Below, one piece after another: positions 1 through 64,000 of a stretch of DNA of 64,000 bases; position 1 is the stretch's first letter, and each line of letters opens with the position of its first letter. The notes beneath the pieces are model-generated. The model was not told where the DNA came from, did not search any database, and saw nothing but the letters and a program-made list of their open reading frames with translations. Source of the DNA: Lachnospiraceae bacterium. Lineage in GTDB: Bacteria > Bacillota > Clostridia > Lachnospirales > Lachnospiraceae. Both the position numbers and the translations under genes were made by a program. The DNA is taken from contig JAZLHO010000059.1 in assembly GCA_045616865.1 (NCBI GenBank), forward strand, positions 2,441-66,440, in the 5' to 3' direction.

Positions 1-53
1 CGCTGCTCCGGATAATAAAAATATCAGAATAAATCGAAATACTCTCTTCTTTG

Positions 54-539
54 TCATGACTTTTCTCCCATTGGATTGTAATATTTAAAATTGATCCTAT
101 GCAAGCCTGTGGGGTCCGCATAGAGTGATCCCGGAATCACTCCATTCAAATTCTTTTTAATGAATGTTTCAATTACATCATAATCTATTCCAATGCAGGT
201 GCAATCATTCTCTGTCTTTTTTATTATATCTTTATTTGCCACCAGCAGATAATATTCCGAACCGGTAACAGAATACATTTTGTTTGCATCTATCGGCTCT
301 TCTCCTATCATTATGGATTTTATCCGGTTATTGCTGTTCTCTGTCCAAGGAACCGATGCATCAATTGCAAATGTCATACCTGATACTGCTGGACTGGCCG
401 GGGTATATTCAGGGTAATTTCTTAGATTGTACTCCAATATATCGATTATATGCTGACCGCTTAAAGATGTGGAATATATTCCTCCATACCCCGGATAAAA
501 TATTATATAGTTCACTGATTTTTCCATTAAAAAGAACAT
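54..539 (-). CDS. 5'-nucleotidase C-terminal-domain-like protein, probably a truncated remnant
   Basis: The 161-aa ORF resembles only the C-terminal substrate-binding domain of UshA-type 5'-nucleotidases (GYGGI..., SGMTF..D, GEEPID..K.Y.V). There is no N-terminal metallophosphatase domain and no Shine-Dalgarno site. A terminator lies immediately upstream. Confidence 0.35.
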   Translation of the reverse strand: MFFLMEKSVNYIIFYPGYGGIYSTSLSGQHIIDILEYNLRNYPEYTPASPAVSGMTFAIDASVPWTENSNNRIKSIMIGEEPIDANKMYSVTGSEYYLLVANKDIIKKTENDCTCIGIDYDVIETFIKKNLNGVIPGSLYADPTGLHRINFKYYNPMGEKS

Positions 540-613
540 GTCTTTATTTATTGTACCAAGTTATAGCTGAAATGGCTATAAACCTGTTGATCCGGAGGAA
601 TTTCCTATTATAC

Positions 614-641
614 AAAAAACTCTCCTCCCGGAGAGTTTTTT
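614..641. terminator. Bidirectional rho-independent terminator downstream of the yfcE-like gene
   Basis: AAAAAACTCTCC-tccc-GGAGAGTTTTTT: a 7-bp GC-containing stem flanked by an A-tract and a T-tract. Confidence 0.7.
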
Positions 642-676
642 GCTAACATCCGTTGATTATGACAAAGTCGATATTA

Positions 677-1225
677 TCAGACCTTGATTTCGATTTCTTT
701 ATGTATATTTCCATCAAAATCTTTGATCGTCCAGATATTGTCATCCAGTATCGCATAGGAACCGGGATTTCCACCCTTTGGGATTGATGTCGATCCCGGG
801 TTAAGCACATAGATATCATCCATCTTCCTTGCAACCGGAAGATGGATATGTCCGAATACAAGTGCCTGACATACTCCCATAGGCGGAAGCTTTTCCGGAT
901 TGTACAAGTGTCCGTGCGTCTGGAAAAAAGTTATCCCGTTCAGCTTCAGAATATTATAATCTGACATCATAGGAAACTGCAGAACCATCTGATCTATCTC
1001 GCTGTCACAATTACCTCTGCATGCAATTATCCTGTTAAAATATTCATTCAGTAAAACCGTACAATCTTTTGTACCGTACTCCTCAGGAAGATCATTCCTT
1101 GCTCCGTGATAAAGCAGATCTCCCATAAGTATCAGTTGTTCGGCTCCTGAATGCTCAAACACATCCAGGAGCTTTTTGCAATAGTATGCTGATCCGTGTA
1201 TATCTGATGCAAAAATATATTTCAT
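677..1225 (-). CDS. yfcE: YfcE/MJ0936-family metallophosphoesterase (phosphodiesterase)
   Basis: N-terminus is MKYIFASDIHGS, followed by GDLLYHG and GNCD/GH motifs. GGAGG lies 4 nt upstream of the ATG. Confidence 0.8.
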   Translation of the reverse strand: MKYIFASDIHGSAYYCKKLLDVFEHSGAEQLILMGDLLYHGARNDLPEEYGTKDCTVLLNEYFNRIIACRGNCDSEIDQMVLQFPMMSDYNILKLNGITFFQTHGHLYNPEKLPPMGVCQALVFGHIHLPVARKMDDIYVLNPGSTSIPKGGNPGSYAILDDNIWTIKDFDGNIHKEIEIKV

Positions 1226-1255
1226 ATATCCTCCGTATTCCGTTTCGGAATTTCT

Positions 1256-2962
1256 CTACTTTATGCCGTATGGAAGAATTGCAGGATCACAGAAGCAGAT
1301 ATCCCTGTGTCCTCTTGCGTAACAATTAAGACCCAGTATCGGTCGTGCCTCGACATTTACCTCATCATATACTCTCTTGTACTCTTTATTCTCCACCTCT
1401 TCAGCTTTTCCGTCCTTCACTGCAAACTTCTGATAGAAAGTCACATCGTCATCGCTGTCCTCGAAGGCATATACATATGTCGCATCACCCTCTTTTGCAA
1501 TATATGCATCAATGTGATATGTCCGTGTATCAAAAGTTGTTACAGTCCCGTCCACATCAAGGCCGATTTTCTCAATGAAATCGTACTGCGAATATTCCGG
1601 ATTCAGCGTAATCCTGCTATTACCTGCTGACGTTGCAACATTCGGTTTCAGCGGAGTTACATACGAAGACGGAACCTTGCGTATCTCAGGTTTGATGATA
1701 TCGGCATACTCGGTATACGGAAGCATTACCTCTATCTGTCCTGAAGCGTACGGTGCGATCTCATACGGATTGAAAATGAAGATTATTCCGTCATAAGTTA
1801 CGAGTATGTTAAATGCAATCGTCTCGCTCAGGTAGCTTGTTTCGAAAGAATACATGTTCAGATCCGCATCCAGATCAAAGTAATCTGCATCGGCCTTTTT
1901 CAGGAGTTCCTTCTTAAGTGCTTCAAGCATCGCACCTTTTTCCGTAAAGATATCTGCCGGAGCCAGTACATTTCCTGTCTGAGTCGAATATGTGAAACCC
2001 TCCGAAATATAATCTCCGTGCTGTCCCTCATGATAATCATAGTTTCTGTTTACTCTTACTGAGAAAAAGTTTTCGTCTGCACGATAAGGCTGTGCCTGGA
2101 TTTCAACCTTGAGGCCTTCAAAATACGGTTCATTCTGCAGCTCCGGTCGGTATGCCGTTTCAATATGCTCCAGCGCATCCTGCGAATGCTGATATATATA
2201 ATTATCCAGATCCTCATGTATAGCTGTGTCCAGATTCGGGTAAGCCGACCTTTCATTTTCAGGAAGATTGATACTCGAATATGTAAGAGTGTATGCCATA
2301 CGGTTATCCTGTTCCTGTCCGCCTTCGTAAACATTGATTACAGTCGGGTGGAGCAGCGCGGGATTGTCAACTGTCTGTATTGCTGTTCTTGCGCTTCCAA
2401 TGCCTGCAACCTGTTCTGCTATTGCTTTTATATCAAATCCGTCAAGATCGGCTCCCTGGGCAATAAGACAGTATGTGGTCTTGAATTCCGTATTGTACCA
2501 TGCAAACCTGTCTACAGTTTCTCCCTGACCTATATAGCGGGAGAATGTTGCCTCATAGCTTCCGAGCTTATCTTTCTCGTCTGCAGTCCATGTGTAATAT
2601 AATCCGGAAATATCAATAAGTGAATCGGATTTCTGAAGTCTAAGTGTGTACTTGACATTATCCTCAGCGAAACTGATCTCACCTAAGTTATTATTAATGA
2701 TTGCGTAACGCACATCTTTCATTCCATCCGGAATGGTAAATGGCTGCGAAAAGAACACCTTAAAGTCTGTTTCATCAACCTCTACTACCGGATTAGCTAT
2801 CTGTACGGTTTCTTCTGTTGTCGCTGCAGTTTCTTTGGTTTCAGCCACAGTCTCCTGAACTGTTTCATTTGCTGCCGGTGCCTCTATCTTTGCTGTGCAC
2901 CCTGAAACAAGGCATATTATCATAATTGCTGACAGCAAGCTGATCAATCTGTTCTTTTTCAT
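1256..2962 (-). CDS. Lipoprotein with DUF3298/DUF4163 (PdaC/RsiV-like) domain
   Basis: Signal peptide with lipobox LVSGC. The C-terminal half resembles the DUF3298 family. Start moved to the internal ATG (MKKNRL...), which is preceded by AGGAG. The longer ORF starts at a GTG with no SD. Confidence 0.6.
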   Translation of the reverse strand: MKKNRLISLLSAIMIICLVSGCTAKIEAPAANETVQETVAETKETAATTEETVQIANPVVEVDETDFKVFFSQPFTIPDGMKDVRYAIINNNLGEISFAEDNVKYTLRLQKSDSLIDISGLYYTWTADEKDKLGSYEATFSRYIGQGETVDRFAWYNTEFKTTYCLIAQGADLDGFDIKAIAEQVAGIGSARTAIQTVDNPALLHPTVINVYEGGQEQDNRMAYTLTYSSINLPENERSAYPNLDTAIHEDLDNYIYQHSQDALEHIETAYRPELQNEPYFEGLKVEIQAQPYRADENFFSVRVNRNYDYHEGQHGDYISEGFTYSTQTGNVLAPADIFTEKGAMLEALKKELLKKADADYFDLDADLNMYSFETSYLSETIAFNILVTYDGIIFIFNPYEIAPYASGQIEVMLPYTEYADIIKPEIRKVPSSYVTPLKPNVATSAGNSRITLNPEYSQYDFIEKIGLDVDGTVTTFDTRTYHIDAYIAKEGDATYVYAFEDSDDDVTFYQKFAVKDGKAEEVENKEYKRVYDEVNVEARPILGLNCYARGHRDICFCDPAILPYGIK

Positions 2963-3077
2963 TTCAATCCAATCTCCTGATTTCCATCGTTTATATTTAA
3001 TCTGTTTCTTCACATGATATTATATCGCACACATGATGTTTTGACATTATTGCTATGCATGGCGGTGCTCTATGTAT

Positions 3078-4109
3078 TCATACCGGAGAAGTCATGATTT
3101 TAAGCAGTTCTTTTACTTCTTTATCCGTTGTCCTCCAGCTGGTGCAGATACGGACGATGTTCTTTCCTTTGTATTTGCCCCAGCAGTCTGTATTCATGTG
3201 TCGTTTCAGAAATTCAAGTCTCTTATCATCCACTAAAACAAACTGCTGGTTTGACTGACTTTCTGTATAGAACTCATATCCTGTTTCCTGAAGCTTCTTT
3301 TTGATCTTCATCGCCTGTTTTGTTCCGTTTTTACCGAGCTTATAATACAATCCGTCTGTAAACATGGTATCAAACTGTATTCCGAGTAGCCATCCCTTTG
3401 CCAGAAGTCCGCCAAAGCGCTTCCTGTGTGTGAAGAATCTTTCCTGTGGTTTTTTAAATACAAGCGCATCACCCATAAGAGCTCCGCACTTTGTTCCGCC
3501 GATATAGAACGCATCGCAGTATTTGCCCAGATCTTTCAGGGTAACATCGCTGCCATCTGATGCAAGTCCATATGCCAGTCTTGCGCCGTCAAGATAAAGC
3601 TTCATGTTGTATTTGTCACAGATTGCTCTTATCTTTTTTAATTCGCCAGAGCTGTAAAGTCCGCCGTACTCTGTTGGATGTGTGATATATACCGCACCCG
3701 GGGTTACCATATGTTCATACGATGAATCAGCATAGAAGGTTTCGAGCCACTTTTTCATCGCTGTGATATCTATCCTGCCGTCTGAATGCCCCTTTACTTC
3801 TATTACTTTATGACCTGTCATCTCTACAGCGCCACTCTCGTGTACTGAAATATGACCTGTCGTAGCAGCTATTATACCTTCATCCTGCTTTACCATAAAT
3901 GAGAGTGCAATCTGATTACACTGTGTTCCGCCAACCATGAACCATACTTCTGCATCCGGATTATCCACTTCTTTTCTTATCCTTGCCTTAGCACTGTCAC
4001 TGTATTTGTCCCAGCCGTATGTCGTTACATGATCATTATTGATTTCATTAAGTGCCTGCATTATCTGCGGTGCAGTTCCCACGTTATAATCACATGAAAA
4101 ATCTATCAT
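3078..4109 (-). CDS. Threonine aldolase / beta-eliminating lyase family PLP enzyme
   Basis: The GTQCNQIAL and GGTKCG (PLP-Lys region) motifs are typical of low-specificity L-threonine aldolases. GGAGG lies 5 nt upstream of the ATG at 4109. Confidence 0.7.
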   Translation of the reverse strand: MIDFSCDYNVGTAPQIMQALNEINNDHVTTYGWDKYSDSAKARIRKEVDNPDAEVWFMVGGTQCNQIALSFMVKQDEGIIAATTGHISVHESGAVEMTGHKVIEVKGHSDGRIDITAMKKWLETFYADSSYEHMVTPGAVYITHPTEYGGLYSSGELKKIRAICDKYNMKLYLDGARLAYGLASDGSDVTLKDLGKYCDAFYIGGTKCGALMGDALVFKKPQERFFTHRKRFGGLLAKGWLLGIQFDTMFTDGLYYKLGKNGTKQAMKIKKKLQETGYEFYTESQSNQQFVLVDDKRLEFLKRHMNTDCWGKYKGKNIVRICTSWRTTDKEVKELLKIMTSPV

Positions 4110-4120
4110 AATCACCTCCG

Positions 4121-5749
4121 TTATAATCCTCTTTTATTACATAGCAAAGAAGTCTGTTCAGCCTGCAAACGCCTATGGCGAAGCACCTTTCCTGCGCATA
4201 TATTATTGAATTTTCCATTGTCTAAAGCAATCTGTCCGTTGATCATGACATAGTCAATTCCATCAGACAGTGCTTTATAGTTCCTGTAATCGGAATTATC
4301 GTGAATCTTTTCCATATTCAGAATGAGGACATCCGCTTTCATATTTTCTGCAATAACACCTCTGTCAGTGAGTTCAAGCTTCTCAGCCGGCATACCTGTC
4401 ATTTTGTAGATGGCCTGCTGCAGTGAAAGCAGCTGATCCTGCATGACGTACTTCTCCAGAACTCTGGTAAATGCTGCCGTATATCTGGGATGATAAGGCC
4501 CTAACCCCGGAAATCCGTCAGTACAGATCATTGAATAAGGATCCTGAATAATGCGTGAAATATCCTCTTCATCCTGCGTAAAGACTATCATCATTGCATT
4601 ATTATCGCTGTTCCTGATGATATCAAGTGCCATTTCATTGGGATCCTGATTGTTCTCTCTGGCGATCTGCATGACAGTCTTACCTTCATAGGACTTGACG
4701 GAACACTCGTTGATCAGCACTCTATCCCATGATCCTGCATAGCAGAAAAAGTTCTCATAGCTTGGATCTTTGTCGCTCATATCAGCAATGATTTCAGTCC
4801 GGATTTCCGGATCAGAGCATCGGGCAACCAGCTTATCCACGCCACCCTCCAGTGACCATGGCGGCAGACATGCGCTGAACTGCGTGCTTGCAGCATCATA
4901 GGGGTATACATCACATGTGATCTTTGCACCATTTTTATTAGCATCGGCAATCATCCGGAGCGTTATCCCGGATTTGCCCTTGTTCTGAGCCCCCTGTGCC
5001 TTGTGATGAGATATTTCCACGCTGACGCCTGTGGCTTCAGCGATATCCAGAATCTCCTGTACAGCCTCCACCAGCCCGCTGCTTTCACTTCGCATATGAG
5101 AAGTGAAGATACCGTTATGATCTGCAATAACCTTAGCGAGATTCTTCAGTTCCTGCGTATCTGCAAAAACTCCCGGCGGATAAATCAGTCCGGTGGACAT
5201 ACCGAAGGCTCCTTCATCCATACTACGGTCAAGCAGCTTCTCCATCTTTTCCATCTCCTCCGGTGTCAGAGGACGCGCCTCAAATCCGGACACTGCAATT
5301 CGGAGAGAACCGTGTCCGACCAGACCTGCCGTATTCAGCATAGGATGATGTTTTTCAAGCTCGTCCAGAAATTCTCCGTATGACTGCCAGTTATAGGGAA
5401 CCTGCACGTTGGAGAAAAAGGGATTACAGTACTTTCTCAGCAAATCAAGATTCTGTGGATTGACCGGAGCGGCAGAGATGCCGCAGTTTCCGATCACCTC
5501 GGTAGTATAGCCCTGTCGCAGTCTCAGAGGGTTTTTTGATTCATGAAATACAATTGCATCAGAATGACAGTGTATATCAATGAATCCGGGAGTAACTGTT
5601 TTTCCGGTTGCGTCAATGACTCTGTTGGCTTCCTCATCAATATGACCAACCTTTACGATTTCATCTCCCTGAATGGCAATATCAGCGATATACGGCTCCC
5701 TGTTGGTTCCGTCAACGATCTTGCCGTTTCTGATAAGAATATCATACAT
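4121..5749 (-). CDS. N-acyl-D-amino-acid deacylase (D-aminoacylase), amidohydrolase superfamily
   Basis: N-terminus YDILIRNGKIVDG...GFIDIHCHSD (metal-binding HxH) and a length of 542 aa. GAGGAGG SD present. Confidence 0.75.
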   Translation of the reverse strand: MYDILIRNGKIVDGTNREPYIADIAIQGDEIVKVGHIDEEANRVIDATGKTVTPGFIDIHCHSDAIVFHESKNPLRLRQGYTTEVIGNCGISAAPVNPQNLDLLRKYCNPFFSNVQVPYNWQSYGEFLDELEKHHPMLNTAGLVGHGSLRIAVSGFEARPLTPEEMEKMEKLLDRSMDEGAFGMSTGLIYPPGVFADTQELKNLAKVIADHNGIFTSHMRSESSGLVEAVQEILDIAEATGVSVEISHHKAQGAQNKGKSGITLRMIADANKNGAKITCDVYPYDAASTQFSACLPPWSLEGGVDKLVARCSDPEIRTEIIADMSDKDPSYENFFCYAGSWDRVLINECSVKSYEGKTVMQIARENNQDPNEMALDIIRNSDNNAMMIVFTQDEEDISRIIQDPYSMICTDGFPGLGPYHPRYTAAFTRVLEKYVMQDQLLSLQQAIYKMTGMPAEKLELTDRGVIAENMKADVLILNMEKIHDNSDYRNYKALSDGIDYVMINGQIALDNGKFNNICAGKVLRHRRLQAEQTSLLCNKRGL

Positions 5750-5794
5750 TACGCAATCCTCCTCAATGAGATACCTTCCGTCCGGGATTCACTG

Positions 5795-7123
5795 TCAGTC
5801 ATTATTTGGATTTTTTCCTTTTTCATTAATAAAGAAAATAAATATCAGTGAACTGATCAGTAATAAAAAAGGATAGAACAGATAAGGTATTATCTGGAAT
5901 GCACCTATATCTCCTTCCAGTGCCTTTACCGCAGATACCGCAACCAGCATCTGTGCACCGTAAGGGATGATGCCCTGGAAGATACATGAAAATGTATCCA
6001 GTATAGATGCTGTTTTCTTATTGGTGATTCCATATTCCTTAGCCATATCTCTTGCAATCGGGTTCGCCATAACGATTGCAACAGTGTTATTTGCCGTAGA
6101 TATATCCATAGCTCCTACTAAAAGACCCATACCCAGCTGGCCGAGCTTTTTGCCCTTAAATACTCTCTTGATAAAATACAGTAATGCCGTGAATCCGCCG
6201 TATTCTTTAATGAGCGCACAGATTGCAGATACCAGTATTGCAACCATAGTTGTCTCAAACATTCCTGTTACACCCGTTCCCATACTTGAAAGAAGCTCAG
6301 TTGCTGCGATTGCACCTGTTGCTAGCATGATGATCGAACCTGATACAATACCGATGATTAAAACCACGAATACATTGATTCCTACTATACCGCCTATGAG
6401 TACCAGTATATACGGAATTATCTGGATAAGATTGTATTCTTCAATTACAGCATCTCCGTTATATGTATTAAGTGACAGAACCAGTATCAGAATCAGTGTA
6501 GCTATTGCTGCAGGAAGTGCGATTGCGAAGTTCTCGCGGAACTTATCCTTCATCTCACAGCCCTGTCCGTTGCATGCTGCAATTGTCGTATCAGAGATGA
6601 AGGAAAGGTTGTCTCCAAACATCGCTCCGCCTACAACTGTTGCAACACAAAGTGCCATATCAAATCCCGAAGCTCTCGAGACAGCAATCGCTATAGGGGT
6701 TATCAATGTGATAGTACCTACTGATGTCCCCATCGAGAGGGATACCAGACATGCGATAATAAAAAGAACTGCTACGGAAAACTTTGCCGGTACTATGGAA
6801 AGAAGAAAATATGCTACTGAGTTTGCACCGTTTCTGCCGACCACTCCTGTGAATATGCCTGCTGTCATGAATATCAGAATCATGGTAACTATATCCTTGT
6901 CTCCGATTCCCTTTCCCATAAGTTCCAGCTTTTTGTCAAAGCTTAAATCCGGATTCTGAATACATGCTGCAAGAAGTGCAATTAGGAATATTACCACGAT
7001 AGGGATATTATAAAATCCCATAGGCACCTTAAGAACATATTCAAACAGGACTCCCAGCCCCAGATACAATACAAGAAATATTCCTATCGGAATCAACGCC
7101 TTTGCATTTCCTTTGTTTTCCAT
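5795..7123 (-). CDS. NhaC-family Na+/H+ antiporter-type transporter
   Basis: 442-aa polytopic membrane protein with an NhaC-like sequence. GGGAGG SD present. Confidence 0.7.
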   Translation of the reverse strand: MENKGNAKALIPIGIFLVLYLGLGVLFEYVLKVPMGFYNIPIVVIFLIALLAACIQNPDLSFDKKLELMGKGIGDKDIVTMILIFMTAGIFTGVVGRNGANSVAYFLLSIVPAKFSVAVLFIIACLVSLSMGTSVGTITLITPIAIAVSRASGFDMALCVATVVGGAMFGDNLSFISDTTIAACNGQGCEMKDKFRENFAIALPAAIATLILILVLSLNTYNGDAVIEEYNLIQIIPYILVLIGGIVGINVFVVLIIGIVSGSIIMLATGAIAATELLSSMGTGVTGMFETTMVAILVSAICALIKEYGGFTALLYFIKRVFKGKKLGQLGMGLLVGAMDISTANNTVAIVMANPIARDMAKEYGITNKKTASILDTFSCIFQGIIPYGAQMLVAVSAVKALEGDIGAFQIIPYLFYPFLLLISSLIFIFFINEKGKNPNND

Positions 7124-7198
7124 AATAATTTTGCCTCCCGTTCAAGTTATATTCATACTGTGATTTGGATTTCTATAAGTACTATTGCTGATAACACA

Positions 7199-7224
7199 GG
7201 GGCACCCATTTCACAGGGTGCCCC
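7199..7224 (-). terminator. Stem-loop terminator after rubrerythrin
   Basis: GGGGCACCC-atttcaca-GGGTGCCCC: a 9-bp GC-rich stem 27 nt after the rbr stop. The T-tract is weak. Confidence 0.5.
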
Positions 7225-7250
7225 GATATGCTTTCAACTATCTGATATAA

Positions 7251-7790
7251 TTAATAATTTTCAGCATGTACTTCGAAATACGCCTGTGGATGGTTACATG
7301 TCGGGCATACCTCCGGAGCCTTCTCTCCGACTACAATATGACCACAGTTTCTGCACTCCCATACCTTGACTTCACTCTTTGCAAATACCTCTGCCATCTC
7401 GATATTCTTAAGCAGTGCACGGTATCTTTCCTCATGATGCTTCTCAATAGCTGCCACAAGTCTGAACTTCTCTGCAAGCTCCTTGAAGCCCTCTTCTTCA
7501 GCTGTCTTGGCAAAGCCTTCATACATATCTGTCCACTCGAAGTTCTCGCCGTCAGCTGCAGCCTTAAGATTATCTGTTGTCTCTCCGATTCCGTTTAACT
7601 CCTTGAACCAGAGCTTAGCATGCTCCTTCTCATTGTCAGCCGTTTTAAGGAACAGTGCTGATATCTGCTCGAATCCGTCTTTCTTTGCTTTCGATGCAAA
7701 ATATGTGTACTTATTTCTTGCCTGTGACTCTCCTGCAAATGCTGCTTCGAGATTTTTTTCAGTCTGTGTTCCTGCATACTTGTTAGCCAT
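7251..7790 (-). CDS. rbr: Rubrerythrin
   Basis: Ferritin-like di-iron domain ([14 protein letters not shown]..., two ExxH regions) plus a C-terminal rubredoxin-like CRNCG...CPTC. GGAGGG SD present. Confidence 0.9.
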
Positions 7791-7953
7791 TATTATTACC
7801 CTCCAATACTATATATATTATTATTCTGTATTGCTGTAAAAGTATCCGCAGCTGTTATTATATCATATTTCATTCAAATATCACAAAACTGCCATAATAA
7901 TGTATAATAGATTTACTTTTGCTATTGATATTTACACAGAAAGAGGTATTGAA

Positions 7954-8436
7954 ATGAGAGAAAGAATCTTATCAGTTATTGAACAGAACAGCAGACTCAG
8001 AAGTGAAGAAATCGCAGCTCTTCTGGGTGAAGATATAGAAACGGTTCGCAGCGAAATGCGAGCTATGGAAGCTGAAAATGTTATCGCCGGATACCATACT
8101 ATCATTGACTGGGACAAGACCGGAAAAGAAAAGGTCAGTGCACTGATTGAGGTCAAAACCACGCCGCAGAGAGGTCTCGGATTTGACAAGCTTGCTGAAC
8201 GCATCATGCGTTATCCTGAAGTTGATTCAATATACCTTATGAGCGGGGACTTTGATTTCGTCATTTTCCTCAATGGTAAGACAATGCGTGAAGTAGCCAG
8301 CTTCGTTTCAGACAAGCTTGCACCTCTGGATCAGATCAGAGGTACGGCTACTCATTTCCTTCTTAAAAAATACAAGGATCACGGTGCTATACTGGACGAA
8401 ACAGAACATGATGAAAGGCAGTTGATACAGGCATGA
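7954..8436 (+). CDS. Lrp/AsnC-family transcriptional regulator
   Basis: HTH followed by an AsnC-type ligand domain. Start set at MRERIL..., preceded by AAAGAGG. The stop overlaps the start of the next gene (ATGA). Confidence 0.8.
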   Translation: MRERILSVIEQNSRLRSEEIAALLGEDIETVRSEMRAMEAENVIAGYHTIIDWDKTGKEKVSALIEVKTTPQRGLGFDKLAERIMRYPEVDSIYLMSGDFDFVIFLNGKTMREVASFVSDKLAPLDQIRGTATHFLLKKYKDHGAILDETEHDERQLIQA

Positions 8437-9593
8437 AGAAATTATTATCAGACAGAATAACCGGTATAAAGCCTTCGGGAATCAGAAAATTCTTCGATGT
8501 GGCAAACACTATGAAGGATGTCATCTCACTCGGAGTCGGCGAACCGGATTTTGATACTCCGTGGTTCATACGTGAGGAGGGTATTTATTCACTTGAAAAG
8601 GGACGTACTTTTTATACTTCCAATGCCGGACTTCCCGAACTGAAGAAAGAAATCTCCGATTACCTTCAGCGAAAATATAAAATAACATATGATACGAAGG
8701 ATGAGGTGATGGTAACTGTCGGAGGAAGCGAGGGCATAGATATTGCTATCAGAGCTCTTACCAATCCCGGCGATGAGATCATCATACCGCAGCCGAGCTA
8801 TGTTTCTTATGAGCCTTGCGTTGTCATGGCAGGTGGAACTCCGGTAATACTTGAGCTCGAGGAAAAAGACAGGTTCAAACTGACCACTCAGAAGCTGCTG
8901 GAGAAGATTTCTGACAAGACGAAGCTGCTGGTTCTTCCGTTTCCCAATAACCCGACAGGCTCTGTTATGACATATGACGAGCTTTGCAAAATTGCAAATA
9001 TCTGTATTCAAAATGATATATGGGTTTTGTCTGACGAGATATATTCCGAGCTTACCTACACAAAGGATGGCCATGCTTCGATAGCTCAGGTTCCGGGAAT
9101 GCAGGAGCGAACCATACTTATCAATGGTTTTTCAAAGGCATATGCCATGACAGGATGGAGACTGGGATATGCATGTGCGCCTTCAGTTGTGTTAAAACAG
9201 ATGATGAAGATACATCAGTACTGCATCATGTGTGCACCTACTACCAGTCAGTATGCAGCTATAGCAGCTCTGCGTAACGGTGACGGAGAAGTGTCAAAGA
9301 TGCGCGAGTCATATAATCAGCGAAGAAGACTTCTGGTCAAAAGATTTACAGATATGGGGATTCCTGTGTTTGAGCCTGAGGGAGCGTTCTATATATTCCC
9401 GAATATCAGTAAATTCGGAATGACAAGCGAGGAGTTTGCATTAAAACTGCTTGATGAAAAGCATGTTGCTGTCGTTCCCGGATCTGCATTCGGGGACAGC
9501 GGAGAGGGATATATCCGAATCTCCTATGCTTATTCGATCAAGCAGCTTGAACAGGCATTGATAAAGATAAATGAATTTATCTCTGTTTTATAA
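8433..9593 (+). CDS. Class I/II PLP-dependent aminotransferase (aspartate/aromatic type)
   Basis: [26 protein letters not shown] and [13 protein letters not shown] (PLP lysine) motifs. Confidence 0.85.
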
Positions 9594-10841
9594 TTCTGAT
9601 TTCATTTTTGCAAGGAACTCATCGCCATAACCATAATGTTCAACTACATAGTCCAGATCCTTGTCGCCACGGCCTGAAAGGCATACCAGAATTGACTCCG
9701 GTTTGCCCTTTCGGGCTTCTTTTATAGCATATGCCAATGCATGTGAACTCTCGATCGCCGGAATGATTCCTTCATTTCTTGAAAGCATAAAGAGTGCTTC
9801 GATCGCTTCATCATCACTTGCAGTAACATAATTGAATCGTCCCATATCATGAAGCATCGCATGCTCCGGCCCTACTGCCGGATAGTCAAGACCGCTTGCA
9901 TTGGAGTATACAGGTGCAGGGGCACCGTTTTCATCTGCCAGCATGATGCTGTTAAATCCGTGCATTACGCCTTCACTTCCATATGTCACGCTTGCCGCAT
10001 GATCACCGAGATTACTTCCTCTTCCACCCGGCTCTACACCGATGATTTCTACAGGGTCTGCAACAAATGGTGTAAACATTCCTATAGAGTTTGAGCCTCC
10101 GCCCACACAGGCAACCACCTTATCAGGTAAATGTCCCGTCTGCTCGATAAACTGGCTTCTGGCCTCCTCACCTATAACATATTGAAAATCCCTTACCATG
10201 AGCGGAAATGGGTGCGGACCTGCCGCTGTACCAATACAGTATATGGCATCGTGATACTCTTTTGAATATGCTTCAAATGCCGCATCAACAGCTTCCTTCA
10301 GAGTTTTCAGTCCAAATGTTACCGGAACCACATTGGCACCCAGCATTTTCATTCTCGTTACATTCGGTGCCTGCTTCGCGATATCCACCTCTCCCATGTA
10401 GATATCACACTCAAGTCCGAAATATGCTGCAGCTGTCGCAAGTGCGACGCCGTGCTGTCCGGCACCTGTTTCTGCGATGAGCTTTTTCTTGCCCATGTAT
10501 TTTGCGAGAAGTCCTTCACCCATGCAGTGGTTTAACTTATGTGCACCTGTATGATTAAGATCTTCACGTTTCAGATATATCTGTGTACGTCCCAGGAGAT
10601 TTGAAAGATTCTGACAATGATAAACCGGTGTGGGTCTTCCCTGGAAATCTTTTCTTATTCTTCTGAGTTCCGCTATGAACTGCGCAGACTGCGCTATAGT
10701 CTGATATCCTTCCGCATATTCATTAAATGCCTTTATCAGTTCAGGATCTTCAAGATAGTTTCCTCCATACTTTCCGAAATAACCCCTCTGATCCGGATAC
10801 TCCTTGAGATAGTTGTCATAGTCACGATACTTGTTGCTCAT
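9588..10841 (-). CDS. trpB: Tryptophan synthase beta chain (stand-alone TrpB1-like)
   Basis: [14 protein letters not shown] (PLP lysine), [17 protein letters not shown] and [11 protein letters not shown] motifs. GGAGG SD present. Confidence 0.85.
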
Positions 10842-11017
10842 TTTTTCCTCCGCAATATGTTGATTCGTTTATGAAGACTGATTTAAATCAGACTTGTGTT
10901 TTATCACATACACAGCATTTATTATAATGTCAAACAAATGAAGAAACAACTTTATTTAATGGTATAAATGCTATAATATTAATATAGTACCAAATCGATA
11001 TGTTAAGGAGTTTGGAT

Positions 11018-12133
11018 ATGTATGATTATCTGATAGTCGGCGCCGGCTTATTTGGGTCAGTTTTCGCACAGCAGGCAAAGGAAATGGGCAGAAGTGTCCT
11101 TGTGATCGATAAAAGACCGAATATTGCCGGGAATATATATACAGAAAAAACAGATGGAATCAATGTGCACAAATACGGTGCACATATCTTCCATACCAAT
11201 AATCATACTGTATGGGAGTATGTTCAGAGATTCGCTGTATTTAACCGTTTTACCAATGCTCCGGTAGCAAACTACAAGGGAGAGCTATTCAGTCTTCCTT
11301 TTAATATGTATACATTTAATAAAATGTGGGGAGTAGTCACTCCTGAAGAAGCCCGCGAAAAAATCGAGCAGCAGAAAGCAGAGGCCGGAATTACTGAACC
11401 GCGCAATCTGGAGGAGCAGGCGATTTCTCTGGTCGGACGTGATATCTTCGAGAAACTGATAAAGGGATATACTGAAAAGCAGTGGGGACGTGATTGCAAG
11501 GATCTGCCTGCATTTATTATTAAAAGACTCCCTGTAAGGTTTACTTTTGATAATAACTATTTCAATGCACTGTTTCAGGGAATCCCTGTCGGCGGATACA
11601 CAGCTATGATTGAAAAAATGCTGGATGGCATCGAGGTTCATCTCAACGAGGACTATCTTGCAGACAAGGCTGCATATGATGCTATGGCTGACAAGGTAAT
11701 CTACACAGGTCCGATAGATGCATACTTTGATTACGAGCTCGGCTATCTGGAATACCGTTCCGTACGCTTTGAAAATGAGCTGCTGGATATGCCGAATTTC
11801 CAGGGTAATGCGGCTGTCAATTACACTGACCGGGAGACACCATGGACCAGAATCATAGAGCATAAATGGTTTGAATTCGGTAAGGATGAAAATGGAAACG
11901 ATCTGCCAAAAACAGTGATAAGCCGGGAATACAGTTCTGAATGGAAGCCCGGAGATGAACCGTATTATCCTGTAAATGACGAAAAAAACGGAGCCCTATA
12001 CAGAAAGTATAAGGCTCTGGCTGATAAAGAAAATAATATTATTTTCGGCGGCCGTCTGGGTGAATATAAGTATTATGATATGGATCAGGTTATTGCCACA
12101 GCACTTGAGCGCAGTGAATTGATTCTGAGTTGA
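11018..12133 (+). CDS. glf: UDP-galactopyranose mutase
   Basis: YDYLIVGAGLFGS FAD fold, GINVHKYGAHIFHTNN, and a C-terminal GGRLGEYKYYDMD. AAGGAG lies 8 nt upstream of the ATG at 11018. Confidence 0.9.
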   Translation: MYDYLIVGAGLFGSVFAQQAKEMGRSVLVIDKRPNIAGNIYTEKTDGINVHKYGAHIFHTNNHTVWEYVQRFAVFNRFTNAPVANYKGELFSLPFNMYTFNKMWGVVTPEEAREKIEQQKAEAGITEPRNLEEQAISLVGRDIFEKLIKGYTEKQWGRDCKDLPAFIIKRLPVRFTFDNNYFNALFQGIPVGGYTAMIEKMLDGIEVHLNEDYLADKAAYDAMADKVIYTGPIDAYFDYELGYLEYRSVRFENELLDMPNFQGNAAVNYTDRETPWTRIIEHKWFEFGKDENGNDLPKTVISREYSSEWKPGDEPYYPVNDEKNGALYRKYKALADKENNIIFGGRLGEYKYYDMDQVIATALERSELILS

Positions 12134-12158
12134 ATGATAGAATAGGGATTATTTCTTT

Positions 12159-13529
12159 TTATTTGTTATCCGTTATATATCTGGCAACATATACTCCGCT
12201 TGCGGATGCATGTGAAAGGGAGTGGGTCACTCCGCTTCCGTCGCCTATGATGAAAAGTCCCTTATGTCTTGTCTCAAGGTTTTCATCCAGCTTTGCCTCC
12301 ATGTTATAGAACTTGGCTTCTACTCCATACAACAGAGTGTCATCATTGGCAGTACCCGGAGCGATCGTATCAAGTGCATAAATCATTTCTATGATACCAT
12401 CGAGAATTCTCTTCGGCAGAACCAGACTAAGATCGCCCGGTGTCGCTGCAAGCGTAGGTCTTACCGTTGATTCCTCTATTCTCTTTACCGTACTTCTTCT
12501 GCCTCTGACCAGATCTCCGAATCTCTGAATCAACACCCCACCACCAAGCATATTTGACAGTCTCGCTATGCTTGTACCGTAGTCATTACTTGACTTGAAC
12601 GGAACAGAAAAATGCTTTGAAACAAGCAGCGCGAAGTTTGTGTTTTCGGTCTTCTTTGAAGGATCTTCAAAGCTGTGTCCGTTAACTGTGATTATACCGT
12701 TGGTATTTTCATTGACTACTATTCCGTGCGGATTCATACAGAATGTTCTTACATCATCCTCGAACTGCTGTGTACGGTATATTATCTTGCTTTCATAAAG
12801 CTGGTCTGTGATATGATCAAAAATAACACTCGGAATTTCTACTCTCACTCCGAGATCGACGCGGTTCGACTCTGTCGGAATTTCAAGATCCTGACATACC
12901 TTTTCCATCCACTTGCTTCCGCTTCGTCCGACTGAAATGATACATCTGTCAGCACATGCGTCTCCGCCATCGTATATGACCTTATATCCGCCGTCTTCCA
13001 TCGCAACTTCAGTGATCTCTGTTTCGAAATAGAAGTCGACCTTTTCTTTTAATTCATCATATATATTACCAAGGACTATATAGTTTATATCTGTTCCGAG
13101 GTGGCGTACACTTGCCTCAAGAAGTGTAAGCTTATGCTGCATACATATACGCTTAAACTCGCTTCCTGATGTTGAGTATAGCTTTGTTCCCTCTCCGCCG
13201 TGGCTGAGGTTGATGCTGTCTACATATTTCATAAGCTCGATAGCCTTGTCTTTTCCGATATGCTCGTACAGTGTTCCGCCGAAATCATTGGTTATGTTAT
13301 ATTTTCCATCAGAAAAGGCTCCTGCTCCGCCGAATCCGCACATGATCTGACAGGTTCCGCAATTGATACAGGACTTTATTTTTACTCCGTCTATCGGACA
13401 CTTCCTTTTTTCAAGTGAGTGTCCTTTTTCAAATATTGCGATATTAAGATTCGGATTAAGCTTTATCATTTCATATGCTGAAAAGATACCTCCCGGTCCT
13501 GCTCCTATTATTATCACATCATATTTCAT
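12159..13529 (-). CDS. FAD-dependent oxidoreductase (COG2509-type)
   Basis: The N-terminal YDVIIIGAGPGG dinucleotide fold followed by a Cys-rich insert (CINCGTCQIMCGFGGAG) is characteristic of the COG2509 family. Confidence 0.65.
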   Translation of the reverse strand: MKYDVIIIGAGPGGIFSAYEMIKLNPNLNIAIFEKGHSLEKRKCPIDGVKIKSCINCGTCQIMCGFGGAGAFSDGKYNITNDFGGTLYEHIGKDKAIELMKYVDSINLSHGGEGTKLYSTSGSEFKRICMQHKLTLLEASVRHLGTDINYIVLGNIYDELKEKVDFYFETEITEVAMEDGGYKVIYDGGDACADRCIISVGRSGSKWMEKVCQDLEIPTESNRVDLGVRVEIPSVIFDHITDQLYESKIIYRTQQFEDDVRTFCMNPHGIVVNENTNGIITVNGHSFEDPSKKTENTNFALLVSKHFSVPFKSSNDYGTSIARLSNMLGGGVLIQRFGDLVRGRRSTVKRIEESTVRPTLAATPGDLSLVLPKRILDGIIEMIYALDTIAPGTANDDTLLYGVEAKFYNMEAKLDENLETRHKGLFIIGDGSGVTHSLSHASASGVYVARYITDNK

Positions 13530-13616
13530 AAATAAAAAATCCTTTCTCAGTTATTTATCCTGTCTTTACTGTAACTGTATCCTGCAACAGTATAACACAT
13601 CACAGACCTTATGATG

Positions 13617-15584
13617 TTATTCAAGTTTACATATTATAACCATAGTTGATAAGCCTGCACCTCTGATCACATCGAGATCTGCCGTCATGATTTTCTGTGA
13701 TTTGCCTATATAATCTCCTTCACTGACAAGAACCATGAAGCCTTTACCGCCGAGTTTAACTGTATCAATTCCTACATGAACCAGAAGTTCCTCTCCATTA
13801 TCTGCCTTTATAGTTATTGCATGCTTTGTTTCAGCTATACTTACGACCGTTCCGTCACATGGAGACCATATATTTCCGTTCTCAGGAAGAATACCTATAC
13901 ATTTTCCGAGTTTTCCTGATGAAAATACGGGATCAGGTATCTCTTGCATAGGAATCAGTTCACCGTCTGCAGGCGCACCCGGCTTAAGTCCGTTCTTCTT
14001 ATCTTCAATATTTTTTTCCGCCTTCGCAGTACATTCTCTTATTTGTCTGACCTTTGAAACCGGAACTGATAATTCATCAACTCCTGCTTCGATAAGTCGC
14101 TCTATCATCTCCGTGTCTGCTGCCAGCTGACCGCATATTCCGGTCGTTACCCCGTTTGCATGTCCGGCATGCACGATTTGCTCAATAAGTCTTAACACTG
14201 CTTCATGATGCGGGGTGAAATACCTGTCAAGTCCCTCTTCCTCTCTGTCCAGCGCAAGTGTATACTGAGTCAAGTCATTGGTTCCTATACTGAAAAAACC
14301 AACCTTTTTTGACAGAGTATCGGATATTATTGCCGCTGCCGGGGTCTCTATCATGATACCAAGTTCGGGAATCCTGTAAGGTACCTTCTCTTTCTCAAGC
14401 TCTGCAGCTGCTTCATTTACATGATTCGTGATTTCATCAATCTCCCATTCGGAAGTTATCATAGGAAACATGATCTTCAGATTTCCATGGACACCGGCTC
14501 GCAGCATCGCACGCAGCTGAGTATGAAAGAGCTCTCTCTTTTCAAGTGATATTCTCACTCCGCGAAGACCCAGTGCCGGATTTGCTTCTTCAGGTATATC
14601 AAGCCATCTCACCTTTTTGTCAGATCCGATATCCATGGTCCTGATGATCACTTCCTTATCGCCCATTGCATCCAGAACAGCACTGTATGCCTGGTACTGC
14701 TCTTCCTCGTCGGGAGCTGAATTGCTGCCCAGGAACAGAAACTCGGATCTGAAAAGACCTACTCCGTCTGCTCCTGATTCAAGCAGCTGTGGTATGTCCT
14801 CCGGTCCTGCAATATTTGCATATATTTTAGTTTTACACCGGATGTCTTTCTTTGATTTTCTGCGCTGGATTTTTTCATCAGCAATAACTGTCATTCTCTT
14901 CTCTGCCTCAGCTATCATATCACTGTCAGGATCTATGATCAGGTTCTCTCCATCGATAATGACATATTTGCTTTTCATAGCCGCTGCAGTCGCTTCGGTG
15001 TTTCCATATACATACGGTATTTCCAGATTTCCGGCGAGAATCGAGAGATGCGAGTTTGGCGAACCTTTATCCGTGATGATTCCCCCGATCAGCATCTGAT
15101 CAAACGAAGTCATCTGCGCCGGACTTATATCATACGATACCAGTGCCGAGCGGATCACAAGCTCAGCATCTGTATTTCCGCTTATGGCCTTTATTATCTG
15201 TTCTCCCACTCCTCTTATGTCAGAAGCGCGTGCACGCAGATACTCTGATTCTGCAGTCTCCACCTTCCTTGCATATTCATCAGCTTTATTCTTTACCGCA
15301 TACTCTGCTGTGCAGTTTTCATTCGTAATGTATTCTTTGATCTCCCCCATAAATGACTGATCGTCCAGCAGCATCTGCACCGTTTCCATGATTGCTGCAT
15401 TATCCCCGGAGTATTTAGCATTTGTCATTGAGTTCTTTATTGCATCAATCGCTCTGTCCAGCTTTGCAGTTTCTTCTGCGCAATCTGATGCGGCTTTTTC
15501 GATGTCAGGAGTCGAAGTATTGACAGCATGAACCGGTCCTGCATAGAAACCGTTCTGAGCAATATGGCATATATATTCCATCAT
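13617..15584 (-). CDS. PTS Enzyme I fused to EIIA(Glc-family) domain
   Basis: EI motifs are GSPNSHLSILA (phospho-His), IGTNDLTQYTLA and GICGQ. The C-terminal ~115 aa carry EIIA-Glc motifs (ETKHAITI, HVGIDTVKLGGKGF). AAGGAGGG SD present. Confidence 0.85.
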   Translation of the reverse strand: MMEYICHIAQNGFYAGPVHAVNTSTPDIEKAASDCAEETAKLDRAIDAIKNSMTNAKYSGDNAAIMETVQMLLDDQSFMGEIKEYITNENCTAEYAVKNKADEYARKVETAESEYLRARASDIRGVGEQIIKAISGNTDAELVIRSALVSYDISPAQMTSFDQMLIGGIITDKGSPNSHLSILAGNLEIPYVYGNTEATAAAMKSKYVIIDGENLIIDPDSDMIAEAEKRMTVIADEKIQRRKSKKDIRCKTKIYANIAGPEDIPQLLESGADGVGLFRSEFLFLGSNSAPDEEEQYQAYSAVLDAMGDKEVIIRTMDIGSDKKVRWLDIPEEANPALGLRGVRISLEKRELFHTQLRAMLRAGVHGNLKIMFPMITSEWEIDEITNHVNEAAAELEKEKVPYRIPELGIMIETPAAAIISDTLSKKVGFFSIGTNDLTQYTLALDREEEGLDRYFTPHHEAVLRLIEQIVHAGHANGVTTGICGQLAADTEMIERLIEAGVDELSVPVSKVRQIRECTAKAEKNIEDKKNGLKPGAPADGELIPMQEIPDPVFSSGKLGKCIGILPENGNIWSPCDGTVVSIAETKHAITIKADNGEELLVHVGIDTVKLGGKGFMVLVSEGDYIGKSQKIMTADLDVIRGAGLSTMVIICKLE

Positions 15585-15597
15585 TTCTTCGCCCTCC

Positions 15598-17448
15598 TTA
15601 TAATCTTTCTATCAGAAAGCTTCTGATTTCTCCGGCTGCCATCACTGCATCCGGACCCTCAGCCCTGCATTTCAGTTCCGTTCCCTGTACCGCGCCAAGT
15701 GACATCAGCTGCATGACACTTCTGCCATCGGCAGTATGTCCGTCTGCCTCTATCACGAAGCTGCAGTTATATTTACGAATCAGTCCCGATAATTCTCCGG
15801 CCGGTCTTGCATGCATTCCAAGCGGATCCCTGATTATATGTGTAAACTCCTTATCTCCGGTCATGTCAAATATGACCGTCTCTCCATGGTTAATCCTGAC
15901 ATGTGTATTATTCTGAATATCTGATTCCACGTCAGCCGTATTCGCAGCATTTTCCTCTGCGGATTTTTCTTCTGTTGCTCCGTGGTCCACGTTTCCATCC
16001 GGCTCGGGAATCTCAGCATCGCTTACCAGTGCGTTTGTAATGATAAAGCTCATGACATAACTTATCATAAGTCCGATAAGATAGCACAATATGCTTAGCA
16101 GTGGTCCACTGGGTCCCTGTGTCATAACAAATATTCCAAGCAGTCCTGACGGCCCCCATGTCGTTGAAGCAACCTGCATGAGCATTACAAAAGCACCTCC
16201 GAAGCCGGCACCGATTCCTGCGGTAATAAATGGTTTACCCACCGGAAGTGTGACTCCGTATATCAGTGGTTCTCCGACTCCCAGAAATCCGGCCGGAAGT
16301 GCACCTCTGATCACGGAAACCAGCCTCTGACTGTTTTTCTTCTTTGCCTTTTTCATGATAGCAAGAGAAGCTCCGACCTGTCCTGCTCCAGCCATCGCAA
16401 GTGCAGGATAAAGTGTGATAAATCCTATCTCCTGAAGCTGTACTGTATACAGCGCTACCATTCCGTGGTGCATACCTGCTGCAACAAGCGGCAGGAATAA
16501 TGCCGATGCGATATATCCGGTTATCAATCGCACTATGGCGCTTTCAGCCATACATGCTTTTCCAAATACCCATACTATACCGGTGGATACATATCCGAAT
16601 ATAGGCATGATTATCAGTATGTATGGAATCGCCACTATAAGCAGTGACAAAATCGGTGTAAATACTATATCGACACTGTCTGGCATCCTGCTTCTGACTT
16701 TCTTCTCTACTACAGAAAGCACCAATACTCCAATGATGACTGCAAGAACTCCGCCCTTGCCCGTTCTGAGTATAGATCTCAGCGGCTCGGAATCATTATA
16801 CAGACCCAGTATCTGGGCGATGGTATTGATACCGTCCAGTGAAGTGATTAGTCCCAGCATTCCGCCAAGTATCGGTGTCGCTCCGAACCTCTCTGCCGCG
16901 CGATACCCCGCCCATGCTGTGATATATGTCATGAAGGAAGTATTGATCAGCACCAGCAGCGTATATATCATATTCCATATCTTTATGTCTGCGTAGTTTG
17001 GAACAAGCTGACTTATAAGCGAAGAAAGACCTGCGCAAAGTCCCGCAGCGATAACGCCGGGGATCAGTGGAACAAATATATCTCCTATGACTTTAAGTAC
17101 TGATTTTACCTTGTTCTTTTTATTCTTTGCGTTGAGGCTTTCCTTATTCTGCTTCCAGTCACCGGTACTATCGTTTGTCTTTTCATCCGCCGCTGAAGCC
17201 ATGCCCATATCATGACAGATATCTGCATACTTTCTGCTTTTTCCCGGCCCGACCACTATCTCATATGAACACGCTCTGTCATGAACCAGTCCCAGCACAT
17301 CAACAAGCTCTTTAAGTCCCGCTTCATTTACCGGCGTCTCTTCTCTCGTCACTACTCGCAGTCTGGTCATACAGTTGGTAACTGAAATTATGTTTTTTTC
17401 TCCTCCGAGATATTCAATTATCTTACTTACACTGTCCTTCGCGCTCAT
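15598..17448 (-). CDS. murP: PTS EIIB-EIIC (glucose/sucrose superfamily, MurNAc-type by context) fused to a C-terminal HPr domain
   Basis: N-terminal EIIB NCMTRLRV (phospho-Cys), a polytopic EIIC with GVGEPLIYGV, and the last ~90 aa as HPr (GMHARPAG, GRSVMQLMSLG). ATGA overlap with murQ. Confidence 0.8.
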   Translation of the reverse strand: MSAKDSVSKIIEYLGGEKNIISVTNCMTRLRVVTREETPVNEAGLKELVDVLGLVHDRACSYEIVVGPGKSRKYADICHDMGMASAADEKTNDSTGDWKQNKESLNAKNKKNKVKSVLKVIGDIFVPLIPGVIAAGLCAGLSSLISQLVPNYADIKIWNMIYTLLVLINTSFMTYITAWAGYRAAERFGATPILGGMLGLITSLDGINTIAQILGLYNDSEPLRSILRTGKGGVLAVIIGVLVLSVVEKKVRSRMPDSVDIVFTPILSLLIVAIPYILIIMPIFGYVSTGIVWVFGKACMAESAIVRLITGYIASALFLPLVAAGMHHGMVALYTVQLQEIGFITLYPALAMAGAGQVGASLAIMKKAKKKNSQRLVSVIRGALPAGFLGVGEPLIYGVTLPVGKPFITAGIGAGFGGAFVMLMQVASTTWGPSGLLGIFVMTQGPSGPLLSILCYLIGLMISYVMSFIITNALVSDAEIPEPDGNVDHGATEEKSAEENAANTADVESDIQNNTHVRINHGETVIFDMTGDKEFTHIIRDPLGMHARPAGELSGLIRKYNCSFVIEADGHTADGRSVMQLMSLGAVQGTELKCRAEGPDAVMAAGEIRSFLIERL

Positions 17449-18356
17449 TTTCTTCTCCCGTTGATCAGATCTATAGCTCTTCCGACAAATCCTGAGGTTT
17501 CCCCCAGGGCTTTTTCCGCCGTCTCATAATCTGCTCCGGTCTCGCTGCATATGATGGCGAGCTTGACTCTGTTATCACATTGCCTGAGATACTTTTCAGC
17601 ATCACACCTGTCAATATCTGCAGCCATCATGACTATTCTGACTGCCCTGTCAATAAGCTTCTTATTTGTCGGCACCATATCAACCATAAGATTCTTATAA
17701 ACCTTCCCATACTTTACCATCGAAACTGTGGTCAGCATATTCAATACCATCTTTGTCGCTGTTCCGGATCTGAGTCTTGTCGATCCGGTCAGAACCTCCG
17801 GGCCTATGACAACTGCGATAAGTGTATCACACAGATGGGCAAATGCAGGCGAAGGCACACAGCATACTCCTGCCGTAAAAGCTCCCAGACCTCTGGCATA
17901 CTTGAGTGCACCGGCGCAATAAGCCGCAGATCCGCTTGCACTGAGTGCTACCAGCACATCCTTCCGGTTAAAGCCGATCTCCTTCAGATCTGAAACTCCA
18001 AGTTCTGATTTATCCTCCGCGCCCTCGACTGCGGTATTAAGAGCCTTCAGACCCCCTGCTATCCTGGCCGTGACCATATTTTCCCCTGCATTAAATGTTG
18101 GCAGACATTCTGATGCGTCCAGCACTCCCAGTCTTCCGCTGGTACCTGCCCCGCAGTAAACCAGCCTTCCTCCCTCATTGTAAGCGTCTGCAATTCTGTC
18201 CACGACCTTTGCAATATCCGGAAGGGCCTTTTCGACAGCTGCAGGAATTTCTGCATCCATACTGTTCATGAGCGTGACTGCTTCAAGTGAAGTCATCTTA
18301 TCCAGATTCATGCTCTCCGGATTTCTGTTTTCAGTAACTAATTTTGAATAATCCAT
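17445..18356 (-). CDS. murQ: N-acetylmuramic acid 6-phosphate etherase
   Basis: SIS-domain protein with TENRNP...LD and GAGTSGRLGVLDASECLPTF, typical of MurQ. Confidence 0.9.
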   Translation of the reverse strand: MDYSKLVTENRNPESMNLDKMTSLEAVTLMNSMDAEIPAAVEKALPDIAKVVDRIADAYNEGGRLVYCGAGTSGRLGVLDASECLPTFNAGENMVTARIAGGLKALNTAVEGAEDKSELGVSDLKEIGFNRKDVLVALSASGSAAYCAGALKYARGLGAFTAGVCCVPSPAFAHLCDTLIAVVIGPEVLTGSTRLRSGTATKMVLNMLTTVSMVKYGKVYKNLMVDMVPTNKKLIDRAVRIVMMAADIDRCDAEKYLRQCDNRVKLAIICSETGADYETAEKALGETSGFVGRAIDLINGRRK

Positions 18357-18378
18357 GTCTGTCTCCCCGTAATCTTAA

Positions 18379-18416
18379 TATGACCATGAAGTCTTGTTTA
18401 TTACCTCATGGTCATA
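18379..18416 (-). terminator. Intergenic hairpin between aroE and murQ (possible terminator)
   Basis: 11-bp perfect stem TATGACCATGA / TCATGGTCATA with a 16-nt loop. There is no strong U-tract. Confidence 0.35.
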
Positions 18417-18423
18417 CAGCAGT

Positions 18424-19278
18424 TTATTCAAATTCTTTTCTGAGCTGTTCCTCCATCACCTCAAGAGGTGCCTCGACACCTGTCCAGAGTGTGAAGTTGA
18501 GAGCACCCTGACATGCCAGCATGCCTAATCCGTTTACCACCTCTGCTCCCCTGGATGCTGCTTCCTTAAGAAATACCGTATCACATGGATAGAATACTAC
18601 ATCAACCACTGTCATATCGGGGTGTATGGTATCGTAATCTATATCCGGCTTTCCGTTTACATCAGGAGCAAAACCTATAGATGTAGCATTCACCAGAATA
18701 TCGGTATTATCCGGAAGCTTATATCCGGAAGTCCACTTGTGTCCTGCTGCCTTTGCTTTTGTATTTTTATTGATTACCTCTGCAAGTTCAAGTGCCTTTG
18801 CTTCAGTACGGTTCAGGATAGTTATTGTTTTTACTCCTGCAAGCGCACATTCAACCGACACAGCTCTGGCTGCACCTCCTGCCCCAAGTATAACCATATT
18901 TTTATCCGCGAGATCAATGCCCCGGTTTTTCAGAGCCTGCACGAAGCCTTTGCCGTCGGTGTTTTCACCATACAGTGATCCGTCATCTCCAACCACTATC
19001 GTATTGACAGCACCGATGATTCCGGCTGCCTCGGACAGTTTGTCGAGCTTCGGTATTACATTGATCTTGTGCGGCATGGTCAGATTCATGCCCTTCATGT
19101 GAAAGGCACGTATAGCTTTCACTGCATCGTCCAGATCATCCGAAGTCACACGAAGTGTCAGATATCTGTAATTAAGTCCGCAATGTTCAAAAGCCGCTTC
19201 CTCCATAACTCCCGTGGGATTGTCATCTACCGGATCACCAAATACACCCACCAGTTCTGCCCTGTAGTTTTTGCTCAT
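18424..19278 (-). CDS. aroE: Shikimate (or quinate/shikimate) dehydrogenase
   Basis: NLTMPHK, GAVNT and GAGGAARA motifs. Start set at MSKNY because the GGAGG site lies inside the longer ORF. Confidence 0.8.
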   Translation of the reverse strand: MSKNYRAELVGVFGDPVDDNPTGVMEEAAFEHCGLNYRYLTLRVTSDDLDDAVKAIRAFHMKGMNLTMPHKINVIPKLDKLSEAAGIIGAVNTIVVGDDGSLYGENTDGKGFVQALKNRGIDLADKNMVILGAGGAARAVSVECALAGVKTITILNRTEAKALELAEVINKNTKAKAAGHKWTSGYKLPDNTDILVNATSIGFAPDVNGKPDIDYDTIHPDMTVVDVVFYPCDTVFLKEAASRGAEVVNGLGMLACQGALNFTLWTGVEAPLEVMEEQLRKEFE

Positions 19279-19296
19279 ATTCCCCTCCATTCGGTA

Positions 19297-20541
19297 TCAT
19301 TTTACATAAATAGGGTGCTGTGCACAGAGATTCTTCACTCCTTCGGATATTTCATCTTTTTTATTATCATAATCGAATATGCAGTCACATACCCAGGTTG
19401 CTATACTTGACATGTCTTTTTCTGTGAAGCCTCTTGTCGTAACCGCCGGGGTTCCTATGCGAAGTCCGCTTGTGATCGTAGGCTTCTCCGGATCGTTCGG
19501 TATTGCGTTTTTATTTGCTGTGATATGCACGCTGTCCAGACGATTCTGAAGTTCCATTCCTGTCACTCCGGTTCCTGTCAGATTCAGAAGCATCAGATGA
19601 TTATCTGTTCCTCCCGATACCAGACGTATTCCTTTTTTAACAAACTCTTCTGCCAGTACTGCTGCATTCGCAACCACCTGTTTCTGATAATTTACGAAAT
19701 CATCTGTCAGAGCTTCACCAAATGCTACCGCCTTCGCAGCAATAATATGCATGAGAGGACCTCCCTGTGTTCCCGGGAAAATAGCCTTATCTACCTGCTG
19801 TGCATACTGCTTTTTGCAGAAGATAAGTCCTCCCCTCGGTCCCCTGAGCGTCTTATGTGTGGTCGTTGTTACTATATCCGCATACGAGAATGGTGACGGA
19901 TGTAATCCCGCTGCCACCAGACCGGCGATATGCGCCATATCCACCATCAGATATGCCCCTGCTTCATCTGCTATCTCACGAAAGGCGGCAAAATCGATAA
20001 ATCTCGGATATGCACTTGCTCCTGCGAGGATGAGCTGCGGGCGATATTCCAGAGCGAGTCTTCTTACTTCATCATAATCTATACGTTCTGTCTCAGGATC
20101 GATACCATATGAATATGAGTTAAAGAATTTGCCGGAGATATTGACCTTTGCTCCGTGTGACAGATGTCCTCCTGACGGAAGCCCCATGCCAAGTACAGTA
20201 TCCCCACTCTTGAGCAGTGCACAAAATGCTGCCAGATTAGCGCTTGCACCTGAATGTGGCTGCACATTGACATGCTCTGCACCCTTGAAAAGCTCCAGTG
20301 CTCTCTTTCTTGCTATTTCCTCCACTACATCTACATACTCACATCCGCCGTAATAGCGATGTGCCGGATATCCTTCTGCATATTTGTTGGTCAATATGCT
20401 TCCTGCAGCATCGAGAACTGCCTGAGACACTATATTCTCGGATGCGATAAGCTCTATGTTGTTCTGCTGCCTGCATAATTCATCGGATATTGCCAGTGCA
20501 ACTTCCTGATCTGACCCTTTGAGTCTGTCGAGTGAGTCCAT
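19297..20541 (-). CDS. glyA: Serine hydroxymethyltransferase
   Basis: ELIASEN, YAEGYP..RYYGGCE and [14 protein letters not shown] (PLP lysine) motifs. AGGAGG SD present. Confidence 0.95.
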
Positions 20542-20569
20542 ATGGTTTACCTCCTGTTTCTATATCATA

Positions 20570-21766
20570 TCATTCCTGTCTGTTCTGATGAGTCCATTTG
20601 AAATACCTCTCATTGATTATTGATACTATTACGAGCAGTATACCGGGAATAAGTATCGAGCACATACCTGCTTTCATACCTGCGGCTCCTGCGATCAGAC
20701 CGATAACATACGGCCAGAATGAAGCACCTATTCCGGCTATAGCGATAAATGCGCTCATTGAAAATGCATATTCCGGGAATATGTCTCCGGCACATGCCAT
20801 GATAGTGCCGAACATTCCTGATGCTGACAGACCTATGCCTACAGTAGCTATAAGCGCCAGTGCAAATGAATTTGTAAACAGAAGAACTACCGTAAATACC
20901 AGCATTCCTATACTCAGTGTCCTGACGAGACTCGGTGAATGGATCTTGTTTGCTATAGCTACGCATATGAGTCGTCCTGCCAGAATAGCTGCCCAGAGTA
21001 TCGAATTGAGCACCTGTGAGAAGTCTTCTGAGATGTATCCGCCTTCCACAAAATATGAAACCAGCCATCCCATGAGTGCAGCCTCCACGCACTGATACAG
21101 GAACATACACAATGATGGCAGCGCGAATCTTTTATCCTTAAGAAATGCAAATGATTTGTTAGCAGTCTGATTTCCCTTCTTATACTCTATACGACTCATA
21201 TCCATACGGAATGAGAGTATAAATGAGATAATAATCAGCACGATAACGAATATTACCACAAACTTCCATCCGCTTTCTGACCTTCCTGTGCAAAGCAGTA
21301 CAACAAACGGAGCAAGCAGAGCACCTATCGAAAAGCAGCTGTGCAGCATATTATTCGGTGCTGATTTTCCTTCTCCGATAGTACTTACTGCCAGATTATT
21401 ATAGTTATTGCAGACACCTCTTCCACAGCCTGTAAGCAGGAATGCAAAAAGCAGAAATACCGGATTGCGGGTGACAAGTGTCAGTATGAATCCTATAGCC
21501 GCTACCGCTGTAAAAAGAATATACGCTGTCTTGATACTCAGTGCCATAGCTATCGCACCGGCAAAGAGTCCTGCAACCATATTTCCGATATTATGAATCG
21601 ATACGATGGATCCGCTGACCTCGTATGAGAGTCCGTATTCATCACGCATCATCGGAAGTATGGAACCGATCATGATTACATATATTCCCATTATCACAAA
21701 TGAGAAAAACATATTAAAAATCATATATCGGTCATTTTTATTTAACTTAGATAAAAACTCTTGCAT
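20570..21766 (-). CDS. MFS transporter
   Basis: 398 aa with about 12 predicted hydrophobic helices and MFS-like loops. Confidence 0.65.
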   Translation of the reverse strand: MQEFLSKLNKNDRYMIFNMFFSFVIMGIYVIMIGSILPMMRDEYGLSYEVSGSIVSIHNIGNMVAGLFAGAIAMALSIKTAYILFTAVAAIGFILTLVTRNPVFLLFAFLLTGCGRGVCNNYNNLAVSTIGEGKSAPNNMLHSCFSIGALLAPFVVLLCTGRSESGWKFVVIFVIVLIIISFILSFRMDMSRIEYKKGNQTANKSFAFLKDKRFALPSLCMFLYQCVEAALMGWLVSYFVEGGYISEDFSQVLNSILWAAILAGRLICVAIANKIHSPSLVRTLSIGMLVFTVVLLFTNSFALALIATVGIGLSASGMFGTIMACAGDIFPEYAFSMSAFIAIAGIGASFWPYVIGLIAGAAGMKAGMCSILIPGILLVIVSIINERYFKWTHQNRQE

Positions 21767-21804
21767 TATGATGTCCCTTCAAGTCTTATGTTCTTATATT
21801 TTAT

Positions 21805-21867
21805 AAAATCAGTATCCGTCGAATGTAGGGCAGCTCCGCTGTTTCATTCTGCGAGGATACTGATTTT
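21805..21867 (-). terminator. Long inverted repeat after nagB (probable terminator or RNA structure)
   Basis: 13-bp perfect arms AAAATCAGTATCC / GGATACTGATTTT separated by 37 nt. On the minus strand the 3' arm runs into TTTTATAAAAT. Confidence 0.4.
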
Positions 21868-21913
21868 CCATAATCATGTGTTATCTCATGACCCGCAGCA
21901 TCGTGCTGCTTTA

Positions 21914-22699
21914 TTATTTCTCGTTTTTATATACTTCTTTGAAATACTTATATGTATCTACCTTCAGTTCTCCGCATGCAGGCTCGTCACAAGCGATATA
22001 TGCATTGTTATGAAGCTGAAGTGCGCTGATGGTCCATGCCTGGTCTACTCCGCCTTCTACACAGTGCTTAAGTGCGCGTGCCTTATTGTGTCCATTGATG
22101 AGAAGCAGCACTTCCTTTGAATCTGTAACTGTACCTACACCTACTGACAGAGCTCTTGTAGGAACCTTCTTTGTATCATTTCCGAAGAAACGTGAGTTCA
22201 CGATGATAGTATCCTGGGTAAGTGCTCTGACACCTGTGCGCGAGTTTAATGATGTGAATGGCTCATTAAAGGCTATATGTCCGTCTACTCCGCTGCCGCC
22301 CATGAAGAGATCTATTCCACCGTAGGAAGCGATCCTCTTTTCATAATCTGCACATTCCTTCGCCAGATCCTTCGCCATACCGTTAAGGATATTAATATTG
22401 GCCTTCGGAATGTCGATATGATTGAAGAAATTGTCATGCATGAAATACCAGTAGCTCTGTTTATGACTGTGAGAAAGTCCTACATACTCATCCATATTAA
22501 ATGTAACTACATTCCTGAAGCTTACCTTGCCTGCCTTGTTAAGCTGAATAAGGCGCTTATATACTCCGAGCGGTGATGAACCTGTGGGCAGTCCCAGTAC
22601 GAATGGCTTCTCTCCTTTATGTTTGTTAATCGCTGCCGCAATATGCTTTGCAGCCCAGTCACACATAGTATCATAATCATTTTTAATAATCAGTTTCAT
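21914..22699 (-). CDS. nagB: Glucosamine-6-phosphate deaminase
   Basis: MKLIIKNDYD... with the canonical GGSGVDGHIAFNEP. GGAGG SD sits before the ATG at 22699. The upstream ORF extension runs through a terminator hairpin. Confidence 0.9.
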   Translation of the reverse strand: MKLIIKNDYDTMCDWAAKHIAAAINKHKGEKPFVLGLPTGSSPLGVYKRLIQLNKAGKVSFRNVVTFNMDEYVGLSHSHKQSYWYFMHDNFFNHIDIPKANINILNGMAKDLAKECADYEKRIASYGGIDLFMGGSGVDGHIAFNEPFTSLNSRTGVRALTQDTIIVNSRFFGNDTKKVPTRALSVGVGTVTDSKEVLLLINGHNKARALKHCVEGGVDQAWTISALQLHNNAYIACDEPACGELKVDTYKYFKEVYKNEK

Positions 22700-22749
22700 T
22701 TTTATTCCTCCTATAATATCTGATTTTGCAGACTTTGTCCTACCGATAA

Positions 22750-22780
22750 AAAATCGAAAAGCCGATGGCATTCCATCGGC
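22750..22780 (-). terminator. Rho-independent terminator after tRNA-Ser(GGA)
   Basis: GCCGATGG-catt-CCATCGGC followed on the minus strand by TTTTCGATTTT. Confidence 0.7.
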
Positions 22781-22789
22781 ATCCTTGAG

Positions 22790-22878
22790 CGCAGAAGGCG
22801 GGATTTGAACCCGCGCGCCGCTATTAACGACCTACTCACTTTCCAGGCGAGCCCCTTCGGCCACTTGGGTACTTCTGC
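22790..22878 (-). tRNA. tRNA-Ser (anticodon GGA)
   Basis: Hand-folded cloverleaf. Acceptor is GCAGAAG/CTTCTGC, anticodon loop CTGGAAA, T-arm GCGGG-TTCAAAT-CCCGC, with a long variable arm. CCA is not encoded. Confidence 0.85.
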
Positions 22879-22994
22879 CGATTGATTACTCTGTTTCTTT
22901 ATTAAAGCATGCCTGTTTCACACTTTACAAACCAACATATATTATGCAACATCAGACGGATTTTATCAACTGTCTCCTGAATTCCATGCCATGT

Positions 22995-23018
22995 AAAAAG
23001 CCGCAGCACATGCTGCGT
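22995..23018 (-). terminator. Rho-independent terminator after tRNA-Ser(UGA)
   Basis: Minus strand reads CGCAGCA-tg-TGCTGCGG followed by CTTTTTAC. Confidence 0.65.
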
Positions 23019-23025
23019 CTTGCCA

Positions 23026-23111
23026 CGCAGAGGATGGGATTCGAACCCATGTGCCCTTGCGGACAAACGGTTTTCAAGACCGCCTCGTTATGACCTCTTC
23101 GATACCTCTGC
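23026..23111 (-). tRNA. tRNA-Ser (anticodon UGA)
   Basis: Hand-folded cloverleaf. Acceptor is GCAGAGG/CCTCTGC, anticodon loop CTTGAAA, T-arm ATGGG-TTCGAAT-CCCAT, with a long variable arm. Confidence 0.85.
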
Positions 23112-23136
23112 AGTTCGTTCAAACGCGAACAGAACT

Positions 23137-23165
23137 ATTTTATATGAATAAGCCTTCTTTGTCAA
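23137..23165 (-). promoter_or_regulatory. Sigma-A-type promoter for tRNA-Ser(UGA)
   Basis: TTGACA, a 17-nt spacer, then TAAAAT, ending about 25 nt upstream of the tRNA 5' end. Confidence 0.5.
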
Positions 23166-23197
23166 GCATATAGCCCATCAAAGAACAGGCTTTTATG

Positions 23198-24607
23198 TCA
23201 GATCATACGCATTCTTACTACACGATCAACAAACTCTGTATTGTTGTCCGTTGCGTCAAAAAGCTCCAGAATGCGTTCTACGGCATCATCTGGTTTCAGT
23301 GAGTTTGTTGCCCTGTGAATGATATTAACAGCATCCTGCTCCTTGCTGCCAAGCAGCAAATCATCTCTGCGGGTTCCGCTCCTTGTGATATCAATTGCAG
23401 GGAATATCCTCTTCTCACTGAGCTTTCTGTCGAGCACAAGCTCCATATTACCGGTTCCCTTGAATTCCTCGAATACTACATCATCCATACGGCTTCCTGT
23501 ATCTACAAGGGCAGTTGCCAGTATGGTCAGAGACCCTCCTTCCCTCATCTTTCTGGCTGCTCCGAAAAACTTCTTCGGCATATGAAGTGCATTTGGATCG
23601 AGGCCTCCTGAGAGGGTTCTTCCGCTGGATGTGACCGTCAGGTTATATGCTCTTGCAAGTCTGGTGATGGAATCCAACAGGATTATGACATCGTCTCCCT
23701 GTTCAACCAGTCTCTTGGCCCTCTCGATTACCATCTCCGAAACCCTCTTATGTCTTTCCGGAAGTTCATCGAAAGTAGAATATATTACTTCAACCTGCTT
23801 ACCTGTTACAGATTCCTTGATATCTGTTACTTCCTCAGGTCTTTCATCGATGAGAAGTATGATGATATGCATCTCCGGTTCATTCTGCAGTACTGCCTGT
23901 GCCACCTGTTTGAGCAGTGTGGTTTTGCCGGCTTTAGGCGGTGATACTATCATTCCTCTCTGACCCTTTCCTATAGGAGAAAGCAGATCGACTATGCGCA
24001 TTGCTGTTGTAGTTCCCCTTACAGTTTCCAGATGTATTCTTTCCTCCGGGAATATTGGAGTCAGATTCTCAAAGTTAGGTCTTCGTAATATCCTGTCGAT
24101 AGTAAGCCCGTTGACAGTCTTTACATTCAGTAGAGCCGAAAATTTTTCATTTGCTCTTTTGCTTCTCTTTATTCCCGAGATGATATCACCGGTTTTCAGA
24201 TTCAGTTTTTTGATCTGATTCGGTGCTACATACACATCCTCCACACCCGGAAGATAATTATCACATCTTATGAATCCGAATCCATCAGGCATGACTTCGA
24301 GAATTCCGTATGCCGGCATCTGCTCCTGTGCGGGATATGCATCTGCCGCATTCAGTCCCGGCCTTCTTCCTGTTTCCTGTTCATTGTTTTGATTTGCATT
24401 TTTCTCCGGGTTCTCCTGTGCGGTCTGCCCCGGCATCTGTTGCTGTGTTTTCAACTGATTATCTTCCTTCGGAGCAGTACTTTCTGCATGTAAAGCCAGG
24501 GCCTCAATAAGATCCGACTTCTTCATGGTTGATACACCCTTGATGTCCTCACCCTTAGCCAGGTCTCTTAACTGTGTCAATGATAAAGTTGCCAGTTTTT
24601 CTCTCAT
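23198..24607 (-). CDS. rho: Transcription termination factor Rho with Q/N-rich N-terminal insert
   Basis: Rho_N helix-hairpin, CSD-like [14 protein letters not shown], Walker A PPKAGKT, and the RecA-type ATPase core. ATGA overlap with rarA. Confidence 0.95.
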
Positions 24608-25938
24608 CTTTTCTTCCCCTTCTTTACTCCTTTTATATAATCAAGCCATTCACTTATCTCTTTTTCTTTTCCGTTATCTGACGGAACATAGAATCCGCCG
24701 CTTACTCCATTTGGCAGATATTGCTGATCTACATAATGGTTTGGATAATCATGCGCATATTTGTATCCTGACATTCGCTCAATCTCATTATCCTCATTGT
24801 AGTGATAGTCTCTCAGATGCGCCGGTATGGTCTCGCTTATAGAAGTCTCCACTGCAGCTTCCGCCGCATCGATTGCCATAACTACTGAATTTGATTTTGG
24901 TGCGCATGCTACATATGAAGCAGCATGGGCCAGTATGATTCTGGATTCCGGCATGCCTACTCTCTCCACTGCCTGTGCCGCTGCAGCAGCCACTACCAGT
25001 GCCATCGGATCGGCATTTCCCACATCTTCACTCGCACATATCATGATTCGTCTTGCGATAAACTTTACATCTTCTCCGGCATAAAGCATACGGGCTACAT
25101 AATACACAGCTGCATCCGGATCCGATCCACGCATGCTTTTGATAAGTGCTGATGCCGCGTCATAATGATTGTCTCCGCCTTTATCGTATCTGAGCTGCCG
25201 TTTTTGTATGCACTCTGCTGCAACAACCATATCGAAATGTATCTTTCCGTCCTTTGCGACAGGAGTCGTGAGTACTCCGAGCTCGACTGCATTGATTGCA
25301 TTTCTCGCATCGCCGTTGGATGCATCTGCAAGGAACTCTGCCGCATCCTCATCAAGCACTACATTATATCCGCCCATTCCTTTCTCTGCATCTGTGACAG
25401 CCCTGTAAATGAGTGTCAGTATATCTTCCTTTGATAACGGCTTCAGTTCAAATACCGTGGATCTTGACAGCAGCGCGGAGTTGACCTCAAAGAACGGATT
25501 TTCCGTCGTTGCTCCGATCAGTATGATCGTTCCGTCCTCTACAAACGGAAGCAGATAATCCTGCTGCGCTTTGTTGAAGCGATGTATCTCATCGATAAAA
25601 AGCACTGTACGTTTTCCGTACATTCCCATATCCTGCTTTGCAGCTGCCGTGACCTCCTCCATATCCTTCTTGCCGGAGGTGGTAGCATTAATCTGCTTGA
25701 ATACAGCACTCGTTGAATTTGCAATGACCCTCGCCAGTGTAGTCTTGCCTGTTCCCGGAGGTCCGTAAAATATGACTGAACTTATCTTATCGGCTTTTAT
25801 CGCTCTGTAAAGCAGCTTGTCTTCTCCGATGATATGTTTCTGTCCCACCACTTCTTCAAGCGAAGCAGGCCTCATGCGCAGTGCAAGAGGTGCGTCCTTC
25901 TGCATGTTTTCTTCTCTCATGTAATCAAAGAGATCCAT
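24604..25938 (-). CDS. rarA: Replication-associated recombination protein A (MgsA/RarA AAA+ ATPase)
   Basis: LRMRP..L.E.VGQ.H, GPPGTGKTTLA, DEIHRFNK and the C-terminal MgsA domain. AAGGAG SD present. Confidence 0.9.
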   Translation of the reverse strand: MDLFDYMREENMQKDAPLALRMRPASLEEVVGQKHIIGEDKLLYRAIKADKISSVIFYGPPGTGKTTLARVIANSTSAVFKQINATTSGKKDMEEVTAAAKQDMGMYGKRTVLFIDEIHRFNKAQQDYLLPFVEDGTIILIGATTENPFFEVNSALLSRSTVFELKPLSKEDILTLIYRAVTDAEKGMGGYNVVLDEDAAEFLADASNGDARNAINAVELGVLTTPVAKDGKIHFDMVVAAECIQKRQLRYDKGGDNHYDAASALIKSMRGSDPDAAVYYVARMLYAGEDVKFIARRIMICASEDVGNADPMALVVAAAAAQAVERVGMPESRIILAHAASYVACAPKSNSVVMAIDAAEAAVETSISETIPAHLRDYHYNEDNEIERMSGYKYAHDYPNHYVDQQYLPNGVSGGFYVPSDNGKEKEISEWLDYIKGVKKGKKR

Positions 25939-28459
25939 GGATAATCTCCTTTATCATTTCATTTACAGCCCTGACTTCATCATAAAATCCCTTTGCGCTC
26001 ATAAGTCTGCTGCCGCTTGATCTGATGATGATCTGCTCTATGCCGTCACTTGTAGCTACTGTGATGTTATACTTTGAAGCATTCTGGTGTGTAAATGTTT
26101 CTATGTAGTGATCTGCCGTTTCCGCTGTTGCCGTAAATATCACATGTATATTGTGGTAGTCCAGCATCTCTGTTTTATGATGCTCGAGTCTGTACGCATC
26201 AAATACCACCGCTGTCTCTATCTCACGATATCCGGAATAGTTGCTTACTATATCGAGCAGCTTCAGACGCGCCGAATCTATATTCACATCAGCCAGTGCT
26301 TTAAGCTCAGGCCACGCAAATATGATATTGTAACCATCTATCAGAAAGTATTCAGGTTTTATGATCTGGGGTTTCCTGTGACTTACAGAACTGGAATTAC
26401 TGTTTTCGTAAGTATAAACCTTCTTTGCCCGCCGCGCAACTTTATTCTTTTTATTGGCCCCGTTCGCAGCCTTTAATATCGCGTCTACCTCTTCCGTAGA
26501 TATCCACTCATCCACCTGGGCTGTGCGTACTGCGCTCATCGGCACTCCCGCATCATCACGTTTTGTACCCAGCACATTTTCGACATGCATCATCGATTTA
26601 ACTTCATTCCAAGGCACATATACTCCGGCACCATGTGAACAGAATACCGAACCGCAGGGATTCCTCAGATCTGCTTCCGGATCGTAAGTACATCCGTCCA
26701 GCACTTCCTCCTGATTATGGCACACATCATATCCTCTCAGGTTCAGGGAAATGTTCCCGTATCCTCTGGTATACGCATTCAGTTCATTCGGATAATCCCA
26801 GAGCCTGGATACCGGCGCATATCCGCATATAGTTGCTGTATCATTTATCAGTTCAGGTGCCTGACACTTTCCGCTCATTGCTTCTATATCAGTCATCGCG
26901 CGTCCGACATATTCCTGCGGCATAGTCATGACGAAGTTATAGTATGGTTCAAGCAGTCTGACTTCCCCTGCGGCTCTTGCCTCCATCAGTCCTTCTCTTA
27001 TTGCTCTGTATGTAGACTGTCTGAAATCTCCGCCTTCAGTATGCTTTACATGAGCTCGTCCGCCCTTTACTGTTATCACCACATCTGTCAGTTCGGAACC
27101 TGTCAGCACTCCTGCGTGTCTTTTCTCAAGTATATGTGTGACTATAAGTCTCTGCCAGTTCCTTGCCAGCTCATCCTCACTGACATTGGATACAGCAGTT
27201 ATTCCGCTGCCTCTTTCTCCCGGTGTCATAATCAGATGAACCTCTGCATAGTGTCTGAGGGGTTCGAAATGACCCACTCCATATGCCATGCCTGACAGTG
27301 TCTCTTTATATACTATGCTTCCTGCTCCGAATTCAATATTCAGTCCGAATCGTTCCTTTACTACTTCCTTTAGTATCTCAAGCTGTATCAGACCCATCAC
27401 TCTCACATGTATCTCTCTGGTATCCTCATTCCATGTGAATTTAAGCTCAGGGTTTTCTTCCTCTATCTCTTTAAGGTAATCCATGACTACTATCGGAGAT
27501 GCTCCATCGTTTATAAGCACCTGATATGTCATGACAGGTTCTATCTCGGGAGTCGGTGCATCATCACAGTTGATTCCCTGGCCCGGATAGGTTTCTGTCA
27601 GTCCGGCGACAGTGCACAGATCTCCCGCATATATCTCGGTTCCTTCTTCGATCCCGCTTACCTTATCATTTCCGATTTTATCGCGTACCTTCAGACTTCC
27701 TCCCAGTATCTTCATATGAGTGAGTCTGTTATGCTTATCATCATGAGTTATTTTATATACTCTGGCTGCGAATTCATCATCGTATTCTATATTTGACATG
27801 TATCCGGCCATACCCGAGAGGAGTTCCTTCACGCCTTCATTTTTCAGCGCTGCCCCAAAATATACCGGATAGATTTTTCTTTCTGCGATAGCTCTGATCA
27901 CATCGGTTTCATCAAGCTTCCCTGATGCAAGATAATCTTCCATCATCTTTTCATCACAGCCCGCTATGCCTTCCATATCCATATCGGTAAAGTTGATGCA
28001 ATCAGATGAAAGCTTATTTCTGATCATATTCATAAGCTCATCTTTGCTTCCTTCATATCGGTCCATCTTATTGACAAAGATAAATGCCGGGACATCGTAT
28101 CTTTCAAGCAGCCTGAATAATGTAAGTGTGTGTCCCTGCACTCCCTCCGGGGCTGATACTATAAGAATCGCATAATCAAGAACAGAAAGTGTCCTTTCCA
28201 TCTCCGCTGAAAAGTCCGTATGTCCCGGAGTGTCAAGCAGCATGAATTTTCTTCCGGATACCTCAAATGAAGCACGGCTTGAAAATATGGTTATGCCTCG
28301 TGCCCTTTCAAGTTCATGAGTATCCAGACAGGTATCACCGCTGTCTACGCGGCCCGCCCGTCTGATACTTCCTGAATCGTACAATATATTTTCCGATAAT
28401 GTGGTTTTTCCGGCATCAACATGTGCCAGTATTCCGATGGTAATCATAGATGTGATCAA
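25925..28459 (-). CDS. TetM/EF-G-like translational GTPase fused to a C-terminal Rae1/YacP-type NYN ribonuclease domain
   Basis: G motifs AHVDAGKT, RGITI, DTPGH and NKMD, with an EF-G-like length to about aa 640. The last 142 aa carry LIDGYNIIFAWPELK, VVFDA, ETAD and VATSD, matching B. subtilis Rae1/YacP. The start may be TTG at 28459 or ATG at 28447. Confidence 0.8.
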   Translation of the reverse strand: MITSMITIGILAHVDAGKTTLSENILYDSGSIRRAGRVDSGDTCLDTHELERARGITIFSSRASFEVSGRKFMLLDTPGHTDFSAEMERTLSVLDYAILIVSAPEGVQGHTLTLFRLLERYDVPAFIFVNKMDRYEGSKDELMNMIRNKLSSDCINFTDMDMEGIAGCDEKMMEDYLASGKLDETDVIRAIAERKIYPVYFGAALKNEGVKELLSGMAGYMSNIEYDDEFAARVYKITHDDKHNRLTHMKILGGSLKVRDKIGNDKVSGIEEGTEIYAGDLCTVAGLTETYPGQGINCDDAPTPEIEPVMTYQVLINDGASPIVVMDYLKEIEEENPELKFTWNEDTREIHVRVMGLIQLEILKEVVKERFGLNIEFGAGSIVYKETLSGMAYGVGHFEPLRHYAEVHLIMTPGERGSGITAVSNVSEDELARNWQRLIVTHILEKRHAGVLTGSELTDVVITVKGGRAHVKHTEGGDFRQSTYRAIREGLMEARAAGEVRLLEPYYNFVMTMPQEYVGRAMTDIEAMSGKCQAPELINDTATICGYAPVSRLWDYPNELNAYTRGYGNISLNLRGYDVCHNQEEVLDGCTYDPEADLRNPCGSVFCSHGAGVYVPWNEVKSMMHVENVLGTKRDDAGVPMSAVRTAQVDEWISTEEVDAILKAANGANKKNKVARRAKKVYTYENSNSSSVSHRKPQIIKPEYFLIDGYNIIFAWPELKALADVNIDSARLKLLDIVSNYSGYREIETAVVFDAYRLEHHKTEMLDYHNIHVIFTATAETADHYIETFTHQNASKYNITVATSDGIEQIIIRSSGSRLMSAKGFYDEVRAVNEMIKEIIHGSL

Positions 28460-28465
28460 GTAGAA

Positions 28466-29002
28466 TTATTTTCTTTTCCAGGTGGTAAATCTGTAATGAA
28501 TGCCCTCCCACTCATTGTCATGGCCTTCTTCCGTCATTTCCCACTCTCCGGATGCTTCAAGATCAGGATAATATACATCCGGTTTATCTTTGCAGTCATT
28601 GATCGTTACCAGACATGTGTCACAGTATGGAAGCATGATCCTGTAAATGGTTGCTCCGCCGATCACATATACATCCTCCGGTGGATATGGCTTTGCCGCT
28701 TCCAGTGCTTCATCTATGGAATGGACATAAATAAGCTCTGTCTTATAGCCTGCCTCCCTGGCAGCCTTTGCTGCAGCTACTGACTCCTGTTTGATTTTTT
28801 TATCATCATCAATGAGTACGATATTGATCCTGTTTTTCAGCGGTGCCATCCCGGGAAAGCTCTCAAGTGTTGTGCTTCCCATGATGACTACAGCATCCTT
28901 TGTGGTCTCACGGAAGAACTTCATATCTCCCGGAATATTTACAAGCAGGTCTCCGTTTTTACCGATTCCCCACTGCTCACTGACATTTACTATTTCTTTC
29001 AT
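28466..29002 (-). CDS. folA: Dihydrofolate reductase
   Basis: WGIGKNGDLL...D..FF...T...VIMGSTTLES and GGATIY motifs, directly downstream of thyA. ATG at 29002 is preferred over the TTG-extended ORF. Confidence 0.85.
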   Translation of the reverse strand: MKEIVNVSEQWGIGKNGDLLVNIPGDMKFFRETTKDAVVIMGSTTLESFPGMAPLKNRINIVLIDDDKKIKQESVAAAKAAREAGYKTELIYVHSIDEALEAAKPYPPEDVYVIGGATIYRIMLPYCDTCLVTINDCKDKPDVYYPDLEASGEWEMTEEGHDNEWEGIHYRFTTWKRK

Positions 29003-29018
29003 GTTTTTTCTCTCTTTA

Positions 29019-29867
29019 CTATATTGCAATAGGAATATCCTTTATCTGTTCGTGTGTCTCATAGCCTTCGACATGTACATCCTCAGGAGTGAAGTCATAG
29101 AAATTTTTGATATCCGGTGTCAGCCATACCTTCGGTGCCGGCAGCGGCTCTCTTCTGATGAGCTCCTCGATGATCGGGACATGGCGGTCATATATGTGAC
29201 AGTCTGCGATCACATGCACGAGCTCTCCGACCTCCATATCACAGACCTGTGCGATCATCATAAGCAGTATTGAATACTGAACCACATTCCAGTTGTTTGC
29301 TGCAAGCACATCCTGCGAACGCTGATTGAGTATTCCGTTCAGTACGAGCTTTCCGTTCTCTTTATTCTTTGTAACATTAAATGTCATCGAATAAGCACAC
29401 GGGTAGAGATTCATCTCATGCAGATCCTGGAAATTATAAAGATTCGTAAGTATGCGTCTGCTGTATGGATTGTGCTTCAGATCCCAGATGACGCGATCTA
29501 TCATATCGAATTCGCCTTCTTTATAGATGTGCTTAACTCCCATCTGATATCCGTATGCCTTACCGATTGAACCGTCCTCATCTGCCCATTCGTCCCATAT
29601 ATGTGATTTAAGATCATGAATGTTGTTTGATTTTCTCTGCCATATCCACAGGATCTCATCGGTTGCAGATTTGATGGCTGTCCTTCTGAGTGTCAATGCA
29701 GGGAATTCCTCACCCGGTTTATATCGGTTGACCACACCGAATCTCTTTATTGTGTACGCAAGTGTACCATCCGGCCAGTGCGGACGCACCTTCTCGCCCT
29801 GAGTGTCTGTTCCGTTATCTATGATATCTCTGCACATATCTATAAAAATTTTATCTGCGTATGACAT
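29019..29867 (-). CDS. thyA: Thymidylate synthase
   Basis: ThyA-like throughout (RRIL.NLYN, LYPCAYS active-site Cys, QRSQDV, ADCHIYD). GGAGGA SD present. Confidence 0.9.
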   Translation of the reverse strand: MSYADKIFIDMCRDIIDNGTDTQGEKVRPHWPDGTLAYTIKRFGVVNRYKPGEEFPALTLRRTAIKSATDEILWIWQRKSNNIHDLKSHIWDEWADEDGSIGKAYGYQMGVKHIYKEGEFDMIDRVIWDLKHNPYSRRILTNLYNFQDLHEMNLYPCAYSMTFNVTKNKENGKLVLNGILNQRSQDVLAANNWNVVQYSILLMMIAQVCDMEVGELVHVIADCHIYDRHVPIIEELIRREPLPAPKVWLTPDIKNFYDFTPEDVHVEGYETHEQIKDIPIAI

Positions 29868-29914
29868 TACTATCCTCCGAATCTTAAACTGTTTTAATAC
29901 TTCCGACTGTCTGA

Positions 29915-31258
29915 TTATCTCAGTTCTTCAAGTAATTCCCTTCCTGCATCTATTATAAGCTCTGCCACTCCTGATCTGAAGATGGAGCTTCTTGATTCAT
30001 ATCCGCCCTCATCATAGGCTTCCTTCATCGGGAAGTAACCCATATATCCGTTGGTAATACATGTTACCAGTATATTTTCGTAGCCCTGTGTGAGTTCTCT
30101 GATTGCCACATTGATTCCGTTAAAAGGTTCTCCCGGTATGCCTAAAAGTGCTACCGGTCCAATCCTTACAGCTGATAATGTAAGTTCGAAGAACTCGGGA
30201 CCATTTTCCAGGTTTATCATTCTCTCAGCTTCCGCAACGACCGTCGTAAGCATCATTCCTTCGAAAGGTATCTCATCGTCTTTACCTGCCTTATGAAGTT
30301 CCTCATACTTATATGCAAGCTCCAGTTCTTCAGCGGTTGGCATATTTGACGGGATTCTGATAGTTTTTGATGCTGCCTTAATCGAATCAACCTCACAGAA
30401 CGCAGCTTTGTCAAACTTCTGCAAAATTCCGCCGGTTACTACTCTGCCGATATATTTTGCATGGTTATAGCCACGTGACACGGCATCGAAATCATTGAAC
30501 ATGTCATTAAAATCTCCACCCTTGGGATGAACATTGACATGATTGATATCTCCCTGTGCGCCGTTCAGTACCAGACATTTCACTCCATCAAGTGCTTTCT
30601 CTGTAATACGTCTTGCGAAGCCGGGCCAGTCTGCTGAGACCTTGCTGCCCCCGACTACATCCGGATGATTTGCAAATGTTGCAAGTACTATATCGTCTCC
30701 GTCTTTTCTTGCGAATCGCACTACATTGACATGATCGTCGATATCTCCGATAGGTGCAACGATATCAGGATTATTGACACCCGGGTTTGTTTGTACGCTT
30801 CCGTCTTTCATTCTGAAACGTCTTATGAAGCTTACTCCGGGAGCTTTTCCTCTGCCCCATCCCATATGAGATTCTCTGAGATCTTCTATTGCAAGAACTG
30901 CAGCTTCGGTCATTTTTCCATCGACCCACTTTCTGTAGTCCCTTGTGTCCTCTCCCTCAAATCCCTCACCGATCGCGGGTGCTGTATGAGTATGTGTGGC
31001 TCCGATATATATATTGGTATATGGAACACCTGTGGCCTTTTCGATGCTTCTTCTAAATCCTGTAAACTGCTCTGTGATATTCACGCCACAGCTGTCGATG
31101 CTTATGATAAGTATCTTTGTTTCGTCATTTTCGATTGCGATACAGCATACTTCCAGTGGATCAAGTACACCCTCTACGAATCTGTCTTTGTAATATCCGT
31201 CGATCGGAAGTCCAAGCGGCGGTGTAATATCTGTTCTTGAATAACCTGCTCTTAACAT
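29915..31258 (-). CDS. Neutral/alkaline ceramidase-like (N-acyl amidohydrolase fold) protein
   Basis: The AGYSRTDITPP...G and GATHTHTAP motifs are typical of bacterial members of the non-lysosomal ceramidase family. AGGAGG lies 5 nt upstream of the ATG at 31258. Confidence 0.55.
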   Translation of the reverse strand: MLRAGYSRTDITPPLGLPIDGYYKDRFVEGVLDPLEVCCIAIENDETKILIISIDSCGVNITEQFTGFRRSIEKATGVPYTNIYIGATHTHTAPAIGEGFEGEDTRDYRKWVDGKMTEAAVLAIEDLRESHMGWGRGKAPGVSFIRRFRMKDGSVQTNPGVNNPDIVAPIGDIDDHVNVVRFARKDGDDIVLATFANHPDVVGGSKVSADWPGFARRITEKALDGVKCLVLNGAQGDINHVNVHPKGGDFNDMFNDFDAVSRGYNHAKYIGRVVTGGILQKFDKAAFCEVDSIKAASKTIRIPSNMPTAEELELAYKYEELHKAGKDDEIPFEGMMLTTVVAEAERMINLENGPEFFELTLSAVRIGPVALLGIPGEPFNGINVAIRELTQGYENILVTCITNGYMGYFPMKEAYDEGGYESRSSIFRSGVAELIIDAGRELLEELR

Positions 31259-31348
31259 CTCTGCCTCCTGATACAGTCTTAGGTTAACCAAAGGTCTGCC
31301 TTTTTATTTAAAGCCACAGGCTTTTACCTGTGGCTTGATTTAGTTTTA

Positions 31349-32668
31349 TTATCTTCCTTCTTTCATTTCCTGTACTGACTCAAGGATTGCATCAGCCATA
31401 TACTTGAGCTGATCCTGTGAGAGTCCGTAAAGCGGGAAGTGTGTGTATCTCTTATAGAATACTTCTTCACAGTTCGGACATGTCTTTGCGATAGCATCCT
31501 GATCGTATCCGAAATCTCTGATAATCTCGTACCTGTAAAGCGGTCCGAAGTGTGCGATTTCTGTGACACCCTTCTGTGCAAGCTTTGCTTTGAGAACCTG
31601 AACATCCTGTCCGCCTGCCTTTTCAGGATCAAGCTGTAAGCAGTAAAGATGGAATGTAGGCTTAATGTCATCATTTCCTAAATCCTGTACAGTGAGAGTG
31701 TCACAACCTGAAAGTCTGCTGTTAAGGTATTCTGCTGCAGTGCGTCTCTTTGCGATAATCTCATCTATTCTGAGTAGCTGTCTCTGAAGTCCGAGTCCCT
31801 GAATCTCTGTTGTTGAGAAGTTATTTCCCATGAACTTATATCCGTTCTTACCTGTTGCAGGTGTGACATCATACAGCCACTTGTCGATATGCTGTGAGAA
31901 ATCTGTGCAGAGGAATCTGCATCTCTTCATGTCTCCGATGAACTCCGGATGATTTGTGCAGAGGATTCCGCCTTCTCCGAATGAAGTGATATTCTTTACC
32001 TCGTGGAATGAATATGCTCCGAAATCACCTATCGTTCCAAGCGCCTTGCCCTTATACCATCCACCGAATCCATGAGCTGCATCCTCGATAACTGTGATGT
32101 CATGCTCTTTTGCCAGTTTCATGATGGGGTCCATATCTACAGGATATCCTCCCATGTGTACCGGGTAGATTGCCTTTGTATTCGGTGTTATCTTTCTTGC
32201 TACATCTGCAGGGTCCATATTCAGTGTCTTGGGATCTACATCTGCAAACACGAGCTTACATCCTATTGAAAGCGGATATGCCATCGTAGCGATAAATGTG
32301 ATCGCCGGCACGATAACCTCATCACCTGCCTTAAGGCCTGCCCACTTACCTGCGATTTCAAAACCTGCTGTACAGTTTGTAAGAAATGTTGAACCTGTCG
32401 TATGCAGATACTCATCAGTCATCTGCTCTGCTTTTGTAACTTCCTTATCCAGAGACAGCTTTGCAGGAGCTTCCGATACCTTATCGAGTTCTTTGATTTG
32501 TGCCTCTACCTTTGCAACTGCTGCATCATACTCTGCACCTTCACCGACCATAAGGAACCTGATAAAAGCCATCACATCATCTGCATTATAGTTCTCACCG
32601 ACTGCTGCCCACGGAACTTTTGTTTCACCTGTATTATACCTGAAATCAGAAGCTTTCTTTTCTCCCAT
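31349..32668 (-). CDS. DegT/DnrJ/EryC1/StrS-family PLP aminotransferase
   Basis: TNCTAGFEIA, VIVPAITFIAT, EDAAHGFG and SFHEVKNITSFGEGG (PLP-Lys region) motifs. AAGGAG SD present. Confidence 0.8.
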   Translation of the reverse strand: MGEKKASDFRYNTGETKVPWAAVGENYNADDVMAFIRFLMVGEGAEYDAAVAKVEAQIKELDKVSEAPAKLSLDKEVTKAEQMTDEYLHTTGSTFLTNCTAGFEIAGKWAGLKAGDEVIVPAITFIATMAYPLSIGCKLVFADVDPKTLNMDPADVARKITPNTKAIYPVHMGGYPVDMDPIMKLAKEHDITVIEDAAHGFGGWYKGKALGTIGDFGAYSFHEVKNITSFGEGGILCTNHPEFIGDMKRCRFLCTDFSQHIDKWLYDVTPATGKNGYKFMGNNFSTTEIQGLGLQRQLLRIDEIIAKRRTAAEYLNSRLSGCDTLTVQDLGNDDIKPTFHLYCLQLDPEKAGGQDVQVLKAKLAQKGVTEIAHFGPLYRYEIIRDFGYDQDAIAKTCPNCEEVFYKRYTHFPLYGLSQDQLKYMADAILESVQEMKEGR

Positions 32669-32686
32669 TGTCTTTCTCCTTATAAA

Positions 32687-33730
32687 TTATAATTGAACAA
32701 ATTTCTTTGTATCGTTTGATCTGTATGCTGCCTCCATGACCTTCTGCACATATACTGCTTCCTCTGCAGGAACCTCCAGCGGTTTGTCGTTGAGTATTGA
32801 ATCAGAGAAGCTTTCGATCTCACGTGTATACATATTGCCGAACTCAACTTCTATCTGTTCACTTTTGGATGTCTTTACATCCTGTTGTGCATCATAGCCA
32901 CCTACATCTCCGCAGAACAGAGCGTCAAGATTTCCACCGTCCACCTGTCCGATGACAGTATCTCCGCAGAGTCTTCCGTGATCTCCGAAGAACTCAAGTC
33001 TCCACTTTGCTGCATCATCAGGTATATTGAAGTTGCTCTGTACCACACACTGAGCTCCGTTTTCCATTCTCAGCATAACCATAGAAGAATCCTCTACTTC
33101 ATAATGGAATGTAAGCGTATCCTGGAATGCTGCGACTTCTTTTACTTTTGTTCCCATCACATACTGCATAAGGTCGATACAGTGTACTCCCATATCCATC
33201 ATGGCTCCACCGCCGCCATTCTTCTTGGACTGTCTCCAGTTGCCCGGCATATCGGGATACCAGCATGTGAACTGAGAATAAGCAGATACAGGATTTCCTA
33301 TCTTTCCGTCTGCTATAGCTGACTTCATAGCCTGAACATATGCTCCGAATCTCATCATAAGTCCTGCAGCAATCTTCACACCTTTATTTCTGCAATACTC
33401 AAGAACCTTCTCGCCCTCTTCCGATGTCATTGCAAGCGGTTTTTCTATAAGAATATGCTTACCCGCATCTGCTGCGGCCATCGCCTGTTTTGCATGAAGC
33501 ACTACAGGTGTAGCGATATAAACAGCATCGATATCCGGATCTGCAAGAAGATCAGCTTCATTATCATATGCCCTGAGACATCCCCATTTTGCCCTGCACT
33601 TTTCTGCAAGTTCCATATTGATTTCCATTACGGCAACAAGCTCTGCATTTTCAGCAAGCATCATGCCTGGTATGGTTCTGCGGTCTGCGATTCCACCGGC
33701 ACCGATAACGCCCCAGCGTAATTTCTTCAT
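32687..33730 (-). CDS. Gfo/Idh/MocA-family NAD(P)-dependent oxidoreductase
   Basis: N-terminal LRWGVIGAGGIA Rossmann fold and the EKPLA motif. Confidence 0.85.
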   Translation of the reverse strand: MKKLRWGVIGAGGIADRRTIPGMMLAENAELVAVMEINMELAEKCRAKWGCLRAYDNEADLLADPDIDAVYIATPVVLHAKQAMAAADAGKHILIEKPLAMTSEEGEKVLEYCRNKGVKIAAGLMMRFGAYVQAMKSAIADGKIGNPVSAYSQFTCWYPDMPGNWRQSKKNGGGGAMMDMGVHCIDLMQYVMGTKVKEVAAFQDTLTFHYEVEDSSMVMLRMENGAQCVVQSNFNIPDDAAKWRLEFFGDHGRLCGDTVIGQVDGGNLDALFCGDVGGYDAQQDVKTSKSEQIEVEFGNMYTREIESFSDSILNDKPLEVPAEEAVYVQKVMEAAYRSNDTKKFVQL

Positions 33731-33850
33731 TTTACAATTCTCCCTTCTTTTTTAATCAAAACAAGGAGATCGTTCATGGATCTCTCGTACAGTTAAATAC
33801 CTGATGGTTTTTTCTTTGATCAAGATACATTGTGTTTTTGGGATTCAGAT

Positions 33851-33882
33851 TTTTGGAAAAAGGAGGAGCCGGAGCTCCTCCC
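33851..33882 (-). terminator. Rho-independent terminator/attenuator after the substrate-binding protein gene
   Basis: GGAGGAGC-cgga-GCTCCTCC followed on the minus strand by TTTTTCCAAAA. Confidence 0.65.
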
Positions 33883-33900
33883 CTCGTTCAAAGACTTGAA

Positions 33901-35061
33901 TTAGTCAAATGACCAGAACTGATCAACGTTGCTTGAGTCAACCATGTAAAGAGCGATGTTTGTTGTAGGAACGTTCTCTTTACCTTCGAAGTAGTTGATA
34001 GCACCTTCATAGATGAACTGTGCAAGAACCCATGCATCAACGTTAAGGCATGCTGTGTAGTTAGGATCCTTCTCATGAAGAAGTCCGAATGGCTCTGCAC
34101 CATAAGCTCCCATTGAGAATACCTTTACGTCTGTGTTGCCAACCTGCTGAAGAGCTGAAACAGCACCCATAGCACCGTTATCAACGTCAGAGATTACATA
34201 GTCATAAGGCTCAACGATAGCCATGATAGCGTTCTGAGCTGTCTCACGGTTACCCTGTGAATCATACTTGTTAAGGATTTCATAATCGAAATCGCCAGCT
34301 GCCTTAGCTGCATCAAGTGTCTCATGAAGACCTACGAATCTTTCCTGGCAGTGTGTTGAAACTGCGTTTGTAAGCTCAACGATACGAACCTTCTGTCCTG
34401 GGTTATGCTCCTTAACATAGTTAACGAAGTATTCACCTGTGATTGTACCTGTAGACTTCTGATCCCATGTAACTGTTGTCTCAGCCTTCTCTTCACCCTC
34501 TGTCCAGTAACCGTCATAGATGATTACAGGGATGCCAGCGTCAACAGCCTTGTTAAGAGCTTCTGCTGATCCGTCAGGTGTGATAGGGTCAATCATAAGG
34601 ATGTCGCAGTTGTTTGCGATCATGTTCTCGATCTGCTTTGTCTGTGTCTCATCGTTAAGATCACCGTCTTCGCATGCACAATCTGCACCATAGTATGCGC
34701 CGAGTGCTTCGAGGCCCTTTGCAAGAGCTGCACACCACTCATCACCCTTGTAGCAGATAGAGCAACCGATCTTCTTGCCCTGAAGTGCATCTGTGTCCTG
34801 AAGCACAACTGCTCCAGGAATACCAAGCTCTGCTGCTCTCTCGTCATCTGAAAGTACAGATGAGTCAACGATCTCAGGAGCTGCTGCTGTCTCAGCCTGT
34901 GGAGATGTAACTGCTTCTGTCTCAGGAGCTGCTGCTTCCTCTACAACTGCCTCAGCTACATTCTCTGCTGCCTGCTGCTCTGCTGCTGTTGGCTGTCCGC
35001 CACAAGCTGCAAGAGAGAGTACCATTACTGCTGCCATAGCAATAGCAACGATTTTCTTCAT
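33901..35061 (-). CDS. Sugar ABC transporter substrate-binding lipoprotein (CUT2/RbsB-like)
   Basis: Lipobox LSLAACGG, an Ala/Glu/Thr-rich linker, then a periplasmic-binding-protein type I fold. AGGAGG SD present. Confidence 0.8.
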   Translation of the reverse strand: MKKIVAIAMAAVMVLSLAACGGQPTAAEQQAAENVAEAVVEEAAAPETEAVTSPQAETAAAPEIVDSSVLSDDERAAELGIPGAVVLQDTDALQGKKIGCSICYKGDEWCAALAKGLEALGAYYGADCACEDGDLNDETQTKQIENMIANNCDILMIDPITPDGSAEALNKAVDAGIPVIIYDGYWTEGEEKAETTVTWDQKSTGTITGEYFVNYVKEHNPGQKVRIVELTNAVSTHCQERFVGLHETLDAAKAAGDFDYEILNKYDSQGNRETAQNAIMAIVEPYDYVISDVDNGAMGAVSALQQVGNTDVKVFSMGAYGAEPFGLLHEKDPNYTACLNVDAWVLAQFIYEGAINYFEGKENVPTTNIALYMVDSSNVDQFWSFD

Positions 35062-35157
35062 TTTGTTTTTCCTCCTAAAAATTTTTAGAAAATGTTATTT
35101 ATTTAAACAGGAATGGCCTGCTTAAACCGGTTTGTGATGTGTGGATGATGTACAACA

Positions 35158-36636
35158 TCAGACACACATAGCCATGATCTTTTCCTGAGTAGCTTCCTCT
35201 GCTGAAAGCTCACCCATCTTATGTCCCTCATGCATAACCATGATTCTGTCGCACATACCAAGAAGCTCAGGCATCTCAGAAGAAATCATGATAACGGTCT
35301 TACCTTCCTTAACCATCTCTGTCATGAGACGATAGATTTCAGCCTTGGCACCGACATCGATACCACGTGTAGGCTCATCAAGGAAGAGGATATCTGACTC
35401 CTGGAACAGCCATTTTGCGATAACGACCTTCTGCTGGTTACCACCTGATAGATACTGAACCTCTGTCTTGATAGAAGGTGTCATAGTACGAAGCTTTTCT
35501 ACATAATCCTGTGCAGCCTTCTCTTCAAGACCACCGTTAATAACTCCACCCTTGATGACTTTATCAAGTGCTACAAGTGTAGTATTCTTCTCAACTGACA
35601 TAATCTGCACAAGACCTTGAAGCTTTCTGTCCTCAGGAACGAGTCCGAGACCATCCTTAATAGCTGCGCGGAAGTTGCGGTACTTAACCTTTTTGCCTCT
35701 TACGAATACTTCACCTGATTTGACCTTATCAATACCAAGAATAGCACGTGCAAGCTCTGTACGTCCTGCACCTACAAGTCCTGAAATACCAAAAATCTCA
35801 CCATGCTTAACCTCGAAGCTGATACCCTTGAGCATTCCGTTTACAAGATTATCAACCTTGAGGACTGTATCGCCGATTTTAACCTTCTCCTTCGGGTATT
35901 CCTGTCCCATCTCACGACCTACCATCATATTGATAAGTCCCTGGCGTGTAACCTGAGAAATCGGGAGTGTATCAATCATCTGACCATCACGGAGAACTGT
36001 TACATTATCACAAAGATCAAATACTTCATCAAGTCTGTGAGAAATATAAATGATTGTAATTCCTTTCTCACGAAGCTGACGAACTATGCGGAACATGATT
36101 TCAAGCTCACGGTCTGTAAGAACTGCCGAAGGCTCATCCATAACCAGGACCTGTGAATTTGCATTGATAGCATGCATGATCTCAACAATCTGTTTTCTTG
36201 CAACTGTAAGTGATGAAACCTGTGCATTTACATCAATGTCCATACCGAGATCATCAACGATTTCCTGCGCACGTCTTCTCATACCCTTCCAATCTACAAG
36301 ACCCTTATCATCTATAAGAACATTTCCAAGGAACATATTCTCTGCAACTGAAAGAGGCTCTGCAAGCTTGATTTCCTGATGAACTACTGCGATACCTGTA
36401 TGACGTGCCTGAATAGGAGTTGCAAAATGCTCCTGTTTGCCGTTCATCCAGATTTCACCTGCTGTCGGCTGATAAATACCAGCCAGTATCTTAATAAGTG
36501 TTGATTTACCGGCACCGTTTTCTCCTACGAGTCCGTGGATAGTACCGCGTTCAACGTTTACAGAAACATTATCGAGGGCCTTGACACCTGGGAACACCTT
36601 CGAAATGCCTTTTAATTCAAGAATATAGTCTGCCAT
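35158..36636 (-). CDS. Sugar ABC transporter ATP-binding protein (duplicated ABC domains, RbsA/MglA-like)
   Basis: GENGAGKST Walker A, LSGGNQQK signature, and two ABC cassettes in 492 aa. Confidence 0.9.
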   Translation of the reverse strand: MADYILELKGISKVFPGVKALDNVSVNVERGTIHGLVGENGAGKSTLIKILAGIYQPTAGEIWMNGKQEHFATPIQARHTGIAVVHQEIKLAEPLSVAENMFLGNVLIDDKGLVDWKGMRRRAQEIVDDLGMDIDVNAQVSSLTVARKQIVEIMHAINANSQVLVMDEPSAVLTDRELEIMFRIVRQLREKGITIIYISHRLDEVFDLCDNVTVLRDGQMIDTLPISQVTRQGLINMMVGREMGQEYPKEKVKIGDTVLKVDNLVNGMLKGISFEVKHGEIFGISGLVGAGRTELARAILGIDKVKSGEVFVRGKKVKYRNFRAAIKDGLGLVPEDRKLQGLVQIMSVEKNTTLVALDKVIKGGVINGGLEEKAAQDYVEKLRTMTPSIKTEVQYLSGGNQQKVVIAKWLFQESDILFLDEPTRGIDVGAKAEIYRLMTEMVKEGKTVIMISSEMPELLGMCDRIMVMHEGHKMGELSAEEATQEKIMAMCV

Positions 36637-36685
36637 TTTTTCCCAACCTTTCTTTATATTTTTTATCAGTTTACGGTTAGGTCGA

Positions 36686-37669
36686 TCAAGACTTCTTCAT
36701 GTTGCCGACAACATCGAGAGTTACGGCCATAACAAGAACGATACCCTTAAGTACATCCTGTACGAACGGATCTACGCCCATCTGTGAGAATCCGTTGAAG
36801 AGGATGTTGAGGAAGAGTGCACCGAACATTGTTCCGATAACACGTCCCTTACCACCTGCAAGAGATACACCGCCGATGATTGATGAAATAACAGCATCGA
36901 ACTCGTAGTTCTGTCCATTTGTTACGGCTACAGAGTTAAGACGTGACATAAGCACCAGACCGCCGAATGTAGAAAGGATAGATCCGAGAATGAATGTTCC
37001 GAAGTGATACTTCTTAACATCGATACCTGAGAAGAATGCTGCTTCCTTTGATCCGCCGACTGCATAAATGTTACGTCCGACTTTAGTCTTTGTTGTAACG
37101 AACTGTGCAATGATGTAAAGAACAACCATGATTACCGCACAAATCGGAACTACTCCACCGATGTAACCACGGCCAAGCCATGAGATAGACTCCGGCATCT
37201 TCGGAATCGGAACTGCCTGTGTAACGAGCTTTGCGACACCGTAGCAGATGTACTGTGTACCGAGTGTGGCAATCATTGCAGGAACTCCGATATATGCAAC
37301 CATTGTACCGTTGATTGAACCTACAACAAGTCCGATTGCGAACATAACGAGAATTGCTACAATAACAGGTGTGCCGGCTTTCATAAGGATAGCGCCTACA
37401 CAGGATGTAAGGCAAAGCATACGTCCAAGTGAAAGGTCAAAGTTTCCTCCGATAAGCATTATCGACTGTCCGATAGCAACGATAGCAATTGTTGATGTCT
37501 GAAGCAGAATGTTCTTGATGTTGCTCCATGTAAGGAAATACTGTGCGCCAAATTTAATGAATGATAAAATTGAGAATACGATAAGCAGTAAAAGAATACC
37601 TACTATCGACATCCAGTCTTTCGCAAGAGCTCCTACTCTGCTCTTTGCACTTTTGCTTGTTGTAGCCAT
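36686..37669 (-). CDS. Sugar ABC transporter permease (RbsC/BPD_transp_2-like)
   Basis: Polytopic membrane protein. Start set at MATTSK..., where GGAGG lies 6 nt upstream. Confidence 0.85.
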   Translation of the reverse strand: MATTSKSAKSRVGALAKDWMSIVGILLLLIVFSILSFIKFGAQYFLTWSNIKNILLQTSTIAIVAIGQSIMLIGGNFDLSLGRMLCLTSCVGAILMKAGTPVIVAILVMFAIGLVVGSINGTMVAYIGVPAMIATLGTQYICYGVAKLVTQAVPIPKMPESISWLGRGYIGGVVPICAVIMVVLYIIAQFVTTKTKVGRNIYAVGGSKEAAFFSGIDVKKYHFGTFILGSILSTFGGLVLMSRLNSVAVTNGQNYEFDAVISSIIGGVSLAGGKGRVIGTMFGALFLNILFNGFSQMGVDPFVQDVLKGIVLVMAVTLDVVGNMKKS

Positions 37670-37737
37670 AATTTTCCTCCAAGATTTTTTATTTTTTTTA
37701 TTATGAGATAATCTTTTATATTCCAGTCTCTGATATA

Positions 37738-38451
37738 TCAGTCCAAAGGCAACAGACACTTTGTGCTGTAGCGTGGATAAACATTGTAAGGCTTAAATCC
37801 TTCTGCAAATGCTACTCCGCACTGATAACCGCGGTACCTTGAACATGTCTTTACCATATCTGCGAAGTCGATTCCGTCGTGCTCGAACATCCATTTTAAC
37901 TGTGATTCATGACAGTTGAGAGCTTCGAGCTTCTTGTCAATCTGATTCGTGATATCTACATAGATAGCCGGCTGGAAATTGACTCCTGCCAGTGTATCCA
38001 TAAAATATACCGGAACAAAGCTGTCAAATGCATCGTACTTTCTGTTACGGTGATTGAGTCCTGAACAGAAGCTTCCATTTACTGCCAGTCTGCTTGTCTC
38101 AGTGTGATCCTGCATATAATCATCATCATTATGAGTGATGATCACATCAGGTCTTACGAAACGAACCACATCAGCAACAGCATCTATTACATCCTGATCG
38201 TGACTGTCTACGCGCAAGTCTCCTACATCGATATTAAAAACCTGCCTGACTCCCAAAACCTTCCCGGCCTCTTCGGCCTCCTTCGTCCTGATAATCCTCA
38301 ATTCATCCGGTTCAATAACTACATGTCCCAGATTGCCATTGGCCACGTGAGCTTCATAAACATCTGCGCCTCTTTCCACATACTTGCGCAATGTTCCTCC
38401 ACACGCGATTTCGAGATCATCGGGATGACATCCAATAGCTAATACTTTCAT
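37738..38451 (-). CDS. PIG-L/LmbE-family N-deacetylase
   Basis: VLAIGCHPDDLEIACGG and THNDDDYMQDH zinc-ligand motifs. Start at MKVLAIG with an upstream GAAGGGAAGG. Confidence 0.8.
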   Translation of the reverse strand: MKVLAIGCHPDDLEIACGGTLRKYVERGADVYEAHVANGNLGHVVIEPDELRIIRTKEAEEAGKVLGVRQVFNIDVGDLRVDSHDQDVIDAVADVVRFVRPDVIITHNDDDYMQDHTETSRLAVNGSFCSGLNHRNRKYDAFDSFVPVYFMDTLAGVNFQPAIYVDITNQIDKKLEALNCHESQLKWMFEHDGIDFADMVKTCSRYRGYQCGVAFAEGFKPYNVYPRYSTKCLLPLD

Positions 38452-38615
38452 CTGCCTTCCCTTCTTTTTCACTTAATATTTGCATATTAAAAAAATTGTT
38501 AAAAGAGAAACTGATTTAACAAGTATATTTTAGTTGATTTTGACAATTTTAGCATTATAATATAAGTTAAATGGTTTATAAAATAAGACACAGATAGCGT
38601 TTCAGGAGTTATATT

Positions 38616-39491
38616 ATGTTCTCATATCATAAACTTATTCCTCAATTTGATATAGATTCCCTGATTAATGCATCCTCCTATCACATGACTACAAAATTCA
38701 AGGGATTTGGTGAATCTCATGATTTCTGGGAGTTCCTGTACTGTGACAAGGGTGAAGTAGATGTTCAGGCTGCTGACAATCATTTTCTGCTCAAGGCCGG
38801 AGAGATGGTTTTTCACTGTCCTAACGAATGGCATGATGTCCGCAGTCACGGAGACAAACCGGCAGATGTTATCATACTCGCATTTACTTGTGCCAGCCCG
38901 CATATGTCAAAATTCGAAAAAAAGATCATTTTTCTGGGTCCGCAGGAAAAGGAATGTCTCCGTTATATTGTCAAAGAATCCGAATCCACCTATGCTTTTT
39001 TTGATATGGACCCGCCTTTTGTAAATCTGAGAAAAAAGGAAGAAGCTCCGTTTGCAAGTGAACAGGTAATCAAATCCCATCTGGAGCTTCTGCTTATATA
39101 TATTTTGAGAAGAAACAGTTCTGTACTTGCCTCATCACGTGAAACTGCCTCAAACAATATGCATCAGTATGAACGTCTGGCTGAAGAAGCAAAAGAGTAT
39201 ATGCAGAATCATCTGGATGAAAAAATCACGCTTAAGAAGATAGCATCAAGTCTTGGAATCAGTGTCTCTCTGCTGAAAAGAGTATTTCATGTCCAGACTG
39301 ACTATACTGTCATCTCCTATCTGACCAATCTGAGAATCGGAGAAGCAAAAAAGCTTATCCGCAGCAACAGTCTGAATTTTACTCAGATTGCTGAAGCTCT
39401 GGGATATGATAACATCCATTATTTTTCTTCACAGTTTAAGAAGCAGACCGGCATGACTCCTACAGAGTATGCACGCTCAGTCAGAAAATAA
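38616..39491 (+). CDS. AraC-family transcriptional regulator (cupin sensor + HTH)
   Basis: N-terminal cupin-like domain and a C-terminal double HTH (IA..LGYDNIHYFSSQFKKQTGMTPTEY). AGGAG SD present. Confidence 0.9.
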   Translation: MFSYHKLIPQFDIDSLINASSYHMTTKFKGFGESHDFWEFLYCDKGEVDVQAADNHFLLKAGEMVFHCPNEWHDVRSHGDKPADVIILAFTCASPHMSKFEKKIIFLGPQEKECLRYIVKESESTYAFFDMDPPFVNLRKKEEAPFASEQVIKSHLELLLIYILRRNSSVLASSRETASNNMHQYERLAEEAKEYMQNHLDEKITLKKIASSLGISVSLLKRVFHVQTDYTVISYLTNLRIGEAKKLIRSNSLNFTQIAEALGYDNIHYFSSQFKKQTGMTPTEYARSVRK

Positions 39492-39536
39492 AAATCAGGC
39501 TCACAGCGGTGAGCCTGATTTCCTGTAAATAATATA

Positions 39537-40487
39537 TCAGTTTGCGTCCGGGCAAAGAGGACCAGCGAGTTCTTCCATGAAGAACAGCTTTCCTGGCATT
39601 GTCGGAATGCGTGATGATGTAACAAATCTTGTCGGGCCGTATCTGAGTGTCATCCAGAAGCTCATGCCCTGCCACTGCATACCACGTGAGAGAATACCAT
39701 CTGCACCACCGATGCAATAATCTGAATTGAAGATGATGTTTGGTCCGATAGTATTTGCATAGCATGGAATAAGCGGCCATGAAGACTTGAATGATGTTAT
39801 AGCATTCTGCTCGATTGTAAACGGATGAAGTCTTGCGCCTATTCTATATGGCTGCTCCAGCCATTCCTTGTCACTCTTGAACTCATCTGCGAAATGAGGC
39901 TCCCAGAATGCGATATGGCACATACGTCCGATACCGTAAACCATAACCTGCTTAGCGCCTTCCTTTCTGAGTTTAGCCATCTTTGCAGGATATGTCGGAA
40001 GGTTCTCTTTTGTTGCGAAGTTTCTCTGACTCTTCGGTACTGTAAGCTTTCCGAGCGGTCCGTAAAATGCCTCAACCATAGCATTGGTAAATGCTGCCGG
40101 ATCAGATGCAGGAAGTGTGTTGCCGTTTTCATCGGCCCACTCATCCATGTTGAATCCGTATACATGCTTACAATCTATATTGAGCTGTTTGATAAAGTAA
40201 ACTGCCCACTTGTACATTCCCATAGGTCCTACAGGAAGGATAAGGATAAGTTTTCTTCCGGCTTCCTTAGTCTCCTTGATCTGCATAGCGATCTCGAAGC
40301 CCATATACGCACCGAACTCCTCAAGATCAGTACATTTAACTACCTGGAAATTTTTATTCCAGAATTTCTGACGGTCAAAGACTGTCTCCGGAGCATTACT
40401 TACGCATTTCTCGATTTTCTTGATATCCCATCCTTTTGGAAATACCTCTGAAAAATAAGAGCCCTTAAGAGTATCTATCATGTTCAT
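39537..40487 (-). CDS. Divergent NagB / 6-phosphogluconolactonase-family sugar-phosphate isomerase/deaminase homologue
   Basis: NagB-fold sequence in which GIGRMCHIAFWEP replaces the canonical GIGxDGHIAFNEP. AGGAGG lies 9 nt upstream of the ATG at 40487. Confidence 0.6.
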   Translation of the reverse strand: MNMIDTLKGSYFSEVFPKGWDIKKIEKCVSNAPETVFDRQKFWNKNFQVVKCTDLEEFGAYMGFEIAMQIKETKEAGRKLILILPVGPMGMYKWAVYFIKQLNIDCKHVYGFNMDEWADENGNTLPASDPAAFTNAMVEAFYGPLGKLTVPKSQRNFATKENLPTYPAKMAKLRKEGAKQVMVYGIGRMCHIAFWEPHFADEFKSDKEWLEQPYRIGARLHPFTIEQNAITSFKSSWPLIPCYANTIGPNIIFNSDYCIGGADGILSRGMQWQGMSFWMTLRYGPTRFVTSSRIPTMPGKLFFMEELAGPLCPDAN

Positions 40488-40643
40488 AAAACAGTTCCTC
40501 CTGATATTTATTATCGTACGGTGATATCCCGCACTTATCATTCAACATAGATATATCACAATAGAAAACAAGTGTCAAAGAATATCGTGAAATATGTTCA
40601 AATAATCAAAAAAAGAAGTCCTCAAGACTTCTTAATCACTGAA

Positions 40644-40714
40644 CAGGGGAAGAGGGATTCGAACCCCCATCGGCGGTTTTGGAGACCGTAGCTCTACCAT
40701 TGAACTATTCCCCT
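40644..40714 (-). tRNA. tRNA-Trp (anticodon CCA)
   Basis: Hand-folded cloverleaf. Acceptor is AGGGGAA/TTCCCCT, anticodon loop CTCCAAA, T-arm GGGGG-TTCGAAT-CCCTC. CCA is not encoded. Confidence 0.85.
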
Positions 40715-40813
40715 ATCCATATACGGGTGCTCTTACGGCACCCGCATATATTATCACATTCTATTAATCATGTCAAATACAAATGCTGTTTATGCAGCCT
40801 TTCTGTAATGATA

Positions 40814-43240
40814 TCAGCCTTTATACTCAACCATAAGCATAGTCATATCATCGAACTGTTCAGCCTCTCCCACGAAAGCATCTACATCCTTACGGACTCC
40901 CTTAAGTATCGCTTCAGGGCCGTCATCGGGATGAGCATTCAGGTATGTGAGTAATCTCTCTTCACCATAAAGCTCCTGAGCGATGTTCTGAGCCTCAACT
41001 ATTCCGTCAGTATAAAGATATATCTTGTCTCCAGGATTGAGATCAAGCCCCTGCATGCGGTAGTTGACACCCTCCATGCCCGCGAGCACAAATCCGACTT
41101 TGGATTTCAGATACGACCATCCCTCACCCTTCCTGTAAACTACAGGAGGATTGTGTCCTGCATTTGCAAACTCAACATGTCCGGTTTTGATATCCAGAAC
41201 TCCCTGCCATGCTGTAACGAACATCTCTGCTTCATTATTTACGCATAGCTTGCTGTTGGACATCGTAAATGCCTTATCAACACTCAGACCTGCTGTCGTG
41301 AAGTCATTGATCATAGTCTTGGCCTGCATCATAAACATGGCTGCAGGTATTCCTTTTCCTGAAACATCAGCAACAATAAACGCCAGCTTGTTTTCTTCAG
41401 GCATATAAAAATCGTAGAAATCTCCTCCGACCTCCCTTGCGGCATCCATAGTAGCATAGATGTCAAACTCCGTCTTATCCGCGAAAGCATGGAAGTTGGA
41501 TGGAAGCGCTGAAATCTGGATGCTCTTGGCAAATTCAAGCTCTGCATCTATTCTTGCTGCAGCTTCGGCAATATACTCCTTAAGTCTGCCGACTGTGGTA
41601 TTGATTTCATTGGACAATGTATTAAACTCAAGCGTCGTACGAACATCTACCACCTCGTCAAGATCGCCTGCTGTGATCCTTTCCAGGCTGTCATTAACCT
41701 TTTTCAGTCTCTTAACTACTACGGTATTAACCCCGAAGAAGATAGCCGCAAACATGAATGCGAATATCATGATCTCGCTGAAGACATTCATATAGATATT
41801 GAAATCTCTGCTCAGCATGGCTTCCTTCTTTAGATAAACACCTATAATGGTATATATATCCTCAGAAAGGAACATACAGAAGGAATCTTCACCGAAAGCT
41901 GTCTGTTCATACAGGCTTAATGGTGACATATCCTCCCATACCCATAAACCCGTGGTCATAAGATGCCTGCCGACATATGACTGATCTGCACAGCTTGTAA
42001 CCCTGTTTTTGCTGTCAACAACAACCAGAAGTCCGGTATTACCTATGTGTCTGTTCTTCGTAACTGAATAAATGGAATCCTCAATCTTGTCAAAGAATTT
42101 TGTATCATCCACTCCAACCTGAATCACTCCGCCGTCGGATAAGCTTGCGCCTGCATACTTACGTTTTATTCTGTGATCCATCGAAAGAGGCTCAAATCCC
42201 TGCACCATAACGGAATCACTGTTGACCAGCTTCAGGAATTCCTGGGATTGTGTTCCTGAGTGCATGTCGTATCCAACAAAAGAACTGTTGGTACTTTCTG
42301 TTATGATGCCATATTTATCAATAATATTGACCTCAGTCACCCCATACCATTTGGCTACTGTTTCGAGATCTCTCATATTGCCTGTTTCGTATTCTTTTGC
42401 TACATCAACAGCAGTATTCATCAGCCATGCGTCTGCAGTATCATTGATTTCATCTGACGCATCCTTAATACTGGTAGTCAGAATCTTCTCGACACTTTTC
42501 TTTGACTGATTTGTCTGAATAACATATGAGAGTGTTGATGTGGCTAAAAAAGCCGCAACAACTATGAGCAGCAGGAAAAACTGTATTTTTTCAGAAATGG
42601 TCTTTTTTGACTGGACAAGCTTTTCGCCCTGCTTACGGATGGATATCCTGTTCAGCAGTGCAAGTGCCGCAGATGTAACCGCAAGAGCAAATGCATTGAC
42701 CAATATCATCGGCATCGTGCATATCTTCAATATTTCGAGAGCCTGAGCCGCATCATTCATATGAGTGATAAAGACCATCATCATATGGAATGATTCCATG
42801 ATGACACCAATCAGAAATGATATATGCCAGCCCGGATTTCTTTCTTCAAAAATATATTTTCTGATAACCGCCGCATATATACCTGCGAGAAATGTCGATA
42901 CTGTGCACGCCACCTTGGTATACACTCCTATTCCGTATACCTCTGCGGCAAACCATCTGTATGCTGCACCCAGGACGCCGGCAATAATTCCAGACGGGCC
43001 TCCGAAAAACAGCCCGGCACAAAGTGGAGCGGCATCTCTGGCATTAACCGTAGCTCCGCCTATATCCACTCCAAATGCCGTACCGTAAATAGCTGCAACG
43101 CCAAATACAACTCCTATGATTGCCTGCTGAATCCAGTATTTAAGACCGGAGAAAGACGTCGTCCTCTGAATCAGATAGAAGCCTATTGACATTATGAATG
43201 GAATCATAGCCGATCCCAATAATTTCAGATATATTTCCAT
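40814..43240 (-). CDS. Membrane sensor PP2C phosphatase (5TM LytS-type domain, extracellular Cache-like domain, HAMP, SpoIIE/PP2C)
   Basis: N-terminal 5TMR-LYT-like helices (NARDAAPLCAGLFFGGPSG), a roughly 270-aa extracytoplasmic segment, a second TM plus HAMP, and a C-terminal SpoIIE-type GGDFYD...DGIVEA domain. Confidence 0.75.
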   Translation of the reverse strand: MEIYLKLLGSAMIPFIMSIGFYLIQRTTSFSGLKYWIQQAIIGVVFGVAAIYGTAFGVDIGGATVNARDAAPLCAGLFFGGPSGIIAGVLGAAYRWFAAEVYGIGVYTKVACTVSTFLAGIYAAVIRKYIFEERNPGWHISFLIGVIMESFHMMMVFITHMNDAAQALEILKICTMPMILVNAFALAVTSAALALLNRISIRKQGEKLVQSKKTISEKIQFFLLLIVVAAFLATSTLSYVIQTNQSKKSVEKILTTSIKDASDEINDTADAWLMNTAVDVAKEYETGNMRDLETVAKWYGVTEVNIIDKYGIITESTNSSFVGYDMHSGTQSQEFLKLVNSDSVMVQGFEPLSMDHRIKRKYAGASLSDGGVIQVGVDDTKFFDKIEDSIYSVTKNRHIGNTGLLVVVDSKNRVTSCADQSYVGRHLMTTGLWVWEDMSPLSLYEQTAFGEDSFCMFLSEDIYTIIGVYLKKEAMLSRDFNIYMNVFSEIMIFAFMFAAIFFGVNTVVVKRLKKVNDSLERITAGDLDEVVDVRTTLEFNTLSNEINTTVGRLKEYIAEAAARIDAELEFAKSIQISALPSNFHAFADKTEFDIYATMDAAREVGGDFYDFYMPEENKLAFIVADVSGKGIPAAMFMMQAKTMINDFTTAGLSVDKAFTMSNSKLCVNNEAEMFVTAWQGVLDIKTGHVEFANAGHNPPVVYRKGEGWSYLKSKVGFVLAGMEGVNYRMQGLDLNPGDKIYLYTDGIVEAQNIAQELYGEERLLTYLNAHPDDGPEAILKGVRKDVDAFVGEAEQFDDMTMLMVEYKG

Positions 43241-43250
43241 CAAATATTAA

Positions 43251-44318
43251 TTACTTTTTTGTGGTTTTCTTTGTTGCTGCTTTCTTTGCTGAAGCTGCCT
43301 TCTTGTTTCCCCATTTGCCTGCCTTGTACGCCTCTTCTACAGCAACTGCCACAGAAACAGTCATACCTACCATCGGGTTGTTGCCTGCACCGATAAGACC
43401 CATCATCTCAACATGTGCCGGAACTGATGAAGAACCTGCGAACTGTGCATCACTATGCATACGTCCAAGTGTATCTGTCATCCCGTATGATGCCGGACCA
43501 GCTGCCATGTTATCCGGATCAAGTGTACGTCCTGTACCGCCGCCTGATGCAACTGAGAAGTACTTCTTACCCTTTTCGATTCTTTCCTTCTTGTAGGTTC
43601 CTGCTACAGGATGCTGGAAACGTGTCGGGTTGGTTGAGTTACCTGTGATAGATACATCAACATTTTCCTTCCACATGATAGCAACACCCTCCGGAACTGA
43701 GTTAGCACCGTAGCAGTTTACCTTTGCACGAAGTCCCTTTGAGTATGCTGTACGTGATACTTCCTCCACTGTATTTGTATATGGATCATACTTTGTCTCA
43801 ACAAATGTGAATCCATTGATACGTGAGATAATCTGAGCAGCATCCTTGCCGAGACCGTTAAGGATTACTCTAAGAGGTTTCTTACGAACCTTGTTTGCTT
43901 TCTCAGCGATACCGATAGCGCCCTCAGCTGCTGCGAATGACTCATGTCCTGCAAGGAAGCAGAAGCACTCTGTCTTTTCTTCAAGGAGCATCTTTCCGAG
44001 GTTACCATGTCCGAGGCCTACCTTACGTGTATCTGCAACTGATCCCGGAATACAGAAACTCTGAAGTCCCTCACCGATAGGTGGTGCAGCATCTGTTGCC
44101 TTTGAGGAGCCCTTCTTGATTGCAACTGCTGCACCTACTGTGTATGCCCAGCATGCATTCTCGAAGCAAATAGGCTGGATCTTCTTTACCATATCATATA
44201 CATCAAGTCCTGCATCCTTTGTGATTTTCTCACACTCAGCAAGGTCCTTAATTCCGTATGTCTTAAGTAATGCGTTAATCTGATTAATACGTCTCTCATA
44301 AGACTCAAATAATGCCAT
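43251..44318 (-). CDS. GGGtGRT-family protein (function unknown) with Lys/Ala-rich C-terminal tail
   Basis: The literal family motif SGGGTGRT is present. GAAGGAGGA lies 7 nt upstream of the ATG at 44318. The tail reads KKAASAKKAATKKTTKK. Confidence 0.75.
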   Translation of the reverse strand: MALFESYERRINQINALLKTYGIKDLAECEKITKDAGLDVYDMVKKIQPICFENACWAYTVGAAVAIKKGSSKATDAAPPIGEGLQSFCIPGSVADTRKVGLGHGNLGKMLLEEKTECFCFLAGHESFAAAEGAIGIAEKANKVRKKPLRVILNGLGKDAAQIISRINGFTFVETKYDPYTNTVEEVSRTAYSKGLRAKVNCYGANSVPEGVAIMWKENVDVSITGNSTNPTRFQHPVAGTYKKERIEKGKKYFSVASGGGTGRTLDPDNMAAGPASYGMTDTLGRMHSDAQFAGSSSVPAHVEMMGLIGAGNNPMVGMTVSVAVAVEEAYKAGKWGNKKAASAKKAATKKTTKK

Positions 44319-44339
44319 AGCTTTGTCCTCCTTCACCTA

Positions 44340-45038
44340 TCATTCTTTACGTGGATCGATAATCTTAACTGCATCTGCTACACGTCCGTACTGTCCGCTT
44401 GCCTTTTCCCATGCTGTTGTAGGATCATCACCCTTCTTGATGAAGTCGGTCATCTTGCCAAGGTTTACAAACTGATATCCGATGATCTGATTGTCCTTGT
44501 CAAGAGCGATTCCTGTTACATAGCCCTCTGCCATCTCGAGGTAGCGAGGTCCCTTCTTTCTTGTTCCGTACATAGTACCTACCTGAGATCTGAGACCCTT
44601 ACCGAGATCTTCAAGGCCTGCACCTACTACAAGTCCGTTCTCTGAAAATGCTGACTGTGTTCTGCCATATGCGATCTGTAAGAACAGCTCACGCATAGCT
44701 GTATTGATAGCGTCGCAAACAAGGTCAGTGTTGAGTGCTTCAAGGATAGTTCTTCCCGGAAGAATCTCAGCTGCCATAGCTGCTGAATGAGTCATTCCTG
44801 AACAGCCGAGTGTCTCTACAAGAGCCTCCTCGATAACACCGTTCTTAACATTAAGTGACAGCTTGCACGCTCCCTGCTGCGGAGCACACCAGCCTACACC
44901 GTGTGTAAAACCACTGATGTCTTTAACATCCTTAGCCTTGACCCATAATGCTTCCTCCGGAATTTCGGCAGCACCGTGGTTCACGCCCTGCTTAACCTTG
45001 CACATCTTATTAACTTGATCTGAATAAATGATGGCCAT
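44340..45038 (-). CDS. NifU-N/IscU-like domain protein with C-terminal extension
   Basis: Cys-containing segments WCAPQQGAC and LGCSGMTHSAAMA resemble IscU-type scaffolds. AGGAGGAAG SD present. Lies 21 nt upstream of the GGGtGRT gene. Confidence 0.55.
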   Translation of the reverse strand: MAIIYSDQVNKMCKVKQGVNHGAAEIPEEALWVKAKDVKDISGFTHGVGWCAPQQGACKLSLNVKNGVIEEALVETLGCSGMTHSAAMAAEILPGRTILEALNTDLVCDAINTAMRELFLQIAYGRTQSAFSENGLVVGAGLEDLGKGLRSQVGTMYGTRKKGPRYLEMAEGYVTGIALDKDNQIIGYQFVNLGKMTDFIKKGDDPTTAWEKASGQYGRVADAVKIIDPRKE

Positions 45039-45092
45039 GACGCAACTTCCTCCTAATACAAAATTTAGTCATAAAATAACATTATAATTCTA

Positions 45093-46475
45093 CTATTTTG
45101 ATAAATACTCGTCAATGCCTGCAGCTGCCGTTCTTCCCGCTTCCATAGCAAGTATCACTGTGGCTGCGCCTGTGGCTGCATCACCTCCGCAGAATACTCC
45201 TTCACGGCTCGTCATGCCTTTTTCATTGACGGTAATAGTACCTCTTCTCTCGATTTCAAGTCCTTCTGTTGTACTTGCTATCATCGGATTCGGACTGGTT
45301 CCGAGTGACATTATGACTGTATCGCACTCTATTTCATATTCACTTCCCGGAATCTCAACAGGCCTTCTTCTTCCGGATGCATCGGGTTCACCCAGTTCCA
45401 TCTTTATTACTCGCATGCCACGAACCCATCCGTTTTCATCCTGAAGGATCTCTATCGGATTCTGAAGAAGGTTGAATACGATTCCTTCCTCCTTTGCATG
45501 ATGCACTTCTTCTGCCCTTGCAGGAAGCTCCGCTTCTGATCTTCTGTAAACTATGTCAACATGTGCACCGAGACGAAGGGCTGTTCTGGCCGCATCCATA
45601 GCTACATTGCCGCCTCCTACTACACAGACTTTTCTTCCGCATCTTATAGGAGTATCATAATCATCCCTGAAGGCCTTCATTAGATTGTTTCTTGTCAAAA
45701 ATTCATTTGCCGAAAATACTCCGTTTGCCGTCTCTCCCGGGATCCCCATGAACATCGGAAGTCCGGCACCTGATCCGATATATACGGCATCAAATCCTTC
45801 TTCGCTGATAAGCGCATCCAGCGACATCGTCTTACCGATGATAACATCCGTTTCTATTTCCACACCGAGCTTCTTTACATTTTCGATTTCTGGTTTGACT
45901 ACTTTATCCTTTGGGAGTCTGAATTCCGGAATCCCATACATAAGTACTCCGCCTGCCTCGTGAAGAGCCTCAAATATTTTTACCTGATACCCCATCTTCG
46001 CAAGATCGCCCGCACACGAAAGACCGGATGGTCCGGCTCCGATGACTGCAACCTTTTTGTTTTTCTTCCCGGGATGTAATTCAGGCTTGTATCCGTTCTC
46101 TCTTGCCCAGTCGGCAACAAATCTTTCCAGTTTTCCGATAGCGATTGGCTCCCCTTTGATGCCTCTTATGCATTTTCCCTCGCACTGGGTCTCCTGCGGA
46201 CATACACGTCCGCATACTGCCGGAAGTGAACTTGCCTGAGCAATAATATCCACTGCCTTTTTATAATCACGTTCTGTGATTGCATGAACAAATTCCGGGA
46301 TGTTTATTCTCACCGGACAACCCTGAACGCATTTCGGATTCTTGCAGTTCAGACATCTTCCTGCCTCAGCCAGAGCTTCTTCTTCACTGTAGCCCAGACA
46401 TACCTCATCGAAGTTGGCTGCTCTTACTATAGGATCCTGTTCTCTTACGGGCACTTTTTTCATCATATCCATCAC
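45093..46475 (-). CDS. nfnB: NfnB-type subunit (GltD-like NADPH-dependent oxidoreductase, FAD + 2x[4Fe-4S])
   Basis: Cys clusters CLNCKNPKCVQGCP and CGRVCP, and two dinucleotide folds (VIGAGPSGL, VVGGGNVAMD). Start is GTG at 46475 or ATG at 46472, overlapping the nfnA stop. Confidence 0.75.
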   Translation of the reverse strand: MMDMMKKVPVREQDPIVRAANFDEVCLGYSEEEALAEAGRCLNCKNPKCVQGCPVRINIPEFVHAITERDYKKAVDIIAQASSLPAVCGRVCPQETQCEGKCIRGIKGEPIAIGKLERFVADWARENGYKPELHPGKKNKKVAVIGAGPSGLSCAGDLAKMGYQVKIFEALHEAGGVLMYGIPEFRLPKDKVVKPEIENVKKLGVEIETDVIIGKTMSLDALISEEGFDAVYIGSGAGLPMFMGIPGETANGVFSANEFLTRNNLMKAFRDDYDTPIRCGRKVCVVGGGNVAMDAARTALRLGAHVDIVYRRSEAELPARAEEVHHAKEEGIVFNLLQNPIEILQDENGWVRGMRVIKMELGEPDASGRRRPVEIPGSEYEIECDTVIMSLGTSPNPMIASTTEGLEIERRGTITVNEKGMTSREGVFCGGDAATGAATVILAMEAGRTAAAGIDEYLSK

Positions 46476-47365
46476 TTATCACCTCCGCAGTTTCCGCATC
46501 CGCCATGATGCGTATCCCCCTCGAGAAGTCGTAGCATAGCTCTTCCTTCCTCAGTTTTATATTGCTGCTGGCGTTTCATGGCTGCATCAAAATCAACCTT
46601 GTGTCCGTCAAACTCAGGACCGTCCACACATGCGAATCTTACCTGTCCGTCAACTATCAGACGGCATGCTCCGCACATTCCCGTTCCGTCAACCATGATC
46701 GGATTCATCGACACTACTGTAGGTATCCCGTACTTCTTTGTAGTAAGACAGGTAAATTTCATCATGATCATAGGACCTATAGCGATACAGAGATCGTACT
46801 TTTTGCCGCGGTTTGTCACAAGCTCGTCGATCACTGCGGTTACGGGCCCTTTCATTCCATATGAGGCATCGTCAGTACATACATACAGGTAATCTCCTGC
46901 AACTGCCTTCATATCTTCTTCCAGTATCAGCAGATCTTTAGTTCTTGCACCTATGATAACATCTGCTTCTACACCCTGTTCCCTCAGCCACTTGACCTGC
47001 GGATAAACCGGTGCGGTTCCGACTCCACCTGCCACAAACAGGATTTTTTTCTTTTTGAGCTCCTCCACGGGTTCTTTGACCAGATCACTCGGTTTTCCCA
47101 AAGGACCGACAAAATCAGCAAAGCCGCTTCCGACCTCCATATCCTTCATACGAACAGTAGAAGCCCCGACCTCCTGGAACACGATAGTGACTGTTCCTGC
47201 ATCTCTGTTATAGTCACATATGGTCAGCGGTATACGTTCTCCCTTTTCATCTATCCTGACTATAAGGAATTCTCCTGGCTCACATACTTTTGCAACTCTC
47301 GGAGCTTTTACGACCATCTGCCAGATTTTGTCTGCAAGTTTTTCCTTTTTAAGTATTTCAAACAT
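46472..47365 (-). CDS. nfnA: NfnA-type subunit (PyrK-like FAD/[2Fe-2S] ferredoxin-NADP+ reductase subunit)
   Basis: PyrK/sulfide-dehydrogenase-like sequence with GGVGTAPV and C-terminal CGACR...C cysteines, paired with a GltD-like partner. Confidence 0.75.
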   Translation of the reverse strand: MFEILKKEKLADKIWQMVVKAPRVAKVCEPGEFLIVRIDEKGERIPLTICDYNRDAGTVTIVFQEVGASTVRMKDMEVGSGFADFVGPLGKPSDLVKEPVEELKKKKILFVAGGVGTAPVYPQVKWLREQGVEADVIIGARTKDLLILEEDMKAVAGDYLYVCTDDASYGMKGPVTAVIDELVTNRGKKYDLCIAIGPMIMMKFTCLTTKKYGIPTVVSMNPIMVDGTGMCGACRLIVDGQVRFACVDGPEFDGHKVDFDAAMKRQQQYKTEEGRAMLRLLEGDTHHGGCGNCGGDK

Positions 47366-48120
47366 TATTCAACACCTCTCAAAAAATGTCCTCTGGTGAA
47401 ATCATCACAGGGATCGTCAACTGACTCTCCTCTTATCGCCCTTGAGAATACAGCGATTATCCTTTCGGTTTCTTTTCTGTTCTCTATTGTAAGATTGATC
47501 CTGACTGAATCCGGGTTCAACCTCAGAACCTTATCAAATACCCCGGCGAGACTGACCGGATCAGGATTGTAAATCAGGTTGTAGCAATACGCACATTTAT
47601 TCTCAACGGGAAGCAGCTTGCCTGTTCTGTCTTTTATCCATGTTATTCCGGGCTTACGGTCACATTTATCTGTGTTTCTATGAACGCACTGAGCACTTAC
47701 CATCATCGGTATATGTCCGTATACTATCAGCTCTTTATCATGTACATCCAGTCCTGCAAGCTCATGACAGTTCATTTCGACCGGTGCTGTGATTCGCGAA
47801 ATTCCGTTTTCCTTCAGCACATCTGCTGCCACAGGATTCATGCAATACACTCCGTAATCACTGACAAGCTTCTGATCCTTATAATATTCAAGCTCGTCTA
47901 ATGATCTGACATAAACCTCATCATATCCTGTGACATCTACAGCTGTTGAATTCCTGTAAATATACGGAAGTGCTATGCCTGCCTTTTTTCCTGCAGCATG
48001 GCATCTATCTATATCCGGTCCAGAAGATATGTCTGCTTCAAAGATTATCCCGTTCACAGAGTCATTTGAGACAGCACTATATAGTTGTTCTTCATTATTA
48101 CACAGTACGTTCAGATTCAT
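47365..48120 (-). CDS. U32-family protein, small subunit-like (YrrN/UbiV-like)
   Basis: Second U32-type barrel with a Cys cluster (SAQCVHRNTDKC...NKCAYCYN). The stop overlaps the nfnA ATG by 1 nt (TAATG). Confidence 0.55.
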   Translation of the reverse strand: MNLNVLCNNEEQLYSAVSNDSVNGIIFEADISSGPDIDRCHAAGKKAGIALPYIYRNSTAVDVTGYDEVYVRSLDELEYYKDQKLVSDYGVYCMNPVAADVLKENGISRITAPVEMNCHELAGLDVHDKELIVYGHIPMMVSAQCVHRNTDKCDRKPGITWIKDRTGKLLPVENKCAYCYNLIYNPDPVSLAGVFDKVLRLNPDSVRINLTIENRKETERIIAVFSRAIRGESVDDPCDDFTRGHFLRGVE

Positions 48121-49390
48121 GATCTATCTCTTTCTGTAATGCTGTCAGTACCATTCTTCTCATCTCATTAAGTGCTCCCATCGGTACGAAGCTTGCTCCA
48201 TCTGTATCAATTGCAAGTTCACTCCACTCAAAGCATGTACCGCCTGTCTTTTCAAGCTGTTTTCTGATATCGCTTTCTTCAAGTGCTCGTGTTTTTGCCC
48301 TGTCCGGTTTTGCAGCTGTGACACAGCATGGCTTATGCCCCTTTGCTATCGCTGAAAGCTGTATCTCTCTGTCCTGTCTGATAATAACTTCACCTTTGAT
48401 TTCTATCTTGCGTATACTGTTTACATACCTGTCATCCAGATATTCATACAAGTCTTCATTCTGTCCGAAGCGGTCACGGCGTTTTTCCCATGCCATCATA
48501 TCCCGCCCGTTGTGACTGAAATAATACCCTTCCGTGAATCCTCCTCTGTCATAAAGATCCGACAGCATCTTTTTATCCTTTGGATCTACATGATAATTCT
48601 CCGGTCCGTATTTTTCAAACAGATCGATATATTTTCTCCATATCTCTGTGACACCGGCGGTATACCTGGGCGATTTCATACGGCCTTCGATTTTGAAAGA
48701 ATCAATTCCGGCCTCTGCCAGCTGAGGGAGGATATCTATCGAGCAGAGATCCTTAAGGCTCAGCAGCGGACGGGTTCCCGATCCGCCGCAGATCTCATAT
48801 TCCAGACGGCACGGCTGCGCGCACCTTCCGCGGTTCCCTGAGCGCCCGCCTATAAGCGAGCTCATAAGACACTGTCCGGAATAACAGTAGCACAATGCTC
48901 CGTGCACGAATGTTTCGACCTCTATTCCCACCTCAGTCTTAATCTTTTTTATTTCCTCCAGGGACAGTTCCCTGGCAGGTACCACTCTGGTAAGCCCCAT
49001 TTCTTTAAGGAGTCTTGCAGAATATACATTCGCCACCGTCATCTGTGTGCTTGCATGTATCTGTAAATCGGGATAGTTATCCCTCAGAGTTTTTAAGGCT
49101 CCCAGGTCCTGAACTAATACGGCATCCACTCCTGCCTGATAATATGGTTTGATGTATTCGTTAAGCTCTTTTAACTCGTCCGGTTTGAGCAAGGTGTTCA
49201 CGGTCATATAGACCCTGGCTCCATACCGGTGAGCATATCTGATTCCTTCGACAAATCTGTCTGTTTCCGGATTATCCGCATATGCTCTGGCACCGAACTT
49301 AGTTCCTCCCATATATACCGCATCTGCTCCGGCATTTACCGCAGCAACCAGACTTTCGTAAGAGCCGGCAGGAGACAGTAATTCTATCAT
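48098..49390 (-). CDS. U32-family peptidase-like protein (YrrO/TrhP/UbiU-like)
   Basis: IELLSPAGS...A.AGADAVY and the hallmark [18 protein letters not shown]...[17 protein letters not shown] overlap with ruvB. Confidence 0.8.
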
Positions 49391-50397
49391 ATATCCAGCT
49401 TCTCCTGATAAGTTAATCCAAGATGTTTATATGCATTTTCTGTTGCCACTCTTCCGCGCGGAGTTCTGTTTATGAGCCCGTTCATGAGAAGATACGGCTC
49501 ATATACATCCTCGAGTGTCCCTGTATCCTCACTGAGTGCAGCTGACAGTGTATCTATACCTACCGGACCTCCATTGAACTTTCTGATGATCATCTCCAGA
49601 TAATTTCTGTCGTTCTGATCAAGTCCAAGCCTGTCCACATCAAGTATATCCAATGCATAGTCTGCAACCTGTTTCGTGATGACTCCGTCATATTTGACCT
49701 GTGCAAAATCTCTGACTCTTTTAAGAAGTCTGTTTGCAAGTCTCGGAGTTCCTCTGCTTCTTCTGGCGATCTCTGCTGCTCCCGATGCATCCAGCTTTAC
49801 ACCGAATACTTCCGCGGAACGGTTGATTATCGTTTCAAGATCCTTCGGCGAATAGAATTCCAATTTCTGTACTACTCCGAATCTGTCTCTGAGCGGTGCA
49901 GATAAAAGCCCTGCTCTGGTCGTCGCGCCTACTAAAGTAAAATGCGGAAGCTCCATATGAATGCTTCTTGCTCCGGTTTCCTTACCAATGAGAATATCAA
50001 CTGCAAAATCCTCCATTGCCGGATACAGCACCTCTTCAACCTGGCGGTTGAGTCTGTGTATCTCATCTATGAACAGCACATCACCCTCATTCAGTTTAGT
50101 AAGTATCGATGCCATATCTCCCGGCTTATCTATTGCCGGACCTGAGGTTACTTTTATCTTAACTCCCATTTCATTGGCGATGATTCCGGCAAGTGTAGTT
50201 TTACCCAGTCCGGGAGGACCATAAAACAATACATGGTCAAGACTCTCTCTCCTCTGTTTTGCCGCATCGATATATATCTTCAGATTTTCCTTTATACGCT
50301 GCTGTCCGATATAATCGTCAAAATGCTGCGGACGAAGATTCATGTCGTTGCTTCTGTCTTCATTTGTTTCACCGGTATTTATTATCGTTCTTTCCAT
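49387..50397 (-). CDS. ruvB: Holliday junction branch-migration helicase RuvB
   Basis: [21 protein letters not shown] and DEIHRL motifs, plus the C-terminal winged helix. Confidence 0.95.
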
Positions 50398-50985
50398 TTA
50401 CAGACTCCTCAATGCTTCCTTAAGCATTTTCTCTGCATCCATTCCATCTGCAGCTATCGCTCTTACAACACGTGTTGCTTCCGAACGTCCATATCCGAGA
50501 TTGATCAGTGCGTTTATTACTTCGGCGGCATCAGTACTTACTGCTGATGTTTGAGTAATATTTACTGTTCCCATGATATCCTCGGAGCTGACTTTATCTC
50601 TCAGATCCACTATGACACGCTGTGCGGTCTTTGCACCTATTCCCGGAGCTGTCGCTATCAGCTTATCATCACCTGTTACGATTGCCATTCTCAGCTGATC
50701 CGGATTCATTGCTGATAATATGGAGAGAGCCCCCTTCGGGCCTATACCGCTGACACCTATCAGCTGTTCAAACATAGCAAGATCTCTTCTGGAATTGAAA
50801 CCGTACAGGTTCATCGAATCCTCACTTACTCTGAAATGTGTGTAGATCTTTACTTCCTCTCCTATACCCGGAAGCTGCTCCATGACCGAAGCCGGCACAG
50901 CTATTTCTATGCCGAGTCCGCCTGACTCAACCACGATTTTCCCCTCAAGAATTTCTGATAATTCACCTTTGACGAATGATATCAT
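50398..50985 (-). CDS. ruvA: Holliday junction DNA-binding protein RuvA
   Basis: MISFVKG..., HhH motifs (GVSGIGPK, APGIGAKTA), immediately upstream of ruvB. Confidence 0.9.
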   Translation of the reverse strand: MISFVKGELSEILEGKIVVESGGLGIEIAVPASVMEQLPGIGEEVKIYTHFRVSEDSMNLYGFNSRRDLAMFEQLIGVSGIGPKGALSILSAMNPDQLRMAIVTGDDKLIATAPGIGAKTAQRVIVDLRDKVSSEDIMGTVNITQTSAVSTDAAEVINALINLGYGRSEATRVVRAIAADGMDAEKMLKEALRSL

Positions 50986-51069
50986 ATCGACTCTCTTTCC
51001 GTTTGATTGTCATAAATCTATTTGGATTGTATTATACCATAATCTTTAATTAAGTTATATAATAATCGT

Positions 51070-51732
51070 ATGCTGGATGCACTGTTCATAAATATAACAA
51101 CTACGGGAAATTCACCCATGTACTCACAGATAACTTCGGTTACCTCCGTCACGCTCTGTGACTGTTCCTGTGATGCAAAAACGCGCATCATATCCGGGTT
51201 GGAACAGGAGAGAATCGTACTGACAGATTTATGTTCAAGGTCACAGAAATCATCTCTCATACTTGTGAATGATCTCTCTGTGTTACGATATCTCACCGAA
51301 TGCTGCCGTCAATACGGCTTGTTGTTTGAATGCGGCAATGCTGATCTGCTCTGTAATCATTTGAATGAGCTGAATTTTGATCCTGAGAAAATAAAGTCAG
51401 GTATTCCCACTGTGTCAGGAGAATTCAAACATTTTTATAAGGACTATAAAAACTACTACTACCTTCCTGCAGAAGATGTTGCCTATCATAAATCAGTCAG
51501 TGAATTTGTTGATAAAAGTGCACGCAGGCAGGCAACAGCTCGTACGGCATATACAAAAAAGACAGGAGTATTCGTTCCTGTCTTTAAGGGATTTGATGTT
51601 AACCCTGATTATATATTCCGCAAGTCCTACGAGGACAAACGCGAATATCTTCCTATCGAATGTCTGGATTTTTCAGATGCGAAGGTATTATGCTCTTATA
51701 TTTTCTGCCCTCATACTGCTGAGGATGTTTAA
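51070..51732 (+). CDS. Hypothetical protein with a possible RNase H-like/DEDD-exonuclease fold and substituted catalytic motifs
   Basis: 220-aa ORF. The N-terminus LFINITTTG occupies the position of the exonuclease motif FxDIETTG. No SD is present, and TATAAT lies 8 nt upstream of the ATG, so the mRNA may be leaderless. Confidence 0.45.
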   Translation: MLDALFINITTTGNSPMYSQITSVTSVTLCDCSCDAKTRIISGLEQERIVLTDLCSRSQKSSLILVNDLSVLRYLTECCRQYGLLFECGNADLLCNHLNELNFDPEKIKSGIPTVSGEFKHFYKDYKNYYYLPAEDVAYHKSVSEFVDKSARRQATARTAYTKKTGVFVPVFKGFDVNPDYIFRKSYEDKREYLPIECLDFSDAKVLCSYIFCPHTAEDV

Positions 51733-52297
51733 GCAGCCATCTCATATAAGCAAGAGCTTTTTCCTCTCCCTCGACCGCCATCAGCTGAAGGATATCCTCA
51801 AGCAGGGCCCTGGTGTCCTCATGAAGATTCGGTGCAACCACATCTGCTTTGATTGAATAATAGTTCCATGGATCGCGGGAAGTGTATTTCTCTTTATGGT
51901 ATACCTTGCATGCCGCTATTCTGTCGCAGGCCATCTCAAGCGTATATCGCAGAGGCATCTTTGCGCCGCCTACTCTGACTCCGTCTACACCCTTTCCATA
52001 TTGAAGATCCATCCAGTATTCAAAGTGATGCTTGTTTTTTCCCTTGTGATGAAGCCACGCCGTACTGTATCCCTTTTCCAGTTTTTCCTCTGCATTGGGG
52101 CTGTGATCACCGGTATAATACCTGACCCCTGTGATAAATTCCACAGGTTCATATTTTGACAGGTCATGCAGGAGTCCCTGTTTCGTAAGGCCTATCTTAA
52201 AACACAGATCCATAACTATCATCTTATGTTCTGTGATAGTCTTCAGATGACCTGTAGTCTTTTCAATTGTTAACTTTTTTGAAACCGGTTTTTTCAT
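51653..52297 (-). CDS. Conserved hypothetical protein (DUF5662-like; HDLSK and HHKGKNKHHFEYW motifs)
   Basis: 214-aa ORF with His/Asp-rich motifs. The family name is from memory and was not verified. Confidence 0.5.
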   Translation of the reverse strand: MKKPVSKKLTIEKTTGHLKTITEHKMIVMDLCFKIGLTKQGLLHDLSKYEPVEFITGVRYYTGDHSPNAEEKLEKGYSTAWLHHKGKNKHHFEYWMDLQYGKGVDGVRVGGAKMPLRYTLEMACDRIAACKVYHKEKYTSRDPWNYYSIKADVVAPNLHEDTRALLEDILQLMAVEGEEKALAYMRWLLKHPQQYEGRKYKSIIPSHLKNPDIR

Positions 52298-53030
52298 TTT
52301 CCTGCAAAACCACCAGAAATCTGGCAGTGTCTTCCGTTATTTCTTCCTCATTATCTGCGTCCCATACTCCAAGCCATTTCAGGCCTGCTTCTGCAGCTGC
52401 ATTTTTTATTTCTTCCAGACTGTATGCCCTCTGTGTATGGATTTCATTGGACTTTCTGAACAGATCATCCTCACGTATGAACATGGTCAGTTCGTACTCA
52501 TTCAGCTTTTTTTCAGAGTCATAATAGTTTTCCCAGATATAGGTTGCGTCATCTGTGGAACGTGAGTAAGTATTATCTCCCAGTATTTTCTCATACATGA
52601 ATTCCGTTTTCATATCAAATACAAAGAGTCCCTTCGGGTCCAGATAATTGCTTACCAGTCTGAATACCTTCACCAGATCATCGTAATCGGTAATATAATT
52701 CATGCTGTCGCACCTGCTGATAATAGCTGCACAGGTACCATAGAGTTCAAACTCTCTCATATCCTGTCTGAGATAGAGGATATCGTGTCCGCTCACATCG
52801 CGCTTACAAATCGCCTGCGTAAGCATTTCCCCGGAATTGTCTATGCCTATCATATCATAGCCTTTTGCAACCATGCGCTCTGTCATAGCGCCTGTACCAC
52901 ATCCCAGATCTGCAACTATACCTGAAGAAATCCCATACGTTTGCAGGATTGCAGCTGTCTGCTCACACCAGGCATCGTACGGGACATTATCCATGAAACT
53001 GTCATATATTTCAGCAAAATCGTTATACAT
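52263..53030 (-). CDS. Class I SAM-dependent methyltransferase
   Basis: Motif I VADLGCGTG and a Rossmann-like MTase layout. Confidence 0.8.
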   Translation of the reverse strand: MYNDFAEIYDSFMDNVPYDAWCEQTAAILQTYGISSGIVADLGCGTGAMTERMVAKGYDMIGIDNSGEMLTQAICKRDVSGHDILYLRQDMREFELYGTCAAIISRCDSMNYITDYDDLVKVFRLVSNYLDPKGLFVFDMKTEFMYEKILGDNTYSRSTDDATYIWENYYDSEKKLNEYELTMFIREDDLFRKSNEIHTQRAYSLEEIKNAAAEAGLKWLGVWDADNEEEITEDTARFLVVLQENEKTGFKKVNN

Positions 53031-53033
53031 TGA

Positions 53034-53540
53034 TCATGCATTCTTTCCGCAACAGAATTTATACTTCTTACCAGAACCGCAGGGACATGGATCATTACGT
53101 CCTACCTTCTTATCCTTGATTACTGTTCCGCTCATTCTCTGTTCATGCATCAGGGTCTTACGCTCTTCTTCAGTAAAATGCTTTTCCCACTGCGGAAGGT
53201 TATAAAGCCAGTCTGCTTTTGCGGCAACCATATTCTTGTAAAGCTTTGTAAGATCTATATCAAGAGTGACCTTGGTTGATTCCTTCATCTTCTCGATAGG
53301 ATTTTCCTTTTTAAGGCTGTCATTGATTCCGTCAAGGAATCCTGTCATCGTCTCGATATCTGTATCCCATCTTGCTGCAAGCTCTTTTACAGTTCCCGAT
53401 ACCACATTTGAAGGATCCTCAAGAAGCTCCTCATAAATGCTCTTTTCTTTTGCAAAATAATCCTTCCAGAGCTGTGCTCTGTCCTTAACTGATAAAGTCT
53501 CGCCGTAAGCCTTATCTCTCCATGTCTCCAGTAGTGTCAT
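53034..53540 (-). CDS. SEC-C motif domain protein
   Basis: C-terminal [15 protein letters not shown] zinc-binding SEC-C motif. Confidence 0.7.
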
Positions 53541-54630
53541 CTTTATTTATATACTCCTTTGTATCTTCGTCGATCTTCTTCAGATCGCTGTAATTCCTTG
53601 TATCTGTGGAAAGCTGTTTTTCATCAAGCTTCTTAATTATATTTCTCTTTATTATTCTGTATATGACTGCAAATGTCGGAACAGCGATGATCATTCCCAC
53701 AAATCCGAACAGACCTCCAAACAGAAGAATGGAAAAAAGCACCCAGAAGCTCGCCACTCCGGTCTTCTCTCCCAGTATCTTAGGGCCGATGATATTGCCG
53801 TCAAGCTGCTGTATAATAAGTATGATAATACAGAAAATCAGACATTTAAGAGGTGAATCTGCAAGCAGCAGCAATGCACATGGTATAGCACCTATAAACG
53901 GTCCGAAAAACGGAATGATATTTGTTACTCCGACTATAATTGATATAAGCGGGGCATACGGAATTTTGAAAATTGAAATAACGATAAATGTCAGTATTCC
54001 GATAATCGCTGAATCTATTATCTTGCCAACAAGGAATCCGCTGAACACATCGTATGTATATCTGCAGTCATCCAGGAAGAGATTTGCTTTGTTGAGCGGG
54101 AGTATCCCGTACACACACTTTTTGGCTCTTGCCTTCGTGATATCCTTCATATTCAGGAAATATACCATAACTATGAATCCGATAAGAATATTCTTCAGTG
54201 TAAGTATCAGATTCCATACACCTGATGTGATACTGGACAGATATCCGGTCAGATTAGGAAGCAATTCTCCTGCTGCCCATGAAACCACTGAATCACCAAT
54301 ATTTGAATAGTGCTTCTGAATAGTTTCTGCGAGACCCGGATTGTTTGCGAAAACATTGTCTACCATCTCATCAAGTGCATTCATATATGCCGGTAATTTA
54401 CCTATTATCATAGAAATACTGTCTATAAACTGAGGGATAATAAGAAATGCAAGCAAGCCAAAAATAACTATCAGTATCACAAGGCAGATTGCTGAGCATA
54501 CAGCTTTATGGAGTTTCTTATTCAGCCTCTTGTATATGGGCATCACAAGAAAAGCAAAGGCAAGACCGTATGCAAACGGAGCCAATGCATCGCCCATCGT
54601 ATTAAAGAAATTACTTATCGCCTCAAACAT
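53512..54630 (-). CDS. AI-2E family (PerM/YhhT-like) transporter
   Basis: 372-aa polytopic protein with the family-typical [14 protein letters not shown] segment. GGAG lies 5 nt upstream of the ATG. Confidence 0.75.
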
Positions 54631-54827
54631 ATTTTCTCCATATAACCCAAGGTGCCGTCCCTTGTTGATTTGACGCCCTAACTCTCGTCAGGTGGGTATC
54701 TTCAGTCGTATCTCTGACTACCAATTTAAGAATAGAGGCCTGTCATCCTTACAAATCTATCGGATCCCTTATGTCAACATGTAGGTTCAAATGAAAACAA
54801 GGATCTCGAACATCCCAGGTTGATACT

Positions 54828-54855
54828 ATTTTATCATATAAAAATCAGGATGCAA
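54828..54855 (-). promoter_or_regulatory. Candidate promoter for the AI-2E transporter leader
   Basis: TTGCAT, a 16-nt spacer, then TGaTAAAAT (extended -10), partly overlapping the pckA terminator stem. Confidence 0.4.
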
Positions 54856-54873
54856 AGTAATATGCATCCTGAT
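54838..54873 (-). terminator. Rho-independent terminator after pckA
   Basis: 11-bp stem ATCAGGATGCA / TGCATCCTGAT with an 8-nt loop, followed on the minus strand by TTTTTATA. Confidence 0.7.
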
Positions 54874-54893
54874 CTTATATATTTTATTTTTAA

Positions 54894-56591
54894 TTATTTG
54901 CACTCATTGAATACTTTCTTGATTGCTTTAAGCGCATCTGCCGGAAGTCTGTCAAATCCGCCCTGCTTTTTGTCAAGCTCTTCAACAAACTTAACGCGGT
55001 CAGCCATACGTGCCTTGAGCTGCTCAAGATATTTCGCATCCTTCATATCCGGAACATAGCCCTTCCACTCACAGATCTCAATATCTGAGAAGTTGCCCCA
55101 CTTCTTGAATTTAGCTTTCTTCTCTACGATAGACTCAAGAACGCCAAGTGTAACTTCCTTTGTGATCTTCTTGCCCATGAAATCACCTGTGTTAACGATG
55201 TAGCAGTCAACCTTCTTCTTCTCAACCAGCTTCTTGAACTTCTCGTAATCATTTACCAGCGGATATGTTCTGAATGGGTTTGCATAAGGAACAACTACAA
55301 GTGCATTCGGATCTGCGCCAGGAGCAAGACGCTCTGCTGATGATCTCTTTGTAGCAAGTGTTGCACCCATAACTGATGCAAGTGCTGCACCCTTGAGCTT
55401 AACAACCGGTGGAATAGTAGGATCCTTCATGATCCAGAAAATTGCGTTAACAGGCTCAGGAATCTTATCTACACGGTTCGGGCTCCAGAGCTTTGACTTG
55501 ATAGCACGTCCGTTACCGTTACGGATATCCTCTGTTACGATTGTAACTTCACCGTTCTCATCAAGTGTTGCACCTACGTTCTGTACAGTGATGAGGTACT
55601 TGTTGTCCGGACATCCTGCCGGATAATCAGCTGTCTTATCGAAGTATGTAGGCTCAATTGCGATTGATGAACATGTATCTGTATTGATGATGAATGCGTC
55701 ATCATGAAGAACTGTGATATCAAACTTAGCGCCATGCTTAGCATGTGTAAGAGTTGACTTACCTGATCCTGAAAGACCGAATACAGATGCTACAAAGCTC
55801 TTTCCGCCCTTGAGGTTATATCTCTTCTGTCCGCCATGGCAGCTTGCATAACCGTTACGGTTTGCGATAGCCCATGCCATAGTAAGTGTACCCTTCTTAT
55901 GCTCTCCGAAATACTTCATACCAAGGATGCAAGCACAGTTCTGCTCTGTGTTGAAGTAGCAGAGTGTCTTCTTCTGAGGATCGCTGAGTACGCTGAAATC
56001 AAGTCCCGGTCCCTCTTCCGGCATCCACTGAGGGTCTGAGAAGATATAGATATCAGCCTCATTGCCCTTACCTACAGGATCTGAATTCTTATACATCTTG
56101 ATGTACTCATCTGACATATACTGGAAGTTGATCATCCAGTTGTAAAGGAGGTTCTCTTCACCTTCCGGGATAAGGAGATGTGCCTTAACCATAAATTCAG
56201 GATCAAGTCCGCAGAATACTTCTGCATGATACATTGTCTTCCAGCGTGACTTATATACAGCATCCATTGCGATCTTATCGAGTGCGTCACAGTTAACACC
56301 TTCCATACCTGCAATACGTCTTGCTGTAGCATAACGTCCTGTGATAGCTCCATCATTGAAAAGAAGAACCTTAGCATCCGGCTCAAGTCCGAATTCCTCA
56401 CCGCGATATACAGTCTGTCCTGTTACAACTGTTCCGGGAGAATTCTTTGCAAGATCATATGCTTCTTTAAGAGTATTGATCTTTACAACGTTATTACCGT
56501 AGAAAGCTGATTCGATGATAGATCTTGTCTTAGCGAATCCAACTTTTCCAGGTCCGATTTCATTTGTTTTGTAATAAGCTTTTGTTGACAT
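54894..56591 (-). CDS. pckA: Phosphoenolpyruvate carboxykinase (ATP)
   Basis: 565 aa with the kinase-1a loop GLSGSGKSTLT and PEPCK-ATP-like conservation. AGGAGGAAG SD present. Confidence 0.8.
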   Translation of the reverse strand: MSTKAYYKTNEIGPGKVGFAKTRSIIESAFYGNNVVKINTLKEAYDLAKNSPGTVVTGQTVYRGEEFGLEPDAKVLLFNDGAITGRYATARRIAGMEGVNCDALDKIAMDAVYKSRWKTMYHAEVFCGLDPEFMVKAHLLIPEGEENLLYNWMINFQYMSDEYIKMYKNSDPVGKGNEADIYIFSDPQWMPEEGPGLDFSVLSDPQKKTLCYFNTEQNCACILGMKYFGEHKKGTLTMAWAIANRNGYASCHGGQKRYNLKGGKSFVASVFGLSGSGKSTLTHAKHGAKFDITVLHDDAFIINTDTCSSIAIEPTYFDKTADYPAGCPDNKYLITVQNVGATLDENGEVTIVTEDIRNGNGRAIKSKLWSPNRVDKIPEPVNAIFWIMKDPTIPPVVKLKGAALASVMGATLATKRSSAERLAPGADPNALVVVPYANPFRTYPLVNDYEKFKKLVEKKKVDCYIVNTGDFMGKKITKEVTLGVLESIVEKKAKFKKWGNFSDIEICEWKGYVPDMKDAKYLEQLKARMADRVKFVEELDKKQGGFDRLPADALKAIKKVFNECK

Positions 56592-56651
56592 AGTCTTCCT
56601 CCTATAGTATCTTCAATACTTAATGTATTAAAAACAAAGCAATTTTGCTTT

Positions 56652-56680
56652 ATTATCTCACCTTCAAAGTTCAGTGTCAA
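56652..56680 (-). promoter_or_regulatory. Sigma-A-type promoter for pckA
   Basis: TTGACA, a 17-nt spacer, then TGaGATAAT (extended -10), about 60 nt upstream of the pckA ATG. Confidence 0.5.
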
Positions 56681-56686
56681 TGAATA

Positions 56687-57631
56687 TCATTCTGAGATTT
56701 TAAAAATACAATCATATTCCGCATTATTATCAAGCATCACTCTGACTGCACGCATAGTAAAATCCGTCCCCAGAGTCTCTGTGCTTTTCCTGAAGCCTGT
56801 CCAGAGTATACAGAAATGATCACCGAAGGAATGTCTTCCGAATCCTCCGCTGAGCACATCCGAAAGTGCATCCAGATTGTGTCCCATCTTAAACCCGTCT
56901 GAATCTGTCATGCATTTTTCTATCTCTTCATAAAATGCGTCCCTGTCCGCCATATTGTTTCCATCCAGGATATAAACATACGGAGTGATCGTGATCAGGT
57001 CTTCCATAGAATCTATCATATAATCAGGATTGTAAATCTCGAGAGCTTCTCTCGTTCTGAATCCCCATGTGACACCCACAGTGATGCATCCGGCTGCACG
57101 TCCTCCCTGCATATCCGGCTCTCCGTCTCCGATATACAGACATTCCTCCGGTCTGACTCCCAGCTTCTCAGCCAGATCGATAATACCTGTCGGGTCCGGC
57201 TTAAGCGGTATTCCCGGTCGTTCTCCGCAGACGATATCAAACAGATCGTCTCCGTATACCTTGTGAATACAAGCTTCTACTCCCTGCTGAGATTTATTGG
57301 AAATAACAGCAAGCTTAAGACCTCTTTTCCTGAATTCATTCAATGCCTCAGGCACGCCCTCATATGGTTCGTTAGCATAAGTGCAGCATTCGGCAAATAT
57401 TCTTTTATAGGTTTTATATGCCTTATCTACATCTTCCTCACAAGGATCTGTATACAGACTTATCGCTGCCTTGATCAGATTTCTGCCGCCATGTCCGATG
57501 AACTGCCTGACATGCTCCTGATCTGTTCCTGGAAAACCGAGTTCACGCAATGATTCATTGACCGCATATTTCAGCGATTCCATGGTATTGATTATCGTTC
57601 CGTCAAGATCAAATATGCAAGCTCTTATCAT
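56687..57631 (-). CDS. HAD-superfamily phosphatase (phosphoglycolate phosphatase-like) fused to a C-terminal barstar-like domain
   Basis: N-terminal FDLDGT, SNK and GDGEPD HAD motifs. The last ~97 aa (ILDGNNM..., GHNLDALSDVLSG, CILWTGF) align with barstar (INGEQI..., GENLDALWDCLTG, VLEWRQF). ATGA overlap with the upstream gene. Confidence 0.7.
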   Translation of the reverse strand: MIRACIFDLDGTIINTMESLKYAVNESLRELGFPGTDQEHVRQFIGHGGRNLIKAAISLYTDPCEEDVDKAYKTYKRIFAECCTYANEPYEGVPEALNEFRKRGLKLAVISNKSQQGVEACIHKVYGDDLFDIVCGERPGIPLKPDPTGIIDLAEKLGVRPEECLYIGDGEPDMQGGRAAGCITVGVTWGFRTREALEIYNPDYMIDSMEDLITITPYVYILDGNNMADRDAFYEEIEKCMTDSDGFKMGHNLDALSDVLSGGFGRHSFGDHFCILWTGFRKSTETLGTDFTMRAVRVMLDNNAEYDCIFKISE

Positions 57632-59295
57632 AGTTTAAACAGTGTTGAAAGTATTCCTCTTCCAAGTGATGCTCCAACATTTCCTCCTACAGTTTTTCCG
57701 AGTGAACCTCCAAGGCTGTTTCCGACATTTTTTCCAAGTTCACGTCCCACAGAGCCTATAGCAGCACTTGCTACATTTTTCACTGCGCGTTTTCTGGCTG
57801 TCTCTGTTTTCTGTTTTTCCCTTGCAGCAGCCTTCTCTGCCTTTTCTGCTTCTTTTGCAGCTTCCTTTTCTGCCCTTTCTGCTGCCTTTGCTGCTTCCTT
57901 CGCTGCTCTCTCCGCTTCTTTCGCCGCTTCTATTTCTGCCTTTTCCTGTTCTTTTCTTGCTTCCTTCTCAGCTTTTGCTTTTTCTGCCGCCTGAGCTGAC
58001 TCCAGATTTCTTCTCAGAAGGAATTCATATGCAGAATCACGGTCTACCATATCATTGTATGCAGCCCTCAGCAGATCTGATGCAATGACCTGACTGCGCA
58101 TATTATCATCGATTGTTCCCATCTTTGACTGAGGCGGTAGAATCGATGCTACCTGAACCATCGCCGGTGAACCATCTTCCTGAATAAATGACACTATCGC
58201 CTCTCCGGTTCCCAGATTCTGAATAGCTTCTTCAGTATCAAATGCAGGATTAACTCTGAAAGACTCTGCCGCTGCCCGGATTCCCTTCTGTTCTGCCGGA
58301 GTGTATGCACGTAATGCATGCTGAATCTTATTCCCAAGCTGTGCAAGTACCGCATCCGGAATATCCTTCGGGTTCTGAGTCACGAAGTAAATACCTACTC
58401 CCTTTGATCTTATGAGTTTTACCACCTGTTCGACCTTTGACAGCAAAGCCTTAGGTGTATCATTAAAAAGAAGATGTGCTTCATCAAAGAAGAATACCAT
58501 CTTTGGTTTCTCCTGATCTCCCACCTCCGGAAGCTGTTCAAACAACTCTCCCATCATCCAGAGAAGAAATGTTGAATAAACGAGCGTGTCATTTATAAGA
58601 CTTTCAGAATCAAGAATGTTGATATAGCCTCTGCCGTCCGCATCAGTCTTGAACCAGTCAGCTATATTGACAGCCGGCTCTCCGAAGAATTTTTCTCCTC
58701 CCCTGTCCTCCAGTGAAACAAGGGCCCTTGTTATAGCCGCAACTGATTTCCCGGAAATGTTCCCATAATCTGCTTTGTAATCCGAGGCATGGTCAGCGCA
58801 ATAATTCAGTATCGCCTTTAGATCCTTGATATCTATCAAAAGCAGACCTTCATCATCTGCTATTTTAAAAACAATATTTAATATATCAGTCTGGATCTGG
58901 TTAAGTTCGAGAAGCCTGGCAAGAAGCAGCGGTCCAAATTCTGTTATAGTTGTCCTGAGCGGCATCCCTTTTGTTCCATATATATCCCAAAATCTGGTAG
59001 GATAGCTTTTATATGTGAAGTTTTTATCTGCAAGCCCGAATCTTTCAATTCTTTCTCTCATGTCTTCACTGTCCACACCCGGCATGCACATACCGGCTAT
59101 GTCACTCTTAACATCTGCAAGAAAAACAGGAACTCCTGCATCAGAAAATGATTCAGCCATCACCTTCAGTGTTATTGTCTTTCCTGTTCCGGTTGCTCCG
59201 GCAATCAGTCCATGTCTGTTTGCCATTGATGGAAGAACATTTACATATGAACCATCCCTTGTCATACCCATCGTGACCTGATTATTATTATACAT
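57628..59295 (-). CDS. DUF853/YjgR-family HerA-like P-loop ATPase with Glu/Lys-rich coiled-coil insert
   Basis: The Walker A sequence GATGTGKT in HGLIAGATGTGKTITLK is typical of the YjgR family. The C-terminus has an EK/A-rich stretch followed by a Gly-rich tail. AGGAGG SD present. Confidence 0.75.
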   Translation of the reverse strand: MYNNNQVTMGMTRDGSYVNVLPSMANRHGLIAGATGTGKTITLKVMAESFSDAGVPVFLADVKSDIAGMCMPGVDSEDMRERIERFGLADKNFTYKSYPTRFWDIYGTKGMPLRTTITEFGPLLLARLLELNQIQTDILNIVFKIADDEGLLLIDIKDLKAILNYCADHASDYKADYGNISGKSVAAITRALVSLEDRGGEKFFGEPAVNIADWFKTDADGRGYINILDSESLINDTLVYSTFLLWMMGELFEQLPEVGDQEKPKMVFFFDEAHLLFNDTPKALLSKVEQVVKLIRSKGVGIYFVTQNPKDIPDAVLAQLGNKIQHALRAYTPAEQKGIRAAAESFRVNPAFDTEEAIQNLGTGEAIVSFIQEDGSPAMVQVASILPPQSKMGTIDDNMRSQVIASDLLRAAYNDMVDRDSAYEFLLRRNLESAQAAEKAKAEKEARKEQEKAEIEAAKEAERAAKEAAKAAERAEKEAAKEAEKAEKAAAREKQKTETARKRAVKNVASAAIGSVGRELGKNVGNSLGGSLGKTVGGNVGASLGRGILSTLFKL

Positions 59296-59338
59296 CGCAG
59301 ACCTCCTATAATCGGTATTTAGCCAATTTCAGTATAGC

Positions 59339-59369
59339 AAAAAAACAGAGGTGAGTAAACTCACCCCTG
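59339..59369 (-). terminator. Rho-independent terminator after the Ala/Lys-repeat gene
   Basis: Minus strand reads GGGGTGAG-ttta-CTCACCTCT followed by GTTTTTTT. Confidence 0.7.
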
Positions 59370-59390
59370 CATTTAATTACTCGTTTATTA

Positions 59391-59948
59391 TTACTTAGTT
59401 GCCTTCTTTGCTGCAGCTTTTTTAGCTACTGGCTTCTTTGCTACTGCCTTCTTTGCTACAGGCTTTGCTGCAACCTTCTTTGCTACTGCTTTCTTTGCTG
59501 CTGGCTTCGCTGCAACTTTCTTTGCTACTGCCTTTGCTACAACTTTCTTTGCTACTGCCTTTGCTGCCGGCTTTGCTGCAACCTTCTTTGCTGCTGGCTT
59601 CGCTGCAACTTTCTTTGCTACTGTCTTTGCTACAACTTTCTTTGCTGCTGGCTTTGCTGCAACTTTCTTTGCTGCTGGCTTTGCTGCTGCTTTCTTTGCT
59701 GCTGTCTTTGCTGCAACTTTCTTTGCTACTGCCTTTGCTACAACTTTCTTTGCTACTGCCTTTGCTGCAACTTTCTTTGCTACTGGCTTCGCTGCTGCTT
59801 TCTTTGTTGCTTCTTTCTTAACTGCTGCCTTTACTGCCGTCTTCTTAGCTGCCGGCTTCTTTGTAGCAGTTGCTTTCTTTGCAGGTGCCGGACATGCAAC
59901 TGTCTTAACTTCTGCTGCCTTCAATACTTCTGTCTTATCAACTAACAT
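59391..59948 (-). CDS. Ala/Lys-rich repeat protein (histone H1-like / AlgP-like nucleoid-associated candidate)
   Basis: 185 aa, almost entirely PAAKKVAAK-type repeats. Strong AGGAGGAAAG SD, a near-consensus promoter and a terminator flank it. Confidence 0.7.
   Translation of the reverse strand: MLVDKTEVLKAAEVKTVACPAPAKKATATKKPAAKKTAVKAAVKKEATKKAAAKPVAKKVAAKAVAKKVVAKAVAKKVAAKTAAKKAAAKPAAKKVAAKPAAKKVVAKTVAKKVAAKPAAKKVAAKPAAKAVAKKVVAKAVAKKVAAKPAAKKAVAKKVAAKPVAKKAVAKKPVAKKAAAKKATK
59440..59830. repeat. In-frame degenerate tandem repeat (about 27-nt period) inside the Ala/Lys-rich gene
   Basis: Reiterated ctttgctgcaactttctttgctactgc-type units, seen directly in the sequence. Confidence 0.8.
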
Positions 59949-59997
59949 CTCTTTCCTCCTAATTCCTCTCTCGAGGCAAATAACTCATACTTAAGAA

Positions 59998-60026
59998 ATT
60001 ATAAAACCTGTAATCAACATTGTCAA
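59998..60026 (-). promoter_or_regulatory. Near-consensus sigma-A promoter of the Ala/Lys-repeat gene
   Basis: TTGACA, a 17-nt spacer, then TATATT, about 50 nt upstream of the ATG. Confidence 0.6.
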
Positions 60027-60096
60027 TAAATAACAAAATTCCTAAAAATAATTTGTCTATTATTACATGCGTTTAGTTATTGATTTTTTTATCATA

Positions 60097-60939
60097 CTAT
60101 ATGTTGTGTTGTTTTTTAGAATGGATTTCCAGTTGATTTACAGCTTTTATTTTCATGATTATATCCTTCACCAGTTTATCCAGTTCTTTATCCTCTTCAT
60201 AATTTGCCCTGGCTACAAAATTCACCCTGTTATCCCTTATCAGTTCTCTTGCGGTATCTTTTTTATTTCCCTGATATACCGCTATAGCTTTTCCGCCATT
60301 CAGACTGACCAGCTTCATGCACGGAACATCTGTCATTCCATCACCGATGTATATCATGTTTCGAAACGGAACGCGTCTCTCATTTTCAGGAATGTATTTA
60401 TTGACATTTGAATTGTCTCCGAGATTGAGCATACCTTTGTTTATGCGGAACAGATACTGTGTTTTACTTGTATAATTCACTCCCATCTTCGGCCAGTCAG
60501 CTGCTCCGTTTTCGTCATAATGAAACTCACATGCGTAGATTTCTTTAAATCTGTCAGCAATTGAACTCCCCTGAATGATCTCTTTTAATCCGGATGAAAT
60601 AATATAATGTTCTACGATAACACCCTGTTCTTCTCCGAATTTATTGATTCTGTCGAACCATTCCTCAACACCCGGAAACAGTTTTATTGCTTTACCTGCT
60701 GATTCAAAAACATCTCTTGTGATTCTTTTATGCTTATCCCTTGATAATCTCAGCATAAGATACATATATGTCAGAACCGGATCCATCTTTTCACGTTTTG
60801 CAATTTCATCAGTTTTTGACCAGAAGCTTTCTGCAGACTCGTCCAGACTTGGAATGAATGTGTATTCCTGCATATCCTTTGTACACAGTGTTTTGTCAAA
60901 ATCATACATTATCGCAACAACGGGCTTGGCTGTTTTCAT
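60097..60939 (-). CDS. HAD-superfamily hydrolase (subfamily IB-like)
   Basis: The MYDFDKTL (DxDxT) and IGDGMTD motifs. AAAGAGG SD present. Confidence 0.7.
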   Translation of the reverse strand: MKTAKPVVAIMYDFDKTLCTKDMQEYTFIPSLDESAESFWSKTDEIAKREKMDPVLTYMYLMLRLSRDKHKRITRDVFESAGKAIKLFPGVEEWFDRINKFGEEQGVIVEHYIISSGLKEIIQGSSIADRFKEIYACEFHYDENGAADWPKMGVNYTSKTQYLFRINKGMLNLGDNSNVNKYIPENERRVPFRNMIYIGDGMTDVPCMKLVSLNGGKAIAVYQGNKKDTARELIRDNRVNFVARANYEEDKELDKLVKDIIMKIKAVNQLEIHSKKQHNI

Positions 60940-60996
60940 ATGATACCTCTTTCTGTTAAATAAGCTTTAATATGATAATATAGCATTTTAGAATAA

Positions 60997-61030
60997 AATA
61001 AAAGCCCGCATTAAACGGACTTTTATTTTT
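60997..61030 (-). terminator. Terminator after the cold-shock gene
   Basis: Minus strand reads AAAAGTCCG-tttaatg-CGGGCTTTT followed by ATTTTATT. Confidence 0.55.
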
Positions 61031-61046
61031 GAATCGTGATTTATGA

Positions 61047-61253
61047 TTAACCAACTACGGTAACGTTTACCGCCTGAACTCCTCTTGAACCTTCAGCTAC
61101 TTCGAATGTAACCTTCTGGCCATCCTTGAGTTCCTTATAGCCTTCACTGTTGATACCAGAGAAATGAACGAAAATCTCTTTTCCATCAGCATCATCTGTA
61201 ATGAAGCCATAACCCTTGGTTGCATTAAACCACTTTACAATACCATTGTGCAT
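61047..61253 (-). CDS. cspA: Cold-shock protein (CspA family)
   Basis: [15 protein letters not shown] and FVHFS (RNP1/RNP2) motifs. GGAGG lies 6 nt upstream of the ATG at 61253. Confidence 0.9.
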
Positions 61254-61339
61254 AACCTGCCTCCAAAAAAATTCACTGTGATGAGTATAACAAATTGACA
61301 AAAATTAGTCAATAAATAGTTTACCTGTTTGTGCATTTT

Positions 61340-63274
61340 TTAAAATACAAAGAGCTTCATGAATTCTTCTTCTGTAATGATAGGTATTCCCAGTTCCTTT
61401 GCCTTCTTGTTTTTGGATGAGTTCGATGTAATATCATTATTGATGAGGTACCCGGTTACTTTGCTGACGGAACCGGCAGCTTTTCCGCCATGGTCTTCTA
61501 TAAACTGCTGAAGTTCCTTTCTGTTAGCGAAGCGTTCCACATCCCCTGTTATGACAAAAGTGATTCCTGCCAGATTCTGATTATCTGATACTGATGCTGT
61601 CTTCTCCAATCTTACAAGCTGAAGCAGTTCATTCACCTGTTTGTTATTATTATCATCATTGAAATATGCCTTTACAGACTCTGCCAGTACTTCTCCTATA
61701 CCTTCAATCCCACAGAGTTCTTCCATACCTGCATTCCTGAATTTTTCAAAGTCATCTCCGAATGACCTGCTGATCATTTTTGCATTTGCCACACCTATTC
61801 CGGGAATTCCAAGTGAATATATAAACCTCGGTACGGTTGTATCAGCAGACTTTGCCGCTGCCCTGATCAGATTATCCGCCGACTTTTCCCCGAATCCGTC
61901 AAGCGCAGCTATTTCGTTTCGGTATCTTTCCAATCTGAATATATCGGCATAATTCTTTATAAATCCTGCCGCAATCAGCTTTTCAAGAGTCATCTCGCTC
62001 AGACCATCTATGTTAAGAGCATCTCTTGATGCAAGCAGCACAAATGATTTGACTTTTTTAACAGGACAGTCCGGATTGACACACCACAGTGTTCTGGTAT
62101 CATTTTCTGCTTTTATGACGGTTTTCTGTCCACATACCGGACATATCTCCGGGATATCTCTTACTCCGCTTCTTGTCAGGTTTTCTGCTATCTGCGGAAT
62201 GATCATATTAGCCTTATATACTGTAATGCTGTCACCTGCACCAAGCTCCAGAGCTTCCATGACACTGATATTATGCACACTGGCTCTTGATACTGTGGTG
62301 CCTTCAATTTCGACCGGATCAAATACAGCAACCGGATTTATGAGTCCTGTTCTGGATGGAGACCATTCAATGTATCTGAGTTTTGTCTCCGCAGTCTCAT
62401 CGGTCCATTTGAAAGCAATAGCATTTCTCGGGAACTTTGCAGTCGTTCCCAGTGATTCTCCGTATGCAATATCCTCAAGCAGAAGCACCAATCCATCAGA
62501 TGGAATTTCATAAGTTCCGATCTTTTTTTCAAAGTCTGCAACTGCACCGGGTAATGAATTTCTGTCCACAATGATATGATCGACTACATCAAAGCCCTGT
62601 TGAATGAGCCAGTTGAATTTGTTACTGTTGGAATTATTGAAATCAACATCTGCGCTGACCAGACTGAATACATAAAGATTTACATTACGTGCAGCGGTAA
62701 CCGAAGGATCCAGCTGTCTTACCGATCCCGAACAAAGATTTCTCGGATTCTTGTACTCCCCGCTGAACTCTTTAAAGTCACTATACTTGATTACAGCTTC
62801 TCCCCTTATTATCAACTTTCCTTTATACGGTATTTTAAGAGGAACATTTTTAAACTTCTTCGCGTTATTGGTTACATCTTCACCGACAAATCCGTTACCT
62901 CTTGTGACTGCCTGCATCAGCTCCCCGTTTTCATACGTAAGCACTATAGTAAGTCCGTCAAGCTTCCACGACAGAACAGCCTTCTGATCCCCCATCCAGT
63001 CCTTCAGAGCGTCTACAGATTTTGTCTTGTCAAGTGAGAGCATCGGCTTATCGTGTTCCACCTTGACTAGCTGAGAAAGCACCTCATAGCCGACATTATG
63101 TGTAACCGAATCTGACAGAACTATGCCTGTCTTTTTTTCAAGCTCCACAAGCTCATCATACAGTGCATCATATTCATAGTTTGTCATGATTTCTCTGCTC
63201 TGCTGATAATATGCCCTGGATGCTTCCCGAAGAAGCTTATTCAGTTCAACCATTCTGGATTTATCTTTTTCCAT
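61340..63274 (-). CDS. ligA: NAD+-dependent DNA ligase
   Basis: Domain Ia, adenylation KLDG, Zn finger CPVCG...CVNPDCP, HhH repeats and a C-terminal BRCT. An alternative start lies at 63253. Confidence 0.9.
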   Translation of the reverse strand: MEKDKSRMVELNKLLREASRAYYQQSREIMTNYEYDALYDELVELEKKTGIVLSDSVTHNVGYEVLSQLVKVEHDKPMLSLDKTKSVDALKDWMGDQKAVLSWKLDGLTIVLTYENGELMQAVTRGNGFVGEDVTNNAKKFKNVPLKIPYKGKLIIRGEAVIKYSDFKEFSGEYKNPRNLCSGSVRQLDPSVTAARNVNLYVFSLVSADVDFNNSNSNKFNWLIQQGFDVVDHIIVDRNSLPGAVADFEKKIGTYEIPSDGLVLLLEDIAYGESLGTTAKFPRNAIAFKWTDETAETKLRYIEWSPSRTGLINPVAVFDPVEIEGTTVSRASVHNISVMEALELGAGDSITVYKANMIIPQIAENLTRSGVRDIPEICPVCGQKTVIKAENDTRTLWCVNPDCPVKKVKSFVLLASRDALNIDGLSEMTLEKLIAAGFIKNYADIFRLERYRNEIAALDGFGEKSADNLIRAAAKSADTTVPRFIYSLGIPGIGVANAKMISRSFGDDFEKFRNAGMEELCGIEGIGEVLAESVKAYFNDDNNNKQVNELLQLVRLEKTASVSDNQNLAGITFVITGDVERFANRKELQQFIEDHGGKAAGSVSKVTGYLINNDITSNSSKNKKAKELGIPIITEEEFMKLFVF

Positions 63275-63942
63275 TTTCCCTCTTTTATGGATCCCAGTCT
63301 GACACCCATGATTCTTATTCTTCTGAGTTTAATAACCTGATATCCGCACTCTGCGCACATTCTTCGGATCTGCCTGTTAAGACCCTGTGTCAGTGTTATA
63401 TTAAATGTGCGTGCTCCTGTTCTTTCTACATCACATGGTCTGGTAGATCTGTCTATCTCCTTAAGATACATTCCGTCACGCATTTTTTTCAATGCAGCTT
63501 CAGTAACTGGTCTGTCCACTTCGACTTCATATTCTTTTTCGTGATAATTGGATGACTTCAGGATCTCATTGACCAGAGCTCCGTCATTGGTCATCAGTAT
63601 GAGGCCTTCTGAATCCTTATCAAGCCTTCCTATCGGATAAACACGTTCCGGATAATTCACCAGCTCCACTATATTTACGGCCCTGTCATTATCTGATGTA
63701 GTGCATACCACACCTCTTGGTTTATTTACCGCAAGCACAACTCTTTTGATTCTCTCCGCATCTTCGGACCGTCCTATGCGTTTTCCGTCAACTGTGACTG
63801 TTTCACCACCCTGGAGTCTGGTTCCGGGCACAGCAGTCACTCCATCTATCAGGACTTTTCCGTCTTCAATGAGTCTATCCGCTTCCCTTCTGGAACAGTA
63901 GCCCATACTGCTTAAGTATTTATTTATTCGCATTTCTTCCAT
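63241..63942 (-). CDS. RsuA/RluB/RluF-family rRNA pseudouridine synthase
   Basis: N-terminal S4 domain (RINKYLS..G.CSRREAD.LI..G.V) and the catalytic GRLDKDSEGLILMTNDG. Confidence 0.85.
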   Translation of the reverse strand: MEEMRINKYLSSMGYCSRREADRLIEDGKVLIDGVTAVPGTRLQGGETVTVDGKRIGRSEDAERIKRVVLAVNKPRGVVCTTSDNDRAVNIVELVNYPERVYPIGRLDKDSEGLILMTNDGALVNEILKSSNYHEKEYEVEVDRPVTEAALKKMRDGMYLKEIDRSTRPCDVERTGARTFNITLTQGLNRQIRRMCAECGYQVIKLRRIRIMGVRLGSIKEGKWKKINPEWLN

Positions 63943-64000
63943 ACGAAAAATTATACCACATGAATGTCGAAATATGATAAACTAAAAGGCAGATAAAACT

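Follow-up and report, generated by a model that had tools for sequence, protein, structure and literature searches.

The window analyzed here, a 64,000-nucleotide stretch of a contig from a Lachnospiraceae bacterium (JAZLHO010000059.1), encodes on its minus strand a tight operon with the order thyA (29019-29867), folA (28466-29029), a gene that fuses a translational GTPase to a nuclease (25925-28459), rarA/mgsA (24604-25938), and rho (23198-24607). A promoter-like site is present on the same strand just upstream of thyA (29980-29952), and a scan of the operon sequence detected no strong minus-strand terminator ahead of the end of rho. As originally predicted, the fusion gene is a single uninterrupted open reading frame (ORF), 844 codons when counted from a TTG, and the junctions given in that prediction were all correct: 6 nt lie between the folA stop and the TTG, rarA and the fusion gene share 14 nt, and the overlap of rarA with rho is ATGA. 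Because close homologs begin four codons downstream of the TTG, at MITIGILAHVDAGKT, the true N-terminus is probably M5 (ATG at 28447), which would yield a protein of 840 amino acids. Fusions of this type are not new and are widespread in Clostridia, where they were described bioinformatically as TetM-like::NYN_YacP proteins by Atkinson (2015, BMC Genomics; PMC4342817) and Matelska et al. (2017, NAR; PMC5499597). Public databases name them as members of a TetM/TetW/TetO/TetS family, and the gene is usually mislabelled as a tetracycline-resistance gene. The original prediction knew of no experimental characterization, and no experimental study of the fusion was found in the literature searched.

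The N-terminal portion of the protein has the five domains of a translational GTPase. The G domain (residues 5-221; 27797..28447, minus strand; Pfam GTP_EFTU, 9e-53) carries the motifs AHVDAGKT (G1, residues 12-19), RGITI (G2, 54-58), DTPGH (G3, 76-80, which includes the catalytic His80), and NKMD (G4, 130-133), all of which had been read from the DNA beforehand and all of which are invariant across 81 homologs. The GTPase half looks competent to bind and hydrolyze GTP. Domain II, a beta-barrel recognized by alignment and in the AF2 model (residues 222-300; 27560..27796), is about 15-25 residues shorter in this clade than in most family members; the Pfam model PF22042 (EF-G_D2) did not match this protein, though other members match it, and the domain II strands are modeled at a pLDDT of ~88. 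The remaining domains anticipated for the GTPase were also recovered with Pfam, namely domain III (residues 307-378; 27326..27541; EFG_III, 2.5e-08), domain IV (residues 390-494; 26978..27292; EFG_IV, 7.3e-13, match 399-494), and domain V (residues 501-583; 26711..26959; EFG_C, 1.1e-17). Conservation in the homolog alignment is highest in domain IV (mean 0.83), whose tip loop, GGRAHVKHTEGGDFR (residues 466-480), is invariant across the family and unlike loop III of the Tet proteins, with H470 aligning with the tip histidine of EF-G. The full-length AF2 model returned the five-domain EF-G/TetM fold (Foldseek E ~1e-48) with a pTM of 0.53, such that the arrangement of the domains relative to one another is not predicted.

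Domain V is followed by a family-specific module of ~45 amino acids (residues ~584-627; 26579..26710) that is defined by conservation and the AF2 model and has no Pfam model. Conservation starts at G576 and follows the motif GY..C.N...YD...D..NP.GSVFC.HGAG..V.W.EV...MHVE (mean conservation of the module 0.74); C580, C607, and H625 are invariant in this region and H609 is kept in at least 90% of sequences. The module has a pLDDT of 80-86 in the full-length model versus 33-52 when modeled without the GTPase body and, judging from these models, appears to pack onto that body. It was found in 815 clusters at 50% identity, and every long match listed has the fused layout. The basic, serine-rich linker that had been noted after the GTPase does exist (residues 628-702; 26354..26578), as a tether of ~75 amino acids that is predicted to be disordered (pLDDT <50) except for one short conserved helix, W..TEE[IV]D.IL, at residues ~653-667. 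Most of the tether is poorly constrained (conservation 0.32-0.37). Despite this drift in sequence, tether length in 81 homologs is 71-99 amino acids (median 76), and the distal half is basic (KKNKVARRAKK...), with a median net charge of +7 across the same homologs. The maintained length and the consistently basic distal half fit a spacer of required reach that may have non-specific affinity for RNA.

The chain ends in a Rae1/YacP-type NYN endoribonuclease domain (residues 703-844; 25928..26353), identified by Pfam, PDB, and Foldseek matches. NYN_YacP spans residues 706-838 (E 3e-42), and the match to the last 142 amino acids alone, where this domain had been anticipated, is strong (1.1e-43). 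A phmmer search of the PDB with this part returned only Bacillus subtilis YacP/Rae1 (5MQ8/5MQ9, E 1.7e-16), which was also the sole Foldseek match to the C-terminal model (5MQ9; TM 0.76, rmsd 2.4 Å). The motif pairs proposed earlier align as stated, with 49 of 133 positions (37%) identical to B. subtilis Rae1. The acidic active-site residues, described as intact in the original prediction, are D708, D754, D783, and D805, which correspond to D7, D53, D81, and D104 of Rae1 and are invariant in the 81 homologs; conservation of the domain is 0.77. The match covers positions 2-136 of the 166 positions of the NYN_YacP profile, compared with 1-165 of 166 in other family members, indicating that the Rae1-type C-terminal tail is absent in this clade while the catalytic core is retained. 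From its sequence, the NYN half looks catalytically competent.

The fused architecture is consistent across the family. The same five Pfam domains occur within one protein in all 120 of the best database matches, and the fused gene was found in all 80 species genomes inspected, which represent the best 80 of 595 stretches that matched in such genomes, mostly as a single ORF of 779-1029 amino acids, with shorter ones being contig-end truncations; the 80 aligned homologs, which share 51-85% identity with the protein, all carry the fusion. There is accordingly next to no chance that the single ORF is an artefact, whether of two genes merged through a sequencing or assembly error or of a decaying pseudogene: the architecture is continuous in those matches and genomes, neither half varies in its catalytic residues, and no internal Met lies ahead of the NYN domain. 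No support for an artefact was found; the NYN-bearing ORF is shorter at 2 of the 80 loci (L039 and L072), which are probable assembly splits. That reading is effectively refuted. The gene neighborhood is far less constant. The description of the gene as embedded in a housekeeping operon rather than a mobile element is accurate for this genome, where no mobile-element context surrounds the operon. At locus L005 the order of Thymidylat_synt and DHFR_1 upstream matches this genome, and the rarA-rho order downstream recurs in L005 and L003. Beyond this clade the operon setting does not hold, as no neighbor gene recurs in more than 9 of the 80 loci; the lack of a conserved partner gene suggests that the protein is self-contained.

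Rae1 is a translation-dependent mRNA endonuclease that acts at stalled or collided ribosomes and feeds tmRNA (PMC12407103; PMC13622287), and a 2026 preprint links it with collided ribosomes and tmRNA (PMC13622287). The original prediction took Rae1 to cut in the ribosomal A site and envisaged the GTPase as a guide that delivers the nuclease into particular or stalled ribosomes. This premise was revised by work published in 2025 (Deves et al.); on current data, Rae1 cuts at the tail of the stalled ribosome, where the mRNA exits, and no ribosome-bound Rae1 structure exists (PMC13622287). A simple picture of the GTPase placing the nuclease in the A site has therefore lost its premise. The NYN domain is attached through a disordered tether of ~75 amino acids and so is not rigidly pointed at the A site.

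The idea of a delivery device nevertheless seems the most plausible reading of the sequence, and we give roughly even chances to a single-chain, ribosome-targeted endoribonuclease that would bind stalled ribosomes through its GTPase and use its tethered nuclease to cut mRNA close by. The GTP-bound protein would dock at the factor-binding site of a non-progressing ribosome, and its strongly conserved domain IV would probe the decoding center. The tether would keep the nuclease locally concentrated near mRNA, either where mRNA enters the bound ribosome or where that ribosome abuts a collided neighbor. Cleavage would, by analogy with stand-alone Rae1, pass the truncated message to tmRNA rescue and mRNA decay, and GTP hydrolysis would release the factor. 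Several observations favor this proposal: the GTPase and NYN motifs are intact, both halves are strongly constrained compared with the drifting tether, the fusion is unbroken in the genomes and matches above with no conserved partner gene, and the clade dropped the Rae1 tail yet kept the catalytic core. Against it, an EF-G-like protein docks at the factor-binding site, a long way from the exit-side cut of Rae1. For the geometry to work, the tether must have sufficient length, the cut must be made on a neighboring ribosome, or its position must differ from that of the cut by free Rae1. If the proposal is true, the GTPase module takes over from, or adds to, the means by which free Rae1 reaches ribosomes.

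An rRNA or tRNA substrate is equally conceivable, and NYN_YacP was first predicted to act in rRNA/tRNA processing from its operon with mrnC and yacO (PMC5499597). A fusion with such a target might be a GTPase-gated factor in ribosome maturation or quality control, or might inactivate or dismantle ribosomes, for instance through a cut in 16S rRNA close to the decoding center or in a tRNA bound to the ribosome. The concentration of conservation in domain IV, which reaches the decoding center in EF-G and TetM, and the possibility that the basic tether binds rRNA are consistent with these roles; a 75-residue disordered tether, however, better suits proximity cutting of an exposed single strand than a precise cut in structured rRNA, and we consider this alternative unlikely while giving it appreciable weight. 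Another possible role is that of an effector of growth arrest, toxin-like action, or anti-phage defense, which would shut translation down during stress or infection through indiscriminate cutting of RNA on ribosomes. In favor of this, the protein is self-contained and combines a nuclease with a presumed ribosome-targeting module, and the Rae1 preprint raises the idea that cutting mRNA on collided ribosomes could protect against transcripts of invaders (PMC13622287). The gene, however, is chromosomal, broadly conserved in many Clostridia, and here part of a housekeeping operon, unlike patchy defense islands; PADLOC defense models gave zero matches, and no antitoxin-like or other conserved neighbor occurs across the 80 loci, making such an effector very improbable.

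There is likewise a slim chance that the protein truly belongs among the tetracycline ribosomal protection proteins, with the nuclease playing an accessory part in drug resistance, a reading put forward by Atkinson (2015) and implied by most database labels. This is suggested by the placement of these proteins in the Tet subfamily (Atkinson 2015; PMC4342817), by their public names, by the best overall PDB matches (TetO 4.5e-72 and TetM 3.8e-70, versus 3.6e-61 for EF-G), and by tet_protect being the best NCBIfam model. The scores, however, are 406.9 bits for tet_protect against a curated cutoff of 775 and 287.5 bits for tet_protect_M_W against a cutoff of 1100. Moreover, the tetracycline-displacing element of Tet proteins is loop III of domain IV (PMC4750697), which reads RAHVKHTEGG throughout this family versus LYYSPVSTPA in TetO, and domain IV alone is closer to EF-G than to TetM or TetO. 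Alignments to TetO and TetM stop at residue ~578-581, where a different conserved module takes over. A mobile-element setting was seen at none of 6 loci viewed and no recurring neighbor across the 80 loci. By these comparisons the GTPase is Tet-like overall yet fails the criteria of the Tet family.

The protein is a member of the published TetM-like::NYN_YacP fusions, with identical domain order and taxon (PMC4342817, PMC5499597). Its clade (838-852 amino acids) differs from them in its shortened domain II and, from most members, in lacking the ~25-45-residue C-terminal tail of the NYN_YacP profile. Those reports covered about ten species, versus the 815 clusters with the family-specific module found here, and they mention neither that module nor the constant length of the tether nor the signature in domain IV. 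B. subtilis Rae1/YacP (5MQ8/5MQ9) has the NYN_YacP fold in common with the fusion, along with all four acidic residues; it is a free single-domain protein of ~170 amino acids with a C-terminal tail, whereas here the core ends an 844-residue GTPase, the tail is absent, and the chain presumably contains its own module for recruitment to ribosomes. Tet(M)/Tet(O) (3J9Y, 4V6V) are the best full-length sequence matches, with a highly similar G domain and a common five-domain layout without a large G' insertion; the fusion differs in scoring under the NCBIfam cutoffs, in its loop III, in its chromosomal location outside a mobile element, and in having its own conserved module, a tether, and a nuclease after domain V. 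EF-G has the same five-domain fold and is the best match to domain IV alone, including the tip histidine at H470. The fusion nonetheless scores 247 bits against a cutoff of 659 for the EF-G model, its domain IV loop I is 4 residues shorter, and it has a C-terminal extension of ~260 residues. SmrB of Escherichia coli, Cue2/NONU-1 of eukaryotes, and Dom34-Hbs1 are functional analogs only, with no homology claimed; the shared concept is that stalled or collided ribosomes recruit a nuclease, or an A-site probe delivered by a GTPase, which triggers mRNA cleavage and rescue (PMC13622287). The folds are unrelated (SMR versus NYN), and none of these systems joins a GTPase and a nuclease in one polypeptide, as the fusion does.

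The fusion gene, an EF-G/Tet-like GTPase joined to a Rae1/YacP-type NYN nuclease, lies at 25925-28459 on the minus strand of the window as a single uninterrupted ORF of 844 codons with a TTG start. Close homologues start four codons downstream of this TTG, at MITIGILAHVDAGKT, a comparison that makes an 840-aa product beginning with the ATG at 28447 likelier than the 844-codon form; residue numbers used here refer to the latter. Pfam searches of the protein matched GTP_EFTU (residues 5-221, E 9e-53), EFG_III (residues 307-378, E 2.5e-08), EFG_IV (residues 399-494, E 7.3e-13), EFG_C (residues 501-583, E 1.1e-17), and NYN_YacP (PF05991; residues 706-838, E 3e-42, 144.9 bits versus a gathering threshold of 24.6). 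EFG_III, EFG_IV, and EFG_C all exceed their Pfam cutoffs, and the last 142 residues alone match NYN_YacP at E 1.1e-43. The original prediction of one uninterrupted GTPase-NYN ORF is borne out by the ORF reading and by these five domains, all of which had been anticipated; the architecture is real and was described accurately.

The GTPase motifs AHVDAGKT, RGITI, DTPGH, and NKMD (G1-G4) are all present and, together with the catalytic His80 of DTPGH, are invariant across an alignment of 81 homologues that are 51-85% identical to the fusion protein. A full-length AF2 model adopts the five-domain fold of EF-G and TetM, with Foldseek matches to EF-G and TetM chains at E values of ~1e-48 to 1e-42. 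Motifs, domains, and modelled fold together indicate membership in the EF-G/EF2-type translational GTPases. The score against the model of EF-G proper (TIGR00484; 247.3 bits, below the cutoff of 659.4) nevertheless places the protein outside EF-G in the strict sense.

The C-terminal 211 residues match only a single protein in the PDB, B. subtilis YacP/Rae1 (5MQ8/5MQ9, E 1.7e-16), and in this alignment the Rae1 motif pairs line up as they had been quoted; the NYN domain and Rae1 are identical at 49 of 133 positions. Residues D708, D754, D783, and D805 correspond to D7, D53, D81, and D104 of Rae1, as read from the PDB sequence alignment, and are invariant in the 81 homologues, consistent with the earlier view that the acidic NYN/PIN-like active-site residues are intact. 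Further, the NYN model aligned with 5MQ9_B in Foldseek at E 3.9e-10 (target-normalised TM 0.76, rmsd 2.4 A, 141 columns), and no PDB entry besides Rae1 was significant in that search. Score, acidic residues, and predicted fold thus agree in assigning the C-terminus to NYN_YacP. The fusion protein covers positions 2-136 of the 166-position NYN_YacP profile, its clade covers 1-138, and other fused members cover 1-165, such that the C-terminal tail of the profile (positions ~139-166) is missing from the fusion protein and its clade. This clade, which falls among homologues P0001-P0014, comprises 13 of the 81 sequences and is characterized by proteins of 838-852 aa in which domain II (window 27560-27796) is ~15-25 residues shorter than in the rest of the family and in which the NYN domain (window 25928-26353) is without the 25-45-aa C-terminal tail kept by most members. 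The fusion protein thus represents a subclade that is slightly reduced, within a family abundant in databases.

Between these two enzymatic parts are a conserved module and a disordered tether. The module follows domain V (post-V module; residues ~576-627, window 26579-26734), is specific to the family, and is conserved in all 81 aligned members with the motif GY..C.N...YD...D..NP.GSVFC.HGAG..V.W.EV...MHVE; no Pfam model covers it. Its pLDDT was 80-86 in the full-length model and 33-52 when modelled without the GTPase body, a difference that makes packing of the module against the body probable. Residues C580, C607, and H625 are invariant in the 81 homologues and H609 is nearly so, making a metal (Zn) site formed by these four residues possible. 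The fold search was uninformative on this module, since the model used lacked the GTPase body and was of low confidence. The tether (residues 628-702) is predicted to be disordered except for a short conserved helix at ~653-667. Among the 81 homologues its length varies only from 71 to 99 aa (median 76) while its sequence is weakly conserved, and its distal half is basic in every homologue, with a median net charge of +7. Both ends of the fusion protein are under strong purifying constraint.

The fused arrangement is widespread. All 120 of the best matches in a collection of 5.8 billion proteins carry every domain in one polypeptide of 838-921 aa. Scanning GTDB species, each represented by a single genome, gave at least 600 matching stretches, at least 595 of them encoding a relative; the best 80 relatives were inspected, and in each the NYN domain is covered as well as the post-V module. 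Most of these 80 loci are single ORFs encoding 779-1029 aa, the short ones being contig-end truncations or two probable assembly splits. Carriers within Lachnospiraceae include Roseburia, Lachnospira, Dorea, Enterocloster, Hungatella, Butyrivibrio, and Robinsoniella, and carriers elsewhere include Eubacterium, Clostridium, Ruminococcus, Acetivibrio, Anaerovorax, Fusibacter, Epulonipiscium, and Desulfitobacterium/Desulfosporosinus; the named close relatives of the fusion protein are Lachnospiraceae MAGs. Complete genomes with the fusion include those of Ruminiclostridium cellulolyticum H10 (protein WP_015924569.1), Enterocloster aldenensis, and Desulfitobacterium. When residues 560-670 were compared with representatives clustered at 50% identity, 815 clusters matched, 444 of them at E <= 1e-10. 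Long proteins among the matches listed carry the module at ~570-720 followed by ~200 residues, which is the fused layout, without exception, and no clear case of an unfused GTPase with a post-V module was found among the 150 matches listed, these being fused-layout long proteins and short fragments only.

In the window, the gene order is thyA-folA-fusion gene-rarA-rho with tight or overlapping junctions, and the spacing originally reported is correct: the fusion gene begins 6 nt past the folA stop and overlaps rarA by 14 nt, and rarA and rho overlap as ATGA. A promoter-like site is present upstream of thyA, and no strong terminator was detected ahead of the rho end. The locus encoding a homologue that is 72% identical (L005) has the same gene order, and that encoding a homologue that is 59% identical (L003) retains rarA-rho two genes downstream; in the remaining inspected loci the neighbours are unrelated. 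A conserved partner gene or operon was sought in six Pfam-annotated loci and in ORF clusters from the 80 loci and was rejected: no neighbour family occurred in more than 9 of the 80, and the apparent ORF clusters proved to be shadow ORFs within the fusion gene. The fusion protein is therefore without an obligate partner. At none of the six loci was the setting that of a mobile element. A search of the six-frame translation with the NYN HMM identified one NYN domain in the 64-kb window, the fused copy; a stand-alone yacP was not found in the window, and the cysS-mrnC-yacO-yacP operon is absent from its annotated ORFs.

Several other features of these loci were recorded. At L003, the homologue (10001-12520) is preceded two genes upstream, on the opposite strand, by a MutS2-type gene (5999-8434, minus strand; MutS_V + Smr, the type of the ribosome-collision sensor RqcU); this adjacency is probably a coincidence because it was not seen at other loci. 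Directly upstream of thyA in the window is a 458-aa ORF (29915-31291, minus strand) whose only match, to neutral/alkaline ceramidase, is below threshold (28.5 bits versus a cutoff of 32.1); this family is also faintly seen at the equivalent position in L005. Directly downstream of rho are genes for tRNA-Ser(GGA) (22789-22878) and tRNA-Ser(TGA) (23025-23112), both on the minus strand, with their own strong promoter-like site at 23165-23137 (11/12 matches) and terminator-like hairpins. A gene for tRNA-Trp(CCA) lies further upstream in the window (40643-40715, minus strand). A 6S/SsrS RNA gene is also present (54640-54824, minus strand; Rfam RF00013, 50.7 bits versus a gathering score of 46.4). 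Two minus-strand genes (13617-15584 and 15598-17448) encode phosphotransferase system (PTS) components in unusual fusions, namely Enzyme I joined to an EIIA domain (PEP-utilizers + PTS_EIIA_1) and an EIIB-EIIC permease carrying a C-terminal HPr domain. The presence of a SpoIIE-type phosphatase, which carries a 5TM-LYT membrane domain at its N-terminus (40814-43243, minus strand), indicates that the host is a spore-forming member of the Firmicutes, and a HerA-like helicase (PF05872 HerA_C, E 1e-206) is encoded at 57628-59295 on the minus strand.

Database names for these proteins include 'TetM/TetW/TetO/TetS family tetracycline resistance ribosomal protection protein' as well as 'translation factor GTPase family protein' and 'small GTP-binding protein', and the first of these, which is in wide use, raises the prospect of genuine tetracycline protection. 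Scores of the fusion protein against the resistance models fall well short, at 406.9 bits for tet_protect (NF012153; curated cutoff 775), 287.5 bits for NF033148 (cutoff 1100), and 248 bits for Tet(M) (NF012155; cutoff 1420). Domain IV is the best-conserved region of the protein (mean column conservation 0.83), and its tip loop, GGRAHVKHTEGGDFR, is invariant in the family; the TetO tip loop is of equal length and reads YGLYYSPVSTPADFR. Loop III of Tet domain IV (L505-Y-Y-S508-P509-V510) is the element that displaces tetracycline (PMC4750697), and its signature is absent here, the aligned loop of the same length reading RAHVKHTEGG throughout the family. In the alignment to EF-G, H470 takes the position of the conserved histidine at the tip (DGSYH), while the counterpart of EF-G loop I (SGGRGQ) is 4 residues shorter and of different sequence. 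With phmmer run at a relaxed E threshold (looser than 0.001), domain IV alone matched EF-G (E 1e-6) ahead of TetM (1.2e-4) and TetO (1.1e-3). Additionally, alignments to TetO and TetM stop at residue ~578-581, beyond which are a different conserved module and ~215 residues; the short Tet-type extension with its functional C-terminal helix, found in proteins of ~640 aa, is therefore unmatched. By the tests available, the fusion protein falls outside the Tet ribosomal protection proteins, and we consider a protective role quite improbable. The tetracycline-resistance label is thus unsupported by these comparisons, including for public records P0005 (MBQ0146124.1) and P0118 (WP_015924569.1), family members that carry the TetM/TetW/TetO/TetS-family label with scores far below the NCBIfam cutoffs. 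Where family members are counted as resistance genes, gut resistome estimates may be inflated.

Other explanations concern the ORF itself and the target of its nuclease. An assembly or frameshift artefact was dropped as a reading, since all 80 species genomes inspected and all 120 top matches have an intact fusion, and its likelihood is negligible. A role as a toxin or defence effector is very improbable; no family among the PADLOC-DB defence models matches the protein at E <= 0.01. More weight, while still unlikely, is given to a nuclease that targets rRNA or tRNA. The architecture itself is not new: a TetM-like::NYN_YacP fusion had been noted by Atkinson (2015; PMC4342817), who proposed testing it for rRNA RNase activity, and again by Matelska et al. 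(2017; PMC5499597), who called its role unclear. By architecture and taxon (Clostridia), the protein described here is a member of that family; the post-V module as a family criterion is defined in the present analysis and lies outside that literature. Experimental work on the fusion was looked for in the papers searched, and none turned up. What is new here are the post-V module, the basic tether of constant length, the non-Tet signature of domain IV, the absence of conserved neighbours, a much wider distribution, and the evidence against the tetracycline-resistance label.

The fusion protein combines a five-domain, factor-type GTPase with intact catalytic motifs, a conserved post-V module, a constant-length tether with a basic distal half, and an intact Rae1-type active site. 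A model in which it cleaves mRNA is, in our estimation, evenly balanced between right and wrong. According to this model, the GTP form would dock at the factor-binding site of a non-progressing ribosome, where domain IV would read the decoding centre; the tether would hold the nuclease close to exposed mRNA, which the NYN domain would cleave; and GTP hydrolysis would then free the protein, with tmRNA and exonucleases completing rescue and decay. The main difficulty is one of geometry. Cleavage by Rae1 in the ribosomal A site had been taken as established, a model since explicitly revised by Deves et al. (PMC12407103): free Rae1 appears to cut on the mRNA-exit side of the stalled ribosome, but the site at which an EF-G-like factor binds is on the A-site/entry side. 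The factor could act on the trailing ribosome of a collided pair, with its mRNA entry abutting the exit of the leader; the 75-residue tether could reach far enough; or the fused enzyme could cut at a position that differs from that of free Rae1.

A more specific proposal, which we advance tentatively and with somewhat less confidence than mRNA cleavage as such, is that the protein is an mRNA endonuclease that is gated by GTP and senses the state of the ribosome, in effect a bacterial no-go-decay factor in one polypeptide. Stalled ribosomes, or the trailing member of a collided pair, would be recognised by the EF-G/Tet-derived module, and the built-in Rae1 nuclease would cut the message and pass the ribosomes to tmRNA. 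If true, the family would form a functional class new to translational GTPases, the first with nuclease delivery as its role, and would reveal the way in which nucleases of the Rae1 type engage ribosomes. Recent results make the family more relevant, because work from 2025-2026 describes Rae1 as the nuclease with which Gram-positive bacteria cut mRNA where ribosomes stall or collide, thereby feeding tmRNA rescue (PMC12407103, PMC13622287). A 2026 preprint reports that tmRNA tagging after ribosome collisions depends on Rae1, and notes the absence of any structure of Rae1 on the ribosome (PMC13622287). A natural covalent fusion of a Rae1 core with a factor-site GTPase, carried by many Lachnospiraceae of the gut and by other Clostridia, offers cryo-EM and biochemistry a ready-made complex that is probably more stable.
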